Shown: piece after piece, positions 1 to 64,000 of the stretch | How the letters are laid out: each line of letters opens with the position of its first letter | How positions within the stretch are numbered: the stretch's first letter is position 1 | Assembly: GCF_044324785.1 (NCBI RefSeq) | Contig: NZ_CP172127.1 | Strand: one strand, 5' to 3' | DNA from: Escherichia coli | GTDB lineage: Bacteria > Pseudomonadota > Gammaproteobacteria > Enterobacterales > Enterobacteriaceae | DNA: 64,000 nucleotides | The notes under the pieces: model-generated | Told to the model about the DNA's origin: nothing | Databases searched by the model: none | Seen by the model: the letters and a program-made list of their open reading frames with translations, nothing else | Translations under genes and position numbers: made by a program

Positions 1-508
1 ACAGCGCGCCGTGAACGAAGATTTCGATCTCCATATCTGGCACCTGATTGCGGATCTCTTCAATCTCTTCCAGCGACAGCTCGCGAGAGAGGATCACGCG
101 GGTCAGGCCCATTTGCTGCCAGAATTTCACCGTCGCCCAGTTCACGGCGTTAGCCTGTACCGAGAGATGGATCGGCATTTCAGGGAAGTGCTCACGCACC
201 AGCATAATCAGCCCAGGATCGGACATTATCAGCGCATCCGGCCCCATTTCCACCACCGGTTTCAGGTCACGGATAAAGGTTTTCAGCTTGGCGTTGTGCG
301 GTGCAATGTTGACCACGACATAAAACTTTTTCCCCAGCGCATGGGCTTCATTAATGCCGAGCTGAAGATTTTCGTGGTTGAATTCGTTGTTGCGCACACG
401 CAGGGAGTAACGCGGCTGGCCCGCATAAACAGCATCTGCGCCATAAGCGAAAGCGTAACGCATATTTTTCAGCGTTCCCGCCGGGGAAAGGAGTTCCGGT
501 TTAAACAT
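1..508 (-). CDS. yegQ: 23S rRNA 5-hydroxycytidine synthase / U32-family peptidase YegQ (RlhA), N-terminal part; gene continues beyond window start
   Basis: Minus-strand translation from ATG at 508..506 reads MFKPELLSPAGTLKNMRYAFAYGADAVYAGQPRYSLRVRNNEF..., which I recognise as the YegQ N-terminus. No stop inside the window, so it is absent from the ORF track. The + ORF 11..550 is its antisense shadow. Confidence 0.85.
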   Translation of the reverse strand, partial: MFKPELLSPAGTLKNMRYAFAYGADAVYAGQPRYSLRVRNNEFNHENLQLGINEAHALGKKFYVVVNIAPHNAKLKTFIRDLKPVVEMGPDALIMSDPGLIMLVREHFPEMPIHLSVQANAVNWATVKFWQQMGLTRVILSRELSLEEIEEIRNQVPDMEIEIFVHGAL

Positions 509-709
509 AATTCTCTCGTTCTGATGACAGGTCAGATCCGCTTCACCTGATGAAGCGGCCAGGGGAGTGCCCCCACTTTAAGGGCGGGCATTGTAGCGCA
601 ATCGTTGGGGTTGGCTCCAGTGTAATTGTGATGAGCTTTTCGATGCCTGGCGTACAATTGACATCAGAATTGAGTATATTTACGACCGTGAATGCTAAGG
701 AGTTAAAAC

Positions 710-1315
710 ATGTGGATGTTAAAGAAGGGAATCACGCTGGCTCTGTTGGTTCTGTTTTCTCTGCCCGCTACTGCCGGTCTTTCGCTGGAGGAGACTGCTC
801 GTAAGGTGATTATCGGCTTTCAGCAAAAAGATGCTCAATTAATCAACTCGTTAATTGATAAAAAAACGGGGTTGTATGTTCTCTTCCAGCGTGGCGCTTC
901 GATGGATGTCGAAAATTTTAAGTCAATTGATTTTAAAACGCCTGTTCCCGAGTATTTGCTGTGGCCTTCGGCAGGGGAACATATTCCGCGAGATGAAGAG
1001 TTTGATAAGAAAACTATCCCGGAATTTGACTGTGAACGTGGTTGGAATAAGCACGGATATTTTATTAGCAGCAGCGATACACACCATAAAGTCAGCCGTA
1101 ATTTGGTCTTCACGCAGATGTTTGGTTCACCGCGAAACACTATTTCTGATGCGCAGATTGCCGCAGCGCGTCGAATGGAGTACGGGGCCGTGCGTGTGGT
1201 CGCTGCGCCAGAAGGGGGTAGCGATGGACTGGTATTTTATTTAAGTCAACTTTACGGTTATGACCGTGACTGGTATCTGACGGTGGTGGATCAGATTGGT
1301 GATTGTGGGGCGTGA
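710..1315 (+). CDS. hypothetical secreted/periplasmic protein (201 aa) with N-terminal signal peptide
   Basis: ORF with strong SD (TAAGGAG at 696-702, 7 nt before ATG 710). N-terminus MWMLKKGITLALLVLFSLPATAG has a signal-peptide shape. No family recognised. Confidence 0.6.
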   Translation: MWMLKKGITLALLVLFSLPATAGLSLEETARKVIIGFQQKDAQLINSLIDKKTGLYVLFQRGASMDVENFKSIDFKTPVPEYLLWPSAGEHIPRDEEFDKKTIPEFDCERGWNKHGYFISSSDTHHKVSRNLVFTQMFGSPRNTISDAQIAAARRMEYGAVRVVAAPEGGSDGLVFYLSQLYGYDRDWYLTVVDQIGDCGA

Positions 1316-1345
1316 TAAAGATTTATTCGCCCGCAAGCAGTGATG

Positions 1346-2746
1346 CTATTTAAAAGGTATGTAACCCCTTAATCTGTTGTGAAGTTCCGGATTGCGGGTA
1401 AAAAGCGCCTGAAGTTGCTGACGCTGGGGAGCATTCGGTTGAATGCCCGAAAGATTGAAATTGCGTTGCCATATTGCGAGCTGTTTATCTGCAAATTCTT
1501 CAGTTAGTTTGTGTTGCGATTGCAGAAGAAGAATTAAACCGTCCCATTTGTTCAAGTTATGATACAACCGACAATATGCGCAAGCATGTTTAACTGACGG
1601 TGCGTTTTCCAGCAACTGACGTATTTCCTCGAACGTGAGCGGAACGCGACACCATACACAGATGTTAACCATAAATCGAAGCCCGGAGGCGTCCGGGTTA
1701 GCCAGTGTGGTCAGAATAATCCCTTTGGCACCACCATCAGGATTGGCTTTCGCAAGAATATACATAGCGGCTAATCGCAGTGGGAATACATCCTGTGATA
1801 ATCCCCATTCAGCCAGTTTTAAAATATTGGCATCATGAATGGAGTCCAGCCCGTATAAAGCTGCCCGGCGCTGTGAGGGAGTATATTCAGTCGAGGTGAC
1901 AACATGACGCCAGAATTGCGCAACATCCATGACGTCATTAAGCATGTTTTTAGCGCGTAGACGGATCAACATATTGTTATCCAGCAGTAATGCGCTGTAC
2001 AACGCCGGAGGAATTTCTATAGCTCGGTCAGTAAGGCTAAACAACGTTGCTTGTCGAATACGCGGCCAGCGGTCTTTTAACAGACGAGTTAATACCGCTT
2101 CGCTTAACGGTAATTGTTGACGCAGCCAGTGGGTGACCGCCAGCATTCGTAAACCTTCGTCGGGCTGCTTGAGTATTAAAAGCAGCGAAGATTCATCATT
2201 AAAGTAGCCATATTCAATCAGCGTTTGTAATACTGCGCGGGAGAGTTTTTTATCAGGGCAAGTAAGCCAACACGTTAATTGTGGACGGCTATTTTCTGTC
2301 AATAAAAATCTAAGTATCTCGTCTACAAATGCACGGTGATCGTAACGCTGGCATTGGAGAAGGTTACGTATCATGGGAAGATTAACGGCAAATGCCGCTG
2401 CATTCTTATCCTTCTTTAAATGACGTAACGCTATGGTTGCAGCAAGGCGAACCTCTTTTACCCAGTCATTAGCTGCAAGTAATAATTCTTCTATAGCTGC
2501 AACATCCTCTTTTTGTCCCAGACATTGCACGGCCTTTTCTCGTATATATCCATTGTGGTGATGGGTAAGCTGGCAAAGAACCAGAGTATCGTTGAGATCA
2601 CAATCATGCGCTATATAATTGCCTGGATCGGCTATCATCGCCTGGAGTTGTTGCTGGATAAGAAATAATTCACAGTCAACAGAATTATTCATTTCGACAT
2701 TAAACAAAACCCTGCGTGTAAATAATGTACGCAATCCTTTGAGCAT
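1346..2746 (-). CDS. hypothetical HEAT/armadillo-like repeat protein (466 aa)
   Basis: Long ORF with an AAGGA SD upstream of ATG 2746. Repeated alpha-helical motifs (VRLAATIALRHL, LRLAAMYILAKANPDGG, IRLRAKNML) typical of HEAT/PBS-lyase-like repeats. No U32 peptidase motifs. Confidence 0.65.
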   Translation of the reverse strand: MLKGLRTLFTRRVLFNVEMNNSVDCELFLIQQQLQAMIADPGNYIAHDCDLNDTLVLCQLTHHHNGYIREKAVQCLGQKEDVAAIEELLLAANDWVKEVRLAATIALRHLKKDKNAAAFAVNLPMIRNLLQCQRYDHRAFVDEILRFLLTENSRPQLTCWLTCPDKKLSRAVLQTLIEYGYFNDESSLLLILKQPDEGLRMLAVTHWLRQQLPLSEAVLTRLLKDRWPRIRQATLFSLTDRAIEIPPALYSALLLDNNMLIRLRAKNMLNDVMDVAQFWRHVVTSTEYTPSQRRAALYGLDSIHDANILKLAEWGLSQDVFPLRLAAMYILAKANPDGGAKGIILTTLANPDASGLRFMVNICVWCRVPLTFEEIRQLLENAPSVKHACAYCRLYHNLNKWDGLILLLQSQHKLTEEFADKQLAIWQRNFNLSGIQPNAPQRQQLQALFTRNPELHNRLRGYIPFK

Positions 2747-2868
2747 AATTTTCCTTATCAGTTATGAGGAGAAAACTCATTTCATGATTAATAATTTCTT
2801 GAGGGATAGTAACTCTGTGGTGAGAGAAAATAAAGCCGGACGCCAACAACCCACGCCCGGCATCGTAA

Positions 2869-3201
2869 TTACGTATTGTCTTTCACCGTCTGGCTTGTGC
2901 CATTGGCTTTAACGGAGGCAATTCCGGTTTCACGAGATTGCGCGGTGGCGTACATCTGGCTGGAGCCGATAATTTGATGATTGGCGGCTTTCAGATTGAA
3001 ATAGAATTTGCCGTTGCTTGCCGTTTTTTTCTCATAGCGTTCTTCTTGCGGGCTGTTGCTACGCACCGACGCGATGCCCTTTTCCGCAGAGGCTTTTGAT
3101 GTATACAGCTCGCTGGTGAGGATAGTCTCACCATTGCCCGCTTTTAGCACAAACCGAAATTGATTATCACTGCTCTTACTGAGTTCAAACCAACCAGCCA
3201 T
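2869..3201 (-). CDS. yegP: UPF0339/DUF1508 protein YegP (110 aa)
   Basis: Translation from ATG 3201 (AAGGAG SD 5 nt upstream) reads MAGWFELSKSSDNQFRFVLKAGNGE..., matching YegP. The track ORF is 13 codons longer via an upstream start. Confidence 0.85.
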   Translation of the reverse strand: MAGWFELSKSSDNQFRFVLKAGNGETILTSELYTSKASAEKGIASVRSNSPQEERYEKKTASNGKFYFNLKAANHQIIGSSQMYATAQSRETGIASVKANGTSQTVKDNT

Positions 3202-3336
3202 AATGACTCCTTGATTGAAATTGCGTATCGAAAACAGCATCTAAAAGGACTGTTTACCGATTAAAGTATGAGCGATTTTCTGGTGCCTGCCAGGGCGAAG
3301 AGATAATGTCAGTTTGCTGACCATGCGTGGAATAAT

Positions 3337-3372
3337 GTTGCCGGATGCGGCGTGAATGCCTTCTCCGGCAGG
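3337..3372. repeat. REP (repetitive extragenic palindrome) element between baeR and yegP
   Basis: Sequence GTTGCCGGATGCGGCGTGAATGCCTTCTCCGGCAGG matches the enterobacterial REP consensus (GCCGGATGCGGCGTGAACGCCTTATCCGGC). Confidence 0.6.
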
Positions 3373-3380
3373 TAAAAATG

Positions 3381-4103
3381 TTAAACGATGCGGCAGGCGT
3401 CGGCTTCCCAGCGGTAACCGACGCCGTAAACGGCGCGGATAAATGACTGTTCGGCGTCGAGAGATTCCAGCTTGCGACGCAGGTTTTTAATGTGGCTGTC
3501 GATGGTGCGGTCGGTTACTACGCGGTAGTCGTCATAAAGATGATTGAGCAATTGCTCGCGGGAGAACACTTTTCCTGGTTCATGAGAGAGCGTTTTCAGC
3601 AGACGAAATTCCGCAGGCGTCAGGTCAAGCATTTTACCGCGCCATGAAGCCTGAAAACGACCTTCGTCGATAATCAACGGGCTTTCAGCATCCTGTTGCT
3701 GCAACTCACGCTGCGGTTTGCAACGGCGCAAAATGGTTTTGACGCGCGCTACCACTTCCCGTGGGCTGTACGGTTTGCAGATGTAGTCATCTGCGCCAAT
3801 TTCCAGCCCCAGCAGGCGGTCGATCTCTTCGATTTTTGCTGTCACCATCACGATCGGAATGTCAGAAAAATGACGAATCTCCCGACACAGCGTCAGGCCA
3901 TCGGTACCTGGCAGCATCAGATCGAGCAGGATCAGATCCGGCGGCGACTGGTGAACGTAGGGCAGTACCTGATCGCCGTGGCTGATAAGCGTCGGCGCAT
4001 AGCTCGCAGCACGCAGATAATCAATGAGCAACTGCCCCAGCTTCGGTTCATCTTCCACGATCAAAATACGCGGTGTGTTTTCGTCGATTGGTAACTCGGT
4101 CAT
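3381..4103 (-). CDS. baeR: response regulator BaeR (OmpR family), 240 aa
   Basis: Full-length translation [26 protein letters not shown]... recognised as BaeR. 4-bp overlap with baeS. Confidence 0.95.
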
Positions 4104-5503
4104 ACTTCTCTCTGTAAATCCCGTTCCAGCGGTAACTCTACTGTAATGCTTACCCCGCCAAAAGGCGAATGGGCAGCAATAATGCGGCCATTATGGGCTT
4201 CAACAATGTTCAGGCAAATCGCCAGCCCCAGCCCGGAACCGCCGCTGGCGCGGTTGCGGGAACCTTCGGTGCGATAAAAACGTTCAAACAATTTTTGTAG
4301 CTGATCGTCACTGACGCCCGGCGCGCTGTCAGCAAAGGTCAGGCGCACCGTTTTGTCGTGCTGCTCGGCAGAGATTTTCAGGCTGCCGCCACTGTCAGTG
4401 TAGCGCAGGCTGTTTTCCAGTAAGTTATTGAATAACTGCATTAAACGGTCGCGATCGCCAAATACGGTAATACTGTCTGGCAGGGAAAATTGCAGTTTCA
4501 GGCCACGGCTGGCGAATCGTTCGCGAAATGCGCCGCCCGCCACTTCCAGCAGTGGGATCAAATCTACCGGTGCTTTTTGATAGGCGAGAGCGCCTTCATC
4601 AGACATCGACAACTGATGGAGATCGTCAACCAGTTTGGTCAGTGTACCGACCTCCGCCTGTAAAGACGCCACCGTCTCCGGCGTGAATTTACGCACGCCA
4701 TCCTGAATGGCTTCCAGTTCACCGCGCAGCACCGCTAATGGCGTACGCAGTTCGTGAGAAATATCGGCCATAAAATCGCGCCGCATTTGCTGGTTTTTCT
4801 CCAGCGTGCTGGCAAGCTGGTTGAAGTCTTGCGCCAGTTTGCCCAGTTCATCTTCACTGGTGGGCGTCACGCGGGTTGTGAAATCGCCCGCCGCCAGTTT
4901 GTGCGTGCCGTCCACCAGCCGTTTGACCGGGGCCAACAGACCACGCGCCAGCAGAAAGGTGGCGAGCGCCGCGAGTAACGTTGCCAGGGCGACAATCAGC
5001 CAGCTGGTTTGCCGCTGTTGTTTATCGAAATTGATATCAGTATTGCGGGTCAGTCGCTCAACAGGGGAGGCAATCACCGCACCCACTTCCGCACCGTTGA
5101 CCAGAATGGGTCGCCGTGTACCGTCAGGTGGAATCGGCGCTCGCGGACCAACCAGCACTTTGTTGTTTTGATCAACCACCCAGAACTGAGTACGCCAGCC
5201 GTGTGGTGGCATACCCGGGCCGGGTTTATCTTCCGAATTATCGTGTTCAAATGAGCGCAGGATCTGAAAGACAAAGCGATCATTGTTGCGCAGGAAGCGC
5301 CAGTTGCCATGCTGCGCATACTGCTCGCCAAGCGCATCACTTAACAGTTGTAATCGCTGTTCATTACCATGCTTGATGTAATCAATAAAGCCACGCTCAA
5401 AACTGATACGCACCGCCCAGTGCATACTGATCAGCAAGACAATGCAGGTGGCGAAAATCGCCAGAAACAGTTTACCGGTAATACCGGGTCGCCAGAACTT
5501 CAT
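4100..5503 (-). CDS. baeS: sensor histidine kinase BaeS, 467 aa
   Basis: TM segments, H-box (SHELRTPL) and ATPase domain. Position between mdtD and baeR. Confidence 0.95.
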
Positions 5504-6915
5504 TGCGCGCTCCTTTTTCGCCGCGAAATAGCTACATTTTGATGCGTATCGTTCGGCACTCTGGCAAAGATGAACGCCGGAAGGGCGATGATCAACGCCA
5601 TGCTAAGCCAGGTGTACATAAAGACGGTTTGTGTGGTGCCGCTGTCGATGCTGACATGCTGCGAACCAAAAAGCCCCAGCAACAGCCCGGCGATGGTGAC
5701 GCCGATACTCATCGACAATTGCATAATCATCGACAGCAGACTGTTGCCGCTGCTCGCCAGATTGTCCGGAAGATCTTTCAGCGTCAGGGTGTTCATGGAG
5801 GAGAAACGGGTCGAGTTGACCATCCCTTGTAAAAACAGGACGAACGGCAAAACGTAGTACCAGCCCAGCAGAGCGGTAGTCATAAACAATAGGGTGACCA
5901 GCGACAGACCCAGCGTGGTCGCCACCAGTACCCGACGATAACCAAAGCGATTCACTACCTGTACCACAATTCGCTTCATCCCCATGCTGCCGAGCACCAT
6001 CGGGATCATCATCAGTCCGGCATGAAACGGTGAGAAGCCAAGGCCAATTTGCAGGAAAACCGGCGTCATAAAGGGCAACATGCCGCTACCGATACGTCCG
6101 GCAAAACTCCCCGCCAGGCCCAGCGAAAAGGTACGAGTGCGGAACAGTTTCAGACTGAAAAGAGCGCGGTTGTTATTTCTGGCGTGCAGCAGATAAAGCA
6201 CCAGTGCTACCACGCCAACAGCGACCAGGCCAGTAATCGCCAGCGGCGATAAACCTGTACCTTTACTGCCATCCAGCGCCAGGGTTAATACCGCCATGCC
6301 AACCGCCAGCAATAAAAAGCCGGAAAGATCAAAGCGCCGCGTCTGCATGGTGTAGTTCGGCATCAACATTAGTGTTGCGATCGCACCGATAATCCCCACC
6401 GGAATGTTGATCAAAAAGATCCAGTGCCACGATGCGTACTCCACCAGCAGACCGCCGAGCGCCGGACCCAGCAGCGGACCGACCTGACCGGGCAGTGTGA
6501 CAAAGGTCATCGCCGCCATATATTGCTCGCGCGGTACGATTTTCATCACCGTCAATCTGCCGACCGGCACCATCATCGCACCGCCAACGCCCTGTAACGC
6601 GCGTGCCAGCAACAGTTCGTTTAGCGTGCCGGAAAGCGCGCAAAACAGTGAACCGAGAGTAAACAGTACGATGGCGGTAAAGAAAATATTGCGCACGCCG
6701 ACTTTGTCCGCCAGCCAGCCGCTGGCGGGCAGCATCACCGCCACGGTCAGCACATAAGAGACAATGACCATGTGCATATGCAACGGACTTTCCCCGAGGC
6801 TTTGCGCCATTGAGGGAAGCGCGGTGTTGACGATGGTGGTGTCCAGCGACTGCATAAAGAAGCCGAAAGCCACAATCCACAATTGCCAGCGGGTGCTGTC
6901 GGGAAGATCTGTCAT
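5500..6915 (-). CDS. mdtD: MFS transporter MdtD, 471 aa
   Basis: Hydrophobic multi-TM protein between mdtC and baeS. Overlaps baeS start by 4 bp. Confidence 0.93.
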
Positions 6916-9900
6916 TTACTCGGTTACCGTTTGTTTAGGTTTACGCGAAAAACGCAGCCGCAGACGGTCGAAAAAGAGATACACCACCGGCGTGGTATAC
7001 AGCGTCAGAAGCTGGCTCATTACCAGACCGCCGACAATGGTGATCCCCAGGGGTTGGCGCAGCTCCGAACCGTCACCGCCCGACAATACCAGCGGCAGCG
7101 CGCCAAACAGCGCCGCCAGGGTAGTCATCATAATCGGGCGAAAACGCAGCAGACAGGCCTGGAAAATAGCTTCCTGCGGCGTCAGGTTACCGTGCCGTTG
7201 GGCTTCAAGCGCAAAATCGACCATCATAATGGCGTTTTTCTTCACGATGCCGATTAATAGCATGATCCCTATCAGGGCGATTAGGCTGAACGGGGCATTG
7301 AACAGCTCCAGCGCCAACAGCGCTCCAACGCCCGCCGAGGGCAGGGTGGAGAGAATCGTCAGCGGATGTACGTAACTCTCGTAAAGGATACCCAGCACGA
7401 TATACACCGTGGCGATGGCGGCGATAATCAGGATCACCTGCGAGTTCATCGTCTCCTGGAACACCTGCGCTGTTCCGGCAAAACTGCCGCGCACCGTCGA
7501 AGGCACGCCAAGTTGCGTCATTGCGCGATCGATCGCCGCACTGGCGTCCGAGAGCGATTTTCCGGTCGGCAGGTTAAACGAAATGGTCGAGGCTGCCGAT
7601 AACCCCTGATGATTCACCGACAGCGGAGCATTCGCCGGTTGCCATTTAGCGAAATACGACAGCGGGATCGCTTTTCCTTCGTTATTGATAACGAACATTT
7701 TTTCCAGCGCACTGATGTCCTGGGTATAGCGCGGATCCACTTCCATCACCACTTTATACTGGTTCATCGGCTGGTAAATGGTCGAGATTTGTCGCTGACC
7801 GAAGGCGTTATTTAACAGGCTGTTGGCGGCCTGCACGTCGATTCCCAGCCGTGCCATAGTGTCGCGGTCGTAAACCAGATTCATCTCCGCGCCGTTATCC
7901 TGCTGGTCGGAGTTCACGTCCGCCAGTTCCGGCAATGTCGCCAGTTTTTTGCGGATTTTCGGCTCCCATTCGCGCAGTGCCGCCAGGTCGTCGGACAGCA
8001 ACGTGTACTGATAGCTGGCGTTCGACTGACGTCCGCCAACGCGAATATCCTGTACCGCCATCAGGAACAGATTCGCCCCCGGTTCTTTCGCCAGCTTCAC
8101 CCGCAGACGGTCGATAATTTGCTGCGCCGTTTCGCTGCGTTCGCCGCGTGGCTTGAGGGTGATAAACATCATCCCGCTGTTCACCCGCGAACCGCCGGTA
8201 AATCCGGTGACATTATCCACTGCCGGATCGTCACGGATAATTTTCATGAAATCCTGCAACTTACCGCGCATCGCCTGAAACGAAATACTCTGATCCGCCT
8301 GTATCCCGCCCATCAACACGCCGGTGTCCTGCTCCGGGAAGAAGGTTTTCGGGATCGAGATATATAGCCAGATATTCAGCGCAATGGTGCCAAGCAGCAC
8401 CACGCCCACCAGACGGGTATGATTGAGCACCCATTTCAGTGACTTGCCGTAGCTTTGTTGCAGGGCTACCAACATGCGACCAAAACCACGCAGACGCTTT
8501 TGCTCGCGCGGCTTGCTGGCTTTCAGCATCCAGCCGCACATCATCGGCGTTAGCGTCAGGGAAACCAGCAACGAAATCCCAATGGCGACAGAAAGCGTCA
8601 CGGCAAATTCGCGTAACAGGCGGCCCGGCAATCCGCCCATCAACAGTAGCGGCAGGAACACCGCCACCAGTGACAGACTCATTGATAGCACCGTAAAGCC
8701 GACTTCACGGGTGCCTTGCAGCGCGGCCTGTAGCGGTTTCATCCCCGCTTCCAGATGACGGGCAATGTTTTCCAGCACCACGATGGCGTCATCCACCACA
8801 AAGCCAGTGGCGATGGTGAGCGCCATTAACGACAGGTTATTGAGACTGAATCCGCACAGGTACATCGCCGCAAAAGTACCAATCAGCGAAACCGGCACCG
8901 CAACGGCGGGAATAATAGTGGCGCGACCCGAGCGTAGGAATAAAAAGACCACCAGAATCACCAGCGCCACCGAGATAATCAACGTTTGCTCGACTTCCTC
9001 CAGCGAGGCGCGAATGGTGGGGGAGCGATCCTGAGCAATTTGCAGATCAATCGCCGCCGGAATGGTCTCCTGCAACTCCGGTAATTTTGCCCGGATGCTG
9101 TCAACCGTCTGGATAATATTGGCTTCCGGCAGCTTGCGGATCATCAGCAAAATAGCCGGTTTGGCGTTGGTCATCCCGGCGTTGCGCACATCCTGCACTG
9201 AGTCGGTCACCGTCGCCACATCGCCCAGACGAACCGCGCCGCCGTTGTTGTAATGAATAATTAACGGCTGATATTCAGCGGCGGTTTTTAGCTCATCATT
9301 GGTCTGGATCTGCCAGCGGTGAGTGCTATCTTCCAGCGCCCCCTGCGGTTTACGCACGTTGGCATTGCTGATGGCAGTGCGAACATCGTCCAGCGACACG
9401 CCCTGATTAAACAGCGCCTGCGGATTCAGCCCGACGCGCACGGCGGGCAGTGAGCTGCCGCCAACATCGACATCACCGACACCGTCGATTTGCGAAATCG
9501 TCGGAGCCAGCTGCGTCGAGGCGAAATCGTACAGTTCACCCTGCGAATAAGTATCGGATGTCAGCGTGAGGATCATAATTGGCGCATCCGACGGGTTCGC
9601 TTTGCGATAGGTCGGACGGCTGGGCATCCCACTGGGCAGCAAACTTTGTGCAGCGTTGATCGCCGCCTGCACATCACGCGCTGCGCCGTTGATATCCCGG
9701 TCAAAATCAAACTGCAAAATAATGCGCGTGCTGCCGAGCGAACTACTGGAGGTCATTTCACTAACCCCGGCAATGCGCCCAAGTGAGCGTTCCAGCGGTG
9801 TGGCAACGGAAGACGCCATTGTCTCCGGCGATGCACCGGGCAGCGAGGCGCTGACCATAATCACCGGAAAATCGACCTGTGGCAGCGGGGCGACCGGCAG

Positions 9901-9993
9901 CATACGGAAGCCCAGTATGCCGCACAGGGTAATGGCGACCGACAGTAAAATCGTCGCCACCGGGCGGTAAATGAAGAGGGCAAAAAACTTCAC
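6916..9993 (-). CDS. mdtC: RND multidrug efflux transporter MdtC, 1025 aa
   Basis: RND/AcrB-like 12-TM architecture with large periplasmic loops. Abuts mdtB and mdtD. Confidence 0.95.
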
Positions 9994-12900
9994 TTACGCC
10001 TCCTCTTCATGACGAGCAAAGCGGCTTTTGGTCCACAATGCCAGACGGTCGAATAGCAGATAAATCACCGGCGTGGTAAACAGCGTCAGCACCTGGCTGA
10101 CAATCAGACCGCCGACCATGCCGATCCCTAACGGACGACGCAGTTCCGCGCCGACCCCGGTACTCAACATCAGCGGCAGCGCGCCAAGCAGAGCCGCCAG
10201 GGTGGTCATCAGGATCGGACGAAAACGCAACAGACAAGCCTGGTAGATTGCATCGCGTGGCGACATGCCTTGCTCGCGCTCAGCAGCCAGCGCGAAGTCG
10301 ATCATCATGATGGCGTTCTTCTTCACGATACCGATCAGCAAAATAATGCCGATAATCGCAATCACATCCAGCTCGCTACCGGCAATCAGTAGCGCCAGCA
10401 GTGCGCCGACCCCTGCGGTGGGTAGCGTCGAGAGAATGGTGATCGGGTGAATAAAGCTCTCGTACAGAATGCCGAGCACGATATACATCGCCACCACCGC
10501 CGCGACAATCAGCCAGACAGTGCTGCCAAGCGCCGACTGGAAGGCGAGGGTGCTGCCCTGGAACTGCGTGGTGATATCCACTGGCAGATTCAGCGTCTTC
10601 TCGGTGTCCATAATCGCCTGCACCGCATCGCCCAGCGAATAGTTATCCGGCACGTTAAAGGAGATGGTCGTTACCGGGAACTGATCCAGATGGTTGATGG
10701 AAAGCGGCGCAAAACGCTGCTCAATTTTGGCAATTGAGCTTAACGGCACCACGCCACCGTCGCTGCTGGTCAGGCGAATGGTATCCAGCGCCGCGAGGCC
10801 TGGGGTATTTTCGGTGTTGTGTTCCAGCACTACGCGATACTGGTTAGCCTGAGTATAAATAGTGGAAATCAGCCGCTGACCAAACGCGTTGTACAGGGCG
10901 TTATCGACATCCGCCATGCTGATCCCCAGACGGCTGGCGCTGTCGCGATCAACGTTGACATACGCCACCAGCCCTTGGTCCTGCCAGTCGCTGGAGACAT
11001 CAGAAAGCTGTGGCAGTTGCTGGAGTTTTTCCATCAACTGTGGCACCCAGGTACTGAGCGCATCCAGTGACGTGGCCTGTAAGGTAAACTGGTACTGGGT
11101 GCGGCTGACCTGAGTATCAATAGTCAGGTCCTGCGTTGGTTGCAGGAAGAGATCGACGCCCGGCACTTTATCTACTGCCGTTTGCAAACGAGCGATGACT
11201 TTTTGCACCCGATCATCACGTTCATCCAACGGTTTGAGGTTGATCTGTAAACGCGCACTGTTCAGCGACGGGTTAGTGCCATCAACGCCAACAAATGAGG
11301 TCAGGCTTTGCACTGCCGGATCCTGCAAAATCACATCCGCGACCTGGCGTTGCCGCTGGGCCATATTGGCAAAGGAGCTGGATTGCGGTGCCTGCAAAGT
11401 GCCCTGAATAATGCCGTTGTCCTGTACCGGGAAGAAACCTTTCGGAATGAACACCCACAACAGCACGCTAAGCAGCAGCGTGCTGAGCGCCACGCTTAAG
11501 GTCAGCCACGGATGATTCAGCACTTTCGCCAGTCCCTGACCATAGGCGGCGATTATCCTGTCGAACATTTTTTCCGAGGCACGGGAGAAGCGGTTCTGTT
11601 TACGCAGCGACTCCTGGCTGAGCATCCGCGCACACATCATCGGTGTCAGGGTCAGCGACACCACGGCTGAGATCAAAATCGCGACTGCCAGAGTAATAGC
11701 AAATTCGCGGAACAGTCGCCCGACGATATCGCCCATAAATAGCAGTGGGATCAACACTGCAATCAGTGAGAAGGTCAGCGAGATAATGGTAAAGCCGATT
11801 TCACCCGCGCCCTTGAGCGCCGCCGCCAGCGGTTTTTCGCCTTTTTCGATATAGCGGGAAATGTTTTCGATTACCACGATGGCGTCATCGACCACGAATC
11901 CGGTGGCGATAGTTAACGCCATCAGCGTCAGGTTATTGATTGAAAAATCGAGAAACACCATAACCGCAAAGGTGCCAATTAACGACAGCGGCACTGCGAC
12001 GCCAGGAATGATGGTCGCCGGAATATTGCGCAAAAACAGGTAGATAATCATGACTACCAGCGCGATAGCCATCATCAGTTCAAACTGGGTATCGTCGACC
12101 GATGCGCGGATGTTGGTGGTGCGGTCAGAAAGCACCGTCACTTTTACCGATTTCGGCAAACTCTCGGTGAGTTGTGGCAGCATCTGCCGGATGCTGTCGG
12201 CGGTGGAGATAATGTTAGCACCGGGCTGGCGCTGAACATTCATCACAATGGCCTGTTCTTTGTTCGCCCACGCGCCGAGCCAGCTGTTTTCTGCTCCTTG
12301 CTCTACGGTTGCGACATCGCCCAGACGAATCGGCGCGCCGTTCTGGTAGGCGATGATCAGCTGGCGATACTCTTCGGCGGATTGCATCTGGTCGTTCGCG
12401 GAAAGTGTGACCGCACGAGAAGGGCCGTCGAGGCTACCTTTTGCCGAGTTAACGTTAGCGCCGGTAATAGCGGTGCGCACGGTTTCGCTGGTCAGGCCGA
12501 GGGCGGCAATCGCCTGGGCGTTAAGTTTGACGCGAACAGCCGGACGCTGGCCGCCGGAAAGCGTCACCAGGCCGACGCCGGAAATCTGCGAGATTTTCTG
12601 CGCGACGCGGGTTTCCACCATATCTTCCACTTGCGTCATTGGCATGGCGGTTGAGGTGACGGCGAGCGTCATGATTGGTGGATCTGCCGGGTTCACTTTG
12701 CTGTAAACCGGCGGGTTAGGCAGATCGCCCGGCAACAAGTTGGTCGCAGCGTTAATCGCGGCCTGCACCTCCTGCTCGGCGACATCGAGCGGTAATGTTA
12801 GCTGGAACTGCAAAGTGATAACTGACGCACCGCCGGAACTTTGCGACGACATCTGTTTCAGGCCGGACATCTGCCCGAACTGGCGTTCGAGCGGCGCGGT

Positions 12901-13116
12901 AACGGCAGAGGTCATGACATCCGGGCTCGCACCTGGGTAGAGCGTGACCACCTGAATGGTCGGATAGTCCACTTCCGGCAGCGCCGAAACGGGCAGGGCG
13001 CGATAACCGATAATCCCGGCGAGTAAGATCGCCACCATCAGCAGCGTGGTGGCGACAGGACGCATAATAAACAGGCGCGACGGGCCGCCTGTGCTGCTAG
13101 GAGGTAACACCTGCAT
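9994..13116 (-). CDS. mdtB: RND multidrug efflux transporter MdtB, 1040 aa
   Basis: RND family paralog directly upstream of mdtC. Confidence 0.95.
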
Positions 13117-14363
13117 CAGGAGCGTGCTCCTTTTTTCGCGTATTCGCGGCTGGTGGCTTTCTCTTCCGGAGTGGTGGCGCTCTGGGCTTCCACCACTTCC
13201 ACTTTCGCCCCTTCGGTCAGGCGATCAATGCCGTCTGTCACCACGCGGTCGCCCGCAGAAATACCTGCGCGGATCACCACTTTCTGACTGTCCTGAATGC
13301 CCGGCGTCACCAGATGTTTGCTGACCTTGTTTTCGCTATTCAGCACCCAGACAAAATGGCCTTCATTGCCCATTTGCAGGGCGGCGGTGGGGATCACCAC
13401 GGCGTTTTGTTCGGTGTCGACTAACATACGCGCGTTAACAAACTGATTGGGAAACAGCGCATCCTCCTGATTATTAAAGCGTGCTTTCACTTTAATCGTA
13501 CCGGTAGTGGCATCGATTTGGTTATCGAGACTTAACAGCGTGCCTTCACTTAATTTCTTCGAGTTGGTGCGATCCCAGGCTTCAACAACCAGCGGTTTTC
13601 CGGCTTTTTGCGCCTGTACTACGGTAGTGATATCGCTTTCCGGCAGGGTAAAGAGCAAATCGATAGGATGCGTCTGGGTGATCACCACAATCCCGGTGGT
13701 ATCACCACTGGAGATTTGGTTACCAACATCAACCTGCTTGAGACCAACGCGACCATCGACTGGTGCGGTGATGCGGCTCCAGTCGAGTTGCAGCTGCGCG
13801 CTGGCGACGCTTGCTTCATCAGCCTTAATGGTGCCTTCTGTTTCACTGACCAGCGCTTGTTGGGCATCCAGTTCCTGACGAGATACGAGATTGGTTTTTA
13901 CCAGTTGTTGATAACGCGCCAGGTCACGGCGGGCGTTGGCAAGCGTGGCTTTATCTTTTGCCAGTTGGCCCTGGGCTTGTGCTAATGCAACTTTGAACTG
14001 GCTGGGGTCAATTTCTGCCAATAAATCGCCTGCTTTGACCTGCTGGCCTTCCTGGAAATGTAACGCCATCAGTTGACCGTCCACGCGGCTGCGCACCGTA
14101 ACGGTATTAGCGGCGGTAATGGTGCCAAGCCCGGTGAGATAACGTGGCACAGCTTGTTCTACGGCAGTCGCCGCCTGAACCGGGGCTAATGGGCCGGCAC
14201 GCATACCACGGCGACCACCCGCTGGCGATTGCTGCGCTTGTTTGGTCGCCCCTGGGGCTGCACTCTGGGAGTCATTGCGGCCTTGCCAGAACCAGAATGC
14301 GGCGATGGCGGCGATAACCACCACGATTACGATTACCCAACGGGATTTATAACTGCCTTTCAT
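13116..14363 (-). CDS. mdtA: RND efflux membrane fusion protein MdtA (415 aa from ATG 14363)
   Basis: Translation from ATG 14363 reads [28 protein letters not shown]..., matching MdtA. The track ORF (to 14510) is an upstream extension. 1-bp overlap with mdtB. Confidence 0.9.
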
Positions 14364-14416
14364 CGTTAAGAGTTTCTCTTCCTGAAACGTTTCGCGGAAT
14401 GATACTAGTGTAGCCA

Positions 14417-14434
14417 GCCAATAAGGGAGAAAAA
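14417..14434 (-). promoter_or_regulatory. putative BaeR binding box in the mdtA promoter
   Basis: Minus-strand sequence TTTTTCTCCCTTATTGGC lies ~55-70 bp upstream of the mdtA ATG and matches the BaeR box consensus as I recall it (TTTTTCTCCATDATTGGC) at 16 of 18 positions. Confidence 0.5.
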
Positions 14435-14589
14435 TGGAGGAATTATGAAACACTGTCGGGAATCGTCTGAATGACGGGCACATTTGCGAGCACGCATCCA
14501 GTAATAACACATGAAACTATTTTATCTACGCGTTAGCGATAGACTGCTTGCATGGCGAAAGGAGGTAAGCCGACGATTTCAGCGGGACG

Positions 14590-14740
14590 CTGAAACGGGA
14601 AAGCCCCTCCCGAGGAAGGGGCCATAAATAAGGAAAGGGTCATGATGAAGCTACTCATCATCGTGGTGCTCTTAGTGATTAGCTACCCAGCATACTAAGA
14701 CTACCAGGGCGGGGGAAACCCCGCTCTACCCTCACTCCTG
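14590..14740 (-). ncRNA. sib: Sib antisense sRNA (antitoxin of ibs copy 1); boundaries approximate
   Basis: Minus-strand promoter-like TTGACA (14770..14765) and a CATACT -10 downstream of the ibs stop. Transcript would be fully antisense to ibs. Ends not determined. Confidence 0.45.
14642..14698 (+). CDS. ibs: Ibs-family small hydrophobic toxin (type I TA), copy 1: MMKLLIIVVLLVISYPAY
   Basis: 18-codon ORF after an AAGGAAAGGG SD. Sequence matches the Ibs toxin peptide family. Confidence 0.75.
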   Translation: MMKLLIIVVLLVISYPAY

Positions 14741-14917
14741 AAAGTATGCCTTCACGATAAGATTGTCAATCTGCAGGCTTTGCAGTCTGCGATCCTGCCA
14801 GCAAATATTCTTTGCGAGACGTTACGCAATAATCACATGTGAAACTATTTTATCCGCAAGTCAGCGATAGACTGCATTCAGGGCGAAAGGAGGTAAGCCG
14901 ATGATTTCAGCGGGACG

Positions 14918-15068
14918 CTGAAACGGGAAAGCCCCTCCCGAGGAAGGGGCCTTAAATAAGGAAAGGGTCATGATGAAGTGGATCATCATCGTGGTGCTCT
15001 TAGTCATAAGCTTCCCGGCTTACTAAGACTACCAGGGCGGGGGAACCCCCGCTCTACCCTCACTCCTG
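14918..15068 (-). ncRNA. sib: Sib antisense sRNA (copy 2); boundaries approximate
   Basis: Placed by repeat periodicity (~328 bp) relative to copy 1. Confidence 0.4.
14970..15026 (+). CDS. ibs: Ibs-family small hydrophobic toxin, copy 2: MMKWIIIVVLLVISFPAY
   Basis: Second repeat unit, same architecture. Confidence 0.75.
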   Translation: MMKWIIIVVLLVISFPAY

Positions 15069-15249
15069 AAAGTATGCCTTCACGATAAGATTGTCAATCT
15101 GCAGGCTTTGCAGTCTGCGATCCTGCCAGCAAATATTCTTTGCGAGTCGTTACGCAATAATCACAGAGGAAACTATTTTGTTCACGCGTTAGCGATAGAC
15201 TGCATTCAGGGCGAAAGGAGGTAAGCCGACGATTTCAGCGGGACGCTGA

Positions 15250-15400
15250 AACGGGAAACCCTCTCCCGGAGAAGAGGGCTTTTAATAAGGAAAGGGTTAT
15301 GATGAAGCACGTCATCATACTGGTGATACTCTTAGTGATTAGCTTCCAGGCTTACTAAGAACACCAGGGGGAGGGGGAAACCTCTCCCTAACCCTCACTC
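15250..15400 (-). ncRNA. sib: Sib antisense sRNA (copy 3); boundaries approximate
   Basis: Placed by repeat periodicity; a TTGACA-like box (TGTCAA on + strand) at 15427-15432. Confidence 0.4.
15299..15358 (+). CDS. ibs: Ibs-family small hydrophobic toxin, copy 3: MMKHVIILVILLVISFQAY
   Basis: Third repeat unit, same architecture. Confidence 0.75.
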   Translation: MMKHVIILVILLVISFQAY

Positions 15401-15578
15401 CTGAAATTATGTCACTCCGCCCTTAGTGTCAATCGACGGCTCTCCGTTCTTGCGAGGCGAATAGCAAAATTTTCTGCGCCGCCGGGCCTAATTCTGAAAG
15501 TTTCTTCGTTTGCTCTTATTTCATTGTTGCGGTCGGTATGATACCGGGCCTCAATAATTCTCTAAGAAAGGATTTCTT

Positions 15579-16238
15579 ATGAGCGAACAAATCACGTTTG
15601 CCACCAGCGATTTTGCCAGTAACCCGGAACCACGTTGCCCCTGCATTTTGCTGTTGGATGTTTCTGGTTCGATGAGTGGTAGACCTATTAATGAACTTAA
15701 CGCCGGATTGGTTACCTTTCGCGATGAACTGCTTGCCGACCCGCTGGCCTTAAAAAGAGTGGAACTCGGCATTGTGACGTTCGGCCCGGTGCATGTGGAA
15801 CAACCCTTTACCAGCGCCGCTAATTTTTTCCCGCCCATCCTGTTTGCCCAAGGCGATACACCAATAGGCGCTGCCATTACCAAAGCCCTGGATATGGTAG
15901 AGGAGCGCAAACGTGAGTATCGTGCAAATGGTATTTCGTATTATCGCCCGTGGATTTTCCTGATCACCGATGGCGCTCCAACCGATGAGTGGCAGGCTGC
16001 CGCCAACAAAGTGTTTCAGGGGGAAGAAGATAAGAAGTTTGCCTTCTTTTCCATCGGTGTTCAGGGGGCGGATATGAAGACTTTGGCACAAATCAGCGTT
16101 CGTCAGCCTTTTCCACTGCAGGGATTACAATTCCGTGAACTGTTTAGCTGGTTATCCAGTTCACTGCGTTCGGTTTCCCGCTCCACGCCGGGAACGGAAG
16201 TTGTGCTGGAAGCGCCAAAAGGCTGGACGTCAGTGTGA
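15579..16238 (+). CDS. yegL: von Willebrand factor A (vWA/TerY-like) domain protein YegL, 219 aa
   Basis: MIDAS-like motif [11 protein letters not shown]. Good SD (AAAGGA). Stop overlaps the yegK GTG start. Confidence 0.9.
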
Positions 16239-16996
16239 GCTGGCGTCTGGTCTATGCATCAACCGTTGGAACGTCGCACATCAGCGCGGACTTGCCTTGC
16301 CAGGATGCCTGCCAGATGCAGGTTGCCTGGTTAAATGACCAGCAGCCATTATTGTCGGTATTTGTCGCTGATGGCGCAGGCAGTGTCTCGCAGGGTGGCG
16401 AAGGCGCGATGCTCGCCGTCAATGAAGCGATGGCTTATATGTCGCAAAAAGTGCAGGGCGGGGAATTGGGGCTTAATGATGTCCTCGCCACGGATATTGT
16501 GCTGACCGTTCGTCAGCGACTTTTTGCCGAGGCGGAAGCCAAAGAATTAGCTGTTCGCGATTTTGCCTGCACGTTTCTGGGACTGATTTCATCGCCTAAC
16601 GGCACCCTGATTATGCAGATTGGCGATGGCGGCGTGGTGGTAGATTTGGGGCACGGTCTGCAACTGCCGCTCACGCCGATGGTGGGTGAATATGTCAACA
16701 TGACGCACTTCATTACCGATGAAGATGCGGTTTCCAGACTGGAAACTTTCACCAGCACTGAGCGTGCGCACAAAGTTGCAGCATTTACGGATGGTATCCA
16801 GCGGCTGGCGTTAAATATGCTGGATAATTCTCCCCATGTGCCTTTCTTTACCCCGTTTTTCAATGGGCTGGCGTCAGCAACGCAGGAACAACTCGATTTA
16901 TTACCTGAATTGTTAAAGCAGTTTTTGTCCAGCCCGGCGGTAAACGAGCGTACCGATGATGATAAAACGTTGGCACTGGCGCTGTGGACAGAATGA
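16235..16996 (+). CDS. yegK: PP2C-family Ser/Thr protein phosphatase YegK, 253 aa
   Basis: GTG start overlapping the yegL stop (GTGTGA). PP2C-like motifs (VADGAGS, DGGVVVD). Confidence 0.9.
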
Positions 16997-17060
16997 ACAT
17001 CGCATGGCGGTTGAAGACAACAGTTCAACCGCCAGTTTAAGCAATCAATATAATGGCTGG

Positions 17061-17522
17061 TTAGCGAACTAATTTTGCTCTTAGCTCGTCGGCTTCTTCT
17101 TTTGGATAGGTGACCAATAAAGGATCAATGGTATAACCGCCGTAAATTTTATCCCCGCGTGTATACATCCAGTCTGAAATATCTTCTTTCTTGATTTTCC
17201 ACTCCTGACCATATTCTACGTTTGTAACAATACCAGGGTCATTGCTTATTACGCCAATAAACATGCCGTTAGAATAAGTGACATCCGTGAGCCAGAAATG
17301 CTCGGTTCTTCCGTGATCGGTTATCGGGGCTTTGACTGCGAAAGTATCGGCATCTTTTTTATTCATAACCTCGATGAATTTATCAGTTTCTTTCCGCGCA
17401 TGTTGAATGGCGTCAGACATCGCTTGTTTATCATAACCTCCCGTCACTAACGTATCCGAAACTTCACTAAAGCCCGCGGTAGTAAAAAATAGCAGACTCA
17501 ACATAAGTAATATCTTTTTCAT
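17061..17522 (-). CDS. yegJ: periplasmic DUF2314-like protein YegJ, 153 aa
   Basis: Signal-peptide-like N-terminus MKKILLMLSLLFFTTAGFS. Convergent with yegK. Confidence 0.85.
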   Translation of the reverse strand: MKKILLMLSLLFFTTAGFSEVSDTLVTGGYDKQAMSDAIQHARKETDKFIEVMNKKDADTFAVKAPITDHGRTEHFWLTDVTYSNGMFIGVISNDPGIVTNVEYGQEWKIKKEDISDWMYTRGDKIYGGYTIDPLLVTYPKEEADELRAKLVR

Positions 17523-17722
17523 TTTTTCTCCAGAATCCCTGTGTAGTAAAAGTTAGCAATAAACCTGTGGAAGTGAATCATTATCAGGTTGGAATTGAAT
17601 TGTATCCTGATGAAATTGCATTATCATTTTTATTCTTGAGTGGGACTCTTCCCATATAGAAATAATTATAATAGGCAGTGTTATTATTCATTGAAATATA
17701 ATATGACTGCCCTTGAAACATT

Positions 17723-19669
17723 ATGAAGACAAATATAAAAGTATTTACATCGACAGGTGAATTGACCACTCTCGGGCGTGAACTGGGCAAAGGTGGCGAA
17801 GGCGCGGTTTATGATATCGAGGAGTTAGTCGATAGCGTCGCCAAGATTTATCACACGCCGCCACCCGCCTTAAAACAGGACAAACTTGCCTTTATGGCTG
17901 CGACAGCTGATGCGCAGTTGCTGAATTATGTCGCCTGGCCGCAGGCAACGCTTCACGGTGGACGAGGCGGAAAAGTAATCGGTTTTATGATGCCAAAAGT
18001 TTCTGGTAAAGAACCGATTCATATGATCTATAGCCCGGCACATCGTCGTCAACGTTACCCTCATTGTGCGTGGGATTTTCTACTCTATGTTGCGCGCAAT
18101 ATTGCTTCATCTTTTGCTACGGTTCACGAGCACGGGCATGTCGTGGGTGACGTAAACCAGAACAGCTTTATGGTAGGCCGTGACAGCAAAGTGGTGTTGA
18201 TTGATAGCGACTCCTTTCAGATTAACGCCAATGGCACACTGCATTTATGCGAAGTCGGCGTGTCGCATTTTACGCCGCCAGAGCTGCAAACCTTGCCATC
18301 ATTTGTCGGCTTTGAACGCACCGCGAATCACGATAATTTTGGCCTTGCGTTGCTGATTTTTCACGTCTTGTTTGGTGGTCGGCATCCTTATTCCGGTGTA
18401 CCGCTTATCTCTGATGCGGGTAATGCACTGGAGACGGATATTGCCCATTTCCGTTATGCCTACGCATCAGATAATCAGCGACGTGGTTTAAAACCGCCGC
18501 CACGATCTATTCCGCTGTCGATGTTACCAGGTGATGTTGAAGCCATGTTTCAGCAGGCATTCACGGAAAGTGGCGTGGCAACCGGGCGTCCGACGGCAAA
18601 AGCGTGGGTAGCGGCACTTGATTCTCTACGCCAACAGTTAAAGAAATGTACCGTTTCGGCAATGCATGTTTACCCCGGTCATTTGACTGACTGCCCGTGG
18701 TGTGCGCTGGATAATCAAGGCGTTATCTATTTTATTGATCTCGGCGAAGAGGTCATTACCACCAGCGGTGATTTTGTGCTGGCGAAAGTCTGGGCGATGG
18801 TGATGGCGTCAGTTGCACCACCAGCATTGCAACTGCCATTACCCGATCATTTCCAACCGACTGGCAGGCCGCTTCCTTTAGGCCTGTTACGGCGTGAATA
18901 CATCATTCTGATTGAGATCGGACTGTCAGCGTTATCGCTGTTGCTTTGCGGCCTTCAGGCAGAACCGCGTTATATTATTTTGGTTCCTGTGCTGGCGGCT
19001 ATCTGGATTATTGGCAGCCTGACAAGCAAAGCGTACAAAGCAGAAATCCAGCAACGCCGTGAGGCGTTTAATCGCGCGAAAATGGACTATGACCATTTAG
19101 TCAGCCAGATCCAACGGTTGGGCGGGCTGGAAGGTTTTATCGCCAAACGGACGATGCTCGAAAAAATGAAGGACGAAATTCTTGGGTTACCGGAAGAAGA
19201 GAAACGCGCTCTGGCAGCACTTCAGGACACCGCAAGGGAACGGCAGAAGCAGAAGTTTCTGGAGGGATTTTTTATTGATGTTGCCTCTATTCCCGGCGTT
19301 GGCCCTGCGCGTAAAGCGGCGTTACGGTCCTTTGGTATTGAAACGGCGGCAGACGTTACCCGACGGAGCGTTAAGCAAGTTAGAGGTTTTGGTGATCATC
19401 TGACCCAGGCGGTTATCGACTGGAAAGCAAGTTGCGAACGCCGTTTTGTGTTCAGGCCGAATGAAGCGGTAACGCCAGCAGACAGACAAGCGGTAATGGC
19501 AAAAATGGCCGCCAAACGACATCGGCTGGAATCGACGTTGACTGTCGGCGCGACAGAGTTGCAGCGATTCCGCCTTCATGCTCCAGCACGGACCATGCCG
19601 TTGATGGAACCTTTACGTCAGGCGGCAGAAAAACTGGCTCAGGCGCAGGCTGATTTAAGCCGTTGCTGA
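17723..19669 (+). CDS. yegI: Hanks-type (eukaryotic-like) Ser/Thr protein kinase YegI, 648 aa
   Basis: Glycine loop GKGGEGAVY, VAK lysine, catalytic-loop variant HVVGDVNQNS, DSDS variant of DFG. Predicted TM segment, then a C-terminal helical domain. Confidence 0.9.
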   Translation: MKTNIKVFTSTGELTTLGRELGKGGEGAVYDIEELVDSVAKIYHTPPPALKQDKLAFMAATADAQLLNYVAWPQATLHGGRGGKVIGFMMPKVSGKEPIHMIYSPAHRRQRYPHCAWDFLLYVARNIASSFATVHEHGHVVGDVNQNSFMVGRDSKVVLIDSDSFQINANGTLHLCEVGVSHFTPPELQTLPSFVGFERTANHDNFGLALLIFHVLFGGRHPYSGVPLISDAGNALETDIAHFRYAYASDNQRRGLKPPPRSIPLSMLPGDVEAMFQQAFTESGVATGRPTAKAWVAALDSLRQQLKKCTVSAMHVYPGHLTDCPWCALDNQGVIYFIDLGEEVITTSGDFVLAKVWAMVMASVAPPALQLPLPDHFQPTGRPLPLGLLRREYIILIEIGLSALSLLLCGLQAEPRYIILVPVLAAIWIIGSLTSKAYKAEIQQRREAFNRAKMDYDHLVSQIQRLGGLEGFIAKRTMLEKMKDEILGLPEEEKRALAALQDTARERQKQKFLEGFFIDVASIPGVGPARKAALRSFGIETAADVTRRSVKQVRGFGDHLTQAVIDWKASCERRFVFRPNEAVTPADRQAVMAKMAAKRHRLESTLTVGATELQRFRLHAPARTMPLMEPLRQAAEKLAQAQADLSRC

Positions 19670-19681
19670 GCAAGTTTTCAA

Positions 19682-21034
19682 TTAACGAAACACCACTTCC
19701 GCCCAGCGTGCCAGCCCGGCGGTGACGGAGCCAAAGTCATCGCCACCTGCAATCGGAATGCCCGGCAACTGTTCTGTCAGCGCTTTTTTAATCAGCGGTG
19801 AACGGGCGCTACCGCCGGTCAGATAGATAACATCCGGTTTTTCCTGGGCGTTATCCAGCGCCAGTTGCACCTGTTCCAGAATCCGCGCCAGCGGCTGGCT
19901 GAGGGCGCTTTCCAGCCCTTGTCGGCTAATCAGCGTTGCCAATTCATCGCTGATAAACGGCAGTGAGGCGCGGGTTTCCGCTACGCTTGAAAGCGCAATT
20001 TTGCTCTCTTCTGCGCTGCGCACCAGGCGATAGCTTAAACGCTGACGCCAGACTTTCTGTAACAGGGCCACTTTCTCCGGTTCGCGGGCATCGCGTACCA
20101 GATCGTTAAGCAGACGACCGTTGGCACTACTGTAGAAATCACTTTGCGCAGGGACGTCGTTGATGGCAACCGCATTCCACCACGGCAGGATCGGCAGGGC
20201 GATGCCTTTTTCGGTTTCGCCACCCATGCCAAGTAACGGCATCAGGTTTTTAAACGCCAGCGCGATATCCAGATCGTTACCACCAATACGGCAACCACTG
20301 TGACCCAGCAGGCTGGCTTCACGATCGAGACGCGAACGCCACTGCGGCCCCATCAGCAGCAATGAACAGTCAGTCGTACCACCGCCGATATCCACCACCA
20401 GCACCCGTTTTTCTTCCTGCAAGGTGGCTTCGTAATCCAGCCCAGCCGCGACCGGCTCGTACTGGAATACCACGTCCCTGAATCCGGCACGCTTCGCCGC
20501 GCGTTCCAGAATCCCTTGCGCCTGGGCGTTTGCTTCATCGCCGCCCAGCCCCTGGAAGTTGATCGGGCGACCAATCACCGCCTGAGTAATCGCTTCTGGC
20601 AGCTGCGCCTGCGCCTGCTGGCGAATGTGCAACATCATTGCGCAGACCAGATCCTCAAACAGCGCTACCTGCTGCGGTTTTAAGCCGCTGGCACCGAGGA
20701 ACGATTTTGGTGATTTCACAAACCACACTTCTTCTGGATCATCAATGTACTGTGCCAGTGAGGAAAGACCGAACTGCACGCTTTTCGCCGTAACATCGAT
20801 ATCTTCTTCGCGGTTATAACGAATCGCCCGACGCAACAGCGCCTGCGTTTCATCGTCGTCTGCCGGAACATCATGATGGCGGTACAGCCATTCGCTTACC
20901 GCTTCACGCGTTGGCGCGCAAAGCATTGAAGGCAGCAGCGTGCTGTCGTTTTCCATTTTTAGCAAGTGCGGTTTACCGTCACGCATGACCGCCACTGAAC
21001 AGTTTGCTGTACCGTAATCAAAACCAATAAACAC
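19682..21034 (-). CDS. yegD: Hsp70/actin-fold chaperone-like protein YegD (450 aa from GTG 21034; in-frame ATG alternative at 21097)
   Basis: N-terminal FIGFDYGTANCSVAV and DIGGGTTD motifs characteristic of the Hsp70/DnaK ATPase fold. Confidence 0.85.
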   Translation of the reverse strand: MFIGFDYGTANCSVAVMRDGKPHLLKMENDSTLLPSMLCAPTREAVSEWLYRHHDVPADDDETQALLRRAIRYNREEDIDVTAKSVQFGLSSLAQYIDDPEEVWFVKSPKSFLGASGLKPQQVALFEDLVCAMMLHIRQQAQAQLPEAITQAVIGRPINFQGLGGDEANAQAQGILERAAKRAGFRDVVFQYEPVAAGLDYEATLQEEKRVLVVDIGGGTTDCSLLLMGPQWRSRLDREASLLGHSGCRIGGNDLDIALAFKNLMPLLGMGGETEKGIALPILPWWNAVAINDVPAQSDFYSSANGRLLNDLVRDAREPEKVALLQKVWRQRLSYRLVRSAEESKIALSSVAETRASLPFISDELATLISRQGLESALSQPLARILEQVQLALDNAQEKPDVIYLTGGSARSPLIKKALTEQLPGIPIAGGDDFGSVTAGLARWAEVVFR

Positions 21035-21167
21035 GAAATAATCCCCATGCCGGTGAAGAAGGGGCGTGACTTTAGCGAAATGTTGCCGTCGCGACAACCG
21101 GAATATGAAAGCAAAGCGTAGCGTCTGAATAACGTTTATGCTGAAAGCGGATTAACAAGGAGATGCG

Positions 21168-22025
21168 ATGTATACCCTGAACTGGCAGCCGCCATATGAC
21201 TGGTCGTGGATGTTGGGATTTCTCGCCGCCCGTGCGGTGAGCGGTGTTGAAACGGTTGCGGACGATTATTATGCCCGTAGTCTGGAGGTGGGCGAATATC
21301 GCGGCGTGGTGACTGCTATTCCGGATATAGCCAGCCATACTCTGCACATAAATTTAAGTGCAGGTTTAGAACCTGTTGCCGCTGAGTGTCTGGCGAAAAT
21401 GAGCCGCCAGTTTGATCTGCAATGTCACCCGCAGATTGTTAACGGTGCGTTGGGCAAGTTAGGCGCGGCGCGGCCCGGATTGCGTTTACCCGGCAGTGTT
21501 GATGCTTTTGAGCAGGGCGTGCGGGCGATTTTAGGCCAACTGGTGAGCGTGGCGATGGCGGCAAAATTGACCGCCAGAGTGGCACAGCTTTATGGCGAAC
21601 GGCTGGATGATTTTCCGGACTATGTCTGCTTCCCCACGCCTCAGCGGCTGGCTGCAGCCGACCCGCAGGCATTAAAAGCGTTAGGTATGCCGTTGAAACG
21701 GGCAGAGGCACTGATTCATCTGGCAAATGCGGCGCTGGAGGGCACCTTACCAATGACAATTCCGGGCGACGTAGAACAAGCGATGAAAACGCTGCAAACT
21801 TTTCCGGGTATCGGGCGCTGGACGGCGAATTATTTCGCCTTACGTGGCTGGCAGGCGAAAGATGTTTTCCTGCCGGATGATTATCTGATTAAACAGCGAT
21901 TTCCGGGAATGACACCGGCACAAATCCGCCGTTATGCCGAACGCTGGAAGCCCTGGCGTTCTTATGCGCTGTTGCATATCTGGTATACGGAAGGCTGGCA
22001 ACCAGACGGAACGGACGAATTGTAG
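21168..22025 (+). CDS. alkA: 3-methyladenine DNA glycosylase II AlkA, 285 aa
   Basis: Translation MYTLNWQPPYDWSWMLGFLAARAVSGVETV... recognised as AlkA. Confidence 0.93.
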   Translation: MYTLNWQPPYDWSWMLGFLAARAVSGVETVADDYYARSLEVGEYRGVVTAIPDIASHTLHINLSAGLEPVAAECLAKMSRQFDLQCHPQIVNGALGKLGAARPGLRLPGSVDAFEQGVRAILGQLVSVAMAAKLTARVAQLYGERLDDFPDYVCFPTPQRLAAADPQALKALGMPLKRAEALIHLANAALEGTLPMTIPGDVEQAMKTLQTFPGIGRWTANYFALRGWQAKDVFLPDDYLIKQRFPGMTPAQIRRYAERWKPWRSYALLHIWYTEGWQPDGTDEL

Positions 22026-22062
22026 GCCTGATACGCCGCATCAGTCGATGGGGAAGCACGCC

Positions 22063-25000
22063 TTAGTTAATCGCGAAATAACTGCTATTCACCAGCAAAT
22101 CCAGCGGTTGGGCATCGGCAATCACATCGCCATAAATCAGATCGACGCCGATGCCAGAAAGCGTATCCATCACCAGGGGTAAAACGACTGGCCCGGCGAT
22201 GGTCTTCATCCCGAGCCGCTGAGCGTGCCCCTGAATGATCGTAATCAGCATCTCATCCATCAAATTTCCCTGCACGTTGGCGCATAACTCACCATCAAGT
22301 AGCAGATAATCTGCCATATTTGCTTTCAGCGAGTTGAAGATTTGCAGATCGCGGCCCACCTGACTGAATACGATCCGACATCCCGCCAGCCGCAGTTTTT
22401 GCACGCTTTCTGCGTGATCTAAAATCGCGTCTGCCGGAATAATCAGATGTAATAACCGTGGTGGTATAGGGCTATTTTCCAGCTGCTCAATTAGTTCATT
22501 CACCAGCGTGGCGCTACTCAAACCGGCAACGGAAAGGGGGAGGGCGATGCTTAAGCCTTTACTGGCAATCGCTTTTGCGGCCTGCTGGAAAAAATCGTGG
22601 AATACCCGTCGGTCAAGAGCATGGCTAAGTGCCGGATCGCTGAAGCTACGACGAAATGTTTGTTCATCAATAATCTCGCCTTCGCAACTCCAGAGCTTAA
22701 GTGAAATCAGCCACAAATTACGTGCTTCCGGGATCCGCGGCGAAGCGACACCGTGGGCGATCATCATCAACTGATTTTCTTTAATCATCCGCCACTGTTC
22801 ATCAAGCGATATCGCCGCCCGTTCGCTATGTGCGGCAGCTTGCTGTGGTTCGTAAACCGTCACGCGGCCCCGTCCACCATTTTTGGAGGCATAACAGGCG
22901 ATATCAGCCTGCGACATCACTTCTGCCGCCTGATGATTGTTGTCATCAATCAAGGTAATCCCGGCACTGGCACCTACCCGATGTACACGTCCTTCCCATA
23001 TAAAGTGATAGTCATTCACGGCACTGATAATGCGTGTAGCGATAAAACGCGCGCTTTCAACATTACAGTCTGGTAGCAGCAGACCAAATTCATCCCCACC
23101 GAGTCGCGCCAGCACGTCGCTGGAGCGCAGCATACTCAGCATCAACGACGCCAGTTCGCGCAGCAAAGCGTCGCCAGCGGCGTGCCCGGCGCTGTCATTC
23201 ACCGCTTTAAAGCGATCAAGATCGATAAACACCAGTGCATGTCGCTGATGTGTACTGTTTACCGTTTGCAGCAGGATGCGTAGTTGTTTCTCAAAACTGG
23301 CGCGGTTGGCGAGATGCGTCAGTGCATCATGGGAGGCGCTGTAGCTCAGCTGGCGCAGCATTTTACGCGATTCGGTGACGTCCTGAATCACCAGAACCGA
23401 ACCAATATTGCTGCCGTCCAGAGTACTTAACGGCGTAATACTGTAATGCACGTCGTAGCTGCCGCCGCTTCGGCAGTGCAACACCACATCTTGTTCAATC
23501 GCGGAACGTGAGGTGTCGGCACTGTAAATGTTCTCCATTAATGGTCCGTTGTCGCCAAAAGTAATATGCAACACCGTCAGGAGTGGAACACCTAACGCTT
23601 CTTCCTGCGTCCAGCCGCTCATCTTCTCCGCCACCGGATTCATAAAGGTAATTTTCATTGCCATATCAATACAGACCACGGCTTCGCCGATGGAATCCAG
23701 CGTTATGTGCAGGCGCTCTTTTTCCTGAAACAATGCCTCGTTAAGCTGTTTCACTTCGGTCATATCCATATTAATGCCGAGCAGGCGTTCGACTTCGCCT
23801 TCTTTATTCAGTACCCGGTTGGCGAGGGCGCGGATATGGCGAATACCGTCTTTCACGGTAATGCGAAATTCCAGTTTAAAGGGAGAGCGTGATTGCAATG
23901 AATCGCGAATCACTTTTTCGGCGTGCTGGCGATCTTCCGGCAGCACGCAGTCGTACCACACCTGCCAGTTCGGTTTGATATGCGGAGGAATTTCATACAG
24001 CTCGAACATCCGCTTATCCCAGCTAAAAATATTCGGCTTAAGCTCCCACTCCCAGATGCCAATCCCGCCCGCTTCGTTAGCCAGCGTGATGCGCTCCATC
24101 AGTTGCTGGTTCACCTGTTCGGTGCGTTTTAGCTCGTTAATGTCTTCAATCTGAGCGATAAAATAGAGCGGCGTGCCATCCGTGTGGCGCACCAGTGAGA
24201 CGGCAAGCAACGCCCAGACAACATCGCCATTGCGGTTGTAGTAGCGTTTTTCCATTGAATAGGTGTTTATTTCACCGCTTATCAGCTTTTCAACCTGTTG
24301 GAGATCTTTATTGAGATCCTCCGGCCAGGTCAGTTGCTGAAAGGTGAGTCCGCGCAGCTCTTCCTGACTGTAACCGAGAAACTGGCAGAGCGCTTTGTTG
24401 GATTGCAGCCATTGCCCCTCGGTGCCCACTAATGCCATGCCGATGGCGGAATATTCCATGGCATTACGAAAACGGGTTTCGCTTTCAGAGATGTGTTTGC
24501 GTTCCGCACGAAAGGCATACATCACCATCGTCATGATGTTGGCGGGCAGCAGGATCAGCAAAAACGGTAGCCACGGCATATGGCTCATCAGGTATGTACG
24601 CGGCGTAGCAAGCAGGGAGGGATCAGCGGCCATCATCAGTGACACCATCATCACCGTGGTAAGGAAGATCAAAAAGGCTTCCATTCGTGGCAGGCGCACG
24701 GCGCTCCACATCAACAGCACAATAATGAAAGTAAAAGGCCACGGCAGATACAGCATCGAAAGCCAGCTTAACGTCAGTGTGATGGCCAACGTGAGCAGCG
24801 ACTCAAAAAGCAACCGTGGGTTGCGATGGCGCAGCAGATAGTGTGGTTTAAATAACAATCCCAGCGGCACCAGTGCCAGTGCGCCGATGGATTCTGAAAG
24901 TACCCATATCAAAAATGCCCTGAGAGGATCGTCTCCGGGCGTCAGCAGGACAACCAGAACACCCCCCAACAGAGGCGGAACAATGGCGCTGCCGAGTGCC

Positions 25001-25380
25001 AGACGCAGCCAGTCAGCCAGATTTTGCAATGGGTTATACCACGGCAGCAATTTACGCAGTAGCACTGCCCCGACCACGGCTTCAACAATATTGATGGTCG
25101 TCCAGGTCATGTTCAGCGAGCTGGTGGAAAAAAGCAGGATGGATGCGGCGATATTTCCCAGTGAGCAGCTCAGCGCAATCCCCGGCCACATGCGCCCGGC
25201 ATGGCGATAAAACGCCACCATCATGATGGACGTCGGGAACCACAGTGGGGCGAGTTGGGTGCCAAACTGCGAAAGCTCAAGCGAGAAAAGGGTAAAGATA
25301 AACGAGACTAAACCTAAACTGACCAGGTGAAGCAGCGGGTGGGGCAGGGCAATTAATACATGCTGTGATTGTTTGCTCAT
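22063..25380 (-). CDS. dgcE: diguanylate cyclase DgcE (YegE): MASE1-PAS-GGDEF-EAL, 1105 aa
   Basis: N-terminal multi-TM region, PAS region, GGDEF motif (RLGGDEF) and a C-terminal EAL-like domain. Length matches YegE. Confidence 0.93.
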   Translation of the reverse strand: MSKQSQHVLIALPHPLLHLVSLGLVSFIFTLFSLELSQFGTQLAPLWFPTSIMMVAFYRHAGRMWPGIALSCSLGNIAASILLFSTSSLNMTWTTINIVEAVVGAVLLRKLLPWYNPLQNLADWLRLALGSAIVPPLLGGVLVVLLTPGDDPLRAFLIWVLSESIGALALVPLGLLFKPHYLLRHRNPRLLFESLLTLAITLTLSWLSMLYLPWPFTFIIVLLMWSAVRLPRMEAFLIFLTTVMMVSLMMAADPSLLATPRTYLMSHMPWLPFLLILLPANIMTMVMYAFRAERKHISESETRFRNAMEYSAIGMALVGTEGQWLQSNKALCQFLGYSQEELRGLTFQQLTWPEDLNKDLQQVEKLISGEINTYSMEKRYYNRNGDVVWALLAVSLVRHTDGTPLYFIAQIEDINELKRTEQVNQQLMERITLANEAGGIGIWEWELKPNIFSWDKRMFELYEIPPHIKPNWQVWYDCVLPEDRQHAEKVIRDSLQSRSPFKLEFRITVKDGIRHIRALANRVLNKEGEVERLLGINMDMTEVKQLNEALFQEKERLHITLDSIGEAVVCIDMAMKITFMNPVAEKMSGWTQEEALGVPLLTVLHITFGDNGPLMENIYSADTSRSAIEQDVVLHCRSGGSYDVHYSITPLSTLDGSNIGSVLVIQDVTESRKMLRQLSYSASHDALTHLANRASFEKQLRILLQTVNSTHQRHALVFIDLDRFKAVNDSAGHAAGDALLRELASLMLSMLRSSDVLARLGGDEFGLLLPDCNVESARFIATRIISAVNDYHFIWEGRVHRVGASAGITLIDDNNHQAAEVMSQADIACYASKNGGRGRVTVYEPQQAAAHSERAAISLDEQWRMIKENQLMMIAHGVASPRIPEARNLWLISLKLWSCEGEIIDEQTFRRSFSDPALSHALDRRVFHDFFQQAAKAIASKGLSIALPLSVAGLSSATLVNELIEQLENSPIPPRLLHLIIPADAILDHAESVQKLRLAGCRIVFSQVGRDLQIFNSLKANMADYLLLDGELCANVQGNLMDEMLITIIQGHAQRLGMKTIAGPVVLPLVMDTLSGIGVDLIYGDVIADAQPLDLLVNSSYFAIN

Positions 25381-25697
25381 TACCGCTTTATCCGCAAGAC
25401 CAGGTCGCCAGTATTCGTTTCTGTGTTTATGCTAGTACAAAAGTTTTACATTTTATATGCGAATTGCTCATAAAGTGACGTAAAGGCGGATAATTTGCGC
25501 AACTGCGTATAACAATTTTTACCTTGTATAAAACTGATCAACGTAATTTGCCACCGGGAATTCTTCGTCAACAATTAACTCTGAGCGCGCGGCAACGCTA
25601 TTCGACTGGTATCAGGCGGATGAAATCCCTATAATTGCCGCGTTTGGCGCTTCGTCGCCCCCTTCCTAACATCCAGGTTAATCAGGTCGCTAAATAT

Positions 25698-26339
25698 ATG
25701 ACTGATCAGTCTCATCAGTGCGTCATTATCGGTATCGCTGGCGCATCGGCTTCCGGCAAGAGTCTTATTGCCAGTACCCTTTATCGTGAATTACGTGAGC
25801 AAGTCGGTGATGAACACATCGGCGTAATTCCCGAAGACTGCTATTACAAAGATCAAAGCCATCTGTCGATGGAAGAACGCGTTAAGACCAACTACGACCA
25901 TCCCAGCGCGATGGATCACAGCCTGCTGCTTGAGCATTTACAAGCGTTGAAACGCGGCTCGGCAATTGACCTGCCGGTTTACAGCTATGTTGAACATACG
26001 CGTATGAAAGAAACGGTGACGGTTGAGCCGAAGAAAGTCATCATTCTCGAAGGCATTTTGCTGCTGACGGATGCGCGTTTGCGTGACGAACTTAACTTCT
26101 CAATTTTCGTTGATACCCCGCTGGATATCTGCCTGATGCGCCGCATCAAGCGTGACGTTAACGAGCGTGGGCGTTCAATGGATTCAGTGATGGCGCAATA
26201 TCAAAAAACCGTGCGCCCGATGTTCCTGCAATTCATTGAGCCTTCTAAACAATATGCGGACATTATCGTGCCGCGCGGCGGGAAAAACCGCATCGCCATC
26301 GATATATTGAAAGCGAAAATAAGTCAGTTCTTTGAATAA
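25698..26339 (+). CDS. udk: uridine/cytidine kinase Udk, 213 aa
   Basis: Translation from ATG 25698 reads [27 protein letters not shown]..., with P-loop. The track ORF is an upstream extension. Confidence 0.93.
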
Positions 26340-26430
26340 GCTTGATAAATTGTGTACCGTTCAGTGATAACCTGGTATGCCCTTGACGTAATTGGCGTTA
26401 AGGGAGTGATGCACGAAAGGAGAAAATGCC

Positions 26431-27012
26431 ATGCGTCTGTGTGACCGAGATATTGAAGCCTGGCTTGATGAAGGCCGTTTGTCGATCAACCCACGTCCGC
26501 CAGTGGAGCGTATTAACGGCGCGACGGTGGATGTGCGCCTGGGCAATAAATTTCGTACCTTCCGTGGTCACACGGCAGCGTTTATCGATCTGAGCGGTCC
26601 CAAAGATGAAGTGAGCGCCGCGCTTGACCGCGTGATGAGCGATGAGATCGTACTCGATGAAAGCGAGGCGTTTTATCTTCACCCAGGAGAGCTGGCGCTG
26701 GCGGTGACGCTGGAGTCGGTGACGCTGCCAGCCGATCTGGTGGGATGGCTGGACGGTCGTTCCTCACTGGCGCGTCTGGGGCTGATGGTGCACGTCACCG
26801 CGCACCGTATCGATCCGGGCTGGTCTGGCTGTATTGTGCTGGAGTTCTACAACTCCGGTAAGCTGCCGCTGGCGCTGCGTCCGGGCATGTTAATTGGTGC
26901 GCTGAGCTTTGAGCCGCTTTCCGGCCCGGCGGCGCGACCTTACAACCGCCGTGAAGATGCGAAATATCGCAACCAGCAGGGCGCGGTAGCCAGCCGAATC
27001 GATAAAGACTAA
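26431..27012 (+). CDS. dcd: dCTP deaminase Dcd, 193 aa
   Basis: Translation [23 protein letters not shown]... recognised as Dcd. Confidence 0.95.
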
Positions 27013-27033
27013 TTCAGGCCCATTGAGGATACC

Positions 27034-28887
27034 ATGAGACGATTTCTGACGACGCTGATGATACTCCTGGTCGTGCTGGTGGCCGGGTTATCTGCGTTAG
27101 TGTTGCTGGTGAATCCGAATGATTTCCGCGACTATATGGTCAAGCAAGTTGCTGCACGTAGCGGTTATCAATTGCAGCTCGACGGGCCACTGCGTTGGCA
27201 CGTTTGGCCGCAGCTTAGTATCCTCTCCGGGCGAATGTCTCTCACTGCCCAGGGCGCGAGCCAGCCACTGGTTCGCGCAGACAACATGCGTCTGGACGTG
27301 GCGCTTTTACCACTGCTGAGTCATCAACTGAGCGTTAAGCAGGTGATGCTAAAAGGGGCAGTGATCCAACTGACGCCGCAGACGGAAGCGGTACGCAGTG
27401 AAGATGCCCCGGTTGCACCACGCGACAATACCTTGCCGGATCTGTCAGATGATCGCGGATGGTCGTTTGATATATCCAGTCTTAAGGTGGCGGACAGCGT
27501 GCTGGTGTTCCAGCATGAAGATGACGAGCAGGTGACAATCCGCAATATCCGCCTGCAAATGGAACAAGATCCCCAACATCGTGGCTCATTTGAGTTCTCC
27601 GGGCGGGTTAATCGCGATCAGCGCGATCTCACGATATCCCTTAACGGTACGGTAGATGCTTCTGATTATCCGCATGATTTAACGGCGGCTATTGAACAAA
27701 TTAACTGGCAGTTGCAGGGTGCAGATTTACCAAAACAAGGTATTCAGGGGCAGGGGAGTTTCCAGGCCCAGTGGCAGGAGTCACATAAACGCCTTTCATT
27801 TAACCAAATCAGTTTGACCGCCAATGACAGTACGCTGAGCGGGCAAGCACAGGTCACGCTGACAGAGAAACCGGAATGGCAGCTGAGGCTGCAATTCCCG
27901 CAACTGAATCTTGACAACCTCATCCCGCTTAAAGAAACAGCGAACGGTGAAAACGGTGCCGCGCAGCAGGGGCAGAGCCAATCCACGTTGCCGCGCCCGG
28001 TCATTTCTTCGCGTATTGATGAACCGGCCTATCAGGGATTGCAAGGCTTTACGGCTGATATTTTGTTGCAGGCCAGTAACGTGCGCTGGCGCGGAATGAA
28101 TTTTACAGATGTTGCCACGCAAATGACCAACAAATCGGGTCTGCTGGAAATTACTCAACTGCAGGGCAAACTTAACGGTGGGCAGGTTTCACTGCCGGGC
28201 ACGCTGGACGCGACATCAATAAATCCGCGGATAAACTTCCAGCCACGGCTGGAAAACGTTGAGATTGGTACCATTCTGAAGGCGTTTAACTATCCGATTT
28301 CGTTGACCGGAAAAATGTCACTGGCTGGTGATTTCTCCGGTGCTGACATAGATGCCGACGCATTCCGCCACAACTGGCAAGGACAGGCACATGTCGAAAT
28401 GACCGACACACGCATGGAAGGGATGAACTTCCAGCAGATGATTCAGCAAGCGGTAGAGCGTAATGGTGGTGATGTGAAGGCCGCTGAAAACTTCGATAAC
28501 GTGACGCGTCTTGACCGCTTTACCACCGATTTGACGTTGAAGGATGGCGTCGTGACGTTAAACGACATGCAAGGTCAATCGCCTGTGCTGGCGCTTACAG
28601 GGGAAGGTATGTTGAATCTGGCAGATCAAACCTGCGATACCCAGTTTGATATTCGGGTCGTGGGTGGCTGGAACGGGGAAAGCAAACTGATTGATTTCCT
28701 CAAAGAAACGCCAGTACCGCTGCGGGTTTATGGCAACTGGCAGCAACTTAATTACAGCCTGCAAGTGGATCAGTTACTGCGTAAACACTTACAGGACGAA
28801 GCGAAACGTCGCCTGAATGACTGGGCCGAGCGGAATAAAGATTCCCGCAATGGCAAAGATGTGAAGAAGTTGCTGGAGAAGATGTAA
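27034..28887 (+). CDS. asmA: outer membrane assembly protein AsmA, 617 aa
   Basis: N-terminal TM anchor MRRFLTTLMILLVVLVAGLSALVLL; length and sequence match AsmA. Confidence 0.93.
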   Translation: MRRFLTTLMILLVVLVAGLSALVLLVNPNDFRDYMVKQVAARSGYQLQLDGPLRWHVWPQLSILSGRMSLTAQGASQPLVRADNMRLDVALLPLLSHQLSVKQVMLKGAVIQLTPQTEAVRSEDAPVAPRDNTLPDLSDDRGWSFDISSLKVADSVLVFQHEDDEQVTIRNIRLQMEQDPQHRGSFEFSGRVNRDQRDLTISLNGTVDASDYPHDLTAAIEQINWQLQGADLPKQGIQGQGSFQAQWQESHKRLSFNQISLTANDSTLSGQAQVTLTEKPEWQLRLQFPQLNLDNLIPLKETANGENGAAQQGQSQSTLPRPVISSRIDEPAYQGLQGFTADILLQASNVRWRGMNFTDVATQMTNKSGLLEITQLQGKLNGGQVSLPGTLDATSINPRINFQPRLENVEIGTILKAFNYPISLTGKMSLAGDFSGADIDADAFRHNWQGQAHVEMTDTRMEGMNFQQMIQQAVERNGGDVKAAENFDNVTRLDRFTTDLTLKDGVVTLNDMQGQSPVLALTGEGMLNLADQTCDTQFDIRVVGGWNGESKLIDFLKETPVPLRVYGNWQQLNYSLQVDQLLRKHLQDEAKRRLNDWAERNKDSRNGKDVKKLLEKM

Positions 28888-28898
28888 GACAAGTTATG

Positions 28899-28934
28899 CA
28901 GATGGCGGCGTCAATTTGTCGCCATCTGTATTTA
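28899..28934. terminator. hairpin between convergent asmA and the higA-like gene (likely bidirectional terminator)
   Basis: CAGATGGCG-(loop)-CGCCATCTG inverted repeat followed by TATTTAT. Confidence 0.5.
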
Positions 28935-28939
28935 TAGTA

Positions 28940-29230
28940 CTAAGCAGCATGTGGATATTGAACTTCAATACGTTGAATATGCAATCCTGCATGAGCCATC
29001 ATGGTGATCAATTTATCGATACTAAAGATCTGGATCTTACCTCTGGCAAGTTCAGATATGCGAGGTTGAGTGACCCCTAAAGCAGACGCTGCCTGAGCCT
29101 GGCTAAACCCTTGTTGTTCAATCCAGTTATTAATGATCGTAACAAGTTCGGCACGGATCCGCATATTTTCCGCTTGTTCAGGGGTGTCACTCACCGCATC
29201 CCACACACTATCAAAGGTTTCAATTTTCAT
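28940..29230 (-). CDS. HigA-like HTH (XRE-family) antitoxin
   Basis: Translation from ATG 29230 (AGGAG SD) reads MKIETFDSVWDAVSDTPEQAENMRIRAEL...LGVTQPRISELARGK..., an antidote-type HTH protein. Sits directly downstream of, and overlaps, the toxin ORF. The track ORF begins at an upstream TTG. Confidence 0.7.
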   Translation of the reverse strand: MKIETFDSVWDAVSDTPEQAENMRIRAELVTIINNWIEQQGFSQAQAASALGVTQPRISELARGKIQIFSIDKLITMMAHAGLHIQRIEVQYPHAA

Positions 29231-29535
29231 TTTTCCGCTCCTGAACAAGTTCTTTATAGCGTCGTTTGGCTAAATCAATATCCGATTGACTGGTAGTCTG
29301 TGTTTTCTTTTGAAAACAATGCAATACGTAAACCGCTTCTTCAAATTTTGCGACATACATGACGCGATAGATCCCATCAGCATCGCGAGTACGAATCTCT
29401 CGCACACCAGGGCCGATAGTTGAAAAAGGTTTCCAGTCGTATGGGTTTAACCCTTGTTGGATCCTGTCGAGACGATTCTGGAAATGCGCGTAAATCGTCA
29501 AGACTGGTATCAAGAAAAGCCAGCTTTTTTCTCAT
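29220..29535 (-). pseudogene. HigB/Gp49-like (RelE/ParE superfamily) toxin gene, apparently frameshifted
   Basis: The toxin core (KPFSTIGPGVREIRTRDADGIYRVMYVAKFEEAVYVLHCFQKKTQ...) is in one frame with no ATG start. A well-signalled start (TATAAT, GGAG SD, ATG at 29535) opens a different frame encoding MRKKLAFLDTSLDDLRAFPESSRQ..., which stops at 29377. The two segments only join by a frame change near 29455-29480. Confidence 0.55.
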
Positions 29536-29609
29536 TACTCCATCCTTAGATTATACTAAATTTTGTATAAATCAAATGCGCAGTTTGAACCTGCGCATTT
29601 GATGTTTTA

Positions 29610-31193
29610 TCACACCTCGTACTCCATCTCGCCATCCTTACGCAGCGGAATAATTTGCACCTTCTGCACGCGATGGCTTTCCACCTGCAACGTTTTAAGC
29701 AAATAATCTCCCACCTGCACTTCTTCGCCAGGTTTTGGAATGCGCTGCAAATATTCCATCAATAGCCCGGCAATGGTGTGATATTCACGTTTCTCGTCCA
29801 GCGGCAGCGGCACATATTGCACCAGATCCTCCAGCGGCATATGACCATTCGCCGTCCAGGAACCGTCCGCATTCTTCTGAATATCATGGCGGGCGTCGAT
29901 CTCTTCCACTTCGTTCGGTAAGTTACCGGCAATGGTTTCTGTGACATCACTTAATGTCACAATCCCTTCCACCGAGCCAAACTCATCCACCACAAAAGCA
30001 AAGTGTGTGCGGGCATTACGGAACTGCTCCAGGGCAGGTAACAACGGCAAGGTTTCCGGGAACACCAGCGGCTGGCGAATCAACACCCGCAGGTTGAGCG
30101 GTTCGCCGCGCAGAGACTGTTGTAGCAGGTCGATAACGTGAACAACACCGAGCAAATCTTCCGCGTCGTCACCGTCGGTAACCACCAGCCGCGTATGCTG
30201 ATTTCGCTCCAGCAACTGGCGGATTTCCTCTTCCGGCGCGTTGAGATCGATATGCTCAATATCGTGGCGCGACGTCATAATGCTGCTGACGGTACGCTGG
30301 TTAAGATTAAGGACCCGCTCAATCATCCGCCGCTCCTGCGGATTAAAGATCTGCTGGTTACCATGATCCACCAGCATGGACGCGGTTTCGGCGTCCAGTT
30401 CCGCATCTTCTTTTTGCCCGCTAAGCAGGCGCATTACCGCTTCGGTAGTCCGCTGGCGCAGCGTCTGGTTAGCGGAAAGAAAACGTCGCCGGTTAAAGAT
30501 AGCCAACTGATTGAGCGCCTCGATCATCACCGAGAAACCAATGGCAGCGTACAGGTAGCCTTTCGGAATGACGAAGCCGAAACCTTCCGCCACCAGGCTA
30601 AAGCCAATCATCAACAGGAAGCTTAAGCAGAGAATAACGATGGTCGGGTGACTGTTAACAAATTGCGTTAACGGCTTGCTGGCCATCAACATCAGGCTAA
30701 TAGCGATAACCACGGCGGCCATCATGACCAGTAAATGGTCGACCATCCCGACGGCGGTAATCACCGAGTCGAGTGAGAAGATGGCGTCCAGTACCACAAT
30801 TTGTGTCACCACCCCCCAGAACTTCGCACCTTTGCGTTGTGTGGGGTTATTGCTGTCTTTCCCCTCCAGCCGTTCGTTCAGCTCCATCGTGGCTTTGAAC
30901 AGCAGGAAGAAACCACCAAACAGCATGATTAAGTCGCGGGCGCTAAAGGTAAACGAGCGGAAGCTGAACAGCGGTTGAGTCAGGGTGACCAGCCAGGAGA
31001 TAGACGCCAGCAGTAACAGGCGCATTAACATCGCCAGCAGCAGCCCGGTAACCCGTGCGCGGTCGCGCTGCTTCGGCGGTAGTTTTTCGGCGAGGATGGC
31101 AATAAAGACCAGGTTATCAATGCCGAGGACCAGTTCGATCACAATCAGCGTGATTAACCCGGCCCAGATAGACGGATCGGCAATCCATTCCAT
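29610..31193 (-). CDS. yegH: TerC-family membrane protein with CBS/CorC domains, YegH (527 aa from ATG 31193)
   Basis: Translation from the internal ATG reads [30 protein letters not shown]... (TerC), with a C-terminal CBS/transporter-associated domain. Confidence 0.88.
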
Positions 31194-31634
31194 AGTAAGT
31201 ACAAAACCTATTCGTTGTATGACAAATGTCACAATTCGATCATGGATAAATCGGGGCAAAAATGCAATGTTGCAGCACTATTTATCTCATATTATTTGAG
31301 GGTAATAACCTCACATTATCCCTGAATTAAAAGTGGTAATAATAAAACATTATTTAAGAAATATCGCATGTGGAGACACAGTATTAAATATTGTCAACCT
31401 AAAGAAACTCCTAAAAAACATATTGAATGACACTTAATATAATTCTTAAAAATAGCCAATTGCCGAATTGTTACCTTGCCTGCTATTCCGTTAGCTGTAA
31501 CACTTCCTCCTGCATTATTGGAGAGCCAATATTCAATTACCATAATGTCACCTTATATTCGGAAGTTAATTTCCGCAATAACCCTTTCTCATCAACGATT
31601 GTATGCAGAGAGGGTTTGAAAAATTGAGCTAAAT

Positions 31635-31673
31635 CAGTGTATTGGTAGCTAAAAAGCCAGGGGCGGTAGCGTG
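31635..31673 (+). promoter_or_regulatory. JUMPStart element with ops (RfaH antitermination) site upstream of the colanic acid operon
   Basis: CAGTGTATTGGTAGCTAAAAAGCCAGGGGCGGTAGCGTG contains the canonical ops GGCGGTAGCGTG, ~180 bp upstream of wza. Confidence 0.7.
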
Positions 31674-31851
31674 TCTGGATGCCTGAAAGACCAGTCTGAA
31701 TTATTCTGTCAATAGCCTGCGGATGAAATCAATTTTTTTAGGACTGATGCCAGTTAAATTTTTATTCAATTAACTGCAAGGTAAATGTGCATGGCGACAT
31801 TGCTATTAATAGTGCACAGGATAATTACTCTGCCAAAGTGATAAATAAACA

Positions 31852-32991
31852 ATGATGAAATCCAAAATGAAATTGATGCCATTATTGGTGTCAGTAACCT
31901 TGATAAGCGGTTGCACAGTACTTCCGGGCAGCAATATGTCTACGATGGGTAAAGACGTCATCAAACAGCAGGACGCTGATTTCGATCTCGACAAAATGGT
32001 GAATGTTTATCCGTTGACCCCGCGCCTGATTGATCAATTACGCCCACGACCCAACGTAGCGCGCCCCAATATGACGCTGGAAAGTGAGATCGCGAATTAC
32101 CAGTATCGCGTCGGGCCGGGGGACGTTCTTAATGTCACCGTCTGGGATCACCCGGAACTCACCACGCCAGCCGGTCAGTACCGCAGCTCCAGCGACACCG
32201 GCAACTGGGTACAGCCTGACGGCACTATGTTCTACCCGTATATCGGCAAGGTTCACGTCGTGGGGAAAACGCTCGCTGAAATCCGCAGTGATATTACCGG
32301 GCGCTTAGCGACGTACATCGCTGACCCGCAGGTGGACGTTAATATCGCCGCCTTCCGCTCACAAAAGGCCTATATCTCCGGACAGGTGAATAAATCCGGC
32401 CAACAGGCGATCACCAACGTGCCACTGACCATTCTCGATGCCATCAACGCCGCAGGTGGCCTGACCGATACTGCTGACTGGCGCAACGTGGTGCTAACAC
32501 ACAATGGTCGTGAAGAGCGCATTTCTTTGCAGGCGCTGATGCAAAACGGCGACCTCAATCAGAACCGACTGCTTTATCCTGGCGATATTCTCTACGTGCC
32601 GCGTAATGATGATCTGAAAGTATTTGTGATGGGTGAAGTTAAAAAACAGAGCACCCTGAAAATGGACTTTAGCGGCATGACCCTGACTGAAGCCCTGGGT
32701 AATGCTGAAGGCATCGACATGACCACCTCCAACGCCAGCGGCATCTTTGTCATTCGTCCGTTGAAAGGCGAGGGCGGGCGTAACGGCAAGATTGCCAATA
32801 TCTACCAGCTGGATATGTCCGATGCCACATCGCTGGTGATGGCGACAGAATTCCGCCTGCAACCTTATGACGTGGTGTATGTCACCACCGCCCCGGTTTC
32901 CCGCTGGAACCGTCTGATCAATCAGTTGCTGCCAACTATTAGCGGTGTCCGTTACATGACGGATACAGCCAGCGACATTCATAACTGGTAA
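31852..32991 (+). CDS. wza: outer membrane polysaccharide export lipoprotein Wza, 379 aa
   Basis: Lipoprotein signal (LISGC) and recognised Wza sequence. First gene of the colanic acid cluster. Confidence 0.95.
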
Positions 32992-32996
32992 TCGTC

Positions 32997-33440
32997 ATGT
33001 TTAACAACATCTTAGTTGTCTGTGTCGGCAATATTTGCCGCTCCCCGACGGCGGAACGCTTACTGCAACGTTATCATCCGGAGCTAAAAGTGGAGTCCGC
33101 TGGACTCGGCGCGCTGGTCGGTAAGGGCGCTGACCCTACTGCTATCAGCGTCGCCGCAGAACATCAACTGTCTCTGGAAGGTCACTGTGCACGGCAAATC
33201 AGCCGTCGCCTGTGTCGCAACTACGACCTGATTTTGACCATGGAAAAGCGCCATATCGAACGCTTATGTGAGATGGCACCTGAGATGCGCGGCAAAGTGA
33301 TGCTGTTTGGTCACTGGGATAACGAATGTGAAATCCCCGATCCGTATCGCAAAAGCCGGGAAACGTTTGCAGCGGTGTACACATTACTTGAACGGTCTGC
33401 CCGCCAGTGGGCGCAGGCATTGAACGCAGAGCAGGTATAA
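32997..33440 (+). CDS. wzb: low-molecular-weight protein-tyrosine phosphatase Wzb, 147 aa
   Basis: CX5R motif (VCVGNICRS). Confidence 0.95.
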   Translation: MFNNILVVCVGNICRSPTAERLLQRYHPELKVESAGLGALVGKGADPTAISVAAEHQLSLEGHCARQISRRLCRNYDLILTMEKRHIERLCEMAPEMRGKVMLFGHWDNECEIPDPYRKSRETFAAVYTLLERSARQWAQALNAEQV

Positions 33441-33442
33441 GA

Positions 33443-35605
33443 ATGACAGAAAAAGTAAAACAACATGCCGCTCCGGTAACGGGCAGTGATGAAATCGATA
33501 TTGGTCGCCTGGTCGGCACCGTCATTGAAGCGCGCTGGTGGGTAATTGGCATCACCGCCGTATTCGCCCTCTGTGCCGTGGTTTACACCTTCTTCGCCAC
33601 GCCGATATACAGCGCCGACGCACTGGTACAAATCGAACAAAGCAGCGGCAATTCGCTGGTGCAGGATATCGGATCGGCATTAGCCAACAAACCGCCTGCA
33701 TCGGACGCCGAGATCCAGTTGATTCGTTCGCGTCTGGTGCTTGGTAAAACGGTGGACGATCTCGACCTCGATATTGCGGTGAGCAAAAACACGTTCCCGA
33801 TTTTCGGTGCGGGCTGGGATCGCCTGATGGGACGTCAGAACGAGACGGTAAAAGTGACCACCTTTAACCGTCCGAAAGAGATGGCGGATCAGGTGTTTAC
33901 GCTTAATGTGCTGGACAACAAAAACTACACCCTGAGCAGCGACGGCGGCTTTAGCGCCCGTGGGCAAGCGGGCCAGATGCTGAAAAAAGAAGGCGTCACA
34001 CTGATGGTTGAAGCCATTCACGCCAGCCCGGGCAGTGAGTTTACCGTCACCAAATACTCCACGCTGGGGATGATCAATCAACTGCAAAACAGCCTGACGG
34101 TAACGGAGAACGGCAAAGATGCTGGCGTTTTGAGCCTGACTTATACTGGAGAAGATCGCGAACAGATCCGCGACATTCTTAACAGTATCGCCCGTAACTA
34201 TCAGGAACAAAATATTGAGCGCAAATCGGCGGAAGCGTCGAAAAGCCTCGCTTTCCTCGCGCAACAGTTACCGGAAGTACGTAGCCGCCTCGATGTTGCC
34301 GAAAACAAACTGAATGCCTTCCGTCAGGATAAAGATTCAGTTGATCTGCCGCTGGAAGCGAAAGCGGTGCTCGATTCGATGGTGAACATCGACGCGCAGT
34401 TGAACGAACTGACCTTTAAAGAGGCGGAAATCTCCAAGCTGTACACCAAAGTTCACCCGGCGTACCGCACGCTGCTGGAGAAACGGCAGGCGCTGGAAGA
34501 CGAAAAAGCCAAACTTAATGGTCGCGTAACGGCGATGCCGAAAACCCAGCAGGAGATTGTGCGCCTGACCCGCGATGTCGAGTCTGGTCAGCAGGTCTAT
34601 ATGCAACTGCTGAATAAAGAGCAGGAGCTGAAAATCACCGAAGCCAGCACCGTCGGCGATGTGCGCATTGTTGACCCGGCAATCACTCAGCCTGGTGTGC
34701 TGAAACCGAAGAAAGGGTTGATTATCCTCGGTGCAATTATCCTCGGCCTGATGCTCTCTATCGTGGGTGTACTGCTGCGCTCGTTGTTTAATCGCGGCAT
34801 TGAAAGCCCGCAGGTGCTGGAAGAACATGGCATCAGCGTCTATGCCAGCATCCCGCTGTCGGAGTGGCAGAAAGCGCGCGATAGCGTCAAAACCATCAAA
34901 GGGGTTAAACGCTATAAACAGAGCCAGCTACTGGCGGTGGGGAATCCAACCGATCTGGCGATTGAAGCCATCCGTAGTCTGCGTACCAGTCTGCACTTCG
35001 CGATGATGCAGGCACAGAACAATGTGTTGATGATGACCGGGGTTAGCCCGTCAATCGGTAAAACCTTTGTCTGCGCCAACCTGGCGGCGGTGATCAGCCA
35101 GACCAATAAACGGGTGTTGTTGATCGACTGCGATATGCGCAAAGGCTACACCCACGAGCTGTTGGGCACCAATAACGTCAATGGCCTGTCGGAAATTCTG
35201 ATTGGTCAGGGCGATATTACTACCGCTGCTAAACCGACCTCTATTGCCAAATTTGACCTGATCCCGCGCGGTCAGGTACCGCCAAATCCTTCTGAACTCT
35301 TGATGAGCGAACGCTTTGCCGAACTGGTGAACTGGGCGAGTAAAAACTACGACCTGGTGTTGATTGATACGCCGCCGATTCTGGCAGTGACCGATGCGGC
35401 AATTGTTGGTCGTCATGTCGGAACCACGTTAATGGTGGCGCGTTATGCGGTCAACACATTGAAAGAAGTGGAAACCAGCCTGAGCCGCTTTGAGCAAAAC
35501 GGTATTCCGGTGAAAGGGGTGATTCTGAACTCCATCTTCCGCCGCGCCAGCGCGTATCAGGATTATGGCTATTACGAATACGAATATAAGTCGGATGCGA
35601 AATAA
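33443..35605 (+). CDS. wzc: tyrosine autokinase / polysaccharide co-polymerase Wzc (720 aa from ATG 33443)
   Basis: MTEKVKQHAAPVTGSDEIDIGRL... start, Walker A (SPSIGKT), C-terminal tyrosine-rich tail (YQDYGYYEYEYK). Confidence 0.95.
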   Translation: MTEKVKQHAAPVTGSDEIDIGRLVGTVIEARWWVIGITAVFALCAVVYTFFATPIYSADALVQIEQSSGNSLVQDIGSALANKPPASDAEIQLIRSRLVLGKTVDDLDLDIAVSKNTFPIFGAGWDRLMGRQNETVKVTTFNRPKEMADQVFTLNVLDNKNYTLSSDGGFSARGQAGQMLKKEGVTLMVEAIHASPGSEFTVTKYSTLGMINQLQNSLTVTENGKDAGVLSLTYTGEDREQIRDILNSIARNYQEQNIERKSAEASKSLAFLAQQLPEVRSRLDVAENKLNAFRQDKDSVDLPLEAKAVLDSMVNIDAQLNELTFKEAEISKLYTKVHPAYRTLLEKRQALEDEKAKLNGRVTAMPKTQQEIVRLTRDVESGQQVYMQLLNKEQELKITEASTVGDVRIVDPAITQPGVLKPKKGLIILGAIILGLMLSIVGVLLRSLFNRGIESPQVLEEHGISVYASIPLSEWQKARDSVKTIKGVKRYKQSQLLAVGNPTDLAIEAIRSLRTSLHFAMMQAQNNVLMMTGVSPSIGKTFVCANLAAVISQTNKRVLLIDCDMRKGYTHELLGTNNVNGLSEILIGQGDITTAAKPTSIAKFDLIPRGQVPPNPSELLMSERFAELVNWASKNYDLVLIDTPPILAVTDAAIVGRHVGTTLMVARYAVNTLKEVETSLSRFEQNGIPVKGVILNSIFRRASAYQDYGYYEYEYKSDAK

Positions 35606-35628
35606 CGACGCCTGCATTCGCACCGCCC

Positions 35629-35665
35629 CGTAGGCCGGATAAGGCGTTCACGCCGCATCCGGCAA
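35629..35665. repeat. REP element between wzc and wcaA
   Basis: CGTAGGCCGGATAAGGCGTTCACGCCGCATCCGGCAA is the reverse complement form of the REP consensus. Confidence 0.55.
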
Positions 35666-35697
35666 GCAAACCAGCTCATAAGCCGGGAGAACAACCT

Positions 35698-36537
35698 ATG
35701 AAAGACAATCCGCTGATCTCAATCTATATGCCGACCTGGAACCGCCAACAACTGGCGATTCGGGCGATAAAATCGGTCCTGCGCCAGGACTATAACAACT
35801 GGGAGATGATCATCGTGGATGATTGCTCCACCTCCTGGGAACAACTCCAACAGTACGTCACCGCCCTCAACGATCCGCGTATCACCTACATTCACAACGA
35901 CATTAACAGCGGGGCGTGCGCGGTACGTAACCAGGCGATTATGCTGGCGCAAGGGGAATATATCACCGGGATCGATGATGATGATGAATGGACACCCAAC
36001 CGTCTGAGCGTCTTCCTCGCCCATAAACAGCAACTGGTCACACACGCCTTTTTGTACGCTAACGACTACGTTTGCCAGGGCGAGGTCTACTCCCAGCCGG
36101 CAAGTTTGCCGCTGTATCCCAAATCGCCGTATTCACGCCGCCTGTTCTACAAACGCAATATCATTGGCAATCAGGTCTTTACCTGGGCGTGGCGTTTCAA
36201 AGAGTGTTTGTTCGATACCGAACTGAAAGCGGCACAGGATTACGACATTTTCCTGCGGATGGTGGTGGAGTACGGCGAACCGTGGAAAGTAGAAGAGGCG
36301 ACGCAGATCCTGCATATCAATCACGGTGAAATGCAGATCACCTCGTCACCGAAAAAATTCTCCGGATACTTCCACTTTTACCGCAAGCACAAAGACAAAT
36401 TTGACCGCGCCAGCAAAAAATATCAGCTGTTTACCCTCTACCAGATCCGCAATAAACGCATGACCTGGCGCACTTTGCTGACGCTGCTGTCGGTGCGTAA
36501 CGGCAAACGTCTGGCTGATGGTATTCGGGGGCGCTAA
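35698..36537 (+). CDS. wcaA: colanic acid glycosyltransferase WcaA (GT2), 279 aa
   Basis: GT2 motifs (ISIYMPTWN, DDCST); conserved wca order. Confidence 0.92.
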   Translation: MKDNPLISIYMPTWNRQQLAIRAIKSVLRQDYNNWEMIIVDDCSTSWEQLQQYVTALNDPRITYIHNDINSGACAVRNQAIMLAQGEYITGIDDDDEWTPNRLSVFLAHKQQLVTHAFLYANDYVCQGEVYSQPASLPLYPKSPYSRRLFYKRNIIGNQVFTWAWRFKECLFDTELKAAQDYDIFLRMVVEYGEPWKVEEATQILHINHGEMQITSSPKKFSGYFHFYRKHKDKFDRASKKYQLFTLYQIRNKRMTWRTLLTLLSVRNGKRLADGIRGR

Positions 36538-36539
36538 AG

Positions 36540-37028
36540 ATGCTGGAAGATCTGCGCGCCAACAGCTGGAGTTTACGCCCGTGCTGCATGGTTCTTGCCT
36601 ATCGCGTTGCTCATTTTTGTTCGGTGTGGCGCAAAAAGAACGTCCTCAACAATATTTGGGCGGCCCCGCTGCTGGTGCTGTATCGCATTATCACCGAATG
36701 CTTTTTCGGTTATGAAATCCAGGCAGCCGCAACCATTGGTCGCCGTTTCACTATCCATCACGGCTATGCCGTAGTGATCAATAAAAACGTGGTCGCGGGG
36801 GATGATTTCACCATTCGCCACGGCGTCACTATCGGCAATCGTGGAGCCGATAACATGGCATGTCCACACATTGGCAACGGCGTCGAACTCGGTGCCAACG
36901 TTATTATTCTTGGTGATATCACGCTTGGTAACAATGTCACCGTGGGCGCGGGCAGCGTGGTGCTCGACTCTGTCCCGGACAACGCGCTGGTGGTGGGAGA
37001 AAAAGCGCGAGTGAAGGTAATTAAATGA
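36540..37028 (+). CDS. wcaB: colanic acid acetyltransferase WcaB (hexapeptide-repeat), 162 aa
   Basis: Left-handed beta-helix hexapeptide repeats; position. Confidence 0.92.
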   Translation: MLEDLRANSWSLRPCCMVLAYRVAHFCSVWRKKNVLNNIWAAPLLVLYRIITECFFGYEIQAAATIGRRFTIHHGYAVVINKNVVAGDDFTIRHGVTIGNRGADNMACPHIGNGVELGANVIILGDITLGNNVTVGAGSVVLDSVPDNALVVGEKARVKVIK

Positions 37029-38242
37029 ATATTCTGCAATTTAATGTGCGACTGGCGGAAGGCGGGGCAGCAGGTGTGGCGTTAGATCTCCACCAGCGTG
37101 CGCTGCAACAGGGGCTGGCGTCACATTTTGTCTACGGCTACGGCAAAGGCGGCAAAGAGAGCGTCAGCCATCAAAACTATCCGCAGGTCATCAAACATAC
37201 GCCGCGGATGACCGCGATGGCGAACATTGCCCTGTTTCGTCTGTTTAATCGCGATCTGTTCGGCAATTTCAATGAGTTATATCGCACCATTACTCGCACA
37301 CCGGGTCCGGTGGTCCTGCATTTTCATGTGCTGCACAGCTACTGGTTGAATCTTAAGAGCGTGGTGCGCTTTTGCGAAAAAGTGAAAAACCACAAACCGG
37401 ATATCATTTTGGTCTGGACGTTACACGATCACTGGAGCGTTACCGGACGCTGCGCCTTTACCGACGGTTGTGAAGGCTGGAAAAAGGGCTGCCAGAAATG
37501 CCCGACCTTAAATAATTATCCGCCGGTGAAGATTGATCGCGCACACCAGCTGGTGGCGGGCAAACGCCAGTTATTCCGTGAGATGCTGGCGCTGGGCTGT
37601 CAGTTTATTTCCCCCAGCCAGCATGTGGCTGATGCTTTCAATAGTCTGTACGGTCCAGGGCGTTGCCGGATTATCAATAATGGCATTGATATGGCAACCG
37701 AAGCGATTCTGGCGGACTTGCCTCCGGTGCGCGAAACCCAGGGCAAGCCGAAAATCGCGGTGGTGGCGCATGATCTGCGTTACGACGGCAAAACTAACCA
37801 GCAACTGGTACGCGAGATGATGGCGCTGGGCGACAAAATCGAACTGCATACCTTTGGTAAGTTCTCGCCGTTCACCGCTGGCAACGTGGTTAATCACGGC
37901 TTTGAAACTGACAAGCGCAAGTTGATGAGCGCGCTCAATCAGATGGATGCGCTGGTATTCAGTTCTCGCGTCGATAACTACCCGCTGATTTTGTGTGAGG
38001 CGCTATCGATTGGCGTGCCGGTGATTGCCACCTATAGCGACGCGGCGCGGGAAGTGTTGCAAAAATCCGGCGGTAAAACCGTCAGCGAAGAAGACGTGCT
38101 GCAACTGGTGCAGTTAAGCAAACCGGAAATCGCGCAGGCGATATTTAGTACCACGCTGGCTGAGTTCAGCCAACGCAGCCGCGCCGCCTACAGTGGACAA
38201 CAGATGCTGGAGGAGTATGTCAACTTCTATCAGAATCTGTAG
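37025..38242 (+). CDS. wcaC: colanic acid glycosyltransferase WcaC (GT1), 405 aa
   Basis: GT1 fold; position and length. Confidence 0.92.
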   Translation: MNILQFNVRLAEGGAAGVALDLHQRALQQGLASHFVYGYGKGGKESVSHQNYPQVIKHTPRMTAMANIALFRLFNRDLFGNFNELYRTITRTPGPVVLHFHVLHSYWLNLKSVVRFCEKVKNHKPDIILVWTLHDHWSVTGRCAFTDGCEGWKKGCQKCPTLNNYPPVKIDRAHQLVAGKRQLFREMLALGCQFISPSQHVADAFNSLYGPGRCRIINNGIDMATEAILADLPPVRETQGKPKIAVVAHDLRYDGKTNQQLVREMMALGDKIELHTFGKFSPFTAGNVVNHGFETDKRKLMSALNQMDALVFSSRVDNYPLILCEALSIGVPVIATYSDAAREVLQKSGGKTVSEEDVLQLVQLSKPEIAQAIFSTTLAEFSQRSRAAYSGQQMLEEYVNFYQNL

Positions 38243-39434
38243 CTACCTGCTGCTGCCGCTGATTTACCTGCTGGTTAACGTCAAAATCGCCCAGCTTGGC
38301 GAAAGTTTCCCCATCACCATCGTCACTTTTTTACCTGTCTTGTTACTGCTGTTTTTAGAGCGCATCAGCGTTAAAAAATTGATGATTGCCTTGGGGATTG
38401 GCGCGGGGCTCACGGCGTTCAACTATCTGTTTGGTCAGTCGTTGGATGCCAGTAAATACGTCACTTCAACCATGCTGTTTGTCTATATTGTGATCATTAT
38501 TGGCATGGTGTGGAGTATTCGCTTTAAAACGATTTCGCCACACAACCATCGCAAGATATTACGTTTCTTTTATCTGGTGGTCGGGCTGGTGGTGGCGCTG
38601 GCGGCAGTGGAGATGGCGCAAATTATCCTCACCGGTGGCAGCAGTATTATGGAGTCGATTTCGAAATATCTGATTTACAGCAACAGCTATGTGCTGAATT
38701 TCATCAAATTCGGCGGCAAGCGCACGACCGCACTTTATTTCGAACCGGCATTTTTCGCTCTGGCATTAATCTCAATTTGGCTCAGCATCAAACAGTTTGG
38801 TATCAAAACGCCTAAAACCGATGCTATGATTCTCGCAGGGATAATATTATCCGGATCGTTTTCAGGGGTTATGACCTTTATCCTGTTTTATTTGCTGGAG
38901 TGGGCATTTCAATATCTGAATAAAGAGGCGATTAAGAAAAAGTTACCGTTAGCATTGATTTCTATGGCTGTATTCCTGGTTGGTGTGGTAATTGCATTTC
39001 CTTATATTTCCACCCGTCTGGGCGATTTAGGTACGGAAGGATCGTCATCATATTATCGTATTGTCGGTCCGCTGGTGATGGTCGGTTATTCTTTGACCCA
39101 TATTGACGGTGTAGTCAGATTTGGCTCACTTTATGAATATGTCGCATCATTCGGAATATTTAACGGTGCGGATGTCGGAAAAACCATAGACAATGGTTTG
39201 TATCTGCTGATTATTTATTTTTCCTGGTTCGCGGTGTTTTTATCGCTGTGGTACATGGGGAAAGTGATAAAAATGATGATCAACGCTTTTGGTGATAACC
39301 GCAATTTTCGCGTGCAATTATATCTTTTTACTCCGGTATCGCTGTTTTTTACCGGTTCGATATTTAGCCCGGAATATGCATTTTTAATCGTCTGTCCGTT
39401 TATTTTGCGAAAAGCGTTAAATATTACGAGGTAA
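38217..39434 (+). CDS. wcaD: colanic acid polymerase WcaD (405 aa from ATG 38217)
   Basis: Polytopic membrane protein starting [19 protein letters not shown]. Confidence 0.9.
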
Positions 39435-39444
39435 GAATAAGAAC

Positions 39445-40191
39445 ATGTTGCTTAGCATAATCACTGTCGCGTTTCGTAACCTCGCAGGGATAGTCAAAAC
39501 ACATGCCTCGCTGGCGCATCTGGCGCAGGCGGACGATATCAGCCTCGAATGGATTGTTGTCGATGGCGGTTCCAACGACGGTACCCGTGAGTACCTGGAA
39601 AATCTCAAGGGTATCTATAACCTACGCTTTGTCAGCGAGCCAGATAACGGTATCTACGACGCCATGAACAAGGGCATTGCGATGGCACAAGGCAAGTTCG
39701 CGTTGTTTCTCAACTCGGGCGATATTTTTCATCAGGATGCCGCAAATTTTGTCCGTAAGTTAAAAGTGCAAAAAGATAACGTGATGATCACCGGCGATGC
39801 GCTGCTGGATTTTGGCGACGGGCATAAGATTAAACGTAGCGCCAAACCGGGTTGGTATATTTATCACAGCCTGCCCGCCAGTCATCAGGCGATATTTTTC
39901 CCGGTATCCGGCTTGAAAAAATGGCGTTATGACCTGGAATATAAAGTTTCTTCCGACTACGCGCTGGCAGCCAAAATGTATAAAGCCGGTTATGCATTTA
40001 AAAAACTCAATGGCCTGGTGTCTGAATTTTCTATGGGTGGGGTATCAACCACCAATAATATGGAATTGTGTGCTGACGCGAAAAAAGTCCAACGGCAAAT
40101 ATTACATGTGCCTGGCTTTTGGGCTGAATTATCCTGGCATTTACGCCAACGTACTACCTCAAAGACGAAAGCCTTATATAACAAAAGCTGA
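39445..40191 (+). CDS. wcaE: colanic acid glycosyltransferase WcaE (GT2), 248 aa
   Basis: GT2 motifs; position. Confidence 0.92.
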
Positions 40192-40206
40192 ATATAAGGG
40201 AAAACG

Positions 40207-40755
40207 ATGCAAGATTTAAGTGGATTCTCGGTGCCGAAAGGGTTCCGGGGCGGCAACGCTATTAAAGTGCAATTATGGTGGGCAGTACAGGCAACAATAT
40301 TTGCCTGGTCGCCACAAGTATTGTATCGCTGGCGGGCTTTTTTATTACGTTTATTCGGGGCAAAAATAGGAAAAAACGTAGTTATTCGTCCGTCAGTAAA
40401 AATTACCTATCCGTGGAAATTAACCTTAGGTGATTACGCGTGGGTCGGCGATGACGTCAATTTATATACCCTCGGTGAAATAACCATTGGCGCACATTCG
40501 GTGATATCGCAAAAAAGTTATTTATGCACCGGTAGCCACGACCATGCAAGTCAACATTTCACCATTAACGCCACGCCTATTGTGATTGGCGAGAAATGCT
40601 GGCTGGCGACAGATGTTTTTGTTGCCCCTGGCGTCACGATTGGCGACGGCACCGTCGTGGGTGCACGAAGCAGTGTTTTTAAATCGCTTCCGGCAAATGT
40701 GGTTTGCCGGGGGAATCCCGCAGTGGTGATACGCGAACGCGTTGAAACTGAATAA
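40207..40755 (+). CDS. wcaF: colanic acid acetyltransferase WcaF, 182 aa
   Basis: Hexapeptide-repeat acetyltransferase; position. Confidence 0.92.
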   Translation: MQDLSGFSVPKGFRGGNAIKVQLWWAVQATIFAWSPQVLYRWRAFLLRLFGAKIGKNVVIRPSVKITYPWKLTLGDYAWVGDDVNLYTLGEITIGAHSVISQKSYLCTGSHDHASQHFTINATPIVIGEKCWLATDVFVAPGVTIGDGTVVGARSSVFKSLPANVVCRGNPAVVIRERVETE

Positions 40756-40781
40756 ATTCAAAAAATACAGAGGAATAAGAC

Positions 40782-41903
40782 ATGTCAAAAGTCGCTCTCA
40801 TCACCGGTGTAACCGGACAAGACGGTTCTTACCTGGCAGAGTTTCTGCTGGAAAAAGGTTACGAGGTGCATGGTATTAAGCGTCGTGCATCGTCATTCAA
40901 CACCGAGCGCGTGGATCACATTTATCAGGATCCACACACCTGCAATCCGAAATTCCACCTGCATTATGGCGACCTGAGTGATACCTCCAACCTGACGCGC
41001 ATTTTGCGTGAAGTGCAGCCGGATGAAGTGTACAACCTGGGTGCAATGAGCCACGTTGCGGTTTCTTTTGAGTCACCGGAATATACCGCAGACGTTGATG
41101 CGATGGGTACGCTGCGCCTGCTCGAGGCGATCCGCTTCCTCGGTCTGGAAAAGAAAACCCGTTTTTATCAGGCTTCTACCTCTGAACTGTACGGTCTGGT
41201 GCAGGAAATTCCGCAGAAAGAGACCACGCCGTTCTATCCACGCTCTCCGTATGCGGTCGCCAAACTGTATGCCTACTGGATCACCGTTAACTACCGCGAA
41301 TCCTACGGCATGTACGCCTGCAACGGTATTCTCTTTAACCATGAATCCCCGCGCCGCGGCGAAACCTTCGTTACCCGCAAAATCACCCGCGCAATCGCCA
41401 ACATCGCTCAGGGGCTGGAGTCGTGCCTGTACCTCGGCAATATGGATTCTCTGCGTGACTGGGGCCATGCCAAAGACTACGTAAAAATGCAGTGGATGAT
41501 GCTGCAACAGGAACAACCGGAAGATTTCGTTATTGCCACCGGCGTTCAGTACTCCGTGCGTCAGTTCGTGGAAATGGCGGCGGCACAACTGGGCATCAAA
41601 CTGCGCTTTGAAGGCACGGGTGTTGAAGAGAAGGGCATTGTGGTTTCCGTCACCGGGCATGACGCGCCGGGCGTTAAACCGGGTGATGTGATTATCGCCG
41701 TTGACCCGCGTTACTTCCGTCCGGCTGAAGTTGAAACGCTGCTCGGCGACCCGACCAAAGCGCACGAAAAACTGGGCTGGAAACCGGAAATCACCCTCAG
41801 AGAGATGGTGTCTGAAATGGTGGCTAATGACCTCGAAGCGGCGAAAAAACACTCTCTGCTGAAATCTCACGGCTACGACGTGGCGATCGCGCTGGAGTCA
41901 TAA
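40782..41903 (+). CDS. gmd: GDP-mannose 4,6-dehydratase Gmd, 373 aa
   Basis: [31 protein letters not shown], Rossmann SDR. Confidence 0.95.
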
Positions 41904-41905
41904 GC

Positions 41906-42871
41906 ATGAGTAAACAACGCATTTTTATTGCTGGCCATCGCGGGATGGTCGGTTCCGCCATCAGGCGGCAGCTCGAACAGCGCGGTGATGTGGAACTTGT
42001 ATTACGCACCCGCGACGAGCTGAACCTGCTGGACAGCTGGGCGGTGCATGATTTCTTTGCCAGTGAAAGCATTGACCAGGTCTATCTGGCGGCGGCGAAA
42101 GTGGGCGGCATTGTTGCCAACAACACCTATCCGGCGGATTTCATCTACCAGAACATGATGATTGAGAGCAACATCATTCACGCCGCGCATCAGAACGACG
42201 TGAACAAACTATTGTTTCTCGGATCGTCCTGTATCTATCCGAAACTGGCAAAACAGCCGATGGCAGAAAGCGAGTTGTTGCAGGGCACGCTGGAGCCGAC
42301 CAACGAACCTTATGCCATTGCCAAAATTGCCGGGATCAAACTGTGCGAATCTTACAACCGCCAGTATGGACGTGATTACCGCTCGGTCATGCCGACCAAC
42401 CTGTACGGGCCACACGACAACTTCCACCCGAGTAATTCGCATGTGATCCCTGCATTGCTGCGTCGCTTCCACGAGGCGACGGCACACAATGCGCCGGACG
42501 TGGTGGTGTGGGGCAGCGGTACACCGATGCGCGAATTTCTGCATGTCGATGATATGGCGGCGGCGAGCATTCATGTGATGGAGCTGGCGCACGAAGTCTG
42601 GCTGGAAAACACCCAGCCGATGTTGTCGCACATTAACGTCGGCACGGGCGTTGACTGCACCATCCGTGAACTGGCGCAAACCATCGCCAAAGTGGTGGGT
42701 TACAAAGGTCGGGTGGTTTTTGATGCCAGTAAACCGGATGGTACGCCGCGCAAACTACTGGATGTGACGCGCCTGCATCAGCTTGGCTGGTATCACGAAA
42801 TCTCACTGGAAGCGGGGCTGGCCAGCACTTACCAGTGGTTCCTTGAGAATCAAGACCGCTTTCGGGGGTAA
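41906..42871 (+). CDS. fcl: GDP-L-fucose synthase Fcl (WcaG), 321 aa
   Basis: [15 protein letters not shown] start; position after gmd. Confidence 0.95.
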
Positions 42872-42873
42872 TG

Positions 42874-43353
42874 ATGTTTTTACGTCAGGAAGACTTTGCC
42901 ACGGTAGTGCGCTCCACACCGCTTGTCTCCCTCGACTTTATTGTCGAGAACAGTCGCGGCGAGTTTCTGCTTGGCAAAAGAACCAACCGCCCGGCGCAGG
43001 GTTACTGGTTTGTGCCGGGAGGGCGCGTGCAGAAAGACGAAACGCTGGAAGCCGCATTTGAGCGGCTGACGATGGCGGAACTGGGGCTGCGTCTGCCGAT
43101 AACAGCAGGCCAGTTTTACGGTGTCTGGCAGCACTTTTATGACGATAACTTCTCCGGCACGGATTTCACCACGCACTATGTGGTGCTCGGTTTTCGCTTC
43201 AGAGTCGCTGAAGAAGAGCTGTTACTGCCGGATGAGCAGCATGACGATTACCGCTGGCTGACGCCGGACGCGCTGCTCGCCAGTGACAATGTTCACGCTA
43301 ACAGCCGCGCCTATTTTCTCGCTGAGAAGCGAGCCGGAGTACCCGGATTATGA
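42874..43353 (+). CDS. gmm: GDP-mannose mannosyl hydrolase Gmm (WcaH/NudD, Nudix), 159 aa
   Basis: [22 protein letters not shown]... with Nudix fold. Confidence 0.93.
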
Positions 43354-44573
43354 AAATACTGGTCTACGGCATTAACTACTCGCCGGAGTTAACGGGCATC
43401 GGCAAATACACCGGCGAGATGGTGGAATGGCTTGCGGCACAAGGTCATGAGGTGCGGGTTATTACCGCACCGCCTTACTATCCGCAGTGGCAGGTGGGCG
43501 AGAACTATTCCGCCTGGCGGTACAAACGAGAAGAGGGGGCCGCCACGGTGTGGCGCTGCCCGCTGTACGTGCCAAAACAGCCGAGCACCCTGAAACGCCT
43601 GTTGCATCTCGGCAGTTTTGCCGTCAGCAGTTTTTTCCCGTTGATGGCGCAACGTCGCTGGAAGCCGGATCGCATTATCGGCGTAGTGCCAACGCTGTTT
43701 TGCGCGCCGGGAATGCGCCTTCTGGCGAAGCTCTCTGGTGCGCGTACCGTGCTGCATATTCAGGATTACGAAGTGGACGCCATGCTGGGGCTGGGCCTTG
43801 CCGGAAAAGGCAAAGGCGGCAAAGTGGCTCAGCTGGCAACGGCGTTCGAACGTAGCGGACTGCATAACGTTGATAACGTCTCCACGATTTCGCGTTCGAT
43901 GATGAATAAAGCCATCGAAAAAGGCGTGGCGGCGGAAAACGTCATCTTCTTCCCCAACTGGTCGGAAATCGCCCGTTTTCAACATGTCGCAGAGGCCGAT
44001 GTTGATGCCCTTCGTAACCAGCTTGGCCTGCCGGATAACAAAAAAATCATTCTTTACTCCGGCAATATTGGTGAAAAGCAGGGGCTGGAAAACGTTATTG
44101 AAGCTGCCGATCGCCTGCGCGATGAACCGCTGATTTTTGCCATTGTCGGGCAGGGCGGCGGCAAAGCGCGGCTGGAAAAAATGGCGCAGCAGCGTGGACT
44201 GCGCAACATGCAATTTTTCCCGCTGCAATCGTATGACGCTTTACCCGCACTGCTGAAGATGGGCGATTGCCATCTGGTGGTGCAAAAACGCGGCGCGGCA
44301 GATGCCGTATTGCCGTCGAAACTGACCAATATTCTGGCGGTAGGCGGTAACGCGGTGATTACCGCAGAGGCCCACACAGAACTGGGGCAGCTTTGCGAAA
44401 CCTTTCCGGGCATTGCGGTTTGCGTTGAACCGGAATCGGTCGAGGCGCTGGTGGCGGGGATTCGTCAGGCGCTCCTGCTGCCCAAACACAACACGGTGGC
44501 ACGTGAATATGCCGAACGCACGCTCGATAAAGAGAACGTGTTACGTCAATTTATAAATGATATTCGGGGATAA
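43350..44573 (+). CDS. wcaI: colanic acid glycosyltransferase WcaI (GT1), 407 aa
   Basis: GT1; position. Confidence 0.92.
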
Positions 44574-44575
44574 TT

Positions 44576-46012
44576 ATGGCGCAGTCGAAACTCTATCCAG
44601 TTGTGATGGCAGGTGGCTCCGGTAGCCGCTTATGGCCGCTTTCCCGCGTACTTTACCCCAAACAGTTTTTATGCCTGAAAGGCGATCTCACCATGCTGCA
44701 AACCACCATCTGTCGCCTGAATGGCGTGGAGTGCGAAAGCCCGGTGGTGATTTGCAATGAGCAGCACCGCTTTATTGTCGCGGAACAGCTGCGTCAACTG
44801 AACAAACTCACCGAGAACATTATTCTCGAACCGGCAGGGCGTAACACTGCACCTGCCATTGCACTGGCGGCGCTGGCGGCAAAACGTCATAGCCCGGAGA
44901 GCGACCCGTTAATGCTGGTATTGGCGGCGGATCATGTGATTGCCGATGAAGACGCGTTCCGCGCCGCCGTGCGTAATGCCATGCCGTATGCCGAAGCGGG
45001 CAAGCTGGTGACCTTTGGCATTGTGCCGGATCTCCCTGAAACCGGTTATGGCTATATTCGTCGCGGTGAAGTGTCTGCGGGTGAGCAGGATACGGTGGCC
45101 TTTGAAGTGGCGCAGTTTGTCGAAAAACCGAATCTGGAAACCGCTCAGGCCTATGTGGCAAGCGGCGAATATTACTGGAACAGCGGTATGTTCCTGTTCC
45201 GCGCCGAACGCTATCTCGAAGAACTGAAAAAGTATCGTCCGGATATTCTCGATGCCTGCGAAAAAGCGATGAGCGCCGTCGATCCGGATCTCGATTTTAT
45301 TCGCGTGGATGAAGAAGCGTTTCTGGCCTGCCCGGAAGAGTCGGTGGATTACGCAGTCATGGAACGTACGGCAGATGCTGTTGTGGTGCCGATGGATGCG
45401 GGCTGGAGCGATGTCGGTTCCTGGTCTTCATTATGGGAGATCAGCGCCCACACCGCCGAGGGCAACGTTTGCCACGGCGATGTGATTAATCACAAAACTG
45501 AAAACAGCTATGTGTATGCCGAATCTGGCCTGGTCACCACCGTCGGGGTGAAAGATTTGGTGGTAGTGCAGACCAAAGATGCAGTGCTGATTGCCGACCG
45601 TAACGCGGTGCAGGATGTGAAAAAAGTGGTCGAGCAGATCAAAGCCGACGGTCGCCATGAGCATCGGGTGCATCGCGAAGTGTATCGCCCGTGGGGCAAA
45701 TATGACTCTATCGACGCAGGCGACCGCTACCAGGTGAAACGCATCACCGTGAAACCGGGCGAGGGCTTGTCGGTACAGATGCACCATCACCGCGCGGAAC
45801 ACTGGGTGGTTGTCGCAGGAACGGCAAAAGTCACTATTGACGGTGATATCAAACTGCTTGGTGAAAACGAGTCCATTTATATTCCGCTGGGGGCGACGCA
45901 CTGCCTGGAAAACCCGGGGAAAATTCCGCTCGATTTAATTGAAGTGCGCTCCGGGTCTTATCTCGAAGAGGATGATGTGGTGCGCTTCGCGGATCGCTAC
46001 GGACGGGTGTAG
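44576..46012 (+). CDS. cpsB: mannose-1-phosphate guanylyltransferase CpsB (ManC), 478 aa
   Basis: [24 protein letters not shown] nucleotidyltransferase motif and C-terminal cupin. Confidence 0.95.
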
Positions 46013-46113
46013 TAGTTGAATAATCAACCGGATTAATTCTCCGGTAAATAACGACAAAAACAAAATTGGCCGTTTCGGTCAGGGCCAACTACTGCCTGAA
46101 AAAGGGTAACGAT

Positions 46114-47484
46114 ATGAAAAAATTAACCTGCTTTAAAGCCTATGATATTCGCGGGAAATTAGGCGAAGAACTGAATGAAGATATTGCCTGGCGTATTGGG
46201 CGTGCCTATGGCCAATTTCTCAAACCGAAAACCATTGTGTTAGGCGGTGATGTCCGCCTCACCAGCGAAACCTTAAAACTGGCGCTGGCGAAAGGTTTAC
46301 AGGATGCGGGCGTCGATGTGCTGGATATCGGCATGTCCGGCACCGAAGAGATCTATTTCGCCACGTTCCATCTCGGCGTGGATGGCGGCATTGAAGTTAC
46401 CGCCAGCCATAACCCGATGGATTACAACGGCATGAAACTGGTGCGCGAAGGGGCTCGCCCGATCAGCGGCGATACTGGACTGCGCGATGTCCAGCGTCTG
46501 GCAGAAGCCAACGACTTTCCTCCCGTCGATGAAACCAAACGCGGTCGCTATCAGCAAATCAATCTGCGTGGCGCTTACGTTGATCACCTGTTCGGTTATA
46601 TCAACGTCAAAAACCTCACGCCTCTCAAGCTGGTGATCAACTCCGGGAACGGCGCGGCGGGGCCGGTGGTGGACGCCATTGAAGCCCGCTTTAAAGCCCT
46701 CGGCGCACCGGTGGAATTGATCAAAGTGCACAACACGCCCGACGGCAATTTCCCCAACGGTATTCCTAACCCGCTGCTGCCGGAATGTCGCGACGACACC
46801 CGCAATGCGGTCATTAAACACGGCGCGGATATGGGCATTGCTTTTGATGGCGATTTTGACCGCTGTTTCCTGTTTGACGAAAAAGGGCAGTTTATCGAGG
46901 GCTACTACATTGTCGGCTTGCTGGCAGAAGCGTTCCTCGAAAAAAATCCCGGCGCGAAGATCATCCACGATCCACGTCTCTCCTGGAACACCGTTGATGT
47001 GGTGACTGCTGCTGGCGGCACTCCGGTGATGTCGAAAACCGGACACGCCTTTATTAAAGAACGTATGCGCAAGGAAGACGCCATCTACGGTGGCGAAATG
47101 AGCGCTCACCATTACTTCCGTGATTTCGCTTACTGCGACAGCGGCATGATCCCGTGGCTGCTGGTCGCCGAACTGGTATGCCTGAAAGGGAAAACGCTGG
47201 GCGAACTGGTGCGCGACCGGATGGCAGCGTTTCCGGCAAGCGGTGAGATCAACAGCAAACTGGCGCAACCCGTTGAGGCAATTAATCGCGTCGAACAGCA
47301 TTTTAGCCGTGAGGCGCTGGCGGTGGATCGCACCGATGGCATCAGCATGACCTTTGCCGACTGGCGCTTTAACCTGCGCTCCTCCAACACCGAACCGGTG
47401 GTGCGGTTGAATGTGGAATCGCGCGGTGATGTGCCGCTGATGGAAGCGCGAACGCGAACTCTGCTGACGTTGCTGAACGAGTAA
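46114..47484 (+). CDS. cpsG: phosphomannomutase CpsG (ManB), 456 aa from ATG 46114
   Basis: [21 protein letters not shown] start; active-site TASHNP motif. Confidence 0.95.
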
Positions 47485-47538
47485 TGTCGGATCTTCCCTT
47501 ACCCCACTGCGGGTAAGGGGCTAATAACAGGAACAACG

Positions 47539-48933
47539 ATGACAAATCTAAAAAAGCGCGAGCGAGCGAAAACCAATGCATCGTTAATCTCTATGGTGCA
47601 ACGCTTTTCAGATATCACCATCATGTTTGCCGGACTATGGCTGGTTTGCGAAGTCAGCGGACTGTCATTCCTCTACATGCACCTGTTGGTGGCGTTGATT
47701 ACGCTGGTGGTGTTCCAGATGCTGGGCGGCATCACCGATTTTTATCGCTCATGGCGCGGTGTTCGGGCAGCGACAGAATTTGCCCTGTTGCTACAAAACT
47801 GGACCTTAAGCGTGATTTTCAGCGCCGGACTGGTGGCGTTCAACAATGATTTCGATACGCAACTGAAAATCTGGCTGGCGTGGTATGGGCTGACCAGCAT
47901 CGGACTGGTGGTTTGCCGTTCATGTATTCGCATTGGGGCGGGCTGGCTGCGTAATCATGGCTATAACAAGCGTATGGTCGCCGTAGCGGGGGATTTAGCC
48001 GCCGGACAAATGCTGATGGAGAGCTTCCGTAATCAGCCGTGGTTAGGGTTTGAAGTGGTGGGCGTATACCACGACCCAAAACCGGGCGGCGTTTCTAACG
48101 ACTGGGCGGGCAATCTGCAACAGCTGGTAGAGGATGCAAAAGCGGGCAAGATTCATAACGTCTATATCGCGATGCAGATGTGCGACGGCGCGCGAGTGAA
48201 AAAACTGGTCCATCAACTGGCGGACACCACCTGTTCGGTGCTGCTGATCCCCGATGTCTTTACCTTCAACATTCTCCATTCCCGTATCGAAGAGATGAAC
48301 GGCGTACCGGTGGTGCCGCTTTACGACACTCCGCTTTCCGGGGTTAACCGCCTGCTCAAACGTGCGGAAGATATTGTGCTGGCAACGCTGATCCTGCTGC
48401 TGATCTCCCCGGTGCTGTGCTGCATTGCGCTGGCGGTGAAACTCAGTTCATCTGGGCCGGTTATTTTCCGCCAGACTCGCTACGGCATGGACGGCAAGCC
48501 GATCAAAGTGTGGAAGTTCCGTTCCATGAAAGTGATGGAGAACGACAAAGTGGTGACTCAGGCGACGCAGAACGATCCGCGCGTCACCAAAGTGGGGAAC
48601 TTTCTGCGCCGCACCTCGCTGGATGAATTGCCGCAGTTTATCAATGTGCTGACCGGGGGGATGTCGATTGTCGGTCCACGTCCGCACGCGGTAGCGCATA
48701 ACGAACAGTATCGCCAGCTCATTGAAGGCTACATGCTGCGCCATAAAGTGAAACCGGGCATTACCGGCTGGGCGCAGATTAATGGCTGGCGCGGCGAAAC
48801 CGACACGCTGGAGAAAATGGAAAAACGCGTCGAGTTCGACCTTGAGTACATCCGCGAGTGGAGCGTCTGGTTCGATATCAAAATCGTTTTCCTGACGGTA
48901 TTCAAAGGCTTCGTTAACAAAGCGGCATATTGA
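47539..48933 (+). CDS. wcaJ: undecaprenyl-phosphate glucose-1-phosphate transferase WcaJ, 464 aa
   Basis: Polyprenyl-phosphate hexose-1-phosphate transferase C-terminal domain (GPRPHAV...). Confidence 0.93.
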   Translation: MTNLKKRERAKTNASLISMVQRFSDITIMFAGLWLVCEVSGLSFLYMHLLVALITLVVFQMLGGITDFYRSWRGVRAATEFALLLQNWTLSVIFSAGLVAFNNDFDTQLKIWLAWYGLTSIGLVVCRSCIRIGAGWLRNHGYNKRMVAVAGDLAAGQMLMESFRNQPWLGFEVVGVYHDPKPGGVSNDWAGNLQQLVEDAKAGKIHNVYIAMQMCDGARVKKLVHQLADTTCSVLLIPDVFTFNILHSRIEEMNGVPVVPLYDTPLSGVNRLLKRAEDIVLATLILLLISPVLCCIALAVKLSSSGPVIFRQTRYGMDGKPIKVWKFRSMKVMENDKVVTQATQNDPRVTKVGNFLRRTSLDELPQFINVLTGGMSIVGPRPHAVAHNEQYRQLIEGYMLRHKVKPGITGWAQINGWRGETDTLEKMEKRVEFDLEYIREWSVWFDIKIVFLTVFKGFVNKAAY

Positions 48934-48934
48934 T

Positions 48935-50413
48935 ATGAGCTTACGTGAAAAAACCATCAGCGGCGCGAAGTGGTCGGCGATTGCCACGGTGATCATCATC
49001 GGCCTCGGGCTGGTGCAGATGACCGTGCTGGCACGGATTATCGACAACCACCAGTTCGGTTTGCTTACCGTGTCGCTGGTGATCATCGCGCTGGCAGATA
49101 CGCTTTCTGACTTCGGTATCGCTAACTCGATTATTCAGCGAAAAGAAATCAGCCACCTTGAACTCACCACGCTGTACTGGCTGAACGTCGGGCTGGGGCT
49201 TGTGGTGTGTGTGGCGGTGTTTTTGTTGAGTGATCTCATCGGCGACGTGCTGAATAACCCGGACCTGGCACCGTTGATTAAAACATTGTCGCTGGCGTTT
49301 GTGGTGATCCCCCACGGGCAGCAGTTCCGCGCGTTGATGCAAAAGGAACTGGAGTTCAACAAAATCGGCATGATCGAAACCAGCGCGGTGCTGGCGGGCT
49401 TCACTTTTACTGTGGTTAGCGCCCATTTCTGGCCGCTGGCGATGACCGCGATCCTCGGTTATCTGGTCAATAGTGCGGTAAGAACGCTGCTGTTTGGCTA
49501 CTTTGGCCGCAAAATTTATCGCCCCGGTCTGCATTTCTCGCTGGCGTCGGTGGCACCAAACTTACGCTTTGGTGCCTGGCTGACGGCGGACAGCATCATC
49601 AACTATCTCAACACCAACCTTTCAACGCTGGTGCTGGCGCGTATTCTCGGCGCGGGCGTGGCAGGGGGATACAACCTGGCGTACAACGTGGCCGTTGTGC
49701 CGCCGATGAAGCTGAACCCAATCATCACCCGCGTGTTGTTTCCGGCATTTGCCAAAATTCAGGACGACACCGAAAAGCTGCGCGTCAACTTCTACAAGCT
49801 GCTGTCGGTGGTGGGGATTATCAACTTTCCGGCGCTGCTGGGGCTGATGGTGGTGTCGAATAACTTTGTACCGCTGGTCTTTGGTGAGAAGTGGAACAGC
49901 ATTATTCCGGTGCTGCAATTGCTGTGTGTGGTGGGTCTGCTGCGTTCTGTGGGTAACCCGATTGGTTCGCTGCTGATGGCGAAAGCGCGGGTCGATATCA
50001 GCTTTAAATTCAACGTATTCAAAACCTTTCTGTTTATTCCGGCGATTGTTATTGGTGGGCAGATGGCGGGCGCAATCGGCGTCACGCTCGGTTTCCTGCT
50101 GGTGCAGATTATCAACACCATTCTGAGTTACTTCGTGATGATTAAACCGGTGCTCGGTTCCAGTTATCGCCAGTACATCCTCAGTTTGTGGCTGCCGTTT
50201 TATCTCTCGCTGCCGACGCTGGTGGTCAGTTATGCGCTGGGCATTGTGCTGAAAGGGCAACTGGCGCTGGGGATGCTGCTGGCGGTGCAAATAGCCGCGG
50301 GCGTGCTGGCGTTTGTAGTGATGATTGTGCTGTCGCGCCATCCGCTGGTGGTGGAAGTAAAGCGTCAGTTTTGTCGCAGCGAAAAAATGAAAATGCTTTT
50401 ACGGGCGGGGTGA
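48935..50413 (+). CDS. wzxC: colanic acid flippase WzxC, 492 aa
   Basis: Multi-TM polysaccharide-transport fold; position. Confidence 0.92.
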   Translation: MSLREKTISGAKWSAIATVIIIGLGLVQMTVLARIIDNHQFGLLTVSLVIIALADTLSDFGIANSIIQRKEISHLELTTLYWLNVGLGLVVCVAVFLLSDLIGDVLNNPDLAPLIKTLSLAFVVIPHGQQFRALMQKELEFNKIGMIETSAVLAGFTFTVVSAHFWPLAMTAILGYLVNSAVRTLLFGYFGRKIYRPGLHFSLASVAPNLRFGAWLTADSIINYLNTNLSTLVLARILGAGVAGGYNLAYNVAVVPPMKLNPIITRVLFPAFAKIQDDTEKLRVNFYKLLSVVGIINFPALLGLMVVSNNFVPLVFGEKWNSIIPVLQLLCVVGLLRSVGNPIGSLLMAKARVDISFKFNVFKTFLFIPAIVIGGQMAGAIGVTLGFLLVQIINTILSYFVMIKPVLGSSYRQYILSLWLPFYLSLPTLVVSYALGIVLKGQLALGMLLAVQIAAGVLAFVVMIVLSRHPLVVEVKRQFCRSEKMKMLLRAG

Positions 50414-50483
50414 ATGGCTGTTTTCGGTTCCGGCAACGAAAACAACAACTAACCTCACCTGGCATCAAATTTATGAGGAAAAA

Positions 50484-51764
50484 ATGAAATTACTTATTCT
50501 GGGCAACCACACTTGCGGCAATCGTGGCGACAGCGCCATCTTGCGCGGCTTACTTGATGCCATCAACATCCTCAATCCACACGCCGAAGTGGACGTGATG
50601 AGCCGCTATCCGGTCAGTTCTTCCTGGCTACTCAACCGCCCGGTAATGGGCGATCCTCTGTTCCTGCAAATGAAACAACACAACAGCGCGGCGGGCGTTG
50701 TCGGGCGCATTAAAAAAGTCCTCCGTCGCCGCTACCAGCATCAGGTATTGCTCTCACGCGTCACTGACACTGGCAAGCTGCGTAATATCGCCATCGCCCA
50801 GGGATTCACTGACTTCGTGCGCCTGCTGTCAGGTTACGACGCCATTATTCAGGTCGGCGGATCGTTTTTTGTCGATCTCTATGGCGTGCCGCAGTTTGAA
50901 CATGCGCTTTGCACATTTATGGCGAAAAAACCGCTGTTTATGATTGGTCACAGCGTCGGCCCCTTCCAGGATGAGCAATTTAACCAACTGGCGAACTATG
51001 TCTTTGGTCATTGCGACGCGCTGATCCTGCGCGAATCGGTCAGCCTTGATTTGATGAAACGCAGCAATATCACTACCGCAAAAGTTGAACATGGCGTCGA
51101 TACCGCGTGGCTGGTCGATCACCACACCGAAGACTTCACCGCCAGCTATGCCGTTCAACATTGGCTGGACGTTGCCGCACAACAGAAAACGGTGGCCATT
51201 ACCCTGCGCGAACTGGCACCGTTCGACAAACGCCTCGGCACCACTCAACAAGCGTATGAAAAAGCCTTTGCCGGGGTGGTCAATCGCATTCTCGACGAAG
51301 GCTATCAGGTCATTGCGCTCTCCACCTGTACGGGCATTGACAGCTATAACAAAGACGACCGCATGGTGGCGCTCAACCTGCGCCAGCACATCAGCGATCC
51401 TGCCCGTTACCACGTAGTGATGGATGAACTCAACGATCTGGAAATGGGCAAAATTCTCGGTGCCTGTGAACTCACCGTCGGTACGCGCCTGCACTCGGCT
51501 ATTATCTCGATGAACTTTGCCACTCCGGCGATTGCCATCAACTATGAACATAAATCCGCCGGGATTATGCAGCAGCTGGGACTGCCAGAGATGGCGATTG
51601 ATATCCGTCATTTACTGGACGGCAGTTTGCAAGCGATGGTTGCGGATACCTTAGGCCAGCTTCCGGCGCTGAACGCGCGACTTAACGAAGCCGTCAGTCG
51701 CGAACGTCAGACGGGAATGCGGATGGTGCAATCTGTGCTTGAGCGCATCGGGGAGGTGAAATGA
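50484..51764 (+). CDS. wcaK: colanic acid pyruvyl transferase WcaK, 426 aa
   Basis: Position and length. Confidence 0.92.
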   Translation: MKLLILGNHTCGNRGDSAILRGLLDAINILNPHAEVDVMSRYPVSSSWLLNRPVMGDPLFLQMKQHNSAAGVVGRIKKVLRRRYQHQVLLSRVTDTGKLRNIAIAQGFTDFVRLLSGYDAIIQVGGSFFVDLYGVPQFEHALCTFMAKKPLFMIGHSVGPFQDEQFNQLANYVFGHCDALILRESVSLDLMKRSNITTAKVEHGVDTAWLVDHHTEDFTASYAVQHWLDVAAQQKTVAITLRELAPFDKRLGTTQQAYEKAFAGVVNRILDEGYQVIALSTCTGIDSYNKDDRMVALNLRQHISDPARYHVVMDELNDLEMGKILGACELTVGTRLHSAIISMNFATPAIAINYEHKSAGIMQQLGLPEMAIDIRHLLDGSLQAMVADTLGQLPALNARLNEAVSRERQTGMRMVQSVLERIGEVK

Positions 51765-52981
51765 AGGTCGGCTTCTTCTTATTGAAATTCCCGCTGTCGT
51801 CGGAAACCTTCGTCCTCAATCAAATTACCGCGTTTATTGATATGGGCTTTGAGGTGGAGATTGTCGCGCTGCAAAAAGGCGACACCCAGAACACCCACGC
51901 GGCATGGACGAAATACAACCTTGCCGCCAGAACCCGCTGGTTACAGGACGAACCTACGGGCAAAGTGGCGAAACTGCGCCACCGCGCCAGCCAGACCTTA
52001 CGCGGCATTCATCGTAAAAATACCTGGCAGGCGCTCAACCTCAAACGCTATGGTGCCGAGTCGCGGAACCTGATTTTATCTGCCATTTGCGGCCAGGTCG
52101 CAACACCGTTTCATGCCGATGTCTTTATCGCTCATTTTGGCCCTGCGGGGGTAACCGCAGCAAAACTACGGGAACTGGGTGTCATTCGCGGCAAAATTGC
52201 CACCATCTTCCACGGCATTGATATCTCCAGTCGGGAAGTGCTCAACCACTACACCCCCGAATATCAACAACTGTTTCGCCGTGGCGATTTGATGCTACCG
52301 ATAAGCGATCTGTGGGCCGGAAGGCTGCAAAAAATGGGCTGCCCGAGGGAAAAAATTGCCGTATCGCGTATGGGCGTGGACATGACGCGCTTTAGCCCGC
52401 GTCCGGTGAAAGCGCCCGCAACGCCGCTGGAAATCATCTCCGTCGCACGCTTAACCGAGAAAAAAGGCCTGCATGTGGCGATTGAAGCCTGCCGTCAGTT
52501 GAAAGAGCAGGGCGTGGCATTTCGCTATCGCATCCTCGGCATTGGCCCGTGGGAACGACGCCTGCGCACCCTCATCGAACAATATCAACTGGAAGATGTG
52601 GTGGAGATGCCGGGCTTTAAACCGAGCCATGAAGTGAAAGCGATGCTCGACGACGCGGATGTCTTCCTGTTGCCATCGGTTACAGGTGCGGATGGTGATA
52701 TGGAAGGCATTCCGGTGGCGCTAATGGAAGCGATGGCGGTCGGTATTCCGGTGGTTTCTACTCTGCATAGCGGAATTCCTGAACTGGTGGAGGCCGATAA
52801 ATCCGGCTGGCTGGTGCCTGAGAACGATGCTCGAGCACTGGCGCAACGACTGGCGGCGTTTAGCCAACTGGACACCGACGAACTGGCTCCGGTCGTCAAA
52901 CGTGCGCGCGATAAAGTCGAACATGATTTTAACCAGCAGGTGATCAATCGAGAACTCGCCAGCTTGCTGCAGGCTTTATAG
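51761..52981 (+). CDS. wcaL: colanic acid glycosyltransferase WcaL (GT1), 406 aa
   Basis: GT1 motif; 4-bp overlap with wcaK. Confidence 0.92.
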
Positions 52982-52991
52982 AGGAGAACGC

Positions 52992-64000: not shown

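Follow-up and report, generated by a model that had tools for sequence, protein, structure and literature searches.

In K-12-type Escherichia coli genomes, the core genes yegQ and yegP are separated by a 146-bp spacer, whereas in the window analysed here (a 64,000-nucleotide stretch of E. coli DNA) two genes occupy positions 509-2868 between them. The locus raises the question of whether these genes arrived as an inserted module or are residents that most lineages have lost, and of what their products may do. The original prediction was that the segment is an insertion carrying a two-gene accessory module, possibly part of a defence or secretion island. We suggest a different model, in which the segment is probably one of many states that the hypervariable baeR/yegP-yegQ interval takes, holding two unrelated, long-resident genes that most E. 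coli lineages lack, and is not a mobile module.

Gene content and borders of the segment

The coordinates and the convergent arrangement of the two genes are as first described. On one side, the segment is flanked by the 5' part of the core gene yegQ/trhP (1-508, minus strand), which codes for a tRNA U34 hydroxylase and starts at 508; the encoded sequence, MFKPELLSPAGTLKNMRYAF..., shares 93-100% identity with YegQ of every locus in the comparison. The divergent intergenic region between yegQ and orfA (509-709, borders mapped by blastn) is followed by orfA (710-1315, plus strand; 201 aa), an intact gene whose exported product has a predicted NTF2-like fold and is a member of an uncharacterised family of secreted proteins and lipoproteins. 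The second gene (1346-2746, minus strand; 466 aa), also intact, codes for a HEAT-like repeat protein predicted to be a cytoplasmic alpha-solenoid of 28 helices with residues 1-21 disordered. The original description of a signal-peptide protein and a HEAT-like repeat protein is right. The stop codons of the two genes are 30 bp apart, and by eye a Shine-Dalgarno sequence, AAGGA(G), lies 6-7 nt 5' of both start codons. Beyond the yegP-HEAT spacer (2747-2868, minus strand) lie yegP (2869-3201, minus strand; YegP family, 110 aa), which is the flank toward baeR, and the core gene baeR (3381-4103, minus strand). E. coli N3 is 98.6% identical to the window across positions 1-3400, and RefSeq annotates yegQ, orfA, the HEAT gene and yegP there too.

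Blastn aligns positions 1-599 and 2835-3500 to K-12, and a K-12-type genome (locus L005) has 21 bp where the window has 600-2834, the segment of 2235 bp that is present or absent relative to such genomes. Within the yegQ-orfA region, positions 509-599 are common to K-12, 600-622/631 are common to all occupied variants, and ~632-705 are found only in strains with the window-type orfA. An orfA-specific sub-segment (623-1351; mapped by blastn against loci L002 and L003, junction sequences and annotations) has in its place 97 bp in strains with the HEAT gene only, and these 97 bp can be read as a possible remnant of a ParD gene. A terminator-like hairpin (2847-2835), detected by a terminator scan, lies directly past yegP and is kept in K-12-type genomes, in which the alignment resumes at 2835. 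No sigma-70-like site in 509-709 passed the promoter scan, and over the segment promoter and terminator scans were at chance level. A scan of positions 1-4000 against Rfam gave no match at E<=1 inside 509-2868; the one match listed is sub-threshold and lies at 3330-3370, in the gap that separates yegP from baeR.

The two genes are distributed independently

In a survey of 5426 complete E. coli genomes, K-12 and most others lack the segment, as originally proposed, and the whole segment is present in five, with N3, GF60, 19KM1831, XJ6.1 and JNEC-KY178 as carrier strains. orfA is present in 304 genomes, 296 of which carry a B2-type copy of ~88% nucleotide identity. Traces of the HEAT gene are present in 96 genomes, in 39 of them nearly complete, with a match to at least 80% of the gene, while the remaining occurrences are fragments of 22-63%, many of them abutting IS1. 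Among the ~395 genomes with either gene, five have both, and a sixth has orfA alongside a HEAT fragment. Of the 39 genomes in which the HEAT gene is nearly complete, 34 lack orfA (e.g. strains M160133 and 2017-03-3CC); in CFT073, the one B2-type genome in which the annotation of the cluster was read, orfA is the fourth gene after PcfJ-DUF1266-DUF4034 and the HEAT gene is absent. The states of this slot in E. coli comprise the empty K-12 type, ParDE, a putative ParD remnant with the HEAT gene, the HEAT gene alone, an IS1-truncated HEAT gene, orfA with a HEAT fragment and a secreted TPR-like gene, PcfJ-DUF1266-DUF4034-orfA, and orfA with the HEAT gene as in the window. The HEAT protein has no homology to the TPR-like protein that occupies the slot in some strains.

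In other genera, the same slot is occupied by one of the two genes at a time. HEAT homologues with 37-60% amino acid identity are located directly 3' of baeR, share its strand and precede yegQ in all seven non-Escherichia Enterobacteriaceae loci (Yokenella regensburgei, Phytobacter diazotrophicus, Enterobacteriaceae UBA3516 and four further enteric contigs), and in each the HEAT gene starts 80-120 nt past the baeR stop codon. In the variant L008, a secreted TPR-like gene lies between baeR and the HEAT gene. By tblastn, yegP had no match at the slot in any of the non-Escherichia loci examined (L008-L020). In Klebsiella aerogenes and Klebsiella sp. MISC125, the interval from yegQ to baeR contains orfA homologues (41-55% amino acid identity), in MISC125 as two tandem paralogues, and a homologue in Salmonella enterica adjoins yegQ divergently in a stretch that, as far as examined, contains no baeR. 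Elsewhere, the slot holds toxin-antitoxin genes, namely ParDE or a pair of TacA and an acetyltransferase. In none of the loci checked in other genera by tblastn and gene lists do orfA and the HEAT gene occur together. Co-occurrence in other genomes had been named as a check on the pair; orfA and the HEAT gene are not conserved together elsewhere and, therefore, the reading as a two-gene module fails.

The position of the HEAT gene suggests an alternative in which it is an extension of the mdtABCD-baeSR unit, accessory to the Bae envelope-stress response or Mdt efflux, ancestral in Enterobacteriaceae and mostly lost. The constant place past baeR and the L008 variant are consistent with such a link, as is the finding that within Enterobacteriaceae the HEAT family is found at the baeR slot alone. 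However, whereas baeSR is universal, the HEAT gene is rare and in many cases a pseudogene, and outside Enterobacteriaceae the family is not tied to baeR or found near baeSR (it lies beside hut genes on a Rahnella megaplasmid, and also occurs in Legionella and Rhizobacter). By eye, GC-rich hairpins intervene between baeR and the HEAT gene in other genera, and in E. coli yegP and the terminator-like site do so. Translational coupling, as suggested by a 4-nt overlap in gene calls, was rejected, since the overlap comes from an over-extended ORF, the conserved start (M-x-x-K-x-(F/L)-L-x-x-W) being 80-120 nt further 3'. The BaeR box (TTTTTCTCCATDATTGGC) occurs with at most three mismatches once in the 64 kb, at 14417-14434, presumably upstream of mdtA, and neither near orfA or the HEAT gene nor in the yegP-HEAT spacer. 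We consider this alternative quite unlikely.

Base composition and mobility

The segment is AT-richer than its flanks, as had been noted, with a GC content of 44.4% for the segment as a whole and for the HEAT gene and 47.0% for orfA, compared to 53.5% for the yegQ part, 53.9% for baeR and 54.4% for baeS; the whole window has 49.6%. In other genera, the HEAT homologues have a host-like GC content of 55-60% at loci of ~56%, whereas the orfA homologues all have 43-47% and are thus AT-richer than their flanks (~60% for baeS in Klebsiella). The original claim that the segment has no integrase or IS also stands: the list of ORFs contains no transposase, integrase or recombinase in 509-2868, and a search for terminal direct or inverted repeats gave only matches of 12-17 nt at chance level, none of them at the junctions. 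In the empty strains, the junction has microhomology of 3-4 bp at most, which fits a deletion and an insertion equally well.

A horizontally acquired two-gene accessory module for defence or secretion, inserted between yegQ and yegP, would account for the low GC content, the presence of the segment in just five of 5426 complete genomes and a weak match of the HEAT protein to the PADLOC profile HEAT-ARM_XIII (1.6e-7). This match, however, covers 190 of 1972 profile positions without a partner, and we rejected it as a generic repeat stretch. It is also the only match to a defence system in PADLOC-DB v2, in which orfA has none, and leaves the possible defence or secretion island with generic repeat-level similarity; PHROGs and NCBIfam gave nothing for either protein. 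Moreover, each gene has its own distribution in E. coli and is found without the other in other genera, neither mobility genes nor border repeats are present, and because the genes are convergent, they cannot share a transcript. Acquisition as a module is, we conclude, highly improbable.

The locus resembles the known variable regions of the E. coli chromosome in having fixed core flanks, many alternative contents, including toxin-antitoxin modules and IS1, and a lower GC content. It differs from these regions in having neither an integrase nor att-like repeats, and the Rfam scan listed no tRNA anchor or any other match within the segment. Unlike at strain-specific cargo sites, the cargo families here recur at one site across genera with 37-66% identity. 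This recurrence gives the interval the look of an old polymorphic locus and not of a landing pad for mobile elements.

Divergence and selection

In the loci carrying the 37-60% homologues, BaeR, BaeS, MdtD and YegQ are 74-96% identical to their counterparts. Within E. coli, the synonymous divergence of the two genes resembles that of the flanks, with dS of 0.04-0.16 for the HEAT gene and 0.01-0.30 for orfA compared to 0.04-0.45 for yegP, baeR and baeS. Both genes are under purifying but relaxed selection, with dN/dS of 0.12-0.29 for the HEAT gene and 0.14-0.32 for orfA compared to 0.02-0.08 for baeR and baeS.

These ratios bear on whether the two genes are functionless, decaying relics on their way to deletion. 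Such decay could explain that more than half of the HEAT occurrences in E. coli are fragmentary or disrupted by IS1, that frameshifted orfA copies are present in public assemblies and that tblastn recovers the HEAT gene of Escherichia sp. MOD1-EC7003 in two separate pieces. By contrast, the copies in the window are intact with good ribosome-binding sites, the dN/dS of 0.12-0.32 indicates continuing purifying selection, and conservation extends across genera for both families and, for orfA, across phyla with near-invariant residues. We regard decay without function as very unlikely.

Our preferred reading is that the two genes are old residents that would have been retained in some lineages and lost from most, which fits the data better than a recent insertion as originally proposed because other Enterobacteriaceae have homologues with 37-60% amino acid identity in this interval, dS is flank-like and E. 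coli contains many truncated or IS1-cut remnants. In other words, we infer that the polarity is one of loss and not of gain. Several points count against retention. First, repeated locus-specific replacement by homologous recombination in the flanks would also hold the genes in the slot. Second, the AT-richness of the Escherichia HEAT gene (44% GC) and of all orfA homologues matches what a foreign origin predicts. Third, the HEAT family has no tie to baeR outside Enterobacteriaceae.

orfA belongs to a widespread secreted family

orfA is predicted to be made with a Sec-type signal peptide and to fold into an NTF2-like alpha+beta cone, with the helices resting against a curved antiparallel sheet and an insertion of ~45 residues (about residues 71-115). 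The protein is a member of a widespread secreted family without a Pfam model. The family has 215 representatives at 50% clustering and extends across Bacteroidota, Pseudomonadota and Acidobacteriota. The window protein has no match in Pfam even at E<=10, and none of 95 family members matches an NTF2-type Pfam family (SnoaL, DUF4440, Imm-NTF2, DUF4783, DUF4348 and similar) at E<=0.001; NCBIfam, PHROGs and PADLOC gave no match, and a sequence search of the PDB was empty. Two cysteines, C108 and C199, are near-invariant, and most members end in a conserved D-C-S/G-A. Polar residues are conserved across phyla, several of which (R60, D120, S160) have been lost in the enteric branch. Fusion partners of the domain are heterogeneous, with LRR_4, DUF7738 and DUF4923 found once each by Pfam; MORN-type repeats in such fusion proteins were a guess that Pfam did not confirm. 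Distant members, including those of Prevotellaceae, have no conserved neighbour, nor do the distant HEAT homologues of Legionella and the Rahnella megaplasmid.

The closest known proteins are uncharacterised members of the NTF2-like/SnoaL/cystatin-like superfamily (e.g. PDB 3BB9, 3F40 and the DUF4783 protein 4Q53; DUF4348 proteins in AFDB), from which orfA differs by the ~45-residue insertion, the cysteine pair, the D-C-S/G-A end and the lack of a Pfam family match. Orthologues in the B2 strains UTI89 (Q1R9Z0) and CFT073 (WP_000928864) lie at the same locus beside yegQ and are 82-84% identical, and a Salmonella "putative exported protein" (G5LQR9) of the same family and yegQ-adjacent locus is 44-45% identical. 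Where the window protein reads ..ATAGL, the B2-type protein reads ..ANAGC, with a lipobox cysteine. A literature search on the orfA orthologues, the slot and the cluster genes found no relevant paper. Tentatively, orfA may be a periplasmic binder of a small ligand or of an envelope protein, perhaps stabilised by a C108-C199 disulfide. The polar residues lost in the enteric branch count against this proposal.

The HEAT-repeat protein is a predicted cytoplasmic solenoid

The second protein is predicted to be a long HEAT-like alpha-solenoid without a signal peptide, built of tandem helix-turn-helix hairpins of the HEAT_2/PBS-lyase type. It matches Pfam HEAT_2 at residues 57-108 (i-Evalue 8e-5); the repeat profile matches the first repeats only, the later ones being too diverged. 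Against the PDB, a profile of the HEAT family matched designed consensus alphaRep proteins alone (1.9e-7). A Pfam DNA_alkylation match (E 0.14) was set aside as a generic repeat match. Tentatively, the protein may act as a cytoplasmic protein-binding scaffold, and the two proteins may well act independently of one another.

In a further alternative, both genes code for orphan immunity proteins or inhibitors, with the HEAT solenoid acting against a cytoplasm-acting toxin (Rhs, CDI, T6SS) and orfA against a periplasm-acting one, and the slot is a store of protective genes under diversifying or balancing selection. A precedent would be YibA of E. coli (PDB 1OYZ), a HEAT-repeat protein whose gene lies in K-12 20 bp 3' of rhsA and is followed by a TPR-like gene. 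Consistently, both genes have a rate of evolution several times that of their neighbours and show patchy retention, the slot carries toxin-antitoxin genes elsewhere, and orfA is predicted to be periplasmic and is present as tandem paralogues in Klebsiella sp. MISC125. However, neither the window nor any of the ~25 related loci read has a toxin gene at the slot, and no member of either family was seen beside a toxin. YibA has no sequence homology to the HEAT protein (hhalign probability 0.2%), and there is no match to a Pfam immunity family, Imm-NTF2 included. The many polar residues conserved across phyla in the orfA family are unusual for immunity proteins, and dN/dS is far below 1. We, therefore, consider an immunity function unlikely.

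Implications

We favor long residence with frequent loss as the explanation for the segment. Fast protein evolution together with patchy retention suggests antagonistic or niche-specific roles, and not housekeeping ones, for the two proteins. Consistent with the original view that function cannot be assigned from sequence, neither protein has an assigned function; a link to defence, a toxin or a BaeR box was not found for either, and the functions suggested here build on predicted fold class and localisation. We speculate, while regarding this wider scheme as unlikely to hold in full, that the baeR-yegQ interval is an old cross-enteric locus whose residents (HEAT solenoid, orfA, secreted TPR-like proteins and toxin-antitoxin pairs) are kept polymorphic by antagonistic or envelope-stress roles. 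orfA would then stand for a novel family of periplasmic binders or inhibitors that spans phyla, and the HEAT protein a lineage-specific cytoplasmic partner of Bae/Mdt or a toxin-neutralising scaffold. Unless a function of orfA or the HEAT protein is demonstrated, views of defence, secretion and envelope stress are unchanged. For annotators, the locus adds a widespread secreted NTF2-like family without a Pfam model and a rare HEAT-repeat gene that in Enterobacteriaceae is always found just past baeR. If our account is right, a comparison centred on K-12 misleads at this locus, and what seems to be an insertion would more likely be old genes lost by the reference strain.

Results

The yegQ-yegP interval is polymorphic among E. 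coli genomes and non-mobile, and it holds two independent, intact genes under selection. In the window, as predicted originally, yegQ (trhP; 5' end at 508, minus strand) and yegP (2869-3201, minus strand) enclose two ORFs, i.e. orfA (710-1315, plus strand; 201 aa) and a gene for a HEAT-like repeat protein of 466 aa (1346-2746, minus strand; the HEAT gene), and baeR (3381-4103, minus strand), baeS and mdtD follow. E. coli N3, 98.6% identical across window 1-3400, has the same CDS set in its RefSeq annotation. The short intergenic region expected for K-12 was found as a 146-bp spacer in a K-12-type genome, which can be aligned to window 1-599 and 2835-3500 and has 21 bp instead of the segment 600-2834. 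This 2235-bp segment is also, as proposed, lower in GC (44.4%) than its flanks (53-55% for the yegQ part, baeR, baeS and mdtD; whole window, 49.6%). Consistent with the reported absence of an integrase or IS, ORF reading of the yegQ-yegP stretch gave no integrase or transposase ORF; repeats in this stretch are chance-length matches only, and the Rfam scan listed no entry within the segment. The whole segment is rare, being present in 5 of 5426 complete E. coli genomes.

Because the two genes, searched separately, have differing distributions, the interval has many states: empty (K-12); ParE-ParD; a ParD remnant with the HEAT gene; the HEAT gene alone, with 97 bp that look like a ParD remnant; a ParD remnant, a HEAT fragment and IS1, with yegP deleted; orfA, the 3' half of the HEAT gene and a secreted TPR-like gene; a four-gene cluster of B2 type; and orfA with the HEAT gene, as in the window. 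Traces of the HEAT gene were found in 96 genomes, 39 of which match at least 80% of its length, while the remaining matches are fragments of 22-63%, many abutting IS1. orfA is present in 304 E. coli genomes, and 296 of these, including CFT073, UTI89, LF82 and ATCC 25922, have an allele of ~88% nucleotide identity. In CFT073 (locus positions 886-5601), orfA is the fourth gene of a plus-strand cluster, after genes for PcfJ-domain, DUF1266 and DUF4034 (702 aa) proteins, for which PADLOC gave no convincing match, and the HEAT gene is not in the slot. Relative to strains with the HEAT gene only, orfA is a separate indel (623-1351). Moreover, the two genes are convergent and, therefore, a shared transcript is not possible. 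Thus, orfA and the HEAT gene are not a pair, and the two-gene module of the original prediction does not hold; that the genes form a mobile module is highly improbable. Escherichia sp. MOD1-EC7003 (locus positions 4017-5965) has the same orfA (99% aa identity) and a HEAT match that tblastn splits in two (residues 30-208 at 84%, 209-466 at 96%), which points to a frameshift or mosaic allele.

Both families appeared very small when 5.8 billion proteins were searched by word index (16-22 clusters for HEAT, 21 for orfA). Every diverged HEAT homologue (37-60% aa identity; Yokenella regensburgei, Phytobacter diazotrophicus, Enterobacteriaceae UBA3516 and four other enteric contigs) directly follows baeR in the same orientation, ahead of yegQ. 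Similarly, the yegQ-baeR interval contains orfA homologues (41-55%) in Klebsiella aerogenes and Klebsiella sp. MISC125, the latter with two tandem copies, and the Salmonella enterica homologue adjoins yegQ and is divergently transcribed. A third resident is a signal-peptide "tetratricopeptide repeat" (TPR) protein of ~230-240 aa (239 aa in one form), unrelated to the HEAT protein and sharing 64-66% identity among E. coli, Klebsiella sp. MISC125 and another enteric contig in the same slot; its genes are at 3064-3783 (minus strand) in an E. coli locus (L004) and at 7614-8336 (minus) and 5310-5996 (plus) in compared loci L017 and L008. In the other genera, identity to the window proteins is 74-96% for BaeR, BaeS, MdtD and YegQ. 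None of the non-Escherichia loci examined (among L008-L020) has yegP between baeR and yegQ and, therefore, the flank first taken as core is lineage-specific at this site.

The strict position after baeR could indicate that the HEAT gene is an accessory of the Bae/Mdt system; however, the gene is rare, hairpins and yegP intervene, and there is no BaeR box at the gene, making this explanation rather unlikely. In five loci of other genera (L009, L010, L013, L015, L020), the spacer from the baeR stop to the HEAT start is 80-120 nt and by eye contains GC-rich hairpins without a clear U-tract (CAGCCGGGTG...CACCCGGCTG in L013; AGCCGGGGCGGTTTGTCCCCGGTCT in L020), which may represent REP-like elements or partial terminators. 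In L013, a TacA-like antitoxin/GNAT acetyltransferase pair (7598-8343) lies between the HEAT gene and yegQ, while ParD(E) occupies the matching position in E. coli and L008; thus, different TA families are found at one sub-site.

By the Nei-Gojobori method, dS within E. coli is 0.04-0.16 for the HEAT gene, 0.01-0.30 for orfA and 0.04-0.45 for yegP, baeR and baeS and, therefore, silent-site divergence of the two genes is no greater than that of their surroundings. dN/dS is 0.12-0.29 (HEAT) and 0.14-0.32 (orfA) compared with 0.02-0.08 (baeR, baeS). Thus, both genes are under purifying selection while tolerating ~5-fold more amino acid change than their neighbors, and it is very unlikely that they are functionless relics.

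Outside Escherichia, the GC of HEAT homologues (55-60%) resembles that of the host. The Escherichia allele is, at 44%, AT-richer than its flanks, as are all orfA homologues (43-47%). Silent divergence matching that of the flanks and the occurrence of both families at this position elsewhere in the Enterobacteriaceae speak against a recent insertion. Long residence, repeated loss and allele shuffling fit better: both genes would have resided in the interval for long, been lost repeatedly and had their alleles exchanged through the conserved flanks. The low GC and the uninformative junction in empty strains (microhomology of at most 3-4 bp) would also fit acquisition by locus-specific recombination.

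Allelic divergence is unusually deep in the core region that borders the slot: no complete E. coli genome reaches 99% identity to baeR-baeS-mdtD (window 3381-6915); the best match is strain 042 (98.6%), 1246 genomes are only 90-95% identical, and baeS dS against CFT073 is 0.45. Elsewhere in the window, three tandem Sib RNA copies (14627-15432, minus strand; Rfam RF00113, 138-150 bits), where K-12 presumably has two, adjoin the sole BaeR-box match (14417-14434, minus strand), taken to be the mdtA promoter. Two JUMPstart elements and one algC RNA motif (31635-31673, 46060-46109, 56933-56971, plus strand) and a GC drop to ~30% that starts at 58 kb and persists to the end of the window (within 56000-64000) probably mark the colanic-acid and O-antigen clusters.

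The orfA product begins with a typical Sec signal (MWMLKKGITLALLVLFSLPATA/G), replaced by a lipobox cysteine in B2-type alleles. A full HMM search of 1.84 billion representatives gave 215 family members (E≤1e-3). Nearly all are 190-230 aa long and carry a signal peptide or lipobox, and most have a C-terminal D-C-S/G-A ending; in a few larger secreted proteins, the family makes up the C-terminal domain and the N-termini are heterogeneous. Named hosts include Prevotellaceae, Holophagales, Sphingobacterium, Elizabethkingia, Riemerella, Acinetobacter, Sulfurovum, Leminorella and Salmonella, with members labelled "uncharacterized", "lipoprotein" or "putative exported protein" throughout. There was no Pfam match among 95 members, no relative in a PDB sequence search and no conserved neighbor in the contexts examined for distant members. 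C108, C199, G116, W112, W188, E157 and D194 are among the near-invariant positions, while R60, D120 and S160 are replaced in the enteric branch. With the deeper family alignment, the AF2 model has a mean pLDDT of 89.7. The product is a predicted exported NTF2-like protein, which may have a periplasmic binding role, with a ligand or another protein as its target.

The HEAT protein lacks a signal peptide and matches Pfam HEAT_2 (8e-5) and consensus alphaRep designs (1.9e-7). Its AF2 model (mean pLDDT 88.3) is a solenoid of 28 helices with disorder at residues 1-21, supporting a predicted cytoplasmic HEAT solenoid that may serve as a protein-binding scaffold. Analogy to YibA, whose gene lies 20 bp after rhsA, and to CdiI, together with the TA neighbors, would fit orphan immunity genes. 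However, no toxin association and no membership in an immunity family were found, hhalign gave no homology to YibA (probability 0.2%), and neither baeSR nor any toxin is near the more distant HEAT homologues of Legionella, Rhizobacter and Rahnella, the last of which lies beside hut genes on a megaplasmid. We consider this explanation unlikely.

Discussion

Overall, we favor, with reasonable but incomplete confidence, a polymorphic, non-mobile interval with two independent, selected genes encoding an exported NTF2-like protein and a HEAT solenoid with putative binding roles; most of the uncertainty is in the functional part. RefSeq labels the products "hypothetical protein" (orfA) and "HEAT repeat domain-containing protein", and our literature search found no paper on either gene or the slot. 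Both genes are uncharacterized, while their kinds are familiar: cargo that varies by strain at a site flanked by core genes, a protein with HEAT repeats and a secreted NTF2-like protein. Mildly unexpected are the large orfA family without a Pfam model and the faithfulness of fast-evolving genes, across genera, to one interval beside baeSR. Because the two proteins evolve fast and are patchily retained, their roles may be antagonistic or niche-specific.

What the first reader, a model, noticed from the sequence alone, without database searches (positions are those of the whole stretch)
1346..2746. 466-aa HEAT/ARM-like repeat protein with no recognisable enzymatic domain
Long open frame with good SD and repeated amphipathic helical motifs typical of HEAT/PBS-lyase-like solenoids. 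Such proteins in bacteria are usually protein-binding scaffolds, immunity or adaptor proteins. Nothing in the sequence suggests a catalytic domain.
Basis: seen in the sequence. Interest (0 to 1): 0.65.

Follow-up and report, generated by a model that had tools for sequence, protein, structure and literature searches.

The report
HEAT-repeat protein tied to RNA repair
This rare E. coli gene really does encode a non-enzymatic HEAT-repeat solenoid, and its many uncharacterised relatives in other bacteria often sit inside RNA-repair operons (RtcB ligase, RtcA, RlaP, tRNA gene arrays), so it is probably a helper in RNA or tRNA damage repair.

Summary
The ORF is real: 466 aa, on the MINUS strand (1346..2746), with a good SD. 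dN/dS is about 0.22-0.26, so it is under purifying selection but evolves much faster than its neighbours. It is an all-alpha PBS-lyase-type HEAT solenoid (Pfam HEAT_2, alphaRep matches, AF2 pLDDT 85.5, strict 31-residue periodicity) with no catalytic domain. RefSeq already calls it 'HEAT repeat domain-containing protein'.

It lies in a 2.2-kb accessory segment between yegP and trhP/yegQ, downstream of mdtABCD-baeSR. It is intact in about 39 of 5,426 complete E. coli genomes, decayed in about 57 and absent from K-12. Homologues at 37-60% identity occupy the same slot in Phytobacter and other relatives.

New here: an exhaustive profile search shows a large full-length family (1,299 cluster representatives at E<=1e-10, many phyla), all unnamed. 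In about 20% of non-redundant loci the gene is co-oriented with and adjacent to rtcB, rtcA or rlaP, and in one clade also to an HNH gene and tRNA gene arrays (P about 1e-12). One locus is a full RNA-repair island.

Best reading: a non-catalytic RNA/tRNA- or RtcB-binding accessory of RNA repair, functionally analogous to Ro/Rsr but not a member of that family. The E. coli copy is unlinked from rtcBA, so for this gene the function is inferred, not shown.

The parts
1346..2746 (-). CDS of the 466-aa HEAT-repeat protein (RefSeq 'HEAT repeat domain-containing protein'; 97.9% identical to WP_116836481 of strain N3)
   Evidence: ORF list; annotation in E. coli genomes; dN/dS 0.22-0.26; Pfam HEAT_2; AF2 solenoid model
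2752..2756 (-). Shine-Dalgarno AAGGA, 5 nt upstream of the ATG at 2746-2744
   Evidence: read directly from the sequence
2825..2861 (-). Terminator-like hairpin plus T-run downstream of yegP (GCCGGGCG...CGTCCGGC TTTATTTTCT). It separates the HEAT gene from the baeSR-yegP transcription unit, and its 3' side (2835) is also the right-hand boundary of the accessory segment
   Evidence: terminator scan; sequence; K-12 alignment resumes at 2835
600..2834 (.). Accessory segment (2,235 bp) absent from E. coli K-12, where about 21 bp stand in its place. It holds the 201-aa ORF and the HEAT gene
   Evidence: blastn of the window against K-12 MG1655 baeS-yegR
710..1315 (+). 201-aa hypothetical protein with an N-terminal signal-peptide-like segment, convergent with the HEAT gene. 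It is a separate sub-module (window about 623-1351) found in only 5 complete E. coli genomes plus an Escherichia cryptic-clade strain, and is not a conserved partner of the HEAT gene
   Evidence: no family hit in NCBIfam, PADLOC or PHROGs
2869..3201 (-). yegP (DUF1508), the conserved flank upstream of the HEAT gene
   Evidence: annotation of strain N3 and K-12
1..508 (-). 5' part of trhP/yegQ (tRNA U34 hydroxylation), the conserved flank on the other side
   Evidence: annotation of strain N3 mapped onto the window; K-12 alignment 1-599
3381..4103 (-). baeR, the end of the mdtABCD-baeSR operon. In Phytobacter the HEAT gene follows baeR directly

Best explanation
The gene encodes a cytoplasmic, non-catalytic PBS-type HEAT solenoid of about 13 helical hairpins. 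It belongs to a large, so far unnamed bacterial family. Members of this family act as accessory factors of RNA-damage repair. Most likely they bind a damaged RNA substrate (a broken tRNA or ribosome-associated RNA) and/or the RtcB ligase or RlaP nucleotidyltransferase, and so recruit, present or protect substrates for healing and sealing. This is the role the HEAT-like toroid Ro/Rsr plays in other Rtc operons. In E. coli the gene is a stand-alone, own-promoter copy in an old, eroding accessory slot between yegP and trhP, unlinked from rtcBA. SHOWN: the gene is real and under purifying selection; the fold and repeat class; the absence of a catalytic domain; the size and spread of the family; the statistically strong co-oriented adjacency to rtcB/rtcA/rlaP/HNH/tRNA arrays in many lineages, including one inside the enterobacterial clade. 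INFERRED: that the protein binds RNA or RtcB; that the unlinked E. coli copy keeps that role.
For: (1) Family: profile search of 1.84 billion representatives gave 1,299 proteins at E<=1e-10, all single full-length matches of about 440 or 540 aa. Family-specific invariant residues W95, R134, H137, K400-W401, W426, N431 and Q441 sit on top of the HEAT consensus. (2) Neighbourhoods: in 80 metagenomic loci fetched only by the motif NDWVPQVR, RtcB was the top recurrent neighbour and always on the same strand. A six-frame search found RtcB in 11, RlaP in 4 and RtcA in 4 non-redundant groups, with gaps as small as -1 to 15 nt and shuffled gene orders (rtcB-rtcA-HEAT, rtcB-HEAT-rtcA, rtcB-HEAT-rlaP-rtcA). 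RtcA and RtcB identities were confirmed with NCBIfam. In total 11 of 56 non-redundant groups are Rtc-linked, binomial P about 1e-12 against a generous null. (3) Named genome: Buttiauxella has rtcR / rtcB-rlaP-HEAT, with the ORFs abutting. It lies inside the enterobacterial clade that contains the E. coli protein, and Rtc-linked members are scattered over the whole tree. (4) One clade has rtcB - tRNA array (up to 10 tRNAs of different isotypes) - HNH - HEAT - tRNA (HNH confirmed by Pfam). tRNA L-arrays, HNH and rtcB are known to be co-located and co-induced under translational stress (PMC8421152). (5) Independent check: the locus of P0034, chosen blind, is an RNA-repair island with HTH-RlaP-HEAT next to RtcB-PrfH, an Rnl-type RNA ligase, an HD/kinase gene, KptA/Tpt1, ADP-ribosylglycohydrolase, NADAR and NUDIX. 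(6) The family is basic: median pI 9.2, 84% above pI 8, E. coli protein 8.8. (7) Precedent: Ro/Rsr, a HEAT-repeat ring that binds misfolded RNA, is encoded in rtcR-ro-rtcB-rtcA operons (PMC3854526).
Against: The E. coli gene is not next to any Rtc gene. Its neighbours are yegP, trhP, a secreted hypothetical and, in other strains, a ParD remnant or a TPR protein. About 80% of the sampled loci show no RNA-repair neighbour, and contexts in Rahnella, Affinibrenneria, Serratia, Budvicia, Xenorhabdus and Pseudoalteromonas are unrelated to each other. No sigma54/RtcR-type promoter lies upstream of the E. coli gene. There is no direct evidence of RNA binding; basic pI is weak evidence. The gene is being lost in E. 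coli (intact in about 39 of 5,426 genomes, IS1-disrupted or truncated in about 57) and evolves 3-20 times faster than its flanks by dN/dS. That pattern fits a dispensable or conflict-related role as well. Guilt by association says nothing about the molecular mechanism.
Confidence: 0.42

Rival explanations
1. The E. coli copy is a dispensable, eroding relic. It would be a generic HEAT scaffold whose present function, if any, has nothing to do with RNA repair, and the Rtc linkage would apply only to other subfamilies.
For: It is intact in only about 39 of 5,426 complete genomes, with truncated or IS1-disrupted remnants in about 57. It is frameshifted in Escherichia sp. MOD1-EC7003. dN/dS is 0.22-0.26 versus 0.01-0.09 in the flanks. 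No Rtc neighbour and no sigma54 site are present in E. coli. No sigma70-like promoter was found upstream on the minus strand.
Against: dN/dS is still well below 1 over 466 codons, with no stop codons in many divergent alleles (92-98% identity). The family-specific invariant residues are all retained in the E. coli protein. The gene has persisted in the same slot from Phytobacter to Escherichia.
Confidence: 0.2
2. It is a conflict protein. It would act as an immunity-type neutraliser that binds and blocks an incoming RNase toxin (CDI, Rhs or colicin type), or shields its RNA target, rather than assisting the ligase.
For: In Serratia the gene lies directly after a CdiA (PT-VENN/deaminase C-terminus) and DUF6911 pair. 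The HEAT-PBS protein YibA, which the family profile matches (E 1.6e-5), lies downstream of rhsA in E. coli K-12 (from my own knowledge, not tested here). Other support: patchy distribution, fast evolution, repeated loss; ParD antitoxin remnants next to it; RNA-repair loci are themselves conflict-associated.
Against: At 450 aa it is large for an immunity protein. No toxin gene or toxin fragment lies upstream in E. coli, Phytobacter, Buttiauxella or most other loci. No toxin-type family appeared among the recurring neighbour clusters. It is not in PADLOC except for a generic repeat match.
Confidence: 0.15
3. It is a member of the Bae envelope-stress unit. The gene would be co-transcribed with, or regulated by, mdtABCD-baeSR and serve efflux or envelope stress.
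For: It is same-strand and immediately downstream of baeR in Phytobacter (84-nt gap), and downstream of baeR plus a secreted 238-aa protein in an unnamed relative and in an Escherichia cryptic clade.
Against: In E. coli a terminator-like hairpin follows yegP. The BaeR box is found only at the mdtA promoter (14417-14434), with none within 3 mismatches near the gene. Outside this small group of Enterobacteriaceae the family is never next to bae/mdt genes. The protein is cytoplasmic with no envelope-related domain.
Confidence: 0.07
4. It is an anti-phage defence sensor or a single-gene defence system.
For: PADLOC HEAT-ARM_XIII match at E 1.6e-7 over aa 56-253. It sits in a variable chromosomal slot with patchy distribution. 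It is next to a Schlafen-like helicase in Affinibrenneria and an Mrr nuclease in Xenorhabdus.
Against: The PADLOC hit covers 190 positions of a 1,972-position profile and is a generic repeat match. There is no effector domain. There are no homologues in 50,697 phage records, and only megaplasmid or chromid hits among plasmids. No defence genes recur among the neighbours.
Confidence: 0.05
5. It is a cryptic enzyme built from HEAT repeats: a bilin lyase (CpcE/F), a di-iron hydroxylase (DOHH) or an AlkD-type DNA glycosylase.
For: The family profile matches CpcE/F (4.7e-9) and DOHH (1.8e-4) chains. There is a weak Pfam DNA_alkylation hit (E 0.14). The Rahnella copy is divergent from the chuW-chuX-chuY anaerobic haem-degradation genes. 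Invariant W, R, H and N residues exist.
Confidence: 0.05

Closest known systems
Ro60/Rsr (TROVE-domain HEAT-like toroid) of rtcR-rsr-Y RNA-rtcB-rtcA operons
   Same: It is an alpha-helical HEAT-type repeat protein without catalytic activity. It is encoded co-oriented in RtcB/RtcA RNA-repair operons, and small RNA genes (Y RNAs there, tRNA arrays here) can lie in the same operon (PMC3854526).
PBS-lyase-type HEAT proteins (Pfam HEAT_2/HEAT_PBS: CpcE/CpcF, E. coli YibA, MTH187, designed alphaRep)
   Same: It has the same repeat class and consensus (D..VR..AA.ALG, about 31 residues). Significant sequence matches were found.
   Different: Those proteins are 130-280 aa and do not share the family-specific N-terminal (NDW, R-x-x-H) and C-terminal (NKW[DE], W...FN, Q) motifs or the full-length architecture. 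No bilin or phycobilisome context exists.
Accessory genes of RtcB-centred RNA-repair loci (RtcA, RlaP, PrfH, archease; accessory subunits of the eukaryotic tRNA ligase complex)
   Same: Genomic behaviour: it is a facultative, co-oriented and often overlapping member of rtcB operons, with variable gene order.
   Different: All of those are enzymes or have defined folds unrelated to HEAT. No biochemical role is known for this family, and I found no mention of it in the accessible literature.
PADLOC HEAT-ARM_XIII
   Same: Significant profile match (E 1.6e-7) over aa 56-253.
   Different: The match covers about 10% of a 1,972-position profile and is repeat-to-repeat only. The size, architecture and neighbourhoods differ, and I did not establish what system that model belongs to.
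AlkC/AlkD HEAT-like-repeat DNA glycosylases
   Same: They are nucleic-acid-binding helical-repeat proteins that are basic. There is a weak Pfam DNA_alkylation hit (E 0.14).
   Different: The hit is not significant, is not recovered across the family and is absent from the fold searches.

Membership tests
HEAT_2 / PBS-lyase-type HEAT repeat proteins (Pfam PF13646, clan ARM-like) | Significant match to the repeat HMM | tested here: met
   HEAT_2 i-E 8e-5 at aa 57-108; 49 of 60 family members at E<=0.001; alphaRep chains at E 7e-8 with the single sequence and 2.8e-40 with the profile
HEAT_2 / PBS-lyase-type HEAT repeat proteins (Pfam PF13646, clan ARM-like) | Tandem helix-turn-helix hairpins forming an alpha-solenoid with a period of about 30-40 residues | tested here: met
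Ro60/Rsr (TROVE) | TROVE domain plus C-terminal vWA/MIDAS domain | tested here: not met
Ro60/Rsr (TROVE) | Binds Y RNA or misfolded RNA in a closed ring | not testable with these tools
Only the basic pI (8.8; family median 9.2) was computed
Component of Rtc-type RNA-repair operons | Co-oriented adjacency to rtcB/rtcA/rlaP recurring in unrelated lineages (family level) | tested here: met
   11 of 56 non-redundant metagenomic groups, P about 1e-12; Buttiauxella rtcR/rtcB-rlaP-HEAT; RNA-repair island around P0034; linked members scattered over the family tree
Component of Rtc-type RNA-repair operons | This E. coli gene itself lies in, or is co-regulated with, an rtc operon (sigma54/RtcR promoter) | tested here: not met
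   Its neighbours are yegP, trhP and a hypothetical. No sigma54-like site lies in 2747-2900 on the minus strand. Co-regulation in trans was not testable
CpcE/CpcF-type bilin lyases | Heterodimeric lyase pair in a phycobiliprotein gene context, binding a bilin | tested here: not met
   Only repeat-level similarity. No paired subunit or phycobiliprotein genes occur in any of about 100 loci. Bilin binding was not testable
Deoxyhypusine hydroxylase-like HEAT enzymes | Four conserved His-Glu motifs coordinating di-iron | tested here: not met
   No repeated H-E pairs occur among the conserved columns of the 60-member alignment. The DOHH match at E 1.8e-4 is repeat-level
AlkC/AlkD HEAT-like-repeat glycosylases (PF08713) | Significant match to DNA_alkylation or the AlkD fold | tested here: not met
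Known anti-phage defence systems (PADLOC v2) | Match to a system-specific protein model together with the partner genes of that system | tested here: inconclusive
   A partial match to HEAT-ARM_XIII (E 1.6e-7, 190 of 1,972 profile positions). The flanking genes have no PADLOC hit. No phage homologues exist
Polymorphic-toxin immunity proteins | Located immediately downstream of a toxin C-terminal domain gene, co-varying with it | tested here: not met
   Only the Serratia locus follows a CdiA/immunity pair, with a 306-nt gap. No toxin gene is present in E. coli or in the recurrent neighbour clusters

The most novel reading that the evidence does not exclude
This HEAT family would be a previously unrecognised core accessory of bacterial RNA repair. 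It would be a tRNA- or broken-RNA-binding solenoid that gives RtcB (with RlaP and RtcA) its substrate specificity, or that shields or sponges tRNAs against anticodon nucleases, working together with the supernumerary tRNA arrays and HNH genes it is linked to. E. coli would then carry a natural presence/absence polymorphism for this factor, which makes the long-standing question of what RtcB actually repairs in vivo, and how substrates are chosen, directly testable in isogenic backgrounds.
Probability: 0.25. Interest if true: 0.72.

Novelty: new variant of a known kind. Interest (0 to 1): 0.5.

Why it matters
The physiological substrates and partner proteins of the bacterial Rtc RNA-repair system are still debated, and RlaP was characterised biochemically only in a late-2025 preprint. 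A widespread, basic, non-catalytic HEAT solenoid repeatedly wedged between rtcB, rlaP and rtcA, and in one clade between a tRNA array and its HNH gene, is a strong candidate for a missing substrate-recognition or protection factor. It would be a functional counterpart of Ro/Rsr built on a different scaffold.

For E. coli genomics the result also explains a rare 'HEAT repeat domain-containing protein' annotation. It is an ancient occupant of the baeR-trhP interval that most lineages, including K-12, have deleted. If the RNA-repair link fails for the E. coli copy, the finding reduces to an ordinary, already annotated accessory gene of unknown function.

Tried and rejected
1. The word-indexed homologue search returned only 16 near-identical proteins and made the family look Escherichia-specific. 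The exhaustive profile search overturned that.

2. Curated family libraries: NCBIfam, PHROGs and PADLOC gave nothing specific.

4. AlkD-like glycosylase lead from a weak Pfam hit: rejected.

5. DOHH or bilin-lyase enzyme lead: rejected as repeat-level similarity.

6. Bae regulon idea: a BaeR-box search found only the mdtA promoter, and a terminator lies after yegP.

7. Sigma54/RtcR promoter upstream of the E. coli gene: none. The 39 window-wide matches equal chance expectation.

8. The 201-aa neighbour as a partner: unrelated to the 238-aa secreted protein that precedes the gene in other taxa, and present in only 5 complete genomes.

9. Mobile-element origin: no phage hits, only megaplasmid hits. 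dS is similar to the flanks, so it is not a recent import.

10. The search for related loci with the 60-member alignment failed because no stretch was conserved enough. I used A1 for genomes (4 loci only) and a motif-restricted alignment, A3, for metagenomes.

11. My first greedy ORF calls produced 'shadow' ORFs that hid the HNH gene and the tRNA array. This was corrected with six-frame, Rfam and ARAGORN searches.

12. Literature: no accessible paper links this HEAT family to RtcB. The key comparative-genomics paper (Burroughs and Aravind 2016, NAR 44:8525) is not held, so prior description there cannot be excluded.

13. Rfam scan of window 1-4200: no RNA family.
Full report
OBSERVATION. The window is E. 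coli chromosome (98-99% identity to many complete genomes). An ATG-initiated ORF of 466 aa occupies exactly 1346..2746, but on the minus strand. An AAGGA Shine-Dalgarno lies at 2752-2756, 5 nt before the start. On the minus strand the gene order is mdtC-mdtD-baeS-baeR-yegP-[this gene]. A convergent 201-aa ORF follows (710..1315, + strand), and then trhP/yegQ. RefSeq/PGAP already annotates the ORF as 'HEAT repeat domain-containing protein'.

IS IT A REAL GENE? Yes. Between E. coli alleles dN/dS is 0.22-0.26, with 39 non-synonymous versus 47 synonymous differences in the most divergent pair. Against a 60%-identical orthologue it is 0.12. The flanking baeS, baeR, yegP and yegQ have dN/dS of 0.01-0.09. 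The gene is therefore under purifying selection but evolves several-fold faster than its neighbours. Its dS within E. coli (0.04-0.17) is in the range of the flanks, which argues against a recent foreign import.

IS IT A HEAT SOLENOID WITHOUT AN ENZYME DOMAIN? Yes.
- Pfam gives HEAT_2 (i-E 8e-5, aa 57-108), and everything else is insignificant.
- The PDB sequence search hits designed alphaRep proteins, which are consensus PBS-HEAT repeats, at E 7e-8.
- A family profile hits alphaRep (2.8e-40), phycocyanobilin lyase CpcE/F, YibA, DOHH and MTH187.
- HEAT_2 is significant in 49 of 60 diverse relatives.
- AlphaFold2 with a small alignment gives a confident all-alpha model (pLDDT 85.5, pTM 0.71, 29 helices; only residues 1-22 are unreliable).
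- Helix-pair starts at 166, 197, 228, 259, 290 and 321 are exactly 31 residues apart. The canonical D..(V/I)R..A..L motif occurs at 6 separate sites versus 1.1 +/- 1.0 in shuffles.
- NCBIfam and PHROGs have nothing. PADLOC gives a partial repeat-level match to HEAT-ARM_XIII.

LOCAL GENOMICS.
- Relative to K-12 MG1655, window 600-2834 (2,235 bp) is an extra segment replaced by about 21 bp. Its right edge coincides with the terminator-like hairpin after yegP at 2825-2861.
- The full-length gene is found in about 39 of 5,426 complete E. coli genomes. A further 57 or so carry remnants: the 3'-terminal 308 nt, IS1-disrupted copies, or a 5' truncation.
- The interval is a mosaic among strains: yegP-HEAT-hyp201 (this window, 5 genomes), yegP-HEAT, yegP-HEAT-ParD remnant, IS1-dHEAT-ParD, and yegP-TPR protein-dHEAT.
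- Homologues sit in the same slot between baeR and yegQ, on the same strand, in an Escherichia cryptic-clade strain (frameshifted there), an unnamed enterobacterium (60% identity, preceded by a secreted 238-aa protein and followed by ParD) and Phytobacter (37-42%, directly after baeR). The flanking BaeR and YegQ proteins stay 90-95% identical.
- The simplest reading (inference) is an old resident of this interval that diverges fast and is repeatedly lost.
- A BaeR box is found only at the mdtA promoter (14417-14434, a positive control) and not near this gene. No sigma54-type site and no Rfam family occur around it.

THE FAMILY IS LARGE.
- The word-indexed search suggested an Escherichia-only protein. 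An exhaustive HMM search of 1.84 billion cluster representatives found 2,867 proteins at E<=1e-3 and 1,299 at E<=1e-10. Among the 150 best that are listed, nearly all are single matches covering about residues 57-450, in a class of about 440 aa and a class of about 540 aa whose N-terminal extension looks like further HEAT repeats.
- Named members occur in Serratia, Xenorhabdus, Buttiauxella, Budvicia, Rahnella, Affinibrenneria, Yersinia, Pseudoalteromonas, Pseudomonas, Burkholderia, Firmicutes, Planctomycetes and Myxococcota. All are called only 'HEAT repeat' or 'PBS lyase' protein.
- Across 60 members (21-60% identity) the invariant positions are G66, R69, D94, W95, L129, R134, W401 and W426. 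Near-invariant positions include N93, H137, K400, N431 and Q441.
- R69, D94, D256 and R262 belong to the generic repeat signature. W95, R134/H137 and the C-terminal NKW[DE]...W...FN...Q block are family-specific.
- There are no phage homologues. Plasmid hits are limited to megaplasmids, plus a short fragment on one small E. coli plasmid.

WHAT DO THE NEIGHBOURS SAY? Hand-inspected contexts first looked unrelated: Rahnella, Affinibrenneria, Pseudoalteromonas, Serratia (just after a CdiA toxin/immunity pair) and Budvicia (followed by an RNase T-like gene). Buttiauxella, however, has rtcR / rtcB-rlaP-HEAT with abutting ORFs.

I then fetched 80 metagenomic loci using only the family motif NDWVPQVR. 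I dereplicated the HEAT proteins at 70% identity (68 groups) and clustered all neighbouring ORFs.
- The top recurrent neighbour was RtcB, always co-oriented.
- A six-frame search raised this to 11 non-redundant groups with RtcB, 4 with RlaP and 4 with a 335-aa protein that NCBIfam identifies as RNA 3'-phosphate cyclase RtcA (372 bits against a cut-off of 352).
- Gene orders are shuffled (rtcB-rtcA-HEAT, rtcB-HEAT-rtcA, rtcB-HEAT-rlaP-rtcA, rtcB-rlaP-HEAT) and gaps are often -1 to 15 nt. That is the signature of a functional module rather than inherited synteny.
- In the unbiased metagenome sample 11 of 56 groups (20%) are Rtc-linked. Under a generous null of 0.6% the binomial P is about 1e-12.
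- Rtc-linked members are scattered across the family tree, including Buttiauxella inside the enterobacterial clade that holds the E. coli protein.

TRNA ARRAYS. In one clade the space between rtcB and the HEAT gene is not empty.
- Rfam and ARAGORN find co-oriented tRNA gene arrays: 10 in L033/L034, 7 in L029 and 3-5 in L037. The isotypes include Gly, Gln, Asp, Phe, Val, His, Thr, Pro, Ile, Met and Glu.
- The array is followed by a 190-aa HNH endonuclease (Pfam HNH_5, 5.3e-16) directly upstream of the HEAT gene.
- A further tRNA or odd tRNA-like gene lies 150-250 nt downstream.
- The HNH gene accompanies the HEAT gene in 5 non-redundant groups. In all, 14 of 68 groups have Rtc genes, the HNH gene or an array within 2.5 kb.
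- This matches published 'L-arrays' of tRNA genes, which are conserved next to an HNH gene and rtcB and are co-induced with them under translational stress in Anabaena (PMC8421152). That paper's text does not mention a HEAT protein.

INDEPENDENT CHECK. The locus of P0034, chosen before I knew its context, is an RNA-repair island. It has HTH-RlaP-HEAT (22-nt gap) beside RtcB-PrfH, an Rnl-type RNA ligase, an HD/kinase gene, KptA/Tpt1, an ADP-ribosylglycohydrolase, NADAR, NUDIX and Band_7. Xenorhabdus, by contrast, shows no such link.

INTERPRETATION. Shown: a real, fast-evolving gene for a PBS-type HEAT solenoid with no catalytic domain; membership in a big unnamed family; and a strong, lineage-independent genomic association of that family with RNA healing and sealing genes and with tRNA arrays.

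The main weakness is that the E. coli copy is unlinked from rtcBA, has no sigma54 promoter and is being lost from the species. For this gene the function rests on family-level guilt by association, so my confidence is about 0.4.

Rivals are a decaying relic or unrelated scaffold (0.2), a toxin-neutralising or RNA-shielding conflict protein (0.15), a Bae-regulon member (0.07), a defence sensor (0.05) and a cryptic HEAT-based enzyme (0.05).

NOVELTY. As an annotation the gene is known. As a family it is uncharacterised, and I found no accessible paper connecting it with RtcB, RlaP or tRNA arrays. The 2016 comparative-genomics survey that named RlaP is not held and may have noted it. I therefore rate it a new variant of a known kind: a non-TROVE HEAT accessory of RNA-repair systems. 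Interest is moderate.

Noticed in passing
window 710..1315 (+): A 201-aa ORF with a signal-peptide-like N-terminus (MWMLKKGITLALLVLFSLPATAG...), convergent with the HEAT gene. It has no hit in NCBIfam, PADLOC or PHROGs. It is present in only 5 of 5,426 complete E. coli genomes and in Escherichia sp. MOD1-EC7003. It forms its own indel module (window about 623-1351).
   Followed up: partly
window 2592..2619 (+), inside the HEAT gene, antisense: A near-consensus sigma70-like site (TTGAGA-16-TATAAT, 11/12) on the strand opposite the gene, in its AT-rich 5' part (GC 0.38). The total number of promoter-like sites in the region is not above chance, so this may be fortuitous.
   Followed up: no
L033 3372-4189 and 6453-6526; L029 58-560 and 3077-3152; L037 544-1024 and 3211-3283: Metagenomic rtcB loci carry co-oriented arrays of up to 10 tRNA genes of different isotypes, then an HNH gene, then the HEAT gene. 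A tRNA or tRNA-like gene with a non-standard anticodon loop (ARAGORN 'tRNA-???') follows 150-250 nt after the HEAT gene. The odd tRNA-like genes were not analysed further.
   Followed up: partly
L003 7280-7996; L008 about 3224-3916; L023 4773-5492: A secreted protein of about 238 aa with TPR-like sequence sits immediately upstream of the HEAT gene (4-nt gap in L003). It occurs in an unnamed enterobacterium, in Escherichia sp. MOD1-EC7003 (where it takes the place of yegP) and in E. coli RMDEC465 (annotated 'tetratricopeptide repeat protein'). It is absent from the window and is a possible lineage-specific partner.
   Followed up: partly
L020 2321-2482; L022 2321-2479; L003 9531-9782: An orphan ParD-family antitoxin gene (full length in L003, truncated to about 53 aa in E. 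coli ST540 and strain 1283) lies just downstream of the HEAT gene with no ParE toxin gene. It looks like the remnant of a toxin-antitoxin module in the same variable interval.
   Followed up: no
L008 4017-5326 (Escherichia sp. MOD1-EC7003): The HEAT gene is split into two frames at about residue 208. The N-terminal part is 84% and the C-terminal part 96% identical to the window protein, which suggests a frameshifted, recombinant (mosaic) allele.
   Followed up: no
L012 1-5695 (Serratia proteamaculans): The Serratia homologue lies 306 nt downstream of a CdiA-type filamentous toxin with a PT-VENN/deaminase C-terminus and its DUF6911 immunity gene. This is the only toxin-linked context seen.
   Followed up: partly
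L005 5440-6765 and upstream (Rahnella victoriana): The Rahnella homologue is divergently placed next to chuW/hutW-chuX-chuY-like anaerobic haem-degradation genes. That is an odd neighbour for a 'PBS lyase-like' repeat protein. It was a single occurrence and did not recur elsewhere.
   Followed up: no
window 14417..14434 (-): A BaeR box (TTTTTCTCCCTTATTGGC, 1 mismatch to the consensus) lies upstream of mdtA. It was used as the positive control and is the only such site in the 64-kb window.
   Followed up: yes

Follow-up and report, generated by a model that had tools for sequence, protein, structure and literature searches.

The window analyzed here, a 64,000-nucleotide stretch of Escherichia coli DNA (GCF_044324785.1, NZ_CP172127.1), carries six genes on the minus strand in the order mdtA-mdtB-mdtC-mdtD-baeS-baeR. 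The first, mdtA (13116 to 14363, ATG start), encodes an RND periplasmic adaptor of 415 amino acids (NF008589, 720 bits versus a cut-off of 391), a call with which PGAP agrees. Two RND permeases follow, encoded by mdtB (9994 to 13116; 1040 amino acids; NF007798, 2241 bits versus 1584, spanning model positions 1 to 1039 of 1040) and by mdtC, which begins with GTG (6916 to 9993; 1025 amino acids; NF007905, 2210 bits versus 1774). The MFS transporter gene mdtD, or iceT (5500 to 6915; 471 amino acids; NF007799, 969 bits versus 426), precedes the genes for the sensor histidine kinase BaeS (4100 to 5503; 467 amino acids; NF007837, 932 bits versus 603) and the response regulator BaeR (3381 to 4103; 240 amino acids; NF007982, 448 bits versus 380). 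All six proteins score above their NCBIfam equivalog or subfamily cut-offs. The start codons are backed both by end-to-end matches of each protein to its own NCBIfam model and by PGAP coordinates that are identical in three E. coli strains, where gene order and lengths match as well. A longer mdtA reading frame from GTG 14510 was rejected; the K-12 transcription start sites (TSSs) of mdtA lie downstream of that codon, and the family model aligns from ATG 14363. Antisense and alternative-frame reading frames of at least 100 amino acids gave no family match above the Pfam cut-off and are thus treated as spurious.

The region is the already known mdtABCD-baeSR efflux-pump and envelope-stress operon, which 5,420 of 5,426 complete E. 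coli genomes carry with the same annotation and which is nothing new in itself. Its K-12 counterpart is b2074-b2079, listed as a unit by RegulonDB/EcoCyc (PMC3799227, citing Baranova & Nikaido 2002 and Nagakubo et al. 2002); the window agrees with it in the order and lengths of the genes, in the geometry of all five junctions, in the BaeR box, and in the sequence of the internal promoter discussed below. The original prediction rightly recognized six genes and fairly called the operon ordinary, although its range, 4100 to 14363, contains just the first 4 bases of baeR and leaves out the body of that gene; the true unit is 3381 to 14363. Relative to a K-12-like strain, the operon is about 96.8% identical in nucleotide sequence (98.0% for the nearest complete genome), whereas the two do not differ between -70 and +13 relative to the start of baeR; the window also differs in having three upstream sib/ibs copies rather than two and a 2-gene insertion between yegP and yegQ.

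The junctions are as tight as claimed, with gaps of -1, 0, 0, -4, and -4 nt according to both the ORF list and direct reading of the sequence. At mdtA/mdtB, the mdtA stop (TGA) and the mdtB start (ATG) share base 13116 within TGATG (-1). At mdtB/mdtC (9993/9994), TAA is followed directly by GTG (0), and at mdtC/mdtD (6915/6916), TAA is followed directly by ATG (0), while mdtD/baeS (5500 to 5503) and baeS/baeR (4100 to 4103) each overlap in an ATGA (-4). All five thus fall between -4 and 0, the overlap/spacer class of termination-reinitiation pairs. Given that spacings of -8 to +6 nt are found in 24% of codirectional gene pairs of E. coli (PMC10666635, Huber et al. 2023), five such junctions in succession would be expected with a probability of about 8e-4, if the junctions are independent.

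Does this geometry serve expression? In a comparison of 80 Enterobacteriaceae loci, with denominators that vary by junction, three of the junctions are essentially invariant across genera: mdtA/mdtB is -1 in 71/71, mdtB/mdtC is 0 in 73/74, and baeS/baeR is -4 in 80/80. The other two vary, with the mdtC/mdtD gap running from -4 to +56 nt and the mdtD/baeS gap taking values of -4, -1, 0, and +3, plus one call of -32. Invariant mdtA/mdtB, mdtB/mdtC, and baeS/baeR junctions beside variable mdtD flanks make tight translational coupling plausible, as judged from sequence; because the geometry of the mdtD-flanking junctions is not conserved, selection may not be acting on coupling at those positions. 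Folding of the RNA at the junctions is unremarkable (z scores of -1.5 to +1.0) and is uninformative. A small minus-strand hairpin at 13118 to 13131 (AGGAG-CACG-CUCCU, predicted at -6 kcal/mol) would pair the mdtB SD sequence with the last mdtA codons and is present in most loci; since it is missing from a sizeable minority of them, we keep it as a weak possibility for a coupling element.

These same comparative data mark mdtD as the variable member of the operon. The gene is degraded or absent in three lineages (L017, L021, and L066, with a deletion remnant or none), and both of its flanking junctions differ between genera, which shows mdtD to be dispensable and evolutionarily labile. The Erwinia amylovora locus (PMC4107485) fits with these mdtD-less or remnant loci: there too, baeSR comes after mdtABC, whose promoter is bound by BaeR, but mdtD/iceT is lacking and baeSR is described as an operon in its own right.

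Transcription of the operon as a unit would begin at a BaeR-regulated mdtA promoter, and for this promoter the original prediction is borne out. The minus-strand BaeR binding region (14417 to 14444) consists of a box, TTTTTCTCCCTTATTGGC, at 14417 to 14434 and a second TTCCTCCA repeat 10 nt upstream. The box lies 53 nt upstream of mdtA, fits the Nishino consensus (as quoted in PMC3799227) at 17/18 positions, and is the sole consensus match in the 64-kb window, where 0.02 would be expected by chance; a related box lies 51 to 66 nt upstream of the mdtA ATG in 61/68 loci. Placing K-12 coordinates on the window through shared sequence locates the mdtA start sites at 14393 to 14401 on the minus strand, just downstream of the BaeR box and homologous to K-12 TSSs 2153986 and 2153978, which precede the ATG by 30 and 38 nt (SMRT-Cappable-seq, PMC6131387, Supplementary Data 2). 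In K-12, a BaeR ChIP-exo peak is found upstream of mdtA, and the induced expression of baeS depends on BaeR (-4.6 log2 under ethanol when baeR is deleted; PMC7657598). The basal baeS level, in contrast, is independent of BaeR in the same study.

A second promoter is hidden in the 3' end of baeS. Across about 80 loci, the block at 4139 to 4171 shows the strongest synonymous-site constraint of the operon, the lowest of 3,253 ten-codon windows (Z of -6.6), with 11 consecutive codons at z of -1.2 or below. Two independent published K-12 datasets place a primary 5' end at this site, inside baeS and 30 to 31 nt upstream of baeR, agreeing to within one base. SMRT-Cappable-seq reports TSS 2164245 for operon b2079-b2080, with reads that run through baeR and yegP (PMC6131387), and the second dataset reports TSS 2162270 (older coordinates; 18 reads, 30-nt 5' UTR). 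The K-12 sequence equals that of the window at this promoter, and the reported flanking sequence maps to 4133 to 4171. The minus-strand promoter (4133 to 4171) comprises a -35-like TTCGCC (4164 to 4169), an 18-nt spacer, a -10 element TACAGT (4140 to 4145), and a TSS at 4133/4134; 79/79 sequences keep the -10 bases T-12, A-11, and T-7 unchanged. Thus, baeR is separately driven by a conserved promoter within baeS, with 5' ends mapped in K-12. Its hexamers and spacer match the sigma-70 consensus at 7/12 positions, which is under the scan threshold, and the consensus scan missed the site. That scan gave only one minus-strand hit inside the operon, at 4190 to 4217, which was dropped since it is not conserved in other genera. 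On the speculative control-point reading given below, the poor -35 hexamer, together with constraint on all 33 nt from -38 to -6 relative to the TSS, would suggest a bound factor. We found no focused study or description of the internal baeR promoter in the searchable literature; the mdtABCD-baeSR locus does not appear in the Cappable-seq 2016 supplements, and the part of the Kim 2012 supplements covered here has no rows for K. pneumoniae TSSs of the orthologues.

Could the constraint instead reflect an RNA element of the long mRNA? The block at 4139 to 4171 might form a CGCC-UUUU-GGCG hairpin, or it might tune the coupled translation of baeR as a site for ribosome standby or for processing, with the 5' ends being secondary. 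RNAalifold does predict a small conserved hairpin, and the block sits upstream of a start with a weak SD sequence. We nevertheless think this explanation unlikely. No covariation was found in the block, where three TCC variants break a pair with no compensatory change, and the fold is not unusual (z of -0.79). Both 5'-end methods enrich primary, triphosphate ends, the SMRT reads from the site traverse baeR and yegP, and the constraint covers exactly -38 to -6, ending 5 nt upstream of the TSS, all of which speak for a promoter.

A similarly improbable reading concerns the overlaps themselves: they may be the result of genome compaction or mutational stop-codon drift, with no role in expression, while genes with good SD sequences initiate independently. 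In support of this idea, strong SD sequences precede mdtB, mdtC, and baeS (that of mdtC, GAGGAGG, lies inside the 3' end of mdtB), spacings of -4 and -1 occur most often across the genome (PMC10666635), and the junctions around mdtD do drift. Drift alone sits poorly with three junctions that stay invariant among genera whose BaeS proteins diverge by as much as about 27% in sequence, or with the weak SD sequences of mdtD and baeR. Moreover, experiments with other E. coli gene pairs show that such junction geometry gives strongly distance-dependent termination-reinitiation coupling (PMC10666635), and the complex of MdtB with MdtC has a fixed 2:1 ratio (PMC4107485). We prefer the reading in which the overlaps probably couple translation. 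As with the termination-reinitiation pairs described by Huber et al. (2019, 2023; PMC6728339, PMC10666635), the ATGA, TGATG, and zero-nucleotide junctions belong to the -8 to +6 class, and the genes encode members of one complex (MdtA/B/C) or partners (BaeS/BaeR); the mdt/bae genes differ in that three downstream genes have strong SD sequences of their own and baeR has its own promoter.

What do the transcripts look like? Consensus promoters are not enriched in the operon (5 found versus 8.0 ± 2.8 expected), nor are intrinsic terminators (18 terminator-like sites versus 13.5 ± 3.7 in shuffles), and K-12 Term-seq shows no 3' end from the mdtA promoter as far as the terminator of yegP. A Rho termination region has been reported in K-12 mdtA at 2154517 (Rho score of 7.3, p of 2e-23; PMC7815308 Supplementary file 2), homologous to minus-strand position 13862 of the window; the upstream counting window for this score takes in the 3' end of sibB, such that sibB reads may have inflated it, and the C>G skew around the region is mild and not decisive. 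SMRT-Cappable-seq did not capture the full 10.3-kb transcript, and the mdtA TSS yields mdtA alone, labeled "ShorterEnd" (PMC6131387), which may simply reflect read length and low expression. Downstream of the baeR stop lies a REP-like hairpin (3330 to 3370, minus strand; fold z score of -2.95) with a subthreshold match to the REP-derived naRNA4, the only Rfam signal nearby; searches at the gathering threshold and at E values of up to 1 returned nothing within the operon. Since it has no U-tract, this hairpin is not a canonical terminator. The first canonical one downstream of baeR is an intrinsic terminator at about 2835 to 2860, following yegP (2869 to 3201) within the minus-strand segment 2835 to 3201, and is probably the 3' end of the baeR-yegP transcript; in K-12, a Term-seq 3' end is found after yegP. 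The gene yegP was considered as a conserved seventh member and rejected, as it adjoins baeR downstream in just 19/77 loci.

Because a conserved promoter inside baeS drives baeR, mdtABCD-baeSR is not one simple transcript. The six-gene operon with its mdtA promoter stands; the single transcript of the original prediction is not supported in that form, given the published K-12 TSS in baeS, the Rho region in mdtA, and a baeR transcript that enters yegP, and internal promoters and terminators of this kind are what the prediction itself had named as evidence against it. The strictest version, in which the mdtA promoter acts alone with no internal signals and all six products come from the BaeR-induced mRNA by sequential coupled translation, is the least likely of the readings and is already contradicted for K-12. 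In its favor are the tight, conserved junctions, the lack of enrichment for consensus-type promoters and terminators, and the six-gene unit of RegulonDB. Against it, the database also lists a separate b2078-b2079 unit, the TSS inside baeS recurs in two independent primary-5'-end datasets at the operon's top synonymous-constraint signal, basal baeS is BaeR independent, and Rho termination is reported in mdtA.

In total, we propose a mechanism that we regard as likely as a whole, in which a long BaeR-induced mRNA, coupling, an internal baeR promoter, and early Rho termination act together, with the K-12 transcript data carried over to the present strain on the basis of shared sequence. The operon's products are an RND efflux pump, MdtABC (adaptor MdtA plus an MdtB2C heterotrimer), an MFS transporter, MdtD/IceT, and a two-component system for envelope stress, BaeS/BaeR. 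Without induction, distal expression in K-12 would be held low by Rho-dependent termination inside mdtA, near the start of the operon. Upon induction, phosphorylated BaeR would bind its tandem box, which overlaps the -35 region at the mdtA promoter, and thereby induce the long polycistronic mRNA. At the stop/start overlaps (-1, 0, 0, -4, and -4), terminating ribosomes would reinitiate, or the next start would be unmasked, probably tying the synthesis of neighboring products together and limiting untranslated gaps on which Rho could load. In this model, the weak conserved promoter in the last 70 nt of baeS yields a short baeR(-yegP) transcript, such that BaeR supply would be independent of transcribing and translating 10 kb upstream and BaeR could exceed BaeS. 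Both translational coupling and the physiological role of the internal promoter are parts of this model that we infer.

SMRT-Cappable-seq places the start of about 30% of defined E. coli operons inside another operon (PMC6131387), and the recX promoter inside recA of Mycobacterium tuberculosis is an example of an internal promoter (PMC3062782). As in other cases in which an internal promoter uncouples a distal gene, the baeR promoter lies inside the upstream coding sequence and gives a suboperon. It differs in that baeR is the response regulator of a kinase-first pair and in that the promoter is synonymously conserved across Enterobacteriaceae. We speculate, tentatively and at somewhat less than even confidence, that it is a conserved, separately regulated control of basal BaeR and of the BaeR:BaeS ratio, independent of the efflux genes, across the family.

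In practice, closely packed junctions should not be taken to mean a single transcript. With the baeR promoter inside baeS, a baeS knockout that deletes the last ~70 nt also removes the baeR promoter. By design, Keio-type deletions would lose it likewise. The same would apply to a near-complete internal baeS deletion (PMC13209484). Such a loss can confound the separation of sensor from regulator phenotypes when efflux-mediated resistance is studied; if the control-point reading is true, baeS deletions in common use take away the promoter that belongs to baeR. The internal promoter also gives a simple account of how a kinase-first two-component pair could make more regulator than kinase.

The six genes all lie on the minus strand, and the ORF table and the strand itself, read directly, agree in placing baeR at 3381-4103, baeS at 4100-5503, mdtD at 5500-6915, mdtC at 6916-9993 (with a GTG start), mdtB at 9994-13116, and mdtA at 13116-14363. 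On the mRNA strand, mdtA and mdtB share base 13116 (...TCC TGA TG), mdtB/mdtC (TAA GTG) and mdtC/mdtD (TAA ATG) abut with a gap of zero, and mdtD/baeS and baeS/baeR each overlap by 4 nt (A TGA). The overlaps and zero gaps of the original prediction are therefore all correct, and only its range is amiss: a start at 4100 takes in just 4 bases of baeR despite the six genes named. All six proteins score above the curated cut-offs of specific NCBIfam models (BaeR, 448 bits against 380; BaeS, 932 against 603; MdtD, 969 against 426; MdtC, 2210 against 1774; MdtB, 2241 against 1584; MdtA, 720 against 391). Each aligns from about residue 1 across the full length of its own model, and gene lengths and junctions are identical in the NCBI annotation of three E. 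coli strains; thus, the start codons are more than a longest-ORF choice. Of the complete E. coli genomes, 5,420 of 5,426 carry the 10.5-kb stretch at a coverage of at least 80%, and its annotation there is always mdtABCD-baeSR. The locus is a member of this already known operon family, with all testable defining features of the family found here, and the verdict of "ordinary" is borne out.

How unusual is such packing? Among 2,987 co-directional E. coli gene pairs, 24% lie at -8 to +6 nt (Huber et al. 2023, PMC10666635), a background from which five such junctions in succession have a chance of ~8e-4 if independent; the packing is thus typical of an operon, not accidental. We compared 80 loci, one genome per species across the Enterobacteriaceae (BaeS 73-98% identical), in which the six genes were placed by tblastn with start/stop refinement. 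The gap is -1 at mdtA/mdtB in 71/71 loci, 0 at mdtB/mdtC in 73/74, and -4 at baeS/baeR in 80/80. On either side of mdtD the junction is labile, as the spread of gaps attests: mdtC/mdtD is at 0 (27 loci), -4 (18), +1 to +4 (22), -1 (2), or 20-56 (4), and mdtD/baeS at -4 (52 loci), -1 (16), +3 (7), 0 (2), or -32 (1). In the representatives of Salmonella enterica subsp. arizonae (locus L017, 9471-10000) and Intestinirhabdus alba (L021, 9844-10000), mdtD is an in-frame internal-deletion remnant that keeps both gene ends and the baeS Shine-Dalgarno (SD) sequence, and a Pluralibacter MAG (L066, 4800-4938) lacks the gene; the mdtC-baeS interval in these loci is 139-530 nt. These cases agree with Erwinia amylovora, where mdtABC and baeSR are present and mdtD is missing (PMC4107485). 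Taken together, the labile junctions and the remnants or loss of mdtD indicate a conserved core of mdtABC plus baeSR, with mdtD as a dispensable passenger.

Three genes have a strong SD sequence inside the coding sequence that precedes them, namely mdtB (AAGGAG, median duplex -7.9 kcal/mol), mdtC (GAGGAGG, -12.0 kcal/mol), and baeS (AAGGAG, -8.2 kcal/mol), and those of mdtA, mdtD, and baeR are weak (about -3 to -3.6 kcal/mol). An SD sequestered in the upstream 3' end and opened by the terminating ribosome is a classic arrangement, and the mdtB SD is predicted to be able to pair with CUCCU of the last mdtA codons (13118-13131, -6 kcal/mol); this hairpin is missing in a sizeable minority of the comparison loci, and no junction RNA fold is unusual relative to shuffles. 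Translational coupling at the junctions would be a well-founded reading of their geometry and of what has been published from experiments with other gene pairs of E. coli (PMC10666635). As a side observation, the mdtC start and its SD seem to trade off (9994-10010 and homologous sites in the comparison loci L002-L081, with kinship ignored): GTG occurs mostly with GAGGAGG, and ATG (Citrobacter and others) mostly with the weaker GAGGAAG.

Is the operon, then, a single transcript from a BaeR-regulated mdtA promoter, as the original prediction suggested? The BaeR box consensus, TTTTTCTCCATDATTGGC (Nishino et al. 2005, as quoted in PMC3799227), has a single match in the 64-kb window (0.02 expected by chance): it occupies 14417-14434, departs from the consensus at one position, and stands 53 nt before the mdtA ATG. 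The TTCCTCCA repeat recurs 10 nt farther upstream, and for other genera this second copy gives the best match, at a distance that is kept (51-66 nt in 61/68 loci). The mdtA start sites in SMRT-Cappable-seq, K-12 2153978 and 2153986, map to window 14401 and 14393, and reads from them fully cover mdtA only (PMC6131387), which may be an effect of read length and low expression. Deletion of baeR lowers baeS by 4.6 log2 under ethanol and by 0.4, not significantly, without stress (PMC7657598); thus, induced transcription through baeS is BaeR dependent and basal transcription is not. A Rho termination region is listed inside mdtA (K-12 2154517, window 13862; Adams et al. 2021, PMC7815308), downstream of which bicyclomycin raises reads from 20 to 139, with a Rho score of 7.3 (p 2e-23) whose 800-nt upstream counting window takes in the very abundant sibB 3' end (PMC7815308). 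In uninduced cells, Rho restricts how much transcription reaches the distal operon. The single transcript therefore stands only in part: the BaeR box and BaeR-dependent induction of baeS favor it, whereas this Rho region and a baeR TSS inside baeS do not. The Term-seq tables show no 3' end from the mdtA promoter to the yegP terminator (PMC7815308).

The internal promoter emerges from a synonymous-constraint scan of per-gene codon alignments (69-80 loci), measured as codon entropy at amino-acid-conserved positions, normalised per amino acid and averaged over ten-codon windows. The lowest of 3,253 windows, also by empirical rank, is baeS codons 445-455 (4139-4171; Z -6.6 versus random draws), where eleven consecutive codons are almost frozen; a second constrained stretch lies at 4103-4129. 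Several of the frozen codons (e.g., TCG, CCT, GGG, ACA, and GTA) are not known to be preferred in E. coli. An RNA-structure reading of the block has no covariation support. What explains the block is published K-12 TSS data: SMRT-Cappable-seq of full-length primary transcripts (NC_000913.3) lists a "novel" operon b2079|b2080 (baeR-yegP) starting at 2164245 (PMC6131387, Supplementary Data 2), and 5' RACE-seq of primary mRNA (NC_000913.2) places a TSS at 2162270 (18 reads; 30-nt 5' UTR for baeR) and reports its upstream sequence (Kim et al. 2012, PMC3415461). The two positions differ by one nucleotide (window 4133/4134, minus strand); the flanking sequence of Kim et al. maps exactly onto 4133-4171, and between -70 and +13 relative to the start of baeR the window does not differ from a K-12-like sequence. 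On the minus strand, a -10 hexamer, TACAGT (4140-4145), stands 18 nt from a -35-like hexamer, TTCGCC (4164-4169), and 79 distinct sequences all share T-12, A-11, and T-7; the constraint runs from -38 to -6, ending 5 nt short of the TSS. We consider it very probable that baeR is served by a conserved promoter of its own within baeS. The TSS itself is already in two public supplementary tables, and our literature search found no paper discussing it; the cross-genus conservation at synonymous sites, judged from aligned sequences, appears to be a new but modest observation as far as we have checked. Separately, the octamer GAGTTACC occurs twice on the minus strand, 41 nt apart, at 4131-4138 (containing the TSS) and 4090-4097 (baeR codons 3-5); both copies encode Glu-Leu-Pro with the same codons, conserved across genera, and the duplication may be a coincidence.

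A consensus scan, which is unable to exclude weak or factor-dependent signals, gave no excess of promoter-like (5 versus 8.0 +/- 2.8) or terminator-like (18 versus 13.5 +/- 3.7) sites in the operon. Two more start sites appear in Kim et al. 2012 (PMC3415461): a weak one (6 reads) within mdtA, at window 13466 (minus strand) and 350 nt before mdtB, where the synonymous-constraint scan saw no matching signal, and a separate one for yegP. Further windows of low synonymous variation (Z -4.0 to -4.8) in mdtB (10297-10326, 11413-11442, and 11728-11757, the last overlapping a terminator-like hairpin at 11742-11760) and mdtC (9121-9150 and 8773-8802) have no TSS in the K-12 tables examined. Directly after the baeR stop lies a REP-like palindrome/hairpin (3330-3370, minus strand; fold z -2.95, sub-threshold naRNA4 match, no U-tract), which may lend the 3' end stability or reduce read-through into yegP. 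Not until after yegP does a canonical terminator occur; yegP itself is found 3' of baeR in only 19/77 loci and is thus a local addition outside the conserved unit. Antisense or alternative-frame ORFs of at least 100 aa within the operon had no Pfam match above cut-off, and an Rfam search found nothing inside it.

Three Sib antitoxin RNAs lie upstream of mdtA on its strand, in three tandem Sib/ibs type I toxin-antitoxin copies (14627-15432, ~328 nt apart; Sib RNAs minus, ibs ORFs plus) that end ~264 nt upstream of the mdtA ATG; with two copies in a K-12-like strain, three in N3, and four in AVS0093, copy number varies within E. coli. In K-12 Term-seq, sibB read-through ends 119 nt upstream of mdtA. 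Between yegP and yegQ (710-2746), two genes absent from the K-12-like and AVS0093 genomes, a 201-aa ORF (710-1315, plus; no Pfam or PADLOC match) and a 466-aa HEAT-repeat protein (1346-2746, minus; weak PADLOC HEAT-ARM_XIII hit, E 1.6e-7), could form a small accessory or defence island. Two JUMPstart elements (31635-31673 and 56933-56971) and an algC RNA motif (46060-46109), all on the plus strand, presumably mark the wca (colanic-acid) cluster and the O-antigen cluster, both downstream of the annotated dgcE-yegD-asmA region. The operon (3381-14363) is itself unusually divergent in E. coli: the closest of 5,426 complete genomes matches it at 98.0%, identity to a K-12-like genome is ~96.8%, and the 90-95% identity band holds 1,023 records versus only 6 for the neighbouring 14 kb (17000-31000), which points to allelic lineages of old standing or to recombination close to the colanic-acid/O-antigen region.

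We posit a mechanism in which BaeR~P would activate mdtAp via a box overlapping the -35 region, and ribosomes on the long mRNA would pass from one gene to the next wherever stop and start overlap or abut. Such a hand-over would tie the output of the pump subunits and BaeS together (the MdtB2C complex has a fixed 2:1 ratio; PMC4107485) and would leave Rho without untranslated gaps. The internal promoter would supply BaeR independently of the 10-kb path; it may offer a kinase-first pair a simple means of keeping its regulator in excess and would maintain a basal BaeR pool for autoinduction.

Follow-up and report, generated by a model that had tools for sequence, protein, structure and literature searches.

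The mdtABCD-baeSR operon and its surroundings

The analysed stretch of Escherichia coli DNA, 64,000 nucleotides long and referred to here as the window, carries the mdtABCD-baeSR operon on its minus strand. The make-up of the operon is as given in PMC7657598, and its genes are located as follows.

13116–14363, minus strand: mdtA, 415 amino acids, the first gene of the regulated operon (RefSeq annotation of K-12 and near-identical E. coli genomes)
9994–13116, minus strand: mdtB (open reading frame list)
6916–9993, minus strand: mdtC (open reading frame list)
5500–6915, minus strand: mdtD/iceT (open reading frame list)
4100–5503, minus strand: baeS, sensor kinase (open reading frame list)
3381–4103, minus strand: baeR, response regulator (open reading frame list)

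The genes baeS and baeR are the last of the operon, which is therefore autoregulated. The translation of baeR matches the transcriptional regulatory protein BaeR of PDB 4B09 over residues 1–240, its full length, with E = 2.6e-157. The relatives of BaeR include PhoB, KdpE, MtrA, and similar regulators, and the window encodes the cognate regulator of the OmpR/PhoB family.

The ATG of mdtA at 14363 corresponds to position 2154016 of K-12 and is aligned in 80 species. In a program-made open reading frame (13116–14510, 464 amino acids), mdtA starts further upstream, from a GTG at 14510, and the frame takes in the whole promoter together with the BaeR box. The location of the box within a longer MdtA frame was rejected, since the annotated start in K-12 is the counterpart of the ATG at 14363. 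The sequences aligned across species 5' of this ATG also show insertions and deletions of lengths not divisible by three, and their conservation pattern is non-coding.

Sib RNA genes (Rfam RF00113, 138–150 bits) occur three times in tandem on the minus strand, at 14627–14769, 14955–15097, and 15284–15432. Each of them is accompanied by an ibs toxin open reading frame, and the array separates mdtA from the next gene. At this locus, K-12 MG1655 carries sibA and sibB only, so that the window has one extra sib/ibs copy. The Rfam matches near the BaeR site are limited to the three Sib RNAs, none of which overlaps the site.

The BaeR box of the mdtA promoter

The promoter of mdtA contains the 18-mer TTTTTCTCCCTTATTGGC on the minus strand of the window at 14417–14434, where the plus strand reads GCCAATAAGGGAGAAAAA, as verified by direct reading and reverse complementation. 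The 18-mer has the same orientation as mdtA, and its 3' end is 53 nucleotides 5' of the ATG (14363, minus strand). The BaeR consensus is 5'-TTTTTCTCCATDATTGGC-3' (Nishino 2005), as it is quoted in passages of PMC3799227, PMC3915751, and PMC11644481. The 18-mer is identical to this consensus at 17 of the 18 positions, and the sole mismatch is the replacement of A by C at position 10. The preliminary description had reported a BaeR-box match at 14417–14434 with 16 of 18 positions identical; the match is real, and the count has to be corrected to 17 of 18 relative to the published TTTTTCTCCATDATTGGC. The same description had placed the box between the ibs/sib array and the operon, which agrees with the positions of the nearest Sib copy (14627–14769) and the mdtA ATG (14363).

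The mdtA box is the single match to TTTTTCTCCATDATTGGC with at most three mismatches in the whole 64-kb window. Matches with at most one mismatch appeared in none of 100 dinucleotide-preserving shuffles of the window, and hand arithmetic gives approximately 3e-4 chance matches per window. The consensus was reportedly built by Nishino 2005 from the mdtA, spy, and acrD promoters of K-12. The 17-of-18 agreement is to some extent circular, since mdtA belongs to the few promoters that underlie the consensus.

A 301-nucleotide stretch, which begins 5' of the promoter and takes in the first codons of mdtA, is identical to MG1655 at 298 positions, and no difference was found in the 18-mer and its flanks within 30 nucleotides. 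The mdtA box of MG1655 has the coordinates 2153945–2153962. ChIP-exo of BaeR in K-12 identified two peaks 5' of mdtA (Choudhary et al. 2020, PMC7657598 Data Set S2), which are peak_5 at 2153931–2153967 with a signal-to-noise ratio (S/N) of 10.96, and peak_6 at 2153972–2153998 with S/N 14.99 (PMC7657598). Comparison with the mdtA site of K-12 showed the same sequence, identical at 18 of 18 positions and wholly enclosed by peak_5, so that the assignment of the box to BaeR in the preliminary description is borne out. Peak_5 is 37 bp wide and does not single out the 18-mer; its centre (2153949) is at the junction of CTCCAT and TTTTT, where a conserved upstream block meets the 18-mer. Peak_6 spans the −10-like sequence TAGTATCAT and the adjoining downstream region, and a peak over the −10 and start region would be expected of an activator cross-linked through RNA polymerase. 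The elements of the promoter discussed below are the following.

14417–14434, minus strand: published-type BaeR box TTTTTCTCCCTTATTGGC, 17 of 18 positions identical to the consensus, the same as the K-12 mdtA box
14430–14451, minus strand: conserved upstream part of the operator, GTTTCATAATTCCTCCATTTTT, 93–95% conserved in 74 non-Escherichia species, in the equivalent of peak_5
14412–14448, no strand: equivalent of K-12 peak_5, taken as the stretch occupied by BaeR in vivo, mapped via the K-12 alignment
14381–14407, no strand: equivalent of K-12 peak_6, probable core promoter, PMC7657598 coordinates mapped via the K-12 alignment

The expression of mdtA in a baeR knockout of K-12 exposed to 5% ethanol is changed by −4 log2 units (approximately 16-fold), and mdtA, mdtB, and mdtC are down by 3.6–4.0 log2 units (PMC7657598). 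What is shown is the sequence identity with K-12 and, in K-12 itself, the occupancy and the BaeR-dependent expression. The evidence supports 14417–14434 as the BaeR site of the mdtABCD-baeSR promoter, already documented and the same as in K-12. Since the site is documented and the promoter is identical to that of K-12, its detection here is a re-identification; the finding of the operator at mdtA is correct, ordinary, and adds no new biology by itself.

Conserved blocks and the probable composite operator

The promoter is nearly uniform in E. coli. A 421-nucleotide promoter stretch was matched in 5419 of 5426 complete E. coli genomes, with a best identity of 99.8%. The 51-nucleotide operator query (14405–14455) is present in 5416 of the 5426 genomes, and among the 5417 matching records, 5292 have at least 99% identity over the aligned part. 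Within the genus Escherichia, variation is already seen in the ATTGGC end of the box: it is ATTGAC in the GTDB representative strain of E. coli, E69, and ATTAGC in the mdtA box of E. albertii.

For the comparison across genera, the mdtA loci of 80 Enterobacteriaceae species representatives were fetched with MdtA as the query. The 160 nucleotides 5' of the ATG were aligned for 79 loci and K-12, giving 80 sequences; one locus with too short an upstream region was left out. The alignment contains four conserved blocks at fixed spacing: (a) TTCAGAC..ATCC.GACAGT, (b) TTyCATAwTTCCTCCATTTTT, (c) CTAaACTAGTATCATT, which is the −10 region, and (d) GTTTCAGGAnGAGA in the mdtA leader. The conservation in the 74 non-Escherichia species of this alignment is as follows.

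18-mer positions 1–5 (TTTTT): commonest base 97%, identity to K-12 97%
18-mer positions 6–18 (CTCCCTTATTGGC): commonest base 59%, identity to K-12 48%
Upstream block 14449–14430: commonest base 95%, identity to K-12 93%
−10 block: commonest base 98%, identity to K-12 93%
Promoter-wide average: commonest base 72%, identity to K-12 64%

The conservation of positions 6–18 of the 18-mer is below the promoter-wide mean, and therefore the 18-mer as a unit is not the conserved element of the mdtA promoter. It is kept in Escherichia and mostly also in Citrobacter, in which it reads CTCCCTTGTTCGC or CTCCCTTGATGGC. It is not retained in Enterobacter, Klebsiella, Raoultella, Lelliottia, Kluyvera, and others. 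In the genera without the 18-mer, the best match to the consensus is displaced 10 bp upstream and reads ATTTCCTCCATTTTTCCG, with six mismatches.

Two further segments of the promoter region are conserved. The sequence TTCAGACGATTCCCGACAGTG (14472–14451, minus strand), located just 5' of the BaeR operator, is conserved in the 80 species, several of its positions at 96–100%. In K-12, it contains CAGAC twice, 10 bp apart, and it includes the −35-like half of the sole sigma-70-type match of a promoter scan. A second regulator might bind there, or the block might belong to an upstream promoter. The mdtA leader segment GTTTCAGGAAGAGA (14388–14375, minus strand), 11–24 nucleotides 5' of the ATG, is near-invariant (TTTCAGGA at 100%, GAGA at 96–100%) and its length exceeds what a Shine-Dalgarno sequence requires. 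A regulatory or leader RNA element, or the start region, may form part of it.

The upstream block GTTTCATAATTCCTCCATTTTT shares five nucleotides with the 18-mer. Three half-site-like repeats follow one another through the two elements, namely TTCAT (14449–14445), CTCCAT (14439–14434), and CTCCCT (14429–14424), with spacings of 11 and then 10 bp. The third of them is inside the 18-mer and is followed by ATTGGC (14422–14417). Direct repeats phased at 10–11 bp resemble an operator of the OmpR/PhoB type, which, given how short and T-rich the repeats are, is a weak indication on its own; their assignment as half-sites is our reading of these sequences. The conserved block can be read as GTTTCAT-AATT-CCTCCAT, in which two TyCAT cores 11 bp apart enclose an A/T tract, and TTTCAT-AATT-CCTCCAT agrees with the pho-box pattern at 12 of 18 positions. 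The 35 bp at 14451–14417 coincide with the equivalent of peak_5 (14448–14412). Downstream, TAGTAT (14407–14402) or TATCAT (14404–14399) is the candidate −10-like hexamer, and the 3' end of the 18-mer is 9–12 bp 5' of it. If one of these hexamers (14407–14399) is the −10 element, as their invariance and peak_6 suggest, the operator would overlap or abut the −35 position.

The working operator is probably a composite of approximately 35–37 bp, and the 18-mer would be its promoter-proximal part. The data favour the importance of both parts in E. coli, with the upstream tandem as the part conserved throughout the family.

The spy and acrD promoters of K-12 provide a comparison for both parts. The 18-mer of spy, TTTTTCTCCATAATTGGC (1825764–1825781), has no mismatch to the consensus, and that of acrD, TTTTTCTCCACGATTGGC, has one. 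Fifteen positions of the 18-mer, with ATTGGC among them, are invariant in the K-12 boxes of mdtA, spy, and acrD. The spy and acrD boxes are like that of mdtA in being near-identical 18-mers 5' of BaeR-induced genes. The mdtA box differs from them by C for A at position 10, which breaks the CTNCA/TCTNCANAA core (7 of 9 positions retained), where TCTNCANAA is the BaeR box of Yamamoto et al. 2008, as it is quoted in a passage of PMC3799227. The mdtA box adjoins the −10 region, whereas the spy box is approximately 90 bp upstream of the core promoter, and only the mdtA box among the three is under a BaeR ChIP-exo peak. The spy 18-mer is under neither of the two BaeR peaks of its promoter (1825677–1825711 and 1825823–1825843; PMC7657598 Data Set S2), and acrD has no BaeR ChIP-exo peak (PMC7657598). 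Therefore, the 18-mer is a poor predictor of occupancy.

Sequences similar to the upstream block are present at the same two promoters. The 20-mer AGTGTTTCATAATTCCTCCA of the mdtA upstream region (14454–14435) agrees at 15 of 20 positions with AGTTCTTCATAATCTCTGCA of spy (1825831–1825850), which overlaps spy peak_2. By shuffling, such a match anywhere in the 329-nucleotide spy upstream region has P of approximately 0.026, a value that applies to the 20-mer moved 5 nucleotides upstream relative to TTCATAATTCCTCCATTTTT; with TTCATAATTCCTCCATTTTT itself, the test against spy was not significant (91 of 1000 shuffles), and the best match was a T-rich stretch. The spy stretch under peak_2 includes TCTGCAAAA, an instance of the BaeR box TCTNCANAA. 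The 20 nucleotides 5' of the acrD box agree with the mdtA upstream block at 14 of 20 positions. The upstream BaeR peak of spy thus covers, instead of the 18-mer, a TTCATAATCTCTGCAAAA stretch that resembles the block beside the mdtA box. Salmonella and two Citrobacter species retain the 18-mer of spy, ATTGGC included. The cross-genus alignment of spy consists of only four sequences with 85% identity, in which both blocks are conserved, and it has little resolving power. It includes no promoters from Klebsiella or Enterobacter, and the list of Spy homologues is dominated by Salmonella.

Proposed mechanism of activation and alternative readings

Based on the occupancy and expression data from K-12 and the conservation of the promoter, a mechanism of activation can be proposed. 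The 18-mer is probably the promoter-proximal part of a BaeR operator, from which phosphorylated BaeR would activate mdtABCD-baeSR by occupying a stretch of approximately 35–37 bp. Envelope stress would be sensed by BaeS, which would then phosphorylate BaeR. Phosphorylated BaeR may bind approximately 35–37 bp, located in the window at about 14451–14412, along the repeats TTCAT, CTCCAT 11 bp further on, CTCCCT after another 10 bp, and then ATTGGC. The end of the operator, approximately 10 bp 5' of the conserved −10 element, would stand in for the −35 hexamer in the manner of a pho box, and BaeR presumably contacts region 4 of the sigma factor in place of that hexamer. The recruitment of sigma-70 RNA polymerase by BaeR would switch on the efflux pump genes and the synthesis of BaeR itself. 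The half-sites, stoichiometry, promoter geometry, and activation mechanism proposed here for mdtA are inferred.

Proteins of the OmpR/PhoB family bind head-to-tail on phased half-sites. The pho box consists of two 11-bp direct repeats, each composed of CTGTCAT and an A/T-rich 4-mer, and is positioned approximately 10 bp 5' of the −10 element, where it replaces the −35 element. The PhoB pho box and the mdtA site are alike in that both serve a regulator of the OmpR/PhoB family and combine a core of 6–7 bp, phased at 10–11 bp, with a T-rich tract. The distance of the 18-mer from the −10 element (9–12 bp) corresponds to the position of a pho box. The cores differ, being CTCCAT and TTCAT at mdtA in place of the CTGTCAT of the pho box, and the mdtA repeats are less regular.

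Tandem CTCCA(T/C) repeats 5' of RND efflux genes, bound by a regulator of the OmpR/PhoB type, are a further likeness, which the mdtA site shares with those of DzrR and AdeR. DzrR, which acts on an RND efflux operon of Dickeya/Burkholderia, was footprinted on CGGTTCTCCATCATATCTCCATATT (PMC10052836). AdeR, linked to RND efflux in Acinetobacter, was crystallised on AAGTGTGGAG-N-AAGTGTGGAG (PMC5766154), which is the reverse complement of CTCCACACTT repeats. The repeats of DzrR and AdeR have a spacing of 11 bp and are perfect or near-perfect, whereas those of mdtA are degenerate. Both proteins are regulators distinct from BaeR, and DzrR is apparently phosphorylation-independent (PMC10052836). MtrA and RegX3 score above AdeR among the solved relatives of BaeR, so that AdeR is not the closest of them, and for this reason the likeness is treated as no more than a lead.

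One alternative limits the true BaeR element to the upstream tandem GTTTCATAATTCCTCCATTTTT (14451–14430). Only the 5' end of the 18-mer would then count, and CTCCCTTATTGGC would be lineage-specific DNA of the −35 and spacer region that resembles the spy and acrD boxes in Escherichia only. The upstream block is 93–95% conserved, as against 48% for box positions 6–18; the distant genera have their best consensus match 10 bp further upstream; the centre of peak_5 falls on the CTCCAT/TTTTT junction; and spy peak_2 overlaps the stretch that agrees with the upstream block at 15 of 20 positions and does not reach the 18-mer of spy. Against this alternative, three unrelated K-12 promoters have 15 invariant 18-mer positions in common, including ATTGGC, which does not vary in spy promoters from Salmonella and two species of Citrobacter either. 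The 18-mer is also within peak_5, and the entire 51-bp stretch is near-invariant in E. coli. We consider a restriction of the element to the upstream tandem rather unlikely. A related proposal, which we put forward tentatively, concerns the history of the site: the 18-mer may not be the ancestral BaeR unit at mdtA, the primary BaeR site conserved across Enterobacteriaceae would be the pho-box-like tandem GTTTCATAATTCCTCCAT (14451–14434), and the CTCCCTTATTGGC of the 18-mer may be an extra half-site specific to Escherichia and Citrobacter.

The upstream block could also belong to a second sigma-70 promoter, with TTCAGA (14471–14466) as the −35 element and CATAAT (14447–14442) as the −10 element, in which case the 18-mer would be downstream of its start. 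A scan of 14300–15600 gave this pair as its single sigma-70-like match, and both TTCAGA and CATAAT are conserved across genera. However, shuffled sequences predict 1.4 such matches for the one found, which agrees with the promoter pattern at 9 of 12 positions and has an 18-nucleotide spacer. CATAAT is within the BaeR ChIP-exo peak, and a separate invariant −10 block is present downstream, under peak_6. Furthermore, the TTCATAAT..CTsCA arrangement recurs under a BaeR peak far upstream of the spy promoter. A second promoter is improbable as the explanation of the block.

Another OmpR/PhoB-family regulator in cross-talk with BaeSR, for example PhoB, CreB, or CpxR, is improbable as the main protein bound to the element. 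Such cross-talk would fit the agreement of the upstream block with the pho box at 12 of 18 positions, and cross-regulation with PhoBR and CreBC was reportedly described by Nishino 2005. Reviews name CpxRA as a co-regulator of mdtABC (PMC4462101). However, no CpxR box (GTAAA-N5-GTAAA, at most two mismatches) was found in the 277 bp 5' of mdtA, the part of the CpxR and PhoB ChIP-exo tables of PMC7657598 that was covered lists no peak at mdtA, and the expression of mdtA is strongly BaeR-dependent.

A chance resemblance without function, for which only the general abundance of T-rich sequence in promoters would speak, is excluded at the mdtA box by the shuffles, by the occupancy and regulation in K-12, and by the near-invariance of the site in E. 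coli.

The cross-species comparison bears on the prediction of the BaeR regulon. Such predictions in E. coli, Salmonella, Erwinia, and Klebsiella routinely rest on scans with the 18-mer. At mdtA, conservation of two-thirds of the 18-mer does not extend past Escherichia and Citrobacter, and the 18-mers of spy and acrD do not coincide with ChIP-exo occupancy. The poor conservation of the 18-mer beyond Escherichia and Citrobacter, as opposed to the near-invariance of the adjoining pho-box-like tandem, suggests a testable refinement of the BaeR motif on the basis of sequence comparison. If the tandem reading is true, phased T(T/C)CAT/CTCCAT repeats would have to take the place of the BaeR motif used for regulon prediction. 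A motif of phased CTCCAT/TTCAT half-sites might better predict the targets of BaeR, including efflux genes that contribute to antibiotic resistance.

Follow-up and report, generated by a model that had tools for sequence, protein, structure and literature searches.

The DNA analysed here is a stretch of 64,000 nucleotides of Escherichia coli (contig NZ_CP172127.1 of assembly GCF_044324785.1), hereafter referred to as the window. The divergently oriented genes mdtA and yegL are separated in it by a spacer of 1,215 bp which holds an array of three tandem ibs/sib units, each one carrying on the plus strand an ibs open reading frame (ORF) for a hydrophobic peptide of 18-19 amino acids and on the minus strand a full-length Sib RNA gene. 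Tandem Repeats Finder reported a single array at positions 14502-15411 (period 328, 2.8 copies, 88% matches, score 1421), and the starts of the ORFs are spaced 328 and 329 bp, instead of the unit of about 327 bp given in the initial annotation of this DNA. Its description of the locus as three ibs/sib type I units next to mdtA was borne out by the ORFs, by three matches to the RNA family RF00113 and by the tandem array, and the three peptide translations that it gave matched ours exactly. The exact MdtA protein of the window is listed in 449 blocks of a public collection. The flanking genes, the array and the three ibs ORFs are as follows:

14363, minus strand: start codon of mdtA
14499-15440: whole array of three tandem ibs/sib units, period 328-329 bp (Tandem Repeats Finder, three RF00113 matches, unit alignment)
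14642-14698, plus strand: ibs ORF of unit 1, 18 amino acids, MMKLLIIVVLLVISYPAY, B-group; Shine-Dalgarno sequence AAGGAAAGGG at 14630-14639
14970-15026, plus strand: ibs ORF of unit 2, 18 amino acids, MMKWIIIVVLLVISFPAY, B-group; Shine-Dalgarno sequence at 14958-14967
15299-15358, plus strand: ibsA ORF, unit 3, 19 amino acids, MMKHVIILVILLVISFQAY; Shine-Dalgarno sequence at 15287-15296
from 15579, plus strand: yegL

The same Shine-Dalgarno sequence, AAGGAAAGGG, a strong ribosome-binding site, precedes all three ibs ORFs with 2 nt between its end and the ATG, and the Shine-Dalgarno sequence, the ATG, the stop codon, the -35 and -10 boxes of the Sib promoter and its +1 are present in each of the units. 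The initial annotation was to be given up if only two units were real or if the third ORF was devoid of a promoter or a Shine-Dalgarno sequence; instead, ORF, Shine-Dalgarno sequence and Sib promoter were intact in 3/3. The similarity of the array to the ibs/sib family is far beyond chance.

As for the peptides, all three match RefSeq Ibs proteins, that of unit 1 by way of annotated coordinates, and precomputed matches to PF13956 (Ibs_toxin) exist for the three genes in assembly GCA_037978695.1, whose locus is 100% identical to that of the window. In strain N3, whose locus is 99.5% identical, PGAP calls 'Ibs family toxin'. The unit 1 peptide equals the translation of unit 1 of an O104:H4 strain, where the CDS at those coordinates is annotated as WP_001386901.1, a protein annotated in CFT073 and ST131 too; the unit 1 peptide is thus probably WP_001386901.1. 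The peptide of unit 2, with W4, is exactly WP_012767741.1, which is annotated in N3, EC0026B, EDL933, BL21, CFT073 and ST131, and that of unit 3 is identical to IbsA of K-12 (YP_002791247.1 / WP_010723109.1). Lysine 3 and leucine 11 occur in all three; a basic residue at position 3 and Leu11 are conserved in the Ibs family (bioRxiv 10.1101/2025.05.26.656083). Residues W4, Y15 and Q17 had been presented in the initial annotation as diverged, which did not hold: Q17 is the residue of K-12 IbsA itself, and W4 and Y15 are common alleles, the former being that of WP_012767741.1 and the latter occurring in WP_012767742.1, WP_101685758.1 and, most probably, WP_001386901.1.

Alignment of the whole units to those of K-12, which the initial annotation had proposed as a check, gave 99.1% identity between unit 3 and ibsA/sibA and 97.3% between unit 1 and ibsB/sibB. 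On this comparison unit 3 is ibsA/sibA, and ibsA is the unit adjoining yegL, as expected of the mdtA-yegL ibs/sib array (the ibsA/ibsB locus). The K-12 unit (b4667/b4436) likewise adjoins yegL and shares promoter and Shine-Dalgarno sequence with unit 3, from which it differs in a few substitutions in the ibs leader and in one base of the RNA, at Sib position 138 in the 3' terminator region. K-12 ibsB/sibB (b4668/b4437) lies proximal to mdtA like unit 1, with which it shares an identical P6 loop and an identical second target-recognition domain (TRD2), and the sole change in the peptide is F15Y; TRD1 of K-12 SibB is, however, that of unit 2 except for 1 nt. The combination found in K-12 B occurs in no unit of the window and exists as a separate unit in four-unit arrays such as those of BL21 and EC0026B. 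The label of IbsB in MG1655 is still 'putative toxic peptide'. Unit 1 also has 98.2% identity with unit 1 of EC0026B, and unit 2 has 99.4% identity with its counterpart in N3 and 93.0% with the K-12 B unit. Unit 2 is the one absent from K-12, and the two B-group units of the window, 1 and 2, are distinct from each other.

The array of O157:H7 EDL933 (WP_012767742.1, WP_012767741.1, IbsA) shows the same order as that of the window, namely a Y15-type unit, the W4 unit and ibsA, with identical W4 and IbsA peptides; residue 4 of the unit 1 peptide is I4 in EDL933 and L4 in the window. A query of 1,351 bp which included the ends of mdtA and yegL gave about 97% identity between the window and an O157:H7 genome.

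The three matches to RF00113 (SIB_RNA) cover the full length of the model (1-147) with E values of 1.6e-29 to 2.1e-32, the gathering score of the family being 56 bits. Ends of the Sib RNAs were set by alignment to the annotated sibA and sibB genes of MG1655, and the RNAs and their promoters are predicted as follows:

14598-14733, minus strand (5' end 14733, 3' end 14598): Sib RNA of unit 1, about 136 nt, RF00113 141.6 bits, fold z = -3.7
14741-14769, minus strand: Sib promoter of unit 1, TTGACA (14769-14764), 17 nt, TACTTT (14746-14741), +1 G at 14733
14926-15061, minus strand (5' end 15061, 3' end 14926): Sib RNA of unit 2, about 136 nt, RF00113 137.8 bits, fold z = -4.5
15069-15097, minus strand: Sib promoter of unit 2, TTGACA (15097-15092), 17 nt, TACTTT (15074-15069), +1 G at 15061
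15253-15396, minus strand (5' end 15396, 3' end 15253): SibA RNA of unit 3, 144 nt, RF00113 149.5 bits, fold z = -4.9
15404-15432, minus strand: sibA promoter, TTGACA (15432-15427), 17 nt, TAATTT (15409-15404), +1 G at 15396

An antisense Sib promoter in every unit had been announced by the initial annotation, and TTGACA followed after 17 nt by TACTTT or TAATTT is indeed present in 3/3, in each case with 7 nt between the -10 box and the position that corresponds to the annotated 5' end of sibA or sibB in MG1655. The predicted RNAs span the entire ibs ORF together with 44-46 nt 5' of the ATG and 35-38 nt past the stop codon (44 and 35 nt, respectively, in unit 1), and end in a GC-rich hairpin followed by UUUCC. 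Their folds have the multi-hairpin shape of the family with the terminal GC-rich hairpin, and the z values of -3.7 to -4.9 were obtained against shuffled sequences. A generic sigma-70 and terminator scan called none of the Sib promoters and terminators; only 3/6 bases of the -10 boxes agree with the consensus, and the U-tracts are short. By homology to the ends annotated in K-12, each unit is nevertheless assigned a putative Sib promoter and intrinsic terminator of its own. The SibA RNA is identical to the annotated MG1655 sibA at 143/144 positions and the RNA of unit 1 to MG1655 sibB at 131/136, with all 5 differences in the part aligning with TRD1 of SibC; the RNA of unit 2 is identical to MG1655 SibB at 129/136 positions and 97.8% identical to that of unit 2 of EC0026B.

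We also compared the units of the window with each other. Units 1 and 2 are the closest pair (92.4% identity), differing at 25/328 positions, of which 12 fall in the first 55 nt, on the ibs leader/promoter side, and 11 in the segment overlapping the Sib RNA. The 100 nt comprising the Sib promoter and the downstream spacer (14719-14818 versus 15047-15146) are free of differences, and the two Sib promoters are identical. The 11 differences between the two RNAs are distributed among TRD1 (5), the apical loop of the P6 hairpin (4), TRD2 (1) and the loop of the 5' hairpin (1), and the main stems are broken by none of them. The single difference in TRD2 is flanked by two uninterrupted identical stretches of 26 nt. 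SibA differs from each of the other two RNAs at about 40 positions.

The paradigm for these systems is ibsC/sibC of K-12, in which two independent target-recognition domains of SibC begin the pairing: TRD1 (+46 to +68, P5 loop) pairs with the ORF, and the translation-initiation region is the target of TRD2 (+99 to +115), which requires the help of the P6 loop (Han et al. 2010, PMC2943612). Either domain alone is sufficient for repression by SibC, and the two are the most variable parts of the Sib family and determine cognate specificity (Han et al. 2010, PMC2943612). The units of the window share with ibsC/sibC the layout, with the antisense RNA over ribosome-binding site and ORF, the architecture of P1, P5, P6 and terminator, and the positions of the variable TRD1 and TRD2, but the RNAs themselves are only 57-62% identical to SibC. 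Since the differences between units 1 and 2 within the Sib RNA affect almost exclusively its recognition loops, the two units probably are at least partly orthogonal toxin-antitoxin pairs, and a pattern centred on the loops would be expected for pairs that discriminate between each other. Given the identical stretches of 26 nt around TRD2, cross-repression between units 1 and 2 may nonetheless take place, and non-cognate Sib RNAs have been reported to be able to repress ibsA of K-12 (PMC2943612).

Anatomy, family membership, orthology and population frequency are observations of this work, and for expression, repression, toxicity and specificity we rely on the family. Pairing of Sib and ibs RNAs stops ribosome binding, the duplex being probably processed by RNase III (review PMC4147584), and an excess of Ibs leads to depolarisation of the membrane (bioRxiv 10.1101/2025.05.26.656083). 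Each Sib RNA of the window is perfectly complementary to the ibs ribosome-binding site, the start codon and the entire ORF and, by analogy with the K-12 family, would be transcribed from its own promoter. First contact would be made through exposed loops: TRD1 would pair with the ORF in its 3' half, and the translation-initiation region would be contacted by the P6 loop together with TRD2. From there the duplex would extend, ribosome binding would be blocked and RNase III would probably cut, so that no toxin is made. If Sib were lost, Ibs would enter the inner membrane, with depolarisation and a stop of growth as the predicted outcome. Toxicity on overproduction is known for the Ibs peptides of K-12 and for Salmonella IbsA (PMC4147584; bioRxiv 10.1101/2025.05.26.656083), and the latter has been reported to be an inhibitor of FoF1 ATP synthase (bioRxiv 10.1101/2025.05.26.656083).

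In order to locate the starts of the ibs transcripts, we aligned the leaders to the upstream regions of ibsC and ibsD of K-12 and to the T7 primer sequences of Han et al. 2010 (PMC2943612), which placed the counterpart of the mapped ibsC/ibsD transcription starts at about 14580 in unit 1 and suggests the following candidate regions:

14540-14580, plus strand: candidate ibs promoter/start region of unit 1 (conserved TAGACT at 14540-14545 and homology to the ibsC/ibsD start)
about 14868-14908: equivalent candidate region of unit 2
about 15196-15236: equivalent candidate region of unit 3

A/B-type units carry an insertion of 22 nt, just upstream of the mapped starts, which the leaders of ibsC, ibsD and ibsE of K-12 do not have. 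A convincing -35 box was not found in A/B-type units for either of the two ibs promoter candidates, that is, the TAGACT -10 and the ibsC/D-homologous start.

The number of units at this locus was estimated in two systematic samples (40 and 60 rows) taken from ranked match lists of 5,426 complete E. coli genomes, each row being classed according to how many Ibs genes were annotated and how far the match extended. A query consisting of the 136-nt Sib2 RNA did not separate the copy-number classes cleanly, and locus-spanning queries were used for the census. The shares given below are estimates from 100 rows, 2 of which were fragmentary matches and were left unclassified:

4 units: about 14% of the 100 sampled rows; BL21 (including BL21-AI), EC0026B, some ST131
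3 units: about 42% of the 100 sampled rows; O157:H7 EDL933, O104:H4 C227-11
2 units: about 40% of the 100 sampled rows; K-12, CFT073, some ST131
1 unit: about 2% of the 100 sampled rows; AR62.2

By this census, arrays of three units and arrays of two are about equally frequent in complete E. coli genomes. The initial annotation had given two copies for K-12, which agrees with the K-12 annotation (ibsB/sibB and ibsA/sibA), and had spoken of an extra copy in the present strain; this stands in the sense of one more unit than in K-12, but the third unit is not peculiar to the strain. K-12 is not representative in this respect, and its allele is among the shorter ones of a common polymorphism in copy number, two units being merely one of several common states at the locus. 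The system, the three-unit allele and the variation in copy number are already known, annotated in RefSeq and published in 2010: PGAP annotates three-unit loci such as those of O157:H7 EDL933 and O104:H4 as 'ibsA + Ibs family toxin x2', tandem duplication of ibs-sib loci within one intergenic region has been reported, and the Ibs copy number varies with the strain, with 6 copies in EDL933 (Table 1), 7 in O157:H7 Sakai (text) and 7 each in S. boydii and E. fergusonii (Fozo et al. 2010, PMC2887945). The array belongs to a textbook type I toxin-antitoxin family in a common allele, and is of little importance beyond its correct annotation. Work on Sib specificity or on the phenotypes of ibs deletions in strains other than K-12, such as EHEC, BL21 or ExPEC, has one or two additional B-group units to account for in comparison with K-12.

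We consider it very probable that the array consists of three independent, intact Ibs/Sib type I modules in tandem, which represent one allele of a polymorphism of 1-4 units common in E. coli. A recent duplication of ibsB/sibB in this particular strain, with one copy diverging into a new toxin, was implied by the initial annotation and could be imagined from the fact that K-12 has only two units and that units 1 and 2, with 92.4% identity, are more similar to each other than either is to unit 3. Yet the two are 7.6% divergent, each of them is 98-99% identical to its counterparts in other strains, both B-group peptides were already RefSeq entries, and the same three-unit layout is that of about 42% of the sampled complete genomes. 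A divergence of 25/328 positions together with an identity of 98-99% across strains indicates that the three-unit state is old and shared and does not stem from a recent duplication, so that we regard this explanation as refuted, with hardly any probability left to it. Erroneous assembly of the repeat, with a true copy number other than three, seems even less probable to us. Arrays of a 328-bp repeat can collapse or expand in short-read assemblies, but these units differ enough (25 or more positions) to be told apart, the structure recurs in closed genomes, and a stretch of 6,248 bp around the array was 100% identical to GCA_037978695.1 and 99.9% identical to GCA_028598205.1; as an independent NCBI assembly is identical over the same 6.2 kb, the array is not an assembly artefact.

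That one or two units are relics in decay, repeats of the old 'QUAD/SIB' type which no longer make toxin or antitoxin, is unlikely as well, if somewhat less so than the two preceding explanations. It would fit with the free gain and loss of repeats at this locus, where copy numbers range from 1 to 4 and an insertion of an IS splits the array in one K-12 derivative, and with the wording 'putative toxic peptide' for IbsB in MG1655. Decay, however, is not what the units display: each of the three has an intact ORF, Shine-Dalgarno sequence, Sib promoter and terminator hairpin, the CM scores of the other two units nearly equal that of SibA, and the differences between units are located in the recognition loops, not in the stems or signals.

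Comparison of arrays from different strains showed that the W4 unit is the first in CFT073, the second in EDL933 and the window and the third in EC6, that ibsA is absent from some arrays (CFT073, EC6), and that the leader types of the W4 and ibsA units are swapped in BL21 relative to the window. Likewise, SibB of K-12 has the P6 loop and TRD2 found in unit 1 of the window and, but for 1 nt, the TRD1 found in unit 2. We considered whether sibB of K-12 is a direct chimera of units 1 and 2, a proposal weakened by the occurrence of the B-type unit as a separate one in four-unit arrays. Across strains the units thus look mosaic, and the history of the array is clearly reticulate, which would be expected from unequal crossing-over and gene conversion. 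Tentatively, and with rather less than even confidence, the array could be viewed as a cassette system, with which these comparisons are compatible and in which unequal crossing-over and gene conversion might reassort Sib recognition modules, leader segments and spacer segments among units. If this was the case, strains would differ in number (1-4), order and combination of toxin and antitoxin specificities, and if either TRD suffices, as in SibC, reassortment of modules would give rise to networks of cross-protection among units that can be predicted.

Finally, an outgroup scan was carried out with exact 17-mers against GTDB species representatives, which returned mostly chance matches and about 10 informative enterobacterial loci, some of them incomplete. 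Among these few informative loci, E. albertii and Escherichia sp. MOD1-EC7003 (a cryptic species) have a single unit with an 18-aa peptide, and several Citrobacter species have a single unit with a 19-aa peptide adjoining mdtA. These single-unit outgroups give a weak hint of an expansion of the array within E. coli.

In the array of three tandem ibs/sib units in the mdtA-yegL spacer, the similarity between the two B-group units, units 1 and 2, is distributed unevenly. They were identical over the 100 nucleotides that hold the Sib promoter and the spacer downstream of it (14719-14818 and 15047-15146, 100% identity), yet they differed at 12 positions within their first 55 nucleotides, which suggests, from sequence comparison, patchy homogenisation by gene conversion inside the array. 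In E. coli HE_50, a K-12 derivative, the array is split by an IS4-like IS421 element located between the ibsB and ibsA units.

All A/B-type (ibsA/ibsB-like) leaders share a strong Shine-Dalgarno-like sequence, AAGGAGGT. Unit 2, which encodes the W4 peptide, and the ibsA unit of K-12 both have an ATG placed 6 nucleotides past AAGGAGGT that starts a six-codon mini-ORF; units 1 and 3 carry ACG where unit 2 has this ATG. The ibsC, ibsD and ibsE leaders lack the 22-nucleotide insertion in which this A/B-type segment is located. The mini-ORF of unit 2 and yegL, one of the genes flanking the array, are as follows:

14901-14921, mini-ORF in the unit 2 leader (leader segment 14887-14921), 6 codons, MISAGR*
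15579-16238, yegL, intact, encoding a vWA-domain protein

In strain N3, the closest complete genome, yegL carries a frameshift according to its annotation (N3 locus 2779-3435). In the assembly GCA_028598205.1, which matches the array locus, yegL was absent from the gene calls, and the alignment of this assembly to the window contained four gap openings over 6.2 kb.

Compared with K-12 and the majority of complete E. coli genomes, the baeSR-mdtDCBA-yegL-dgcE segment (within window 1-24000) was only about 95-97% identical, with N3 as the top complete genome at 98.2%. For the adjoining udk-yegH segment the best matches reached 98.5%, and nearly all genomes fell in a 95-99% band. Since the draft assembly GCA_037978695.1 matched the window at 100% identity over the 6.2 kb compared, and N3 reached only 98.2% over the baeSR-dgcE segment, the lineage of the window is, as judged from these sequence matches, well sampled by drafts and without a representative in the complete-genome set.

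Between trhP and yegP (window 600-2834) lies an insertion of 2.2 kb that K-12 lacks. Among 5,426 complete E. coli genomes only 5, N3 being one of them, have it at full length. It contains two ORFs:

710-1315, + strand, 201 aa
1346-2746, - strand, 466 aa, annotated by PGAP as 'HEAT repeat domain-containing protein'

Searches of NCBIfam and PADLOC with the 201-aa product returned zero matches, and the only PADLOC match of the 466-aa product was a weak one to HEAT-ARM_XIII (E = 1.6e-7).

Further along, the O-antigen gene cluster at window 56900-64000 (with wzx, wzy and glycosyltransferases) is of the O22 family and 99.5% identical to O22 strains. Three further elements were located in the window:

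31635-31673, second JUMPstart element, in the colanic-acid cluster, upstream of wza
46060-46109, algC RNA motif
56933-56971, JUMPstart element preceding the O22-family O-antigen cluster

Follow-up and report, generated by a model that had tools for sequence, protein, structure and literature searches.

A chromosomal vWA-phosphatase-kinase cassette of Escherichia coli, yegL-pphC-yegI, and its relationship to the TerY-P triads

The Escherichia coli genes yegL, pphC (yegK) and yegI, which encode a vWA protein, a PP2C phosphatase and a membrane Ser/Thr kinase, form a cassette that profile comparisons and domain architecture assign to the broad TerY-P class, where its nearest counterpart appears to be the triad found in plasmid ter clusters. 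The explanation favoured here as a whole, with somewhat more confidence than doubt, is that the yeg core represents a self-contained, horizontally mobile three-gene phospho-switch, for which a role in conflict or stress is the best guess. The locus itself is already known: it is the yegL-pphC-(yegJ)-yegI locus of E. coli, named and partly characterised before, and a paper of May 2026 bears out a preliminary description in assigning the yeg version no physiological role.

Organization of the locus

The window analysed is a stretch of 64,000 nucleotides of E. coli DNA, in which the ORFs of the locus (Table 1) coincide exactly with the extent (15579-19669) and the gene identities given in the preliminary description. 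RefSeq gives these four genes their names and annotates an identical 4-nt overlap of yegL and pphC in an E. coli locus of 97.9% identity, and all three core ORFs (yegL, pphC and yegI) are intact in the window. The overlap suggests translational coupling; it had been described as GTGTGA, a hexamer that does occur at 16233-16238, but the true overlap is GTGA. The locus had also been called a compact module, which does not apply to this window because yegJ, on the opposite strand, parts pphC from yegI. Other features were recovered as described, namely the DVSGSMSG MIDAS motif of YegL, the atypical kinase motifs of YegI (DVNQNS, residues 143-148; DSDS, residues 161-164), its membrane anchoring, which agrees with the published topology, an adjacent type I toxin-antitoxin array, consisting of three Ibs/Sib copies at 14627-15432, and an Hsp70-like neighbour, yegD, which matches NF008673 (E 7e-244). 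Two genes downstream of the cassette lies alkA.

Table 1. Positions of genes and sequence features of the yeg locus in the window
Feature	Position	Strand	Description	Basis
yegL	15579-16238	+	219 aa	ORF
MIDAS motif DVSGSMSG	15657-15680	+	YegL residues 27-34 (D27, S29, S31)	read from translation
GTGA overlap	16235-16238	+	pphC GTG start over yegL TGA stop	direct sequence reading; RefSeq same
pphC/yegK	16235-16996	+	253 aa, GTG start	ORF
Low-GC inserted segment with yegJ	16988-17760		approximate boundaries	alignment with yegJ-less Escherichia loci
yegJ	17061-17522	-	153 aa, DUF2314 protein with N-terminal signal-like sequence	ORF and Pfam
yegI	17723-19669	+	648 aa, membrane Ser/Thr kinase	ORF; RefSeq 'protein kinase YegI'
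Hanks-type kinase domain	17738-18631	+	YegI residues ~6-303, including K41
Catalytic loop GDVNQNS	18149-18166	+	within YegI kinase domain
DSDS replacing DFG	18203-18214	+	within YegI kinase domain
Post-kinase zinc ribbon	18647-18703	+	putative ligands C309, H315, C324, C327 (CPWC)	invariant in 116 sequences
Hydrophobic hairpin	18887-19024	+	two membrane passes, residues ~389-434	model helices 391-411 and 417 onwards
Helix-hairpin-helix (HhH) region	19271-19441	+	residues ~517-573, inside long helical, coiled-coil-like cytoplasmic C-terminal domain

The segment that carries yegJ took the place of the final pphC codons together with roughly 16 codons at the start of yegI. It has a GC content of 0.36-0.44 as against about 0.51 in its flanks, and occurs in 1924 of the 5426 complete genomes of E. 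coli (35%), but in none of the non-E. coli loci. No yegJ homologue was found in 80 related loci. Its product is matched by Pfam DUF2314 (E 2.9e-25), and binding of YegJ to RNase E has been reported from a two-hybrid assay. The gene yegJ is a recent lineage-specific insertion that lies outside the conserved, ancestral cassette and uncouples yegI from pphC.

Properties of the three proteins

YegL is matched by Pfam VWA (E 1.4e-9), and T94 and D131 complement the MIDAS residues of the DVSGSMSG motif. None of the five residues (D27, S29, S31, T94 and D131) varies among 16 orthologues, and each is conserved to at least 97% among 70. The vWA protein is the best conserved member of the triad in 68 of 68 loci, with a median identity across loci of 65% versus 41% for the PP2C and 43% for the kinase. 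A Ser-rich C-terminal segment, S193-T203, is likewise invariant and constitutes a candidate phosphoacceptor. In published work, overproduction of YegL and overproduction of YegI each raise endogenous DNA damage.

PphC (YegK) is matched by Pfam PP2C_2 (E 7.5e-52) and retains the metal-binding aspartates D24, D46, D131, D186, D242 and D243 without variation, as a PPM/PP2C phosphatase should. The biochemistry of PphC and YegI has been described by Rajagopalan & Dworkin (2018, 2020). PphC is an Mn-dependent phosphatase with published activity on pNPP and casein; it is slow as an enzyme, strips the autophosphorylation of YegI and is in turn phosphorylated by YegI. The gene is found at a coverage of at least 80% in 5398 of 5426 complete E. 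coli genomes, and its alleles fall in the 90-95% identity band in 43% of genomes, compared with 1.1% for a neighbouring piece of mdtB of equal length. The allelic divergence of pphC within E. coli is thus raised, and it is counted toward the conflict or stress reading.

YegI is an inner-membrane Ser/Thr kinase with a preference for Mn2+, which autophosphorylates on serines in and beside the DSD(S) loop and has no extracytoplasmic sensor domain; its published topology is that of a two-pass protein with both termini in the cytoplasm. VGD stands in place of HRD and DSD in place of DFG. Pfam Pkinase does not match YegI even at E <= 10, the sole Pfam match being HHH_5 (residues 517-553), whereas 27 of 32 relatives in the YegI family are matched by Pkinase. 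The bilobal fold of protein kinases is present, including the beta3 Lys and the catalytic Asp, and the AF2 model of YegI has a pLDDT of 95 and a pTM of 0.84. The post-kinase segment aligns with the C...CPYC segment of the IncHI2 TerY-P kinase, and the ribbon is predicted to bind metal. The membrane hairpin is poorly conserved in sequence, yet its hydrophobicity is kept. Further toward the C-terminus, the assignment of HHH_5 is weak (E 1e-3, or 2e-4 for the C-terminal fragment alone; 11 of 17 relatives at E <= 0.1); a weak resemblance to the HhH of Y-family polymerases is also seen in the region, and the motif IPGVGPARKAALRSFGIETAADV within it is highly conserved. In relatives, the place of the C-terminal domain is taken by other modules: a topoisomerase-type zinc ribbon, SH3 or TPR.

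The catalytic, MIDAS and zinc-ribbon residues of the E. coli cassette are all retained. Its expression is undetectable under standard growth conditions, yegI mutations recur in long-term evolution experiments, and many truncated or fused forms of YegI are on record.

Relationship to the ter-cluster triad and other kinase systems

The definition of TerY-P triads as a class goes back to Anantharaman, Iyer & Aravind 2012 (cited in PMC11090510), and a metal-sensing phosphorylation switch has been proposed as the role of TerY-P in ter clusters. IncHI2 pSH15G1452, with the gene order terY1-terX-terY2-terY3-PP2C-kinase, served as the ter-cluster reference. YegL shares 31% identity with IncHI2 TerY1 (E 3e-26), with an hhalign probability of 99.7% for the family profile, and its main tblastn matches are about 2300 ter-bearing plasmids. 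The YegK family profile aligns with the ter-cluster PP2C at a probability of 98.4% (E 4.7e-15), and that of YegI with the kinase-plus-zinc-ribbon at 99.0%, through the CxxC segment. A TerY-type vWA with MIDAS, an adjacent PP2C, a kinase with a predicted zinc ribbon and their linkage in a cassette are all found, as in the broad class. Tellurite-resistance linkage, a usual trait of the founding examples though perhaps not a defining one, is not found at yeg loci: genes of the TerD/TerZ family and terC are absent within 10 kb in the window, in an annotated 17.5-kb E. coli region and in the sampled yeg-type loci.

The likeness to the IncHI2 triad extends to the order vWA, PP2C, kinase, to a C-terminal W-x-S-x-S helix in TerY1 and YegL, to the PP2C_2-type phosphatase, and to a kinase with a CxxC zinc ribbon and I-D-x-D replacing DFG. 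Where yeg has one vWA protein, of 219 aa, the ter version possesses TerX and three TerY paralogues, of which one bears a TerY-C domain; the ter PP2C, owing to a long extension at its N-terminus, measures 545 aa, as opposed to the minimal 253-aa yeg enzyme. The 499-aa ter kinase has a canonical-looking HxD...N loop and neither membrane hairpin nor HhH, while the yeg kinase combines a VGDVNQNS catalytic loop with a two-pass membrane anchor and a C-terminal HhH. The ter triad is set among ter genes, unlike the yeg triad.

The TerY-like triads of CnuH/CnuE operons, compared by description rather than by sequence, likewise combine a vWA protein whose MIDAS is perfect with a PP2C-like enzyme and with a Ser/Thr kinase that has a zinc ribbon fused to its C-terminus. 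They are built into large restriction-type operons, whereas the yeg cassette is stand-alone and its kinase has an added membrane hairpin and HhH. In contrast to the PknB/PstP and PrkC/PrpC pairs, YegI lacks extracellular sensor domains, of the PASTA type or any other, departs from the HRD, DFG and motif-III Glu consensus, fails to match Pfam Pkinase and is obligately linked to a vWA protein.

Relationship to the antiphage TerY-P system

The antiphage TerY-P system of Gao et al. 2020, represented in PADLOC by the models TerY, PP2C and STK_OB, protects against T7-like phages and Autographiviridae, and infected cells survive. Searches used PADLOC-DB v2 (TerY, PDLC02224; PP2C, PDLC02222; STK_OB, a kinase with a C-terminal OB fold, PDLC02223), with the TerY-P system of E. 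coli G3/10 (H4P47_RS00305-00315) as positive control. The control matched strongly (TerY, E 3.5e-173; PP2C, E 5.6e-108; STK_OB, E 9e-265). YegL had no match to the TerY model at E <= 10, YegK none to the PP2C model and YegI none to STK_OB, only weak generic kinase matches (PD-T4-6 and MkoA) being seen; among PADLOC defence models overall, none matches YegL or YegK. In hhalign comparisons with the G3/10 system, the probability was 0.1% for the PP2C (undetectable kinship), 87.5% for the vWA and 72% for the kinase, the latter two being a generic level.

Failure of HMM searches to place the three proteins in the TerY-P families had been set beforehand as a refuting outcome, and for the antiphage family this outcome is seen with all three. 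The label of a TerY-P-like triad, applied in the preliminary description, therefore holds for the architecture, the remote homology and the cassette, and not for membership in the antiphage family; the yeg locus as a member of the system of Gao et al. 2020 is rejected, there being no PADLOC match although the control worked, and a PP2C probability of only 0.1%. The published antiphage result covers a different, distant version, and therefore transfers to yeg by architecture only. In the literature searched, no phage phenotype of yegL, pphC or yegI is reported.

The G3/10 system resembles yeg in that its three genes form an operon and follow one another as vWA, phosphatase and Ser/Thr kinase, with a DxSGS MIDAS in the vWA; it lies in a defence island, adjoining a type I restriction-modification (RM) system. 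It differs in its chromosomal locus; in its vWA of 277 aa with large insertions, versus the 219-aa YegL; and in a kinase that ends in an OB fold rather than in zinc ribbon, membrane hairpin and HhH. Genuine TerY-P is a rare accessory system, present in 4 of the 5426 genomes of E. coli, whereas nearly all of them carry yegLKI.

Distribution and genomic neighbourhoods

The genes for vWA, PP2C and kinase are colinear and adjacent in 72 of 75 loci, and the yeg-type triad family comprises more than 3,000 clusters at 50% identity. Hosts include Proteobacteria, Planctomycetota, Acidobacteriota, Cyanobacteria, Actinobacteria, Myxococcota and Methanoregula MAGs, with flanks that differ every time, and the cassette is also plasmid-borne in Pseudomonas, Rhizobium and Deinococcus. 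Of 5426 complete E. coli genomes, 5413 carry it at one fixed site in the chromosome.

Defence genes recur beside the cassette, an apparent enrichment set against many neighbourhoods that are solely housekeeping. BrxR, JetB, an SLFN-type helicase and ScoMcrA are recorded together as neighbours, as are AbiH, a KAP NTPase and Tn7-like genes; GmrSD, type I RM and SymE; and GmrSD, type I RM and Abi_C. Type I RM lies near the cassette in loci L023, L024 and L059, and full-length Avs2, GajA and a C5-methyltransferase are among the 40 nearest-neighbour ORFs of yeg-type loci.

Proposed role and alternative explanations

In the proposed mechanism, YegL would read, or be controlled by, the phosphorylation state of YegI and PphC, and its MIDAS may bind a phosphorylated or acidic residue via a metal. 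Because YegI carries a membrane-tethered cytoplasmic zinc ribbon and HhH module, nucleic acid at the membrane is a likely input or output of the kinase. The role considered most likely is that of a response to conflict or stress, ordinarily silent, which would be raised against invading DNA, phage or DNA damage, as opposed to housekeeping signalling. Counted in its favour are the defence genes among the neighbours, the raised DNA damage on overproduction of YegL or YegI and, as a further tie to DNA, the topoisomerase-type zinc ribbon of some relatives. A conflict role is opposed by the fixed, near-universal site in E. coli, an unusual placement given that most defence systems are accessory, and by the weakness of the HhH assignment (E about 1e-3); YegL-YegI contact, YegL phosphorylation and DNA binding are all candidate features only. 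K-12 strains, moreover, carry the cassette and are nonetheless the standard phage-sensitive hosts.

The housekeeping alternative, a Ser/Thr pair like PrkC/PrpC or PknB/PstP with many substrates, YegL as an accessory and no link to conflict or invading DNA, is unlikely. Few Ser/Thr kinases of E. coli are known, YegI being one of them, against some 100 phosphoproteins that have no assigned kinase; such kinase-phosphatase operons are common, and the near-universal locus at a fixed site and the recurrent yegI mutations in evolution experiments fit this account; it is opposed by expression that is undetectable in standard growth, by the absence of an extracytoplasmic sensor domain, by the patchy occurrence across phyla and archaea with varying flanks, plasmid carriage and one Tn7-like transposition neighbourhood, and by the strict linkage of three genes among which the vWA is the best conserved, which points to a closed system and not to a hub kinase. 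A module for metal- or tellurite-type chemical stress, in which a MIDAS metal sensor would switch DNA repair or processing by phosphorylation, is less probable still. The closest relatives of all three proteins reside in the IncHI2 tellurite-resistance cluster, where such a metal-sensing switch was proposed for TerY-P, the MIDAS is intact, both enzymes prefer Mn2+, overproduction causes DNA damage and alkA lies two genes downstream; yet no ter genes occur within 10 kb in the window and the sampled yeg-type loci, and no metal phenotype of the yeg cassette is reported. The ter cluster has been linked to phage and colicin resistance, so this alternative overlaps with the favoured phospho-switch.

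That the cassette is a true member of the antiphage TerY-P system, acting by the same mechanism against T7-like phages, is highly improbable. The three domain types and gene order are shared, and the PADLOC and other detection models are narrow, since tools missed the TerY-P variant that Costa et al. had to find by hand; but the control worked where the yeg proteins found no match, the two PP2Cs are not detectably related, the kinase alignment is that of a generic kinase core with different C-terminal domains, the G3/10 vWA carries large insertions, and the genuine system sits elsewhere, beside type I RM, in very few genomes. It is hardly credible that the cassette is a cryptic, decaying remnant of an acquired element with no present function in E. 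coli: its transcriptional silence in the laboratory, the yegJ insertion that breaks pphC-yegI coupling in 35% of genomes, the many truncated or fused YegI forms and the slowness of PphC would agree with decay, whereas the three ORFs are intact, pphC is almost always retained, the catalytic, MIDAS and zinc-ribbon residues are all kept and both enzymes are active in vitro.

Implications for the yeg-type family

The yeg-type triads, each made up of a 219-aa TerY-like vWA, a minimal PP2C and a membrane-tethered zinc-ribbon/HhH kinase, constitute a large family distributed over many bacterial phyla and some archaea. A bolder proposition, tentative and rather doubtful, is that yeg-type triads are a stand-alone system, hitherto unrecognised, that defends against phage or mobile DNA and is missed by PADLOC and probably by DefenseFinder, and in which the inner-membrane kinase would sense incoming nucleic acid via its HhH and zinc ribbon and switch the MIDAS protein YegL. 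If so, the core genome of E. coli would hold a domesticated, silenced copy of such a system.

Gene content and biochemistry of the yeg locus

The yeg locus consists of four open reading frames spanning 15579-19669, exactly where the preliminary description placed them, and RefSeq names them yegL, pphC, yegJ and yegI. The vWA gene yegL, the PP2C phosphatase gene pphC (yegK) and the kinase gene yegI form the cassette, while yegJ lies between the last two on the opposite strand. The GTG start of pphC overlaps the TGA stop of yegL by four bases (16235-16238). The motifs quoted in the preliminary description were all located, DVSGSMSG in YegL and both DVNQNS and DSDS in YegI. The locus is flanked on one side by mdtABC and three Ibs/Sib type I toxin-antitoxin copies, and on the other by yegD (Hsp70/actin-like) and alkA; the toxin-antitoxin array and the Hsp70-like gene had already been described. 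Of 5426 complete E. coli genomes, 5423 contained a match to a 5.5-kb query around the locus, the closest being 97.9% identical. Identification of the parts is close to certain.

Features of the yeg locus, of YegI and of compared loci (window coordinates unless stated)
Feature	Position	Strand	Description
mdtB piece	11000-11761		comparison segment equal in length to pphC
Ibs/Sib array	14627-15432		three tandem copies immediately 5' of yegL
SIB_RNA match	14627-14769	-	
SIB_RNA match	14955-15097	-	
SIB_RNA match	15284-15432	-	
Ibs ORF	14642-14698	+	18-19 aa
Ibs ORF	14970-15026	+	18-19 aa
Ibs ORF	15299-15358	+	18-19 aa
yegL	15579-16238	+	219 aa; RefSeq vWA domain-containing protein; Pfam VWA E 1.4e-9
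pphC (yegK)	16235-16996	+	253 aa, GTG start; RefSeq protein-serine/threonine phosphatase PphC; Pfam PP2C_2 E 7.5e-52
yegJ segment	~16988-17760		GC 0.36-0.44 vs about 0.51 in the surroundings
yegJ	17061-17522	-	153 aa; Pfam DUF2314
yegI	17723-19669	+	648 aa; RefSeq protein kinase YegI; Pfam HHH_5 only, residues 517-553
YegI zinc ribbon (putative)	residues ~305-330		small beta-hairpin, then linker
YegI hydrophobic helical hairpin	residues ~389-434		
YegI long helical cytoplasmic domain	C-terminal to hairpin		holds conserved motif IPGVGPARKAALRSFGIETAADV
L009	1401-8575		Rhizobium rhizogenes plasmid pColt5.8b
L036	1749-11355		Candidatus Methylophosphatis MAG
L070	5869-7602		Thiotrichales MAG, YegI-like kinase
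L072	9998-11788		Thiotrichales MAG, YegI-like kinase
L095	7001-10260		TerY-P of E. coli G3/10

The Ibs/Sib array has three copies in strain FCI5 as well; K-12 carries two at this site. A promoter and terminator scan returned counts near shuffled expectation.

YegI and PphC are the sole Hanks-type kinase/PP2C pair described in E. coli. PphC is an active, rather slow, Mn-dependent PP2C-like phosphatase that removes phosphate from YegI and is in turn phosphorylated by it (Rajagopalan, Nagle & Dworkin 2018). YegI is an active, Mn2+-preferring Ser/Thr kinase with two inner-membrane passes and both termini in the cytoplasm; it has VGDxxQxS for HRDxxxxN and DSD for DFG, and autophosphorylates on serines of that loop (Rajagopalan & Dworkin 2020). 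The atypical motifs picked out in the preliminary description are exactly those published. Both the 2018 and 2020 papers failed to find a condition under which the locus is expressed, and both described how K and B strains differ with respect to yegJ. In addition, YegL and YegI both appear on a list of proteins whose overproduction raises endogenous DNA damage (Xia et al.). A 2026 RNA Biology paper identified YegJ as a partner of RNase E by two-hybrid screening and still calls the pathway unknown, in keeping with the earlier statement that the role is unresolved; the N-terminus of YegJ is signal-peptide-like, yet the RNase E bound in that assay is cytoplasmic. The literature searched contained no link of yegL, pphC or yegI to phage. 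The genes are already named, two of the three proteins are characterized, and the triad class has been on record since 2012.

Relationship to TerY-P systems

The locus had been proposed to be a TerY-P-like phosphorylation triad, a class for which Bell et al. 2024 quote a definition: a TerY-like vWA protein, an enzyme of PP2C type and a Ser/Thr kinase with a fused zinc ribbon. Judged on sequence, the yeg locus fits this definition. Its nearest counterpart is the classical triad in the tellurite-resistance (ter) cluster of an IncHI2 plasmid, arranged as terW, terY1, terX, terY2, terY3, PP2C and kinase. YegL and TerY1 are 31% identical (E 3e-26) in an alignment that spans almost all of YegL, the C-terminal W-x-S-x-S helix included, and profile comparison of the two triads gave probabilities of 99.7% for the vWA proteins, 98.4% for the phosphatases and 99.0% for the kinases. 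The kinase alignment covers 325 columns and runs from the kinase domain into the post-kinase C...CPxC segment, and the IncHI2 kinase also has I-D-V-D at the position of I-D-S-D in YegI.

A narrower question concerns the TerY-P family with demonstrated antiphage activity. PADLOC models matched neither YegL nor YegK even at E <= 10, and YegI gave weak matches to generic kinase models only. Because the canonical IncHI2 TerY1, TerY2, TerY3 and PP2C proteins were PADLOC-negative too, this outcome was uninformative until a positive control was in place. The control was the E. coli G3/10 system, with the sequence taken from the supplement of Stokar-Avihail et al. It encodes a TerY of 277 aa, a PP2C of 239 aa and an STK_OB of 561 aa, lies directly 5' of a type I RM system beside an IS5-family element, and occurs in just 4 of 5426 complete E. 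coli genomes. Its proteins were recovered by the corresponding PADLOC models (TerY E 3.5e-173, PP2C E 5.6e-108, STK_OB E 9e-265), and yeg-type triads of Pseudomonas, Rhizobium and Deinococcus gave the same PADLOC outcome as the E. coli yeg proteins. When the yeg profiles were aligned with the G3/10 proteins, the vWA reached a probability of 87.5% across its core, interrupted by large insertions; the PP2C scored 0.1%, and the kinase reached 72%, limited to its core. With the control working, membership of the yeg locus in the validated antiphage family is ruled out by PADLOC and the profile comparisons. NCBIfam release 20 returned no TerY-P model even for the G3/10 proteins, despite their RefSeq name 'TerY-P anti-phage system', and is therefore unusable as a membership test. 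A Pseudomonas aeruginosa TerY-P variant tested by Costa et al., sought by its primers, gave no match when these were concatenated for BLAST against plasmids, or in two exact-match scans of metagenome contigs.

Owing to the comparisons with these two references, the yeg locus is placed by homology in the broad TerY-P class, nearest to the ter-cluster version, and outside the antiphage family. The preliminary reading was mostly right: the triad stands as a member of the broad class, whereas the suggested connection to an antiphage system holds for architecture and for nothing beyond it.

Distribution, conservation and domain architecture

The YegI family is extensive, comprising 3226 clusters at 50% identity (E <= 1e-30). 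A scan of one genome per species recovered 80 loci, a count that is an underestimate since two conserved YegI motifs were demanded. The bacterial hosts belong to the Beta-, Gamma- and Deltaproteobacteria, Planctomycetota, Acidobacteriota, Cyanobacteria, Actinobacteria, Myxococcota and Chloroflexota, and Methanoregula MAGs are also represented. Of the 75 loci in which the upstream sequence was long enough, 72 have a vWA gene resembling yegL and a PP2C gene resembling yegK directly 5' of the kinase, in the same order and on the same strand; flanking genes vary between loci, and the cassette is found on plasmids as well. Neither yegD nor yegJ qualifies as a further member: yegD neighbours the cassette in Escherichia alone, and yegJ is confined to some E. 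coli, being absent from every locus outside that species, other Escherichia included.

Several individual loci deserve mention. Four archaeal Methanoregula MAGs (L057, L060, L074 and L078) carry complete triads with kinases at about 35% identity to YegI, which would mean that the cassette has crossed between domains, provided that the contigs are correctly binned. In two Thiotrichales MAGs (L070 and L072), a kinase resembling YegI (42-44% identical in its kinase and zinc-ribbon portion) is not preceded by a vWA or PP2C gene, and these loci may represent a different architecture of the family; in L072, an 871-aa ORF lies 5' of the kinase. In L009, the triad directly follows a His-Xaa-Ser radical-SAM maturase cluster (hxsBCA) and precedes genes for an SH3-domain protein, a nucleotide-binding protein and a DUF262 protein (GmrSD N-terminal type); SH3 is fused to the kinase in some YegI relatives. 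The triad of L036 is apparently a decayed copy, its kinase frame being broken into short ORFs and the matching vWA fragment lying about 7 kb 5' of the PP2C gene.

The vWA protein was the most conserved member of the triad in all 68 non-Escherichia loci compared (68/68), with median identities to E. coli of 65% for the vWA, 41% for the PP2C and 43% for the kinase. Invariant residues of YegL include the MIDAS positions D27, S29, S31, T94 and D131 and the Ser-rich C-terminal S193, S195, S200 and S202. Across 116 YegI relatives, G24, K41, D143, N145, D161, D163, S164, C309, H315, C324 and C327 are invariant. The AF2 model of YegI was built from 116 sequences. YegI has no Pkinase match in Pfam, whereas 27 of 32 relatives with a different C-terminus do; in these relatives SH3, TPR or a zinc ribbon of topoisomerase type takes its place. 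The IPGVGPARKAALRSFGIETAADV motif matches HHH_5 (E 2e-4 for the C-terminal fragment; 11 of 17 relatives at E <= 0.1) and, weakly, the HhH of Y-family polymerases. A search of the PDB returned nothing at E <= 0.01 for the full-length YegI profile, and HhH-like matches, all sub-threshold, for the C-terminal profile.

Insertion of yegJ and allelic divergence

Among 5426 complete E. coli genomes, 1924 carry the yegJ segment, and no other species sampled has it. REL606 has an allele of the yegJ-less type. Alignment with yegJ-less loci, in which the yegI start overlaps the pphC stop, indicates that the segment replaced the final pphC codons and roughly 16 codons at the start of yegI; its position between the two genes therefore splits an ancestral three-gene operon and gives yegI a new 5' end in the window.

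Divergence at pphC is also pronounced. The gene falls at 90-95% identity to the window allele in 2328 of 5414 genomes (43%), compared with 60 of 5423 (1.1%) for the mdtB piece, in line with the 92% identity that Rajagopalan et al. reported for K versus B strains. The pattern points to two long-standing haplotypes, to recombination or to diversifying selection at this site. Among the 5426 genomes, the best identity of the mdtB piece is 98.4%, and the yegJ segment is 99.9% identical to that of strain N3; the window seems to derive from a lineage without close representation, or to be a mosaic.

Possible association with defence genes

Pfam annotation of triad neighbourhoods revealed BrxR, JetB, SLFN-type helicase, ScoMcrA-like, MazG-like and SNase genes in Piscinibacter; AbiH, KAP NTPase and Tn7-like genes in Chromobacterium; GmrSD, type I RM, SymE and BrnA in Klebsiella spallanzanii; and GmrSD, type I RM and Abi_C on one metagenomic contig. 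Other neighbourhoods contained housekeeping genes. A crude tblastn search with those defence proteins added type I RM in three further loci and BrxR and a ScoMcrA-like gene in one each. PADLOC was also run on 40 proteins flanking 20 further triads, one from either side, each being the closest ORF of 200 aa or longer. Full-length matches were obtained to Avs2 (2926 bits), GajA (715 bits) and a C5 DNA methyltransferase (371 bits), together with one partial mad3 match, the remainder being weak, generic or absent. Triads beside GajA or Avs2 include those of P. alcaligenes (L038) and Rhodoferax (L017). Against an assumed background of 2-3% defence genes, four strong matches among 40 exceed expectation (binomial P about 0.01-0.03). 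The association is suggestive only.

Proposed function and significance

The proposal starts from the published biochemistry, in which YegI autophosphorylation is reversed by PphC. YegL would be the third and essential part, as its strict co-inheritance and conservation indicate. Since a MIDAS site uses a metal to bind a ligand that is acidic or phosphorylated, the most plausible view is that YegL reads the phosphorylation state or is gated by it; its S193-T203 segment offers candidate phosphorylation sites. The domain content of YegI suggests that its HhH/zinc-ribbon module may be held at the inner membrane face. Nucleic acid is the probable input or output, given this module, the exchange of the C-terminus in relatives (once for a topoisomerase-type zinc ribbon) and the DNA damage caused by overproduction.

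The physiological role is the weak step of the explanation. A housekeeping kinase would accord with fixation of the cassette in the E. coli core genome, and the lack of any defence-model match and of a phage phenotype on record also speaks against a conflict or stress role. A silent conflict or stress system is nevertheless favoured over a housekeeping kinase by the patchy, mobile distribution, the defence-island neighbours, the transcriptional silence and the raised allelic divergence. Taken together, we lean, with moderate confidence, towards a normally silent conflict or stress phospho-switch.

No part of the finding is new, and the finding itself is ordinary; what is added here is a controlled separation from the validated TerY-P family, three-protein homology to the ter-cluster triad, strict cassette conservation with the vWA protein most constrained, and recurrent defence-gene neighbours. 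The three genes act as one strict cassette, the functional unit, in which constraint is strongest on the uncharacterized vWA protein YegL and not on the enzymes; its true relatives are ter-cluster triads and not the validated defence system. The yeg-type family is invisible to defence detectors, and its neighbours often include genes of Avs, Gabija, RM and GmrSD systems and BREX regulators. An "unknown kinase" thereby becomes a testable hypothesis in the best-equipped model organism.
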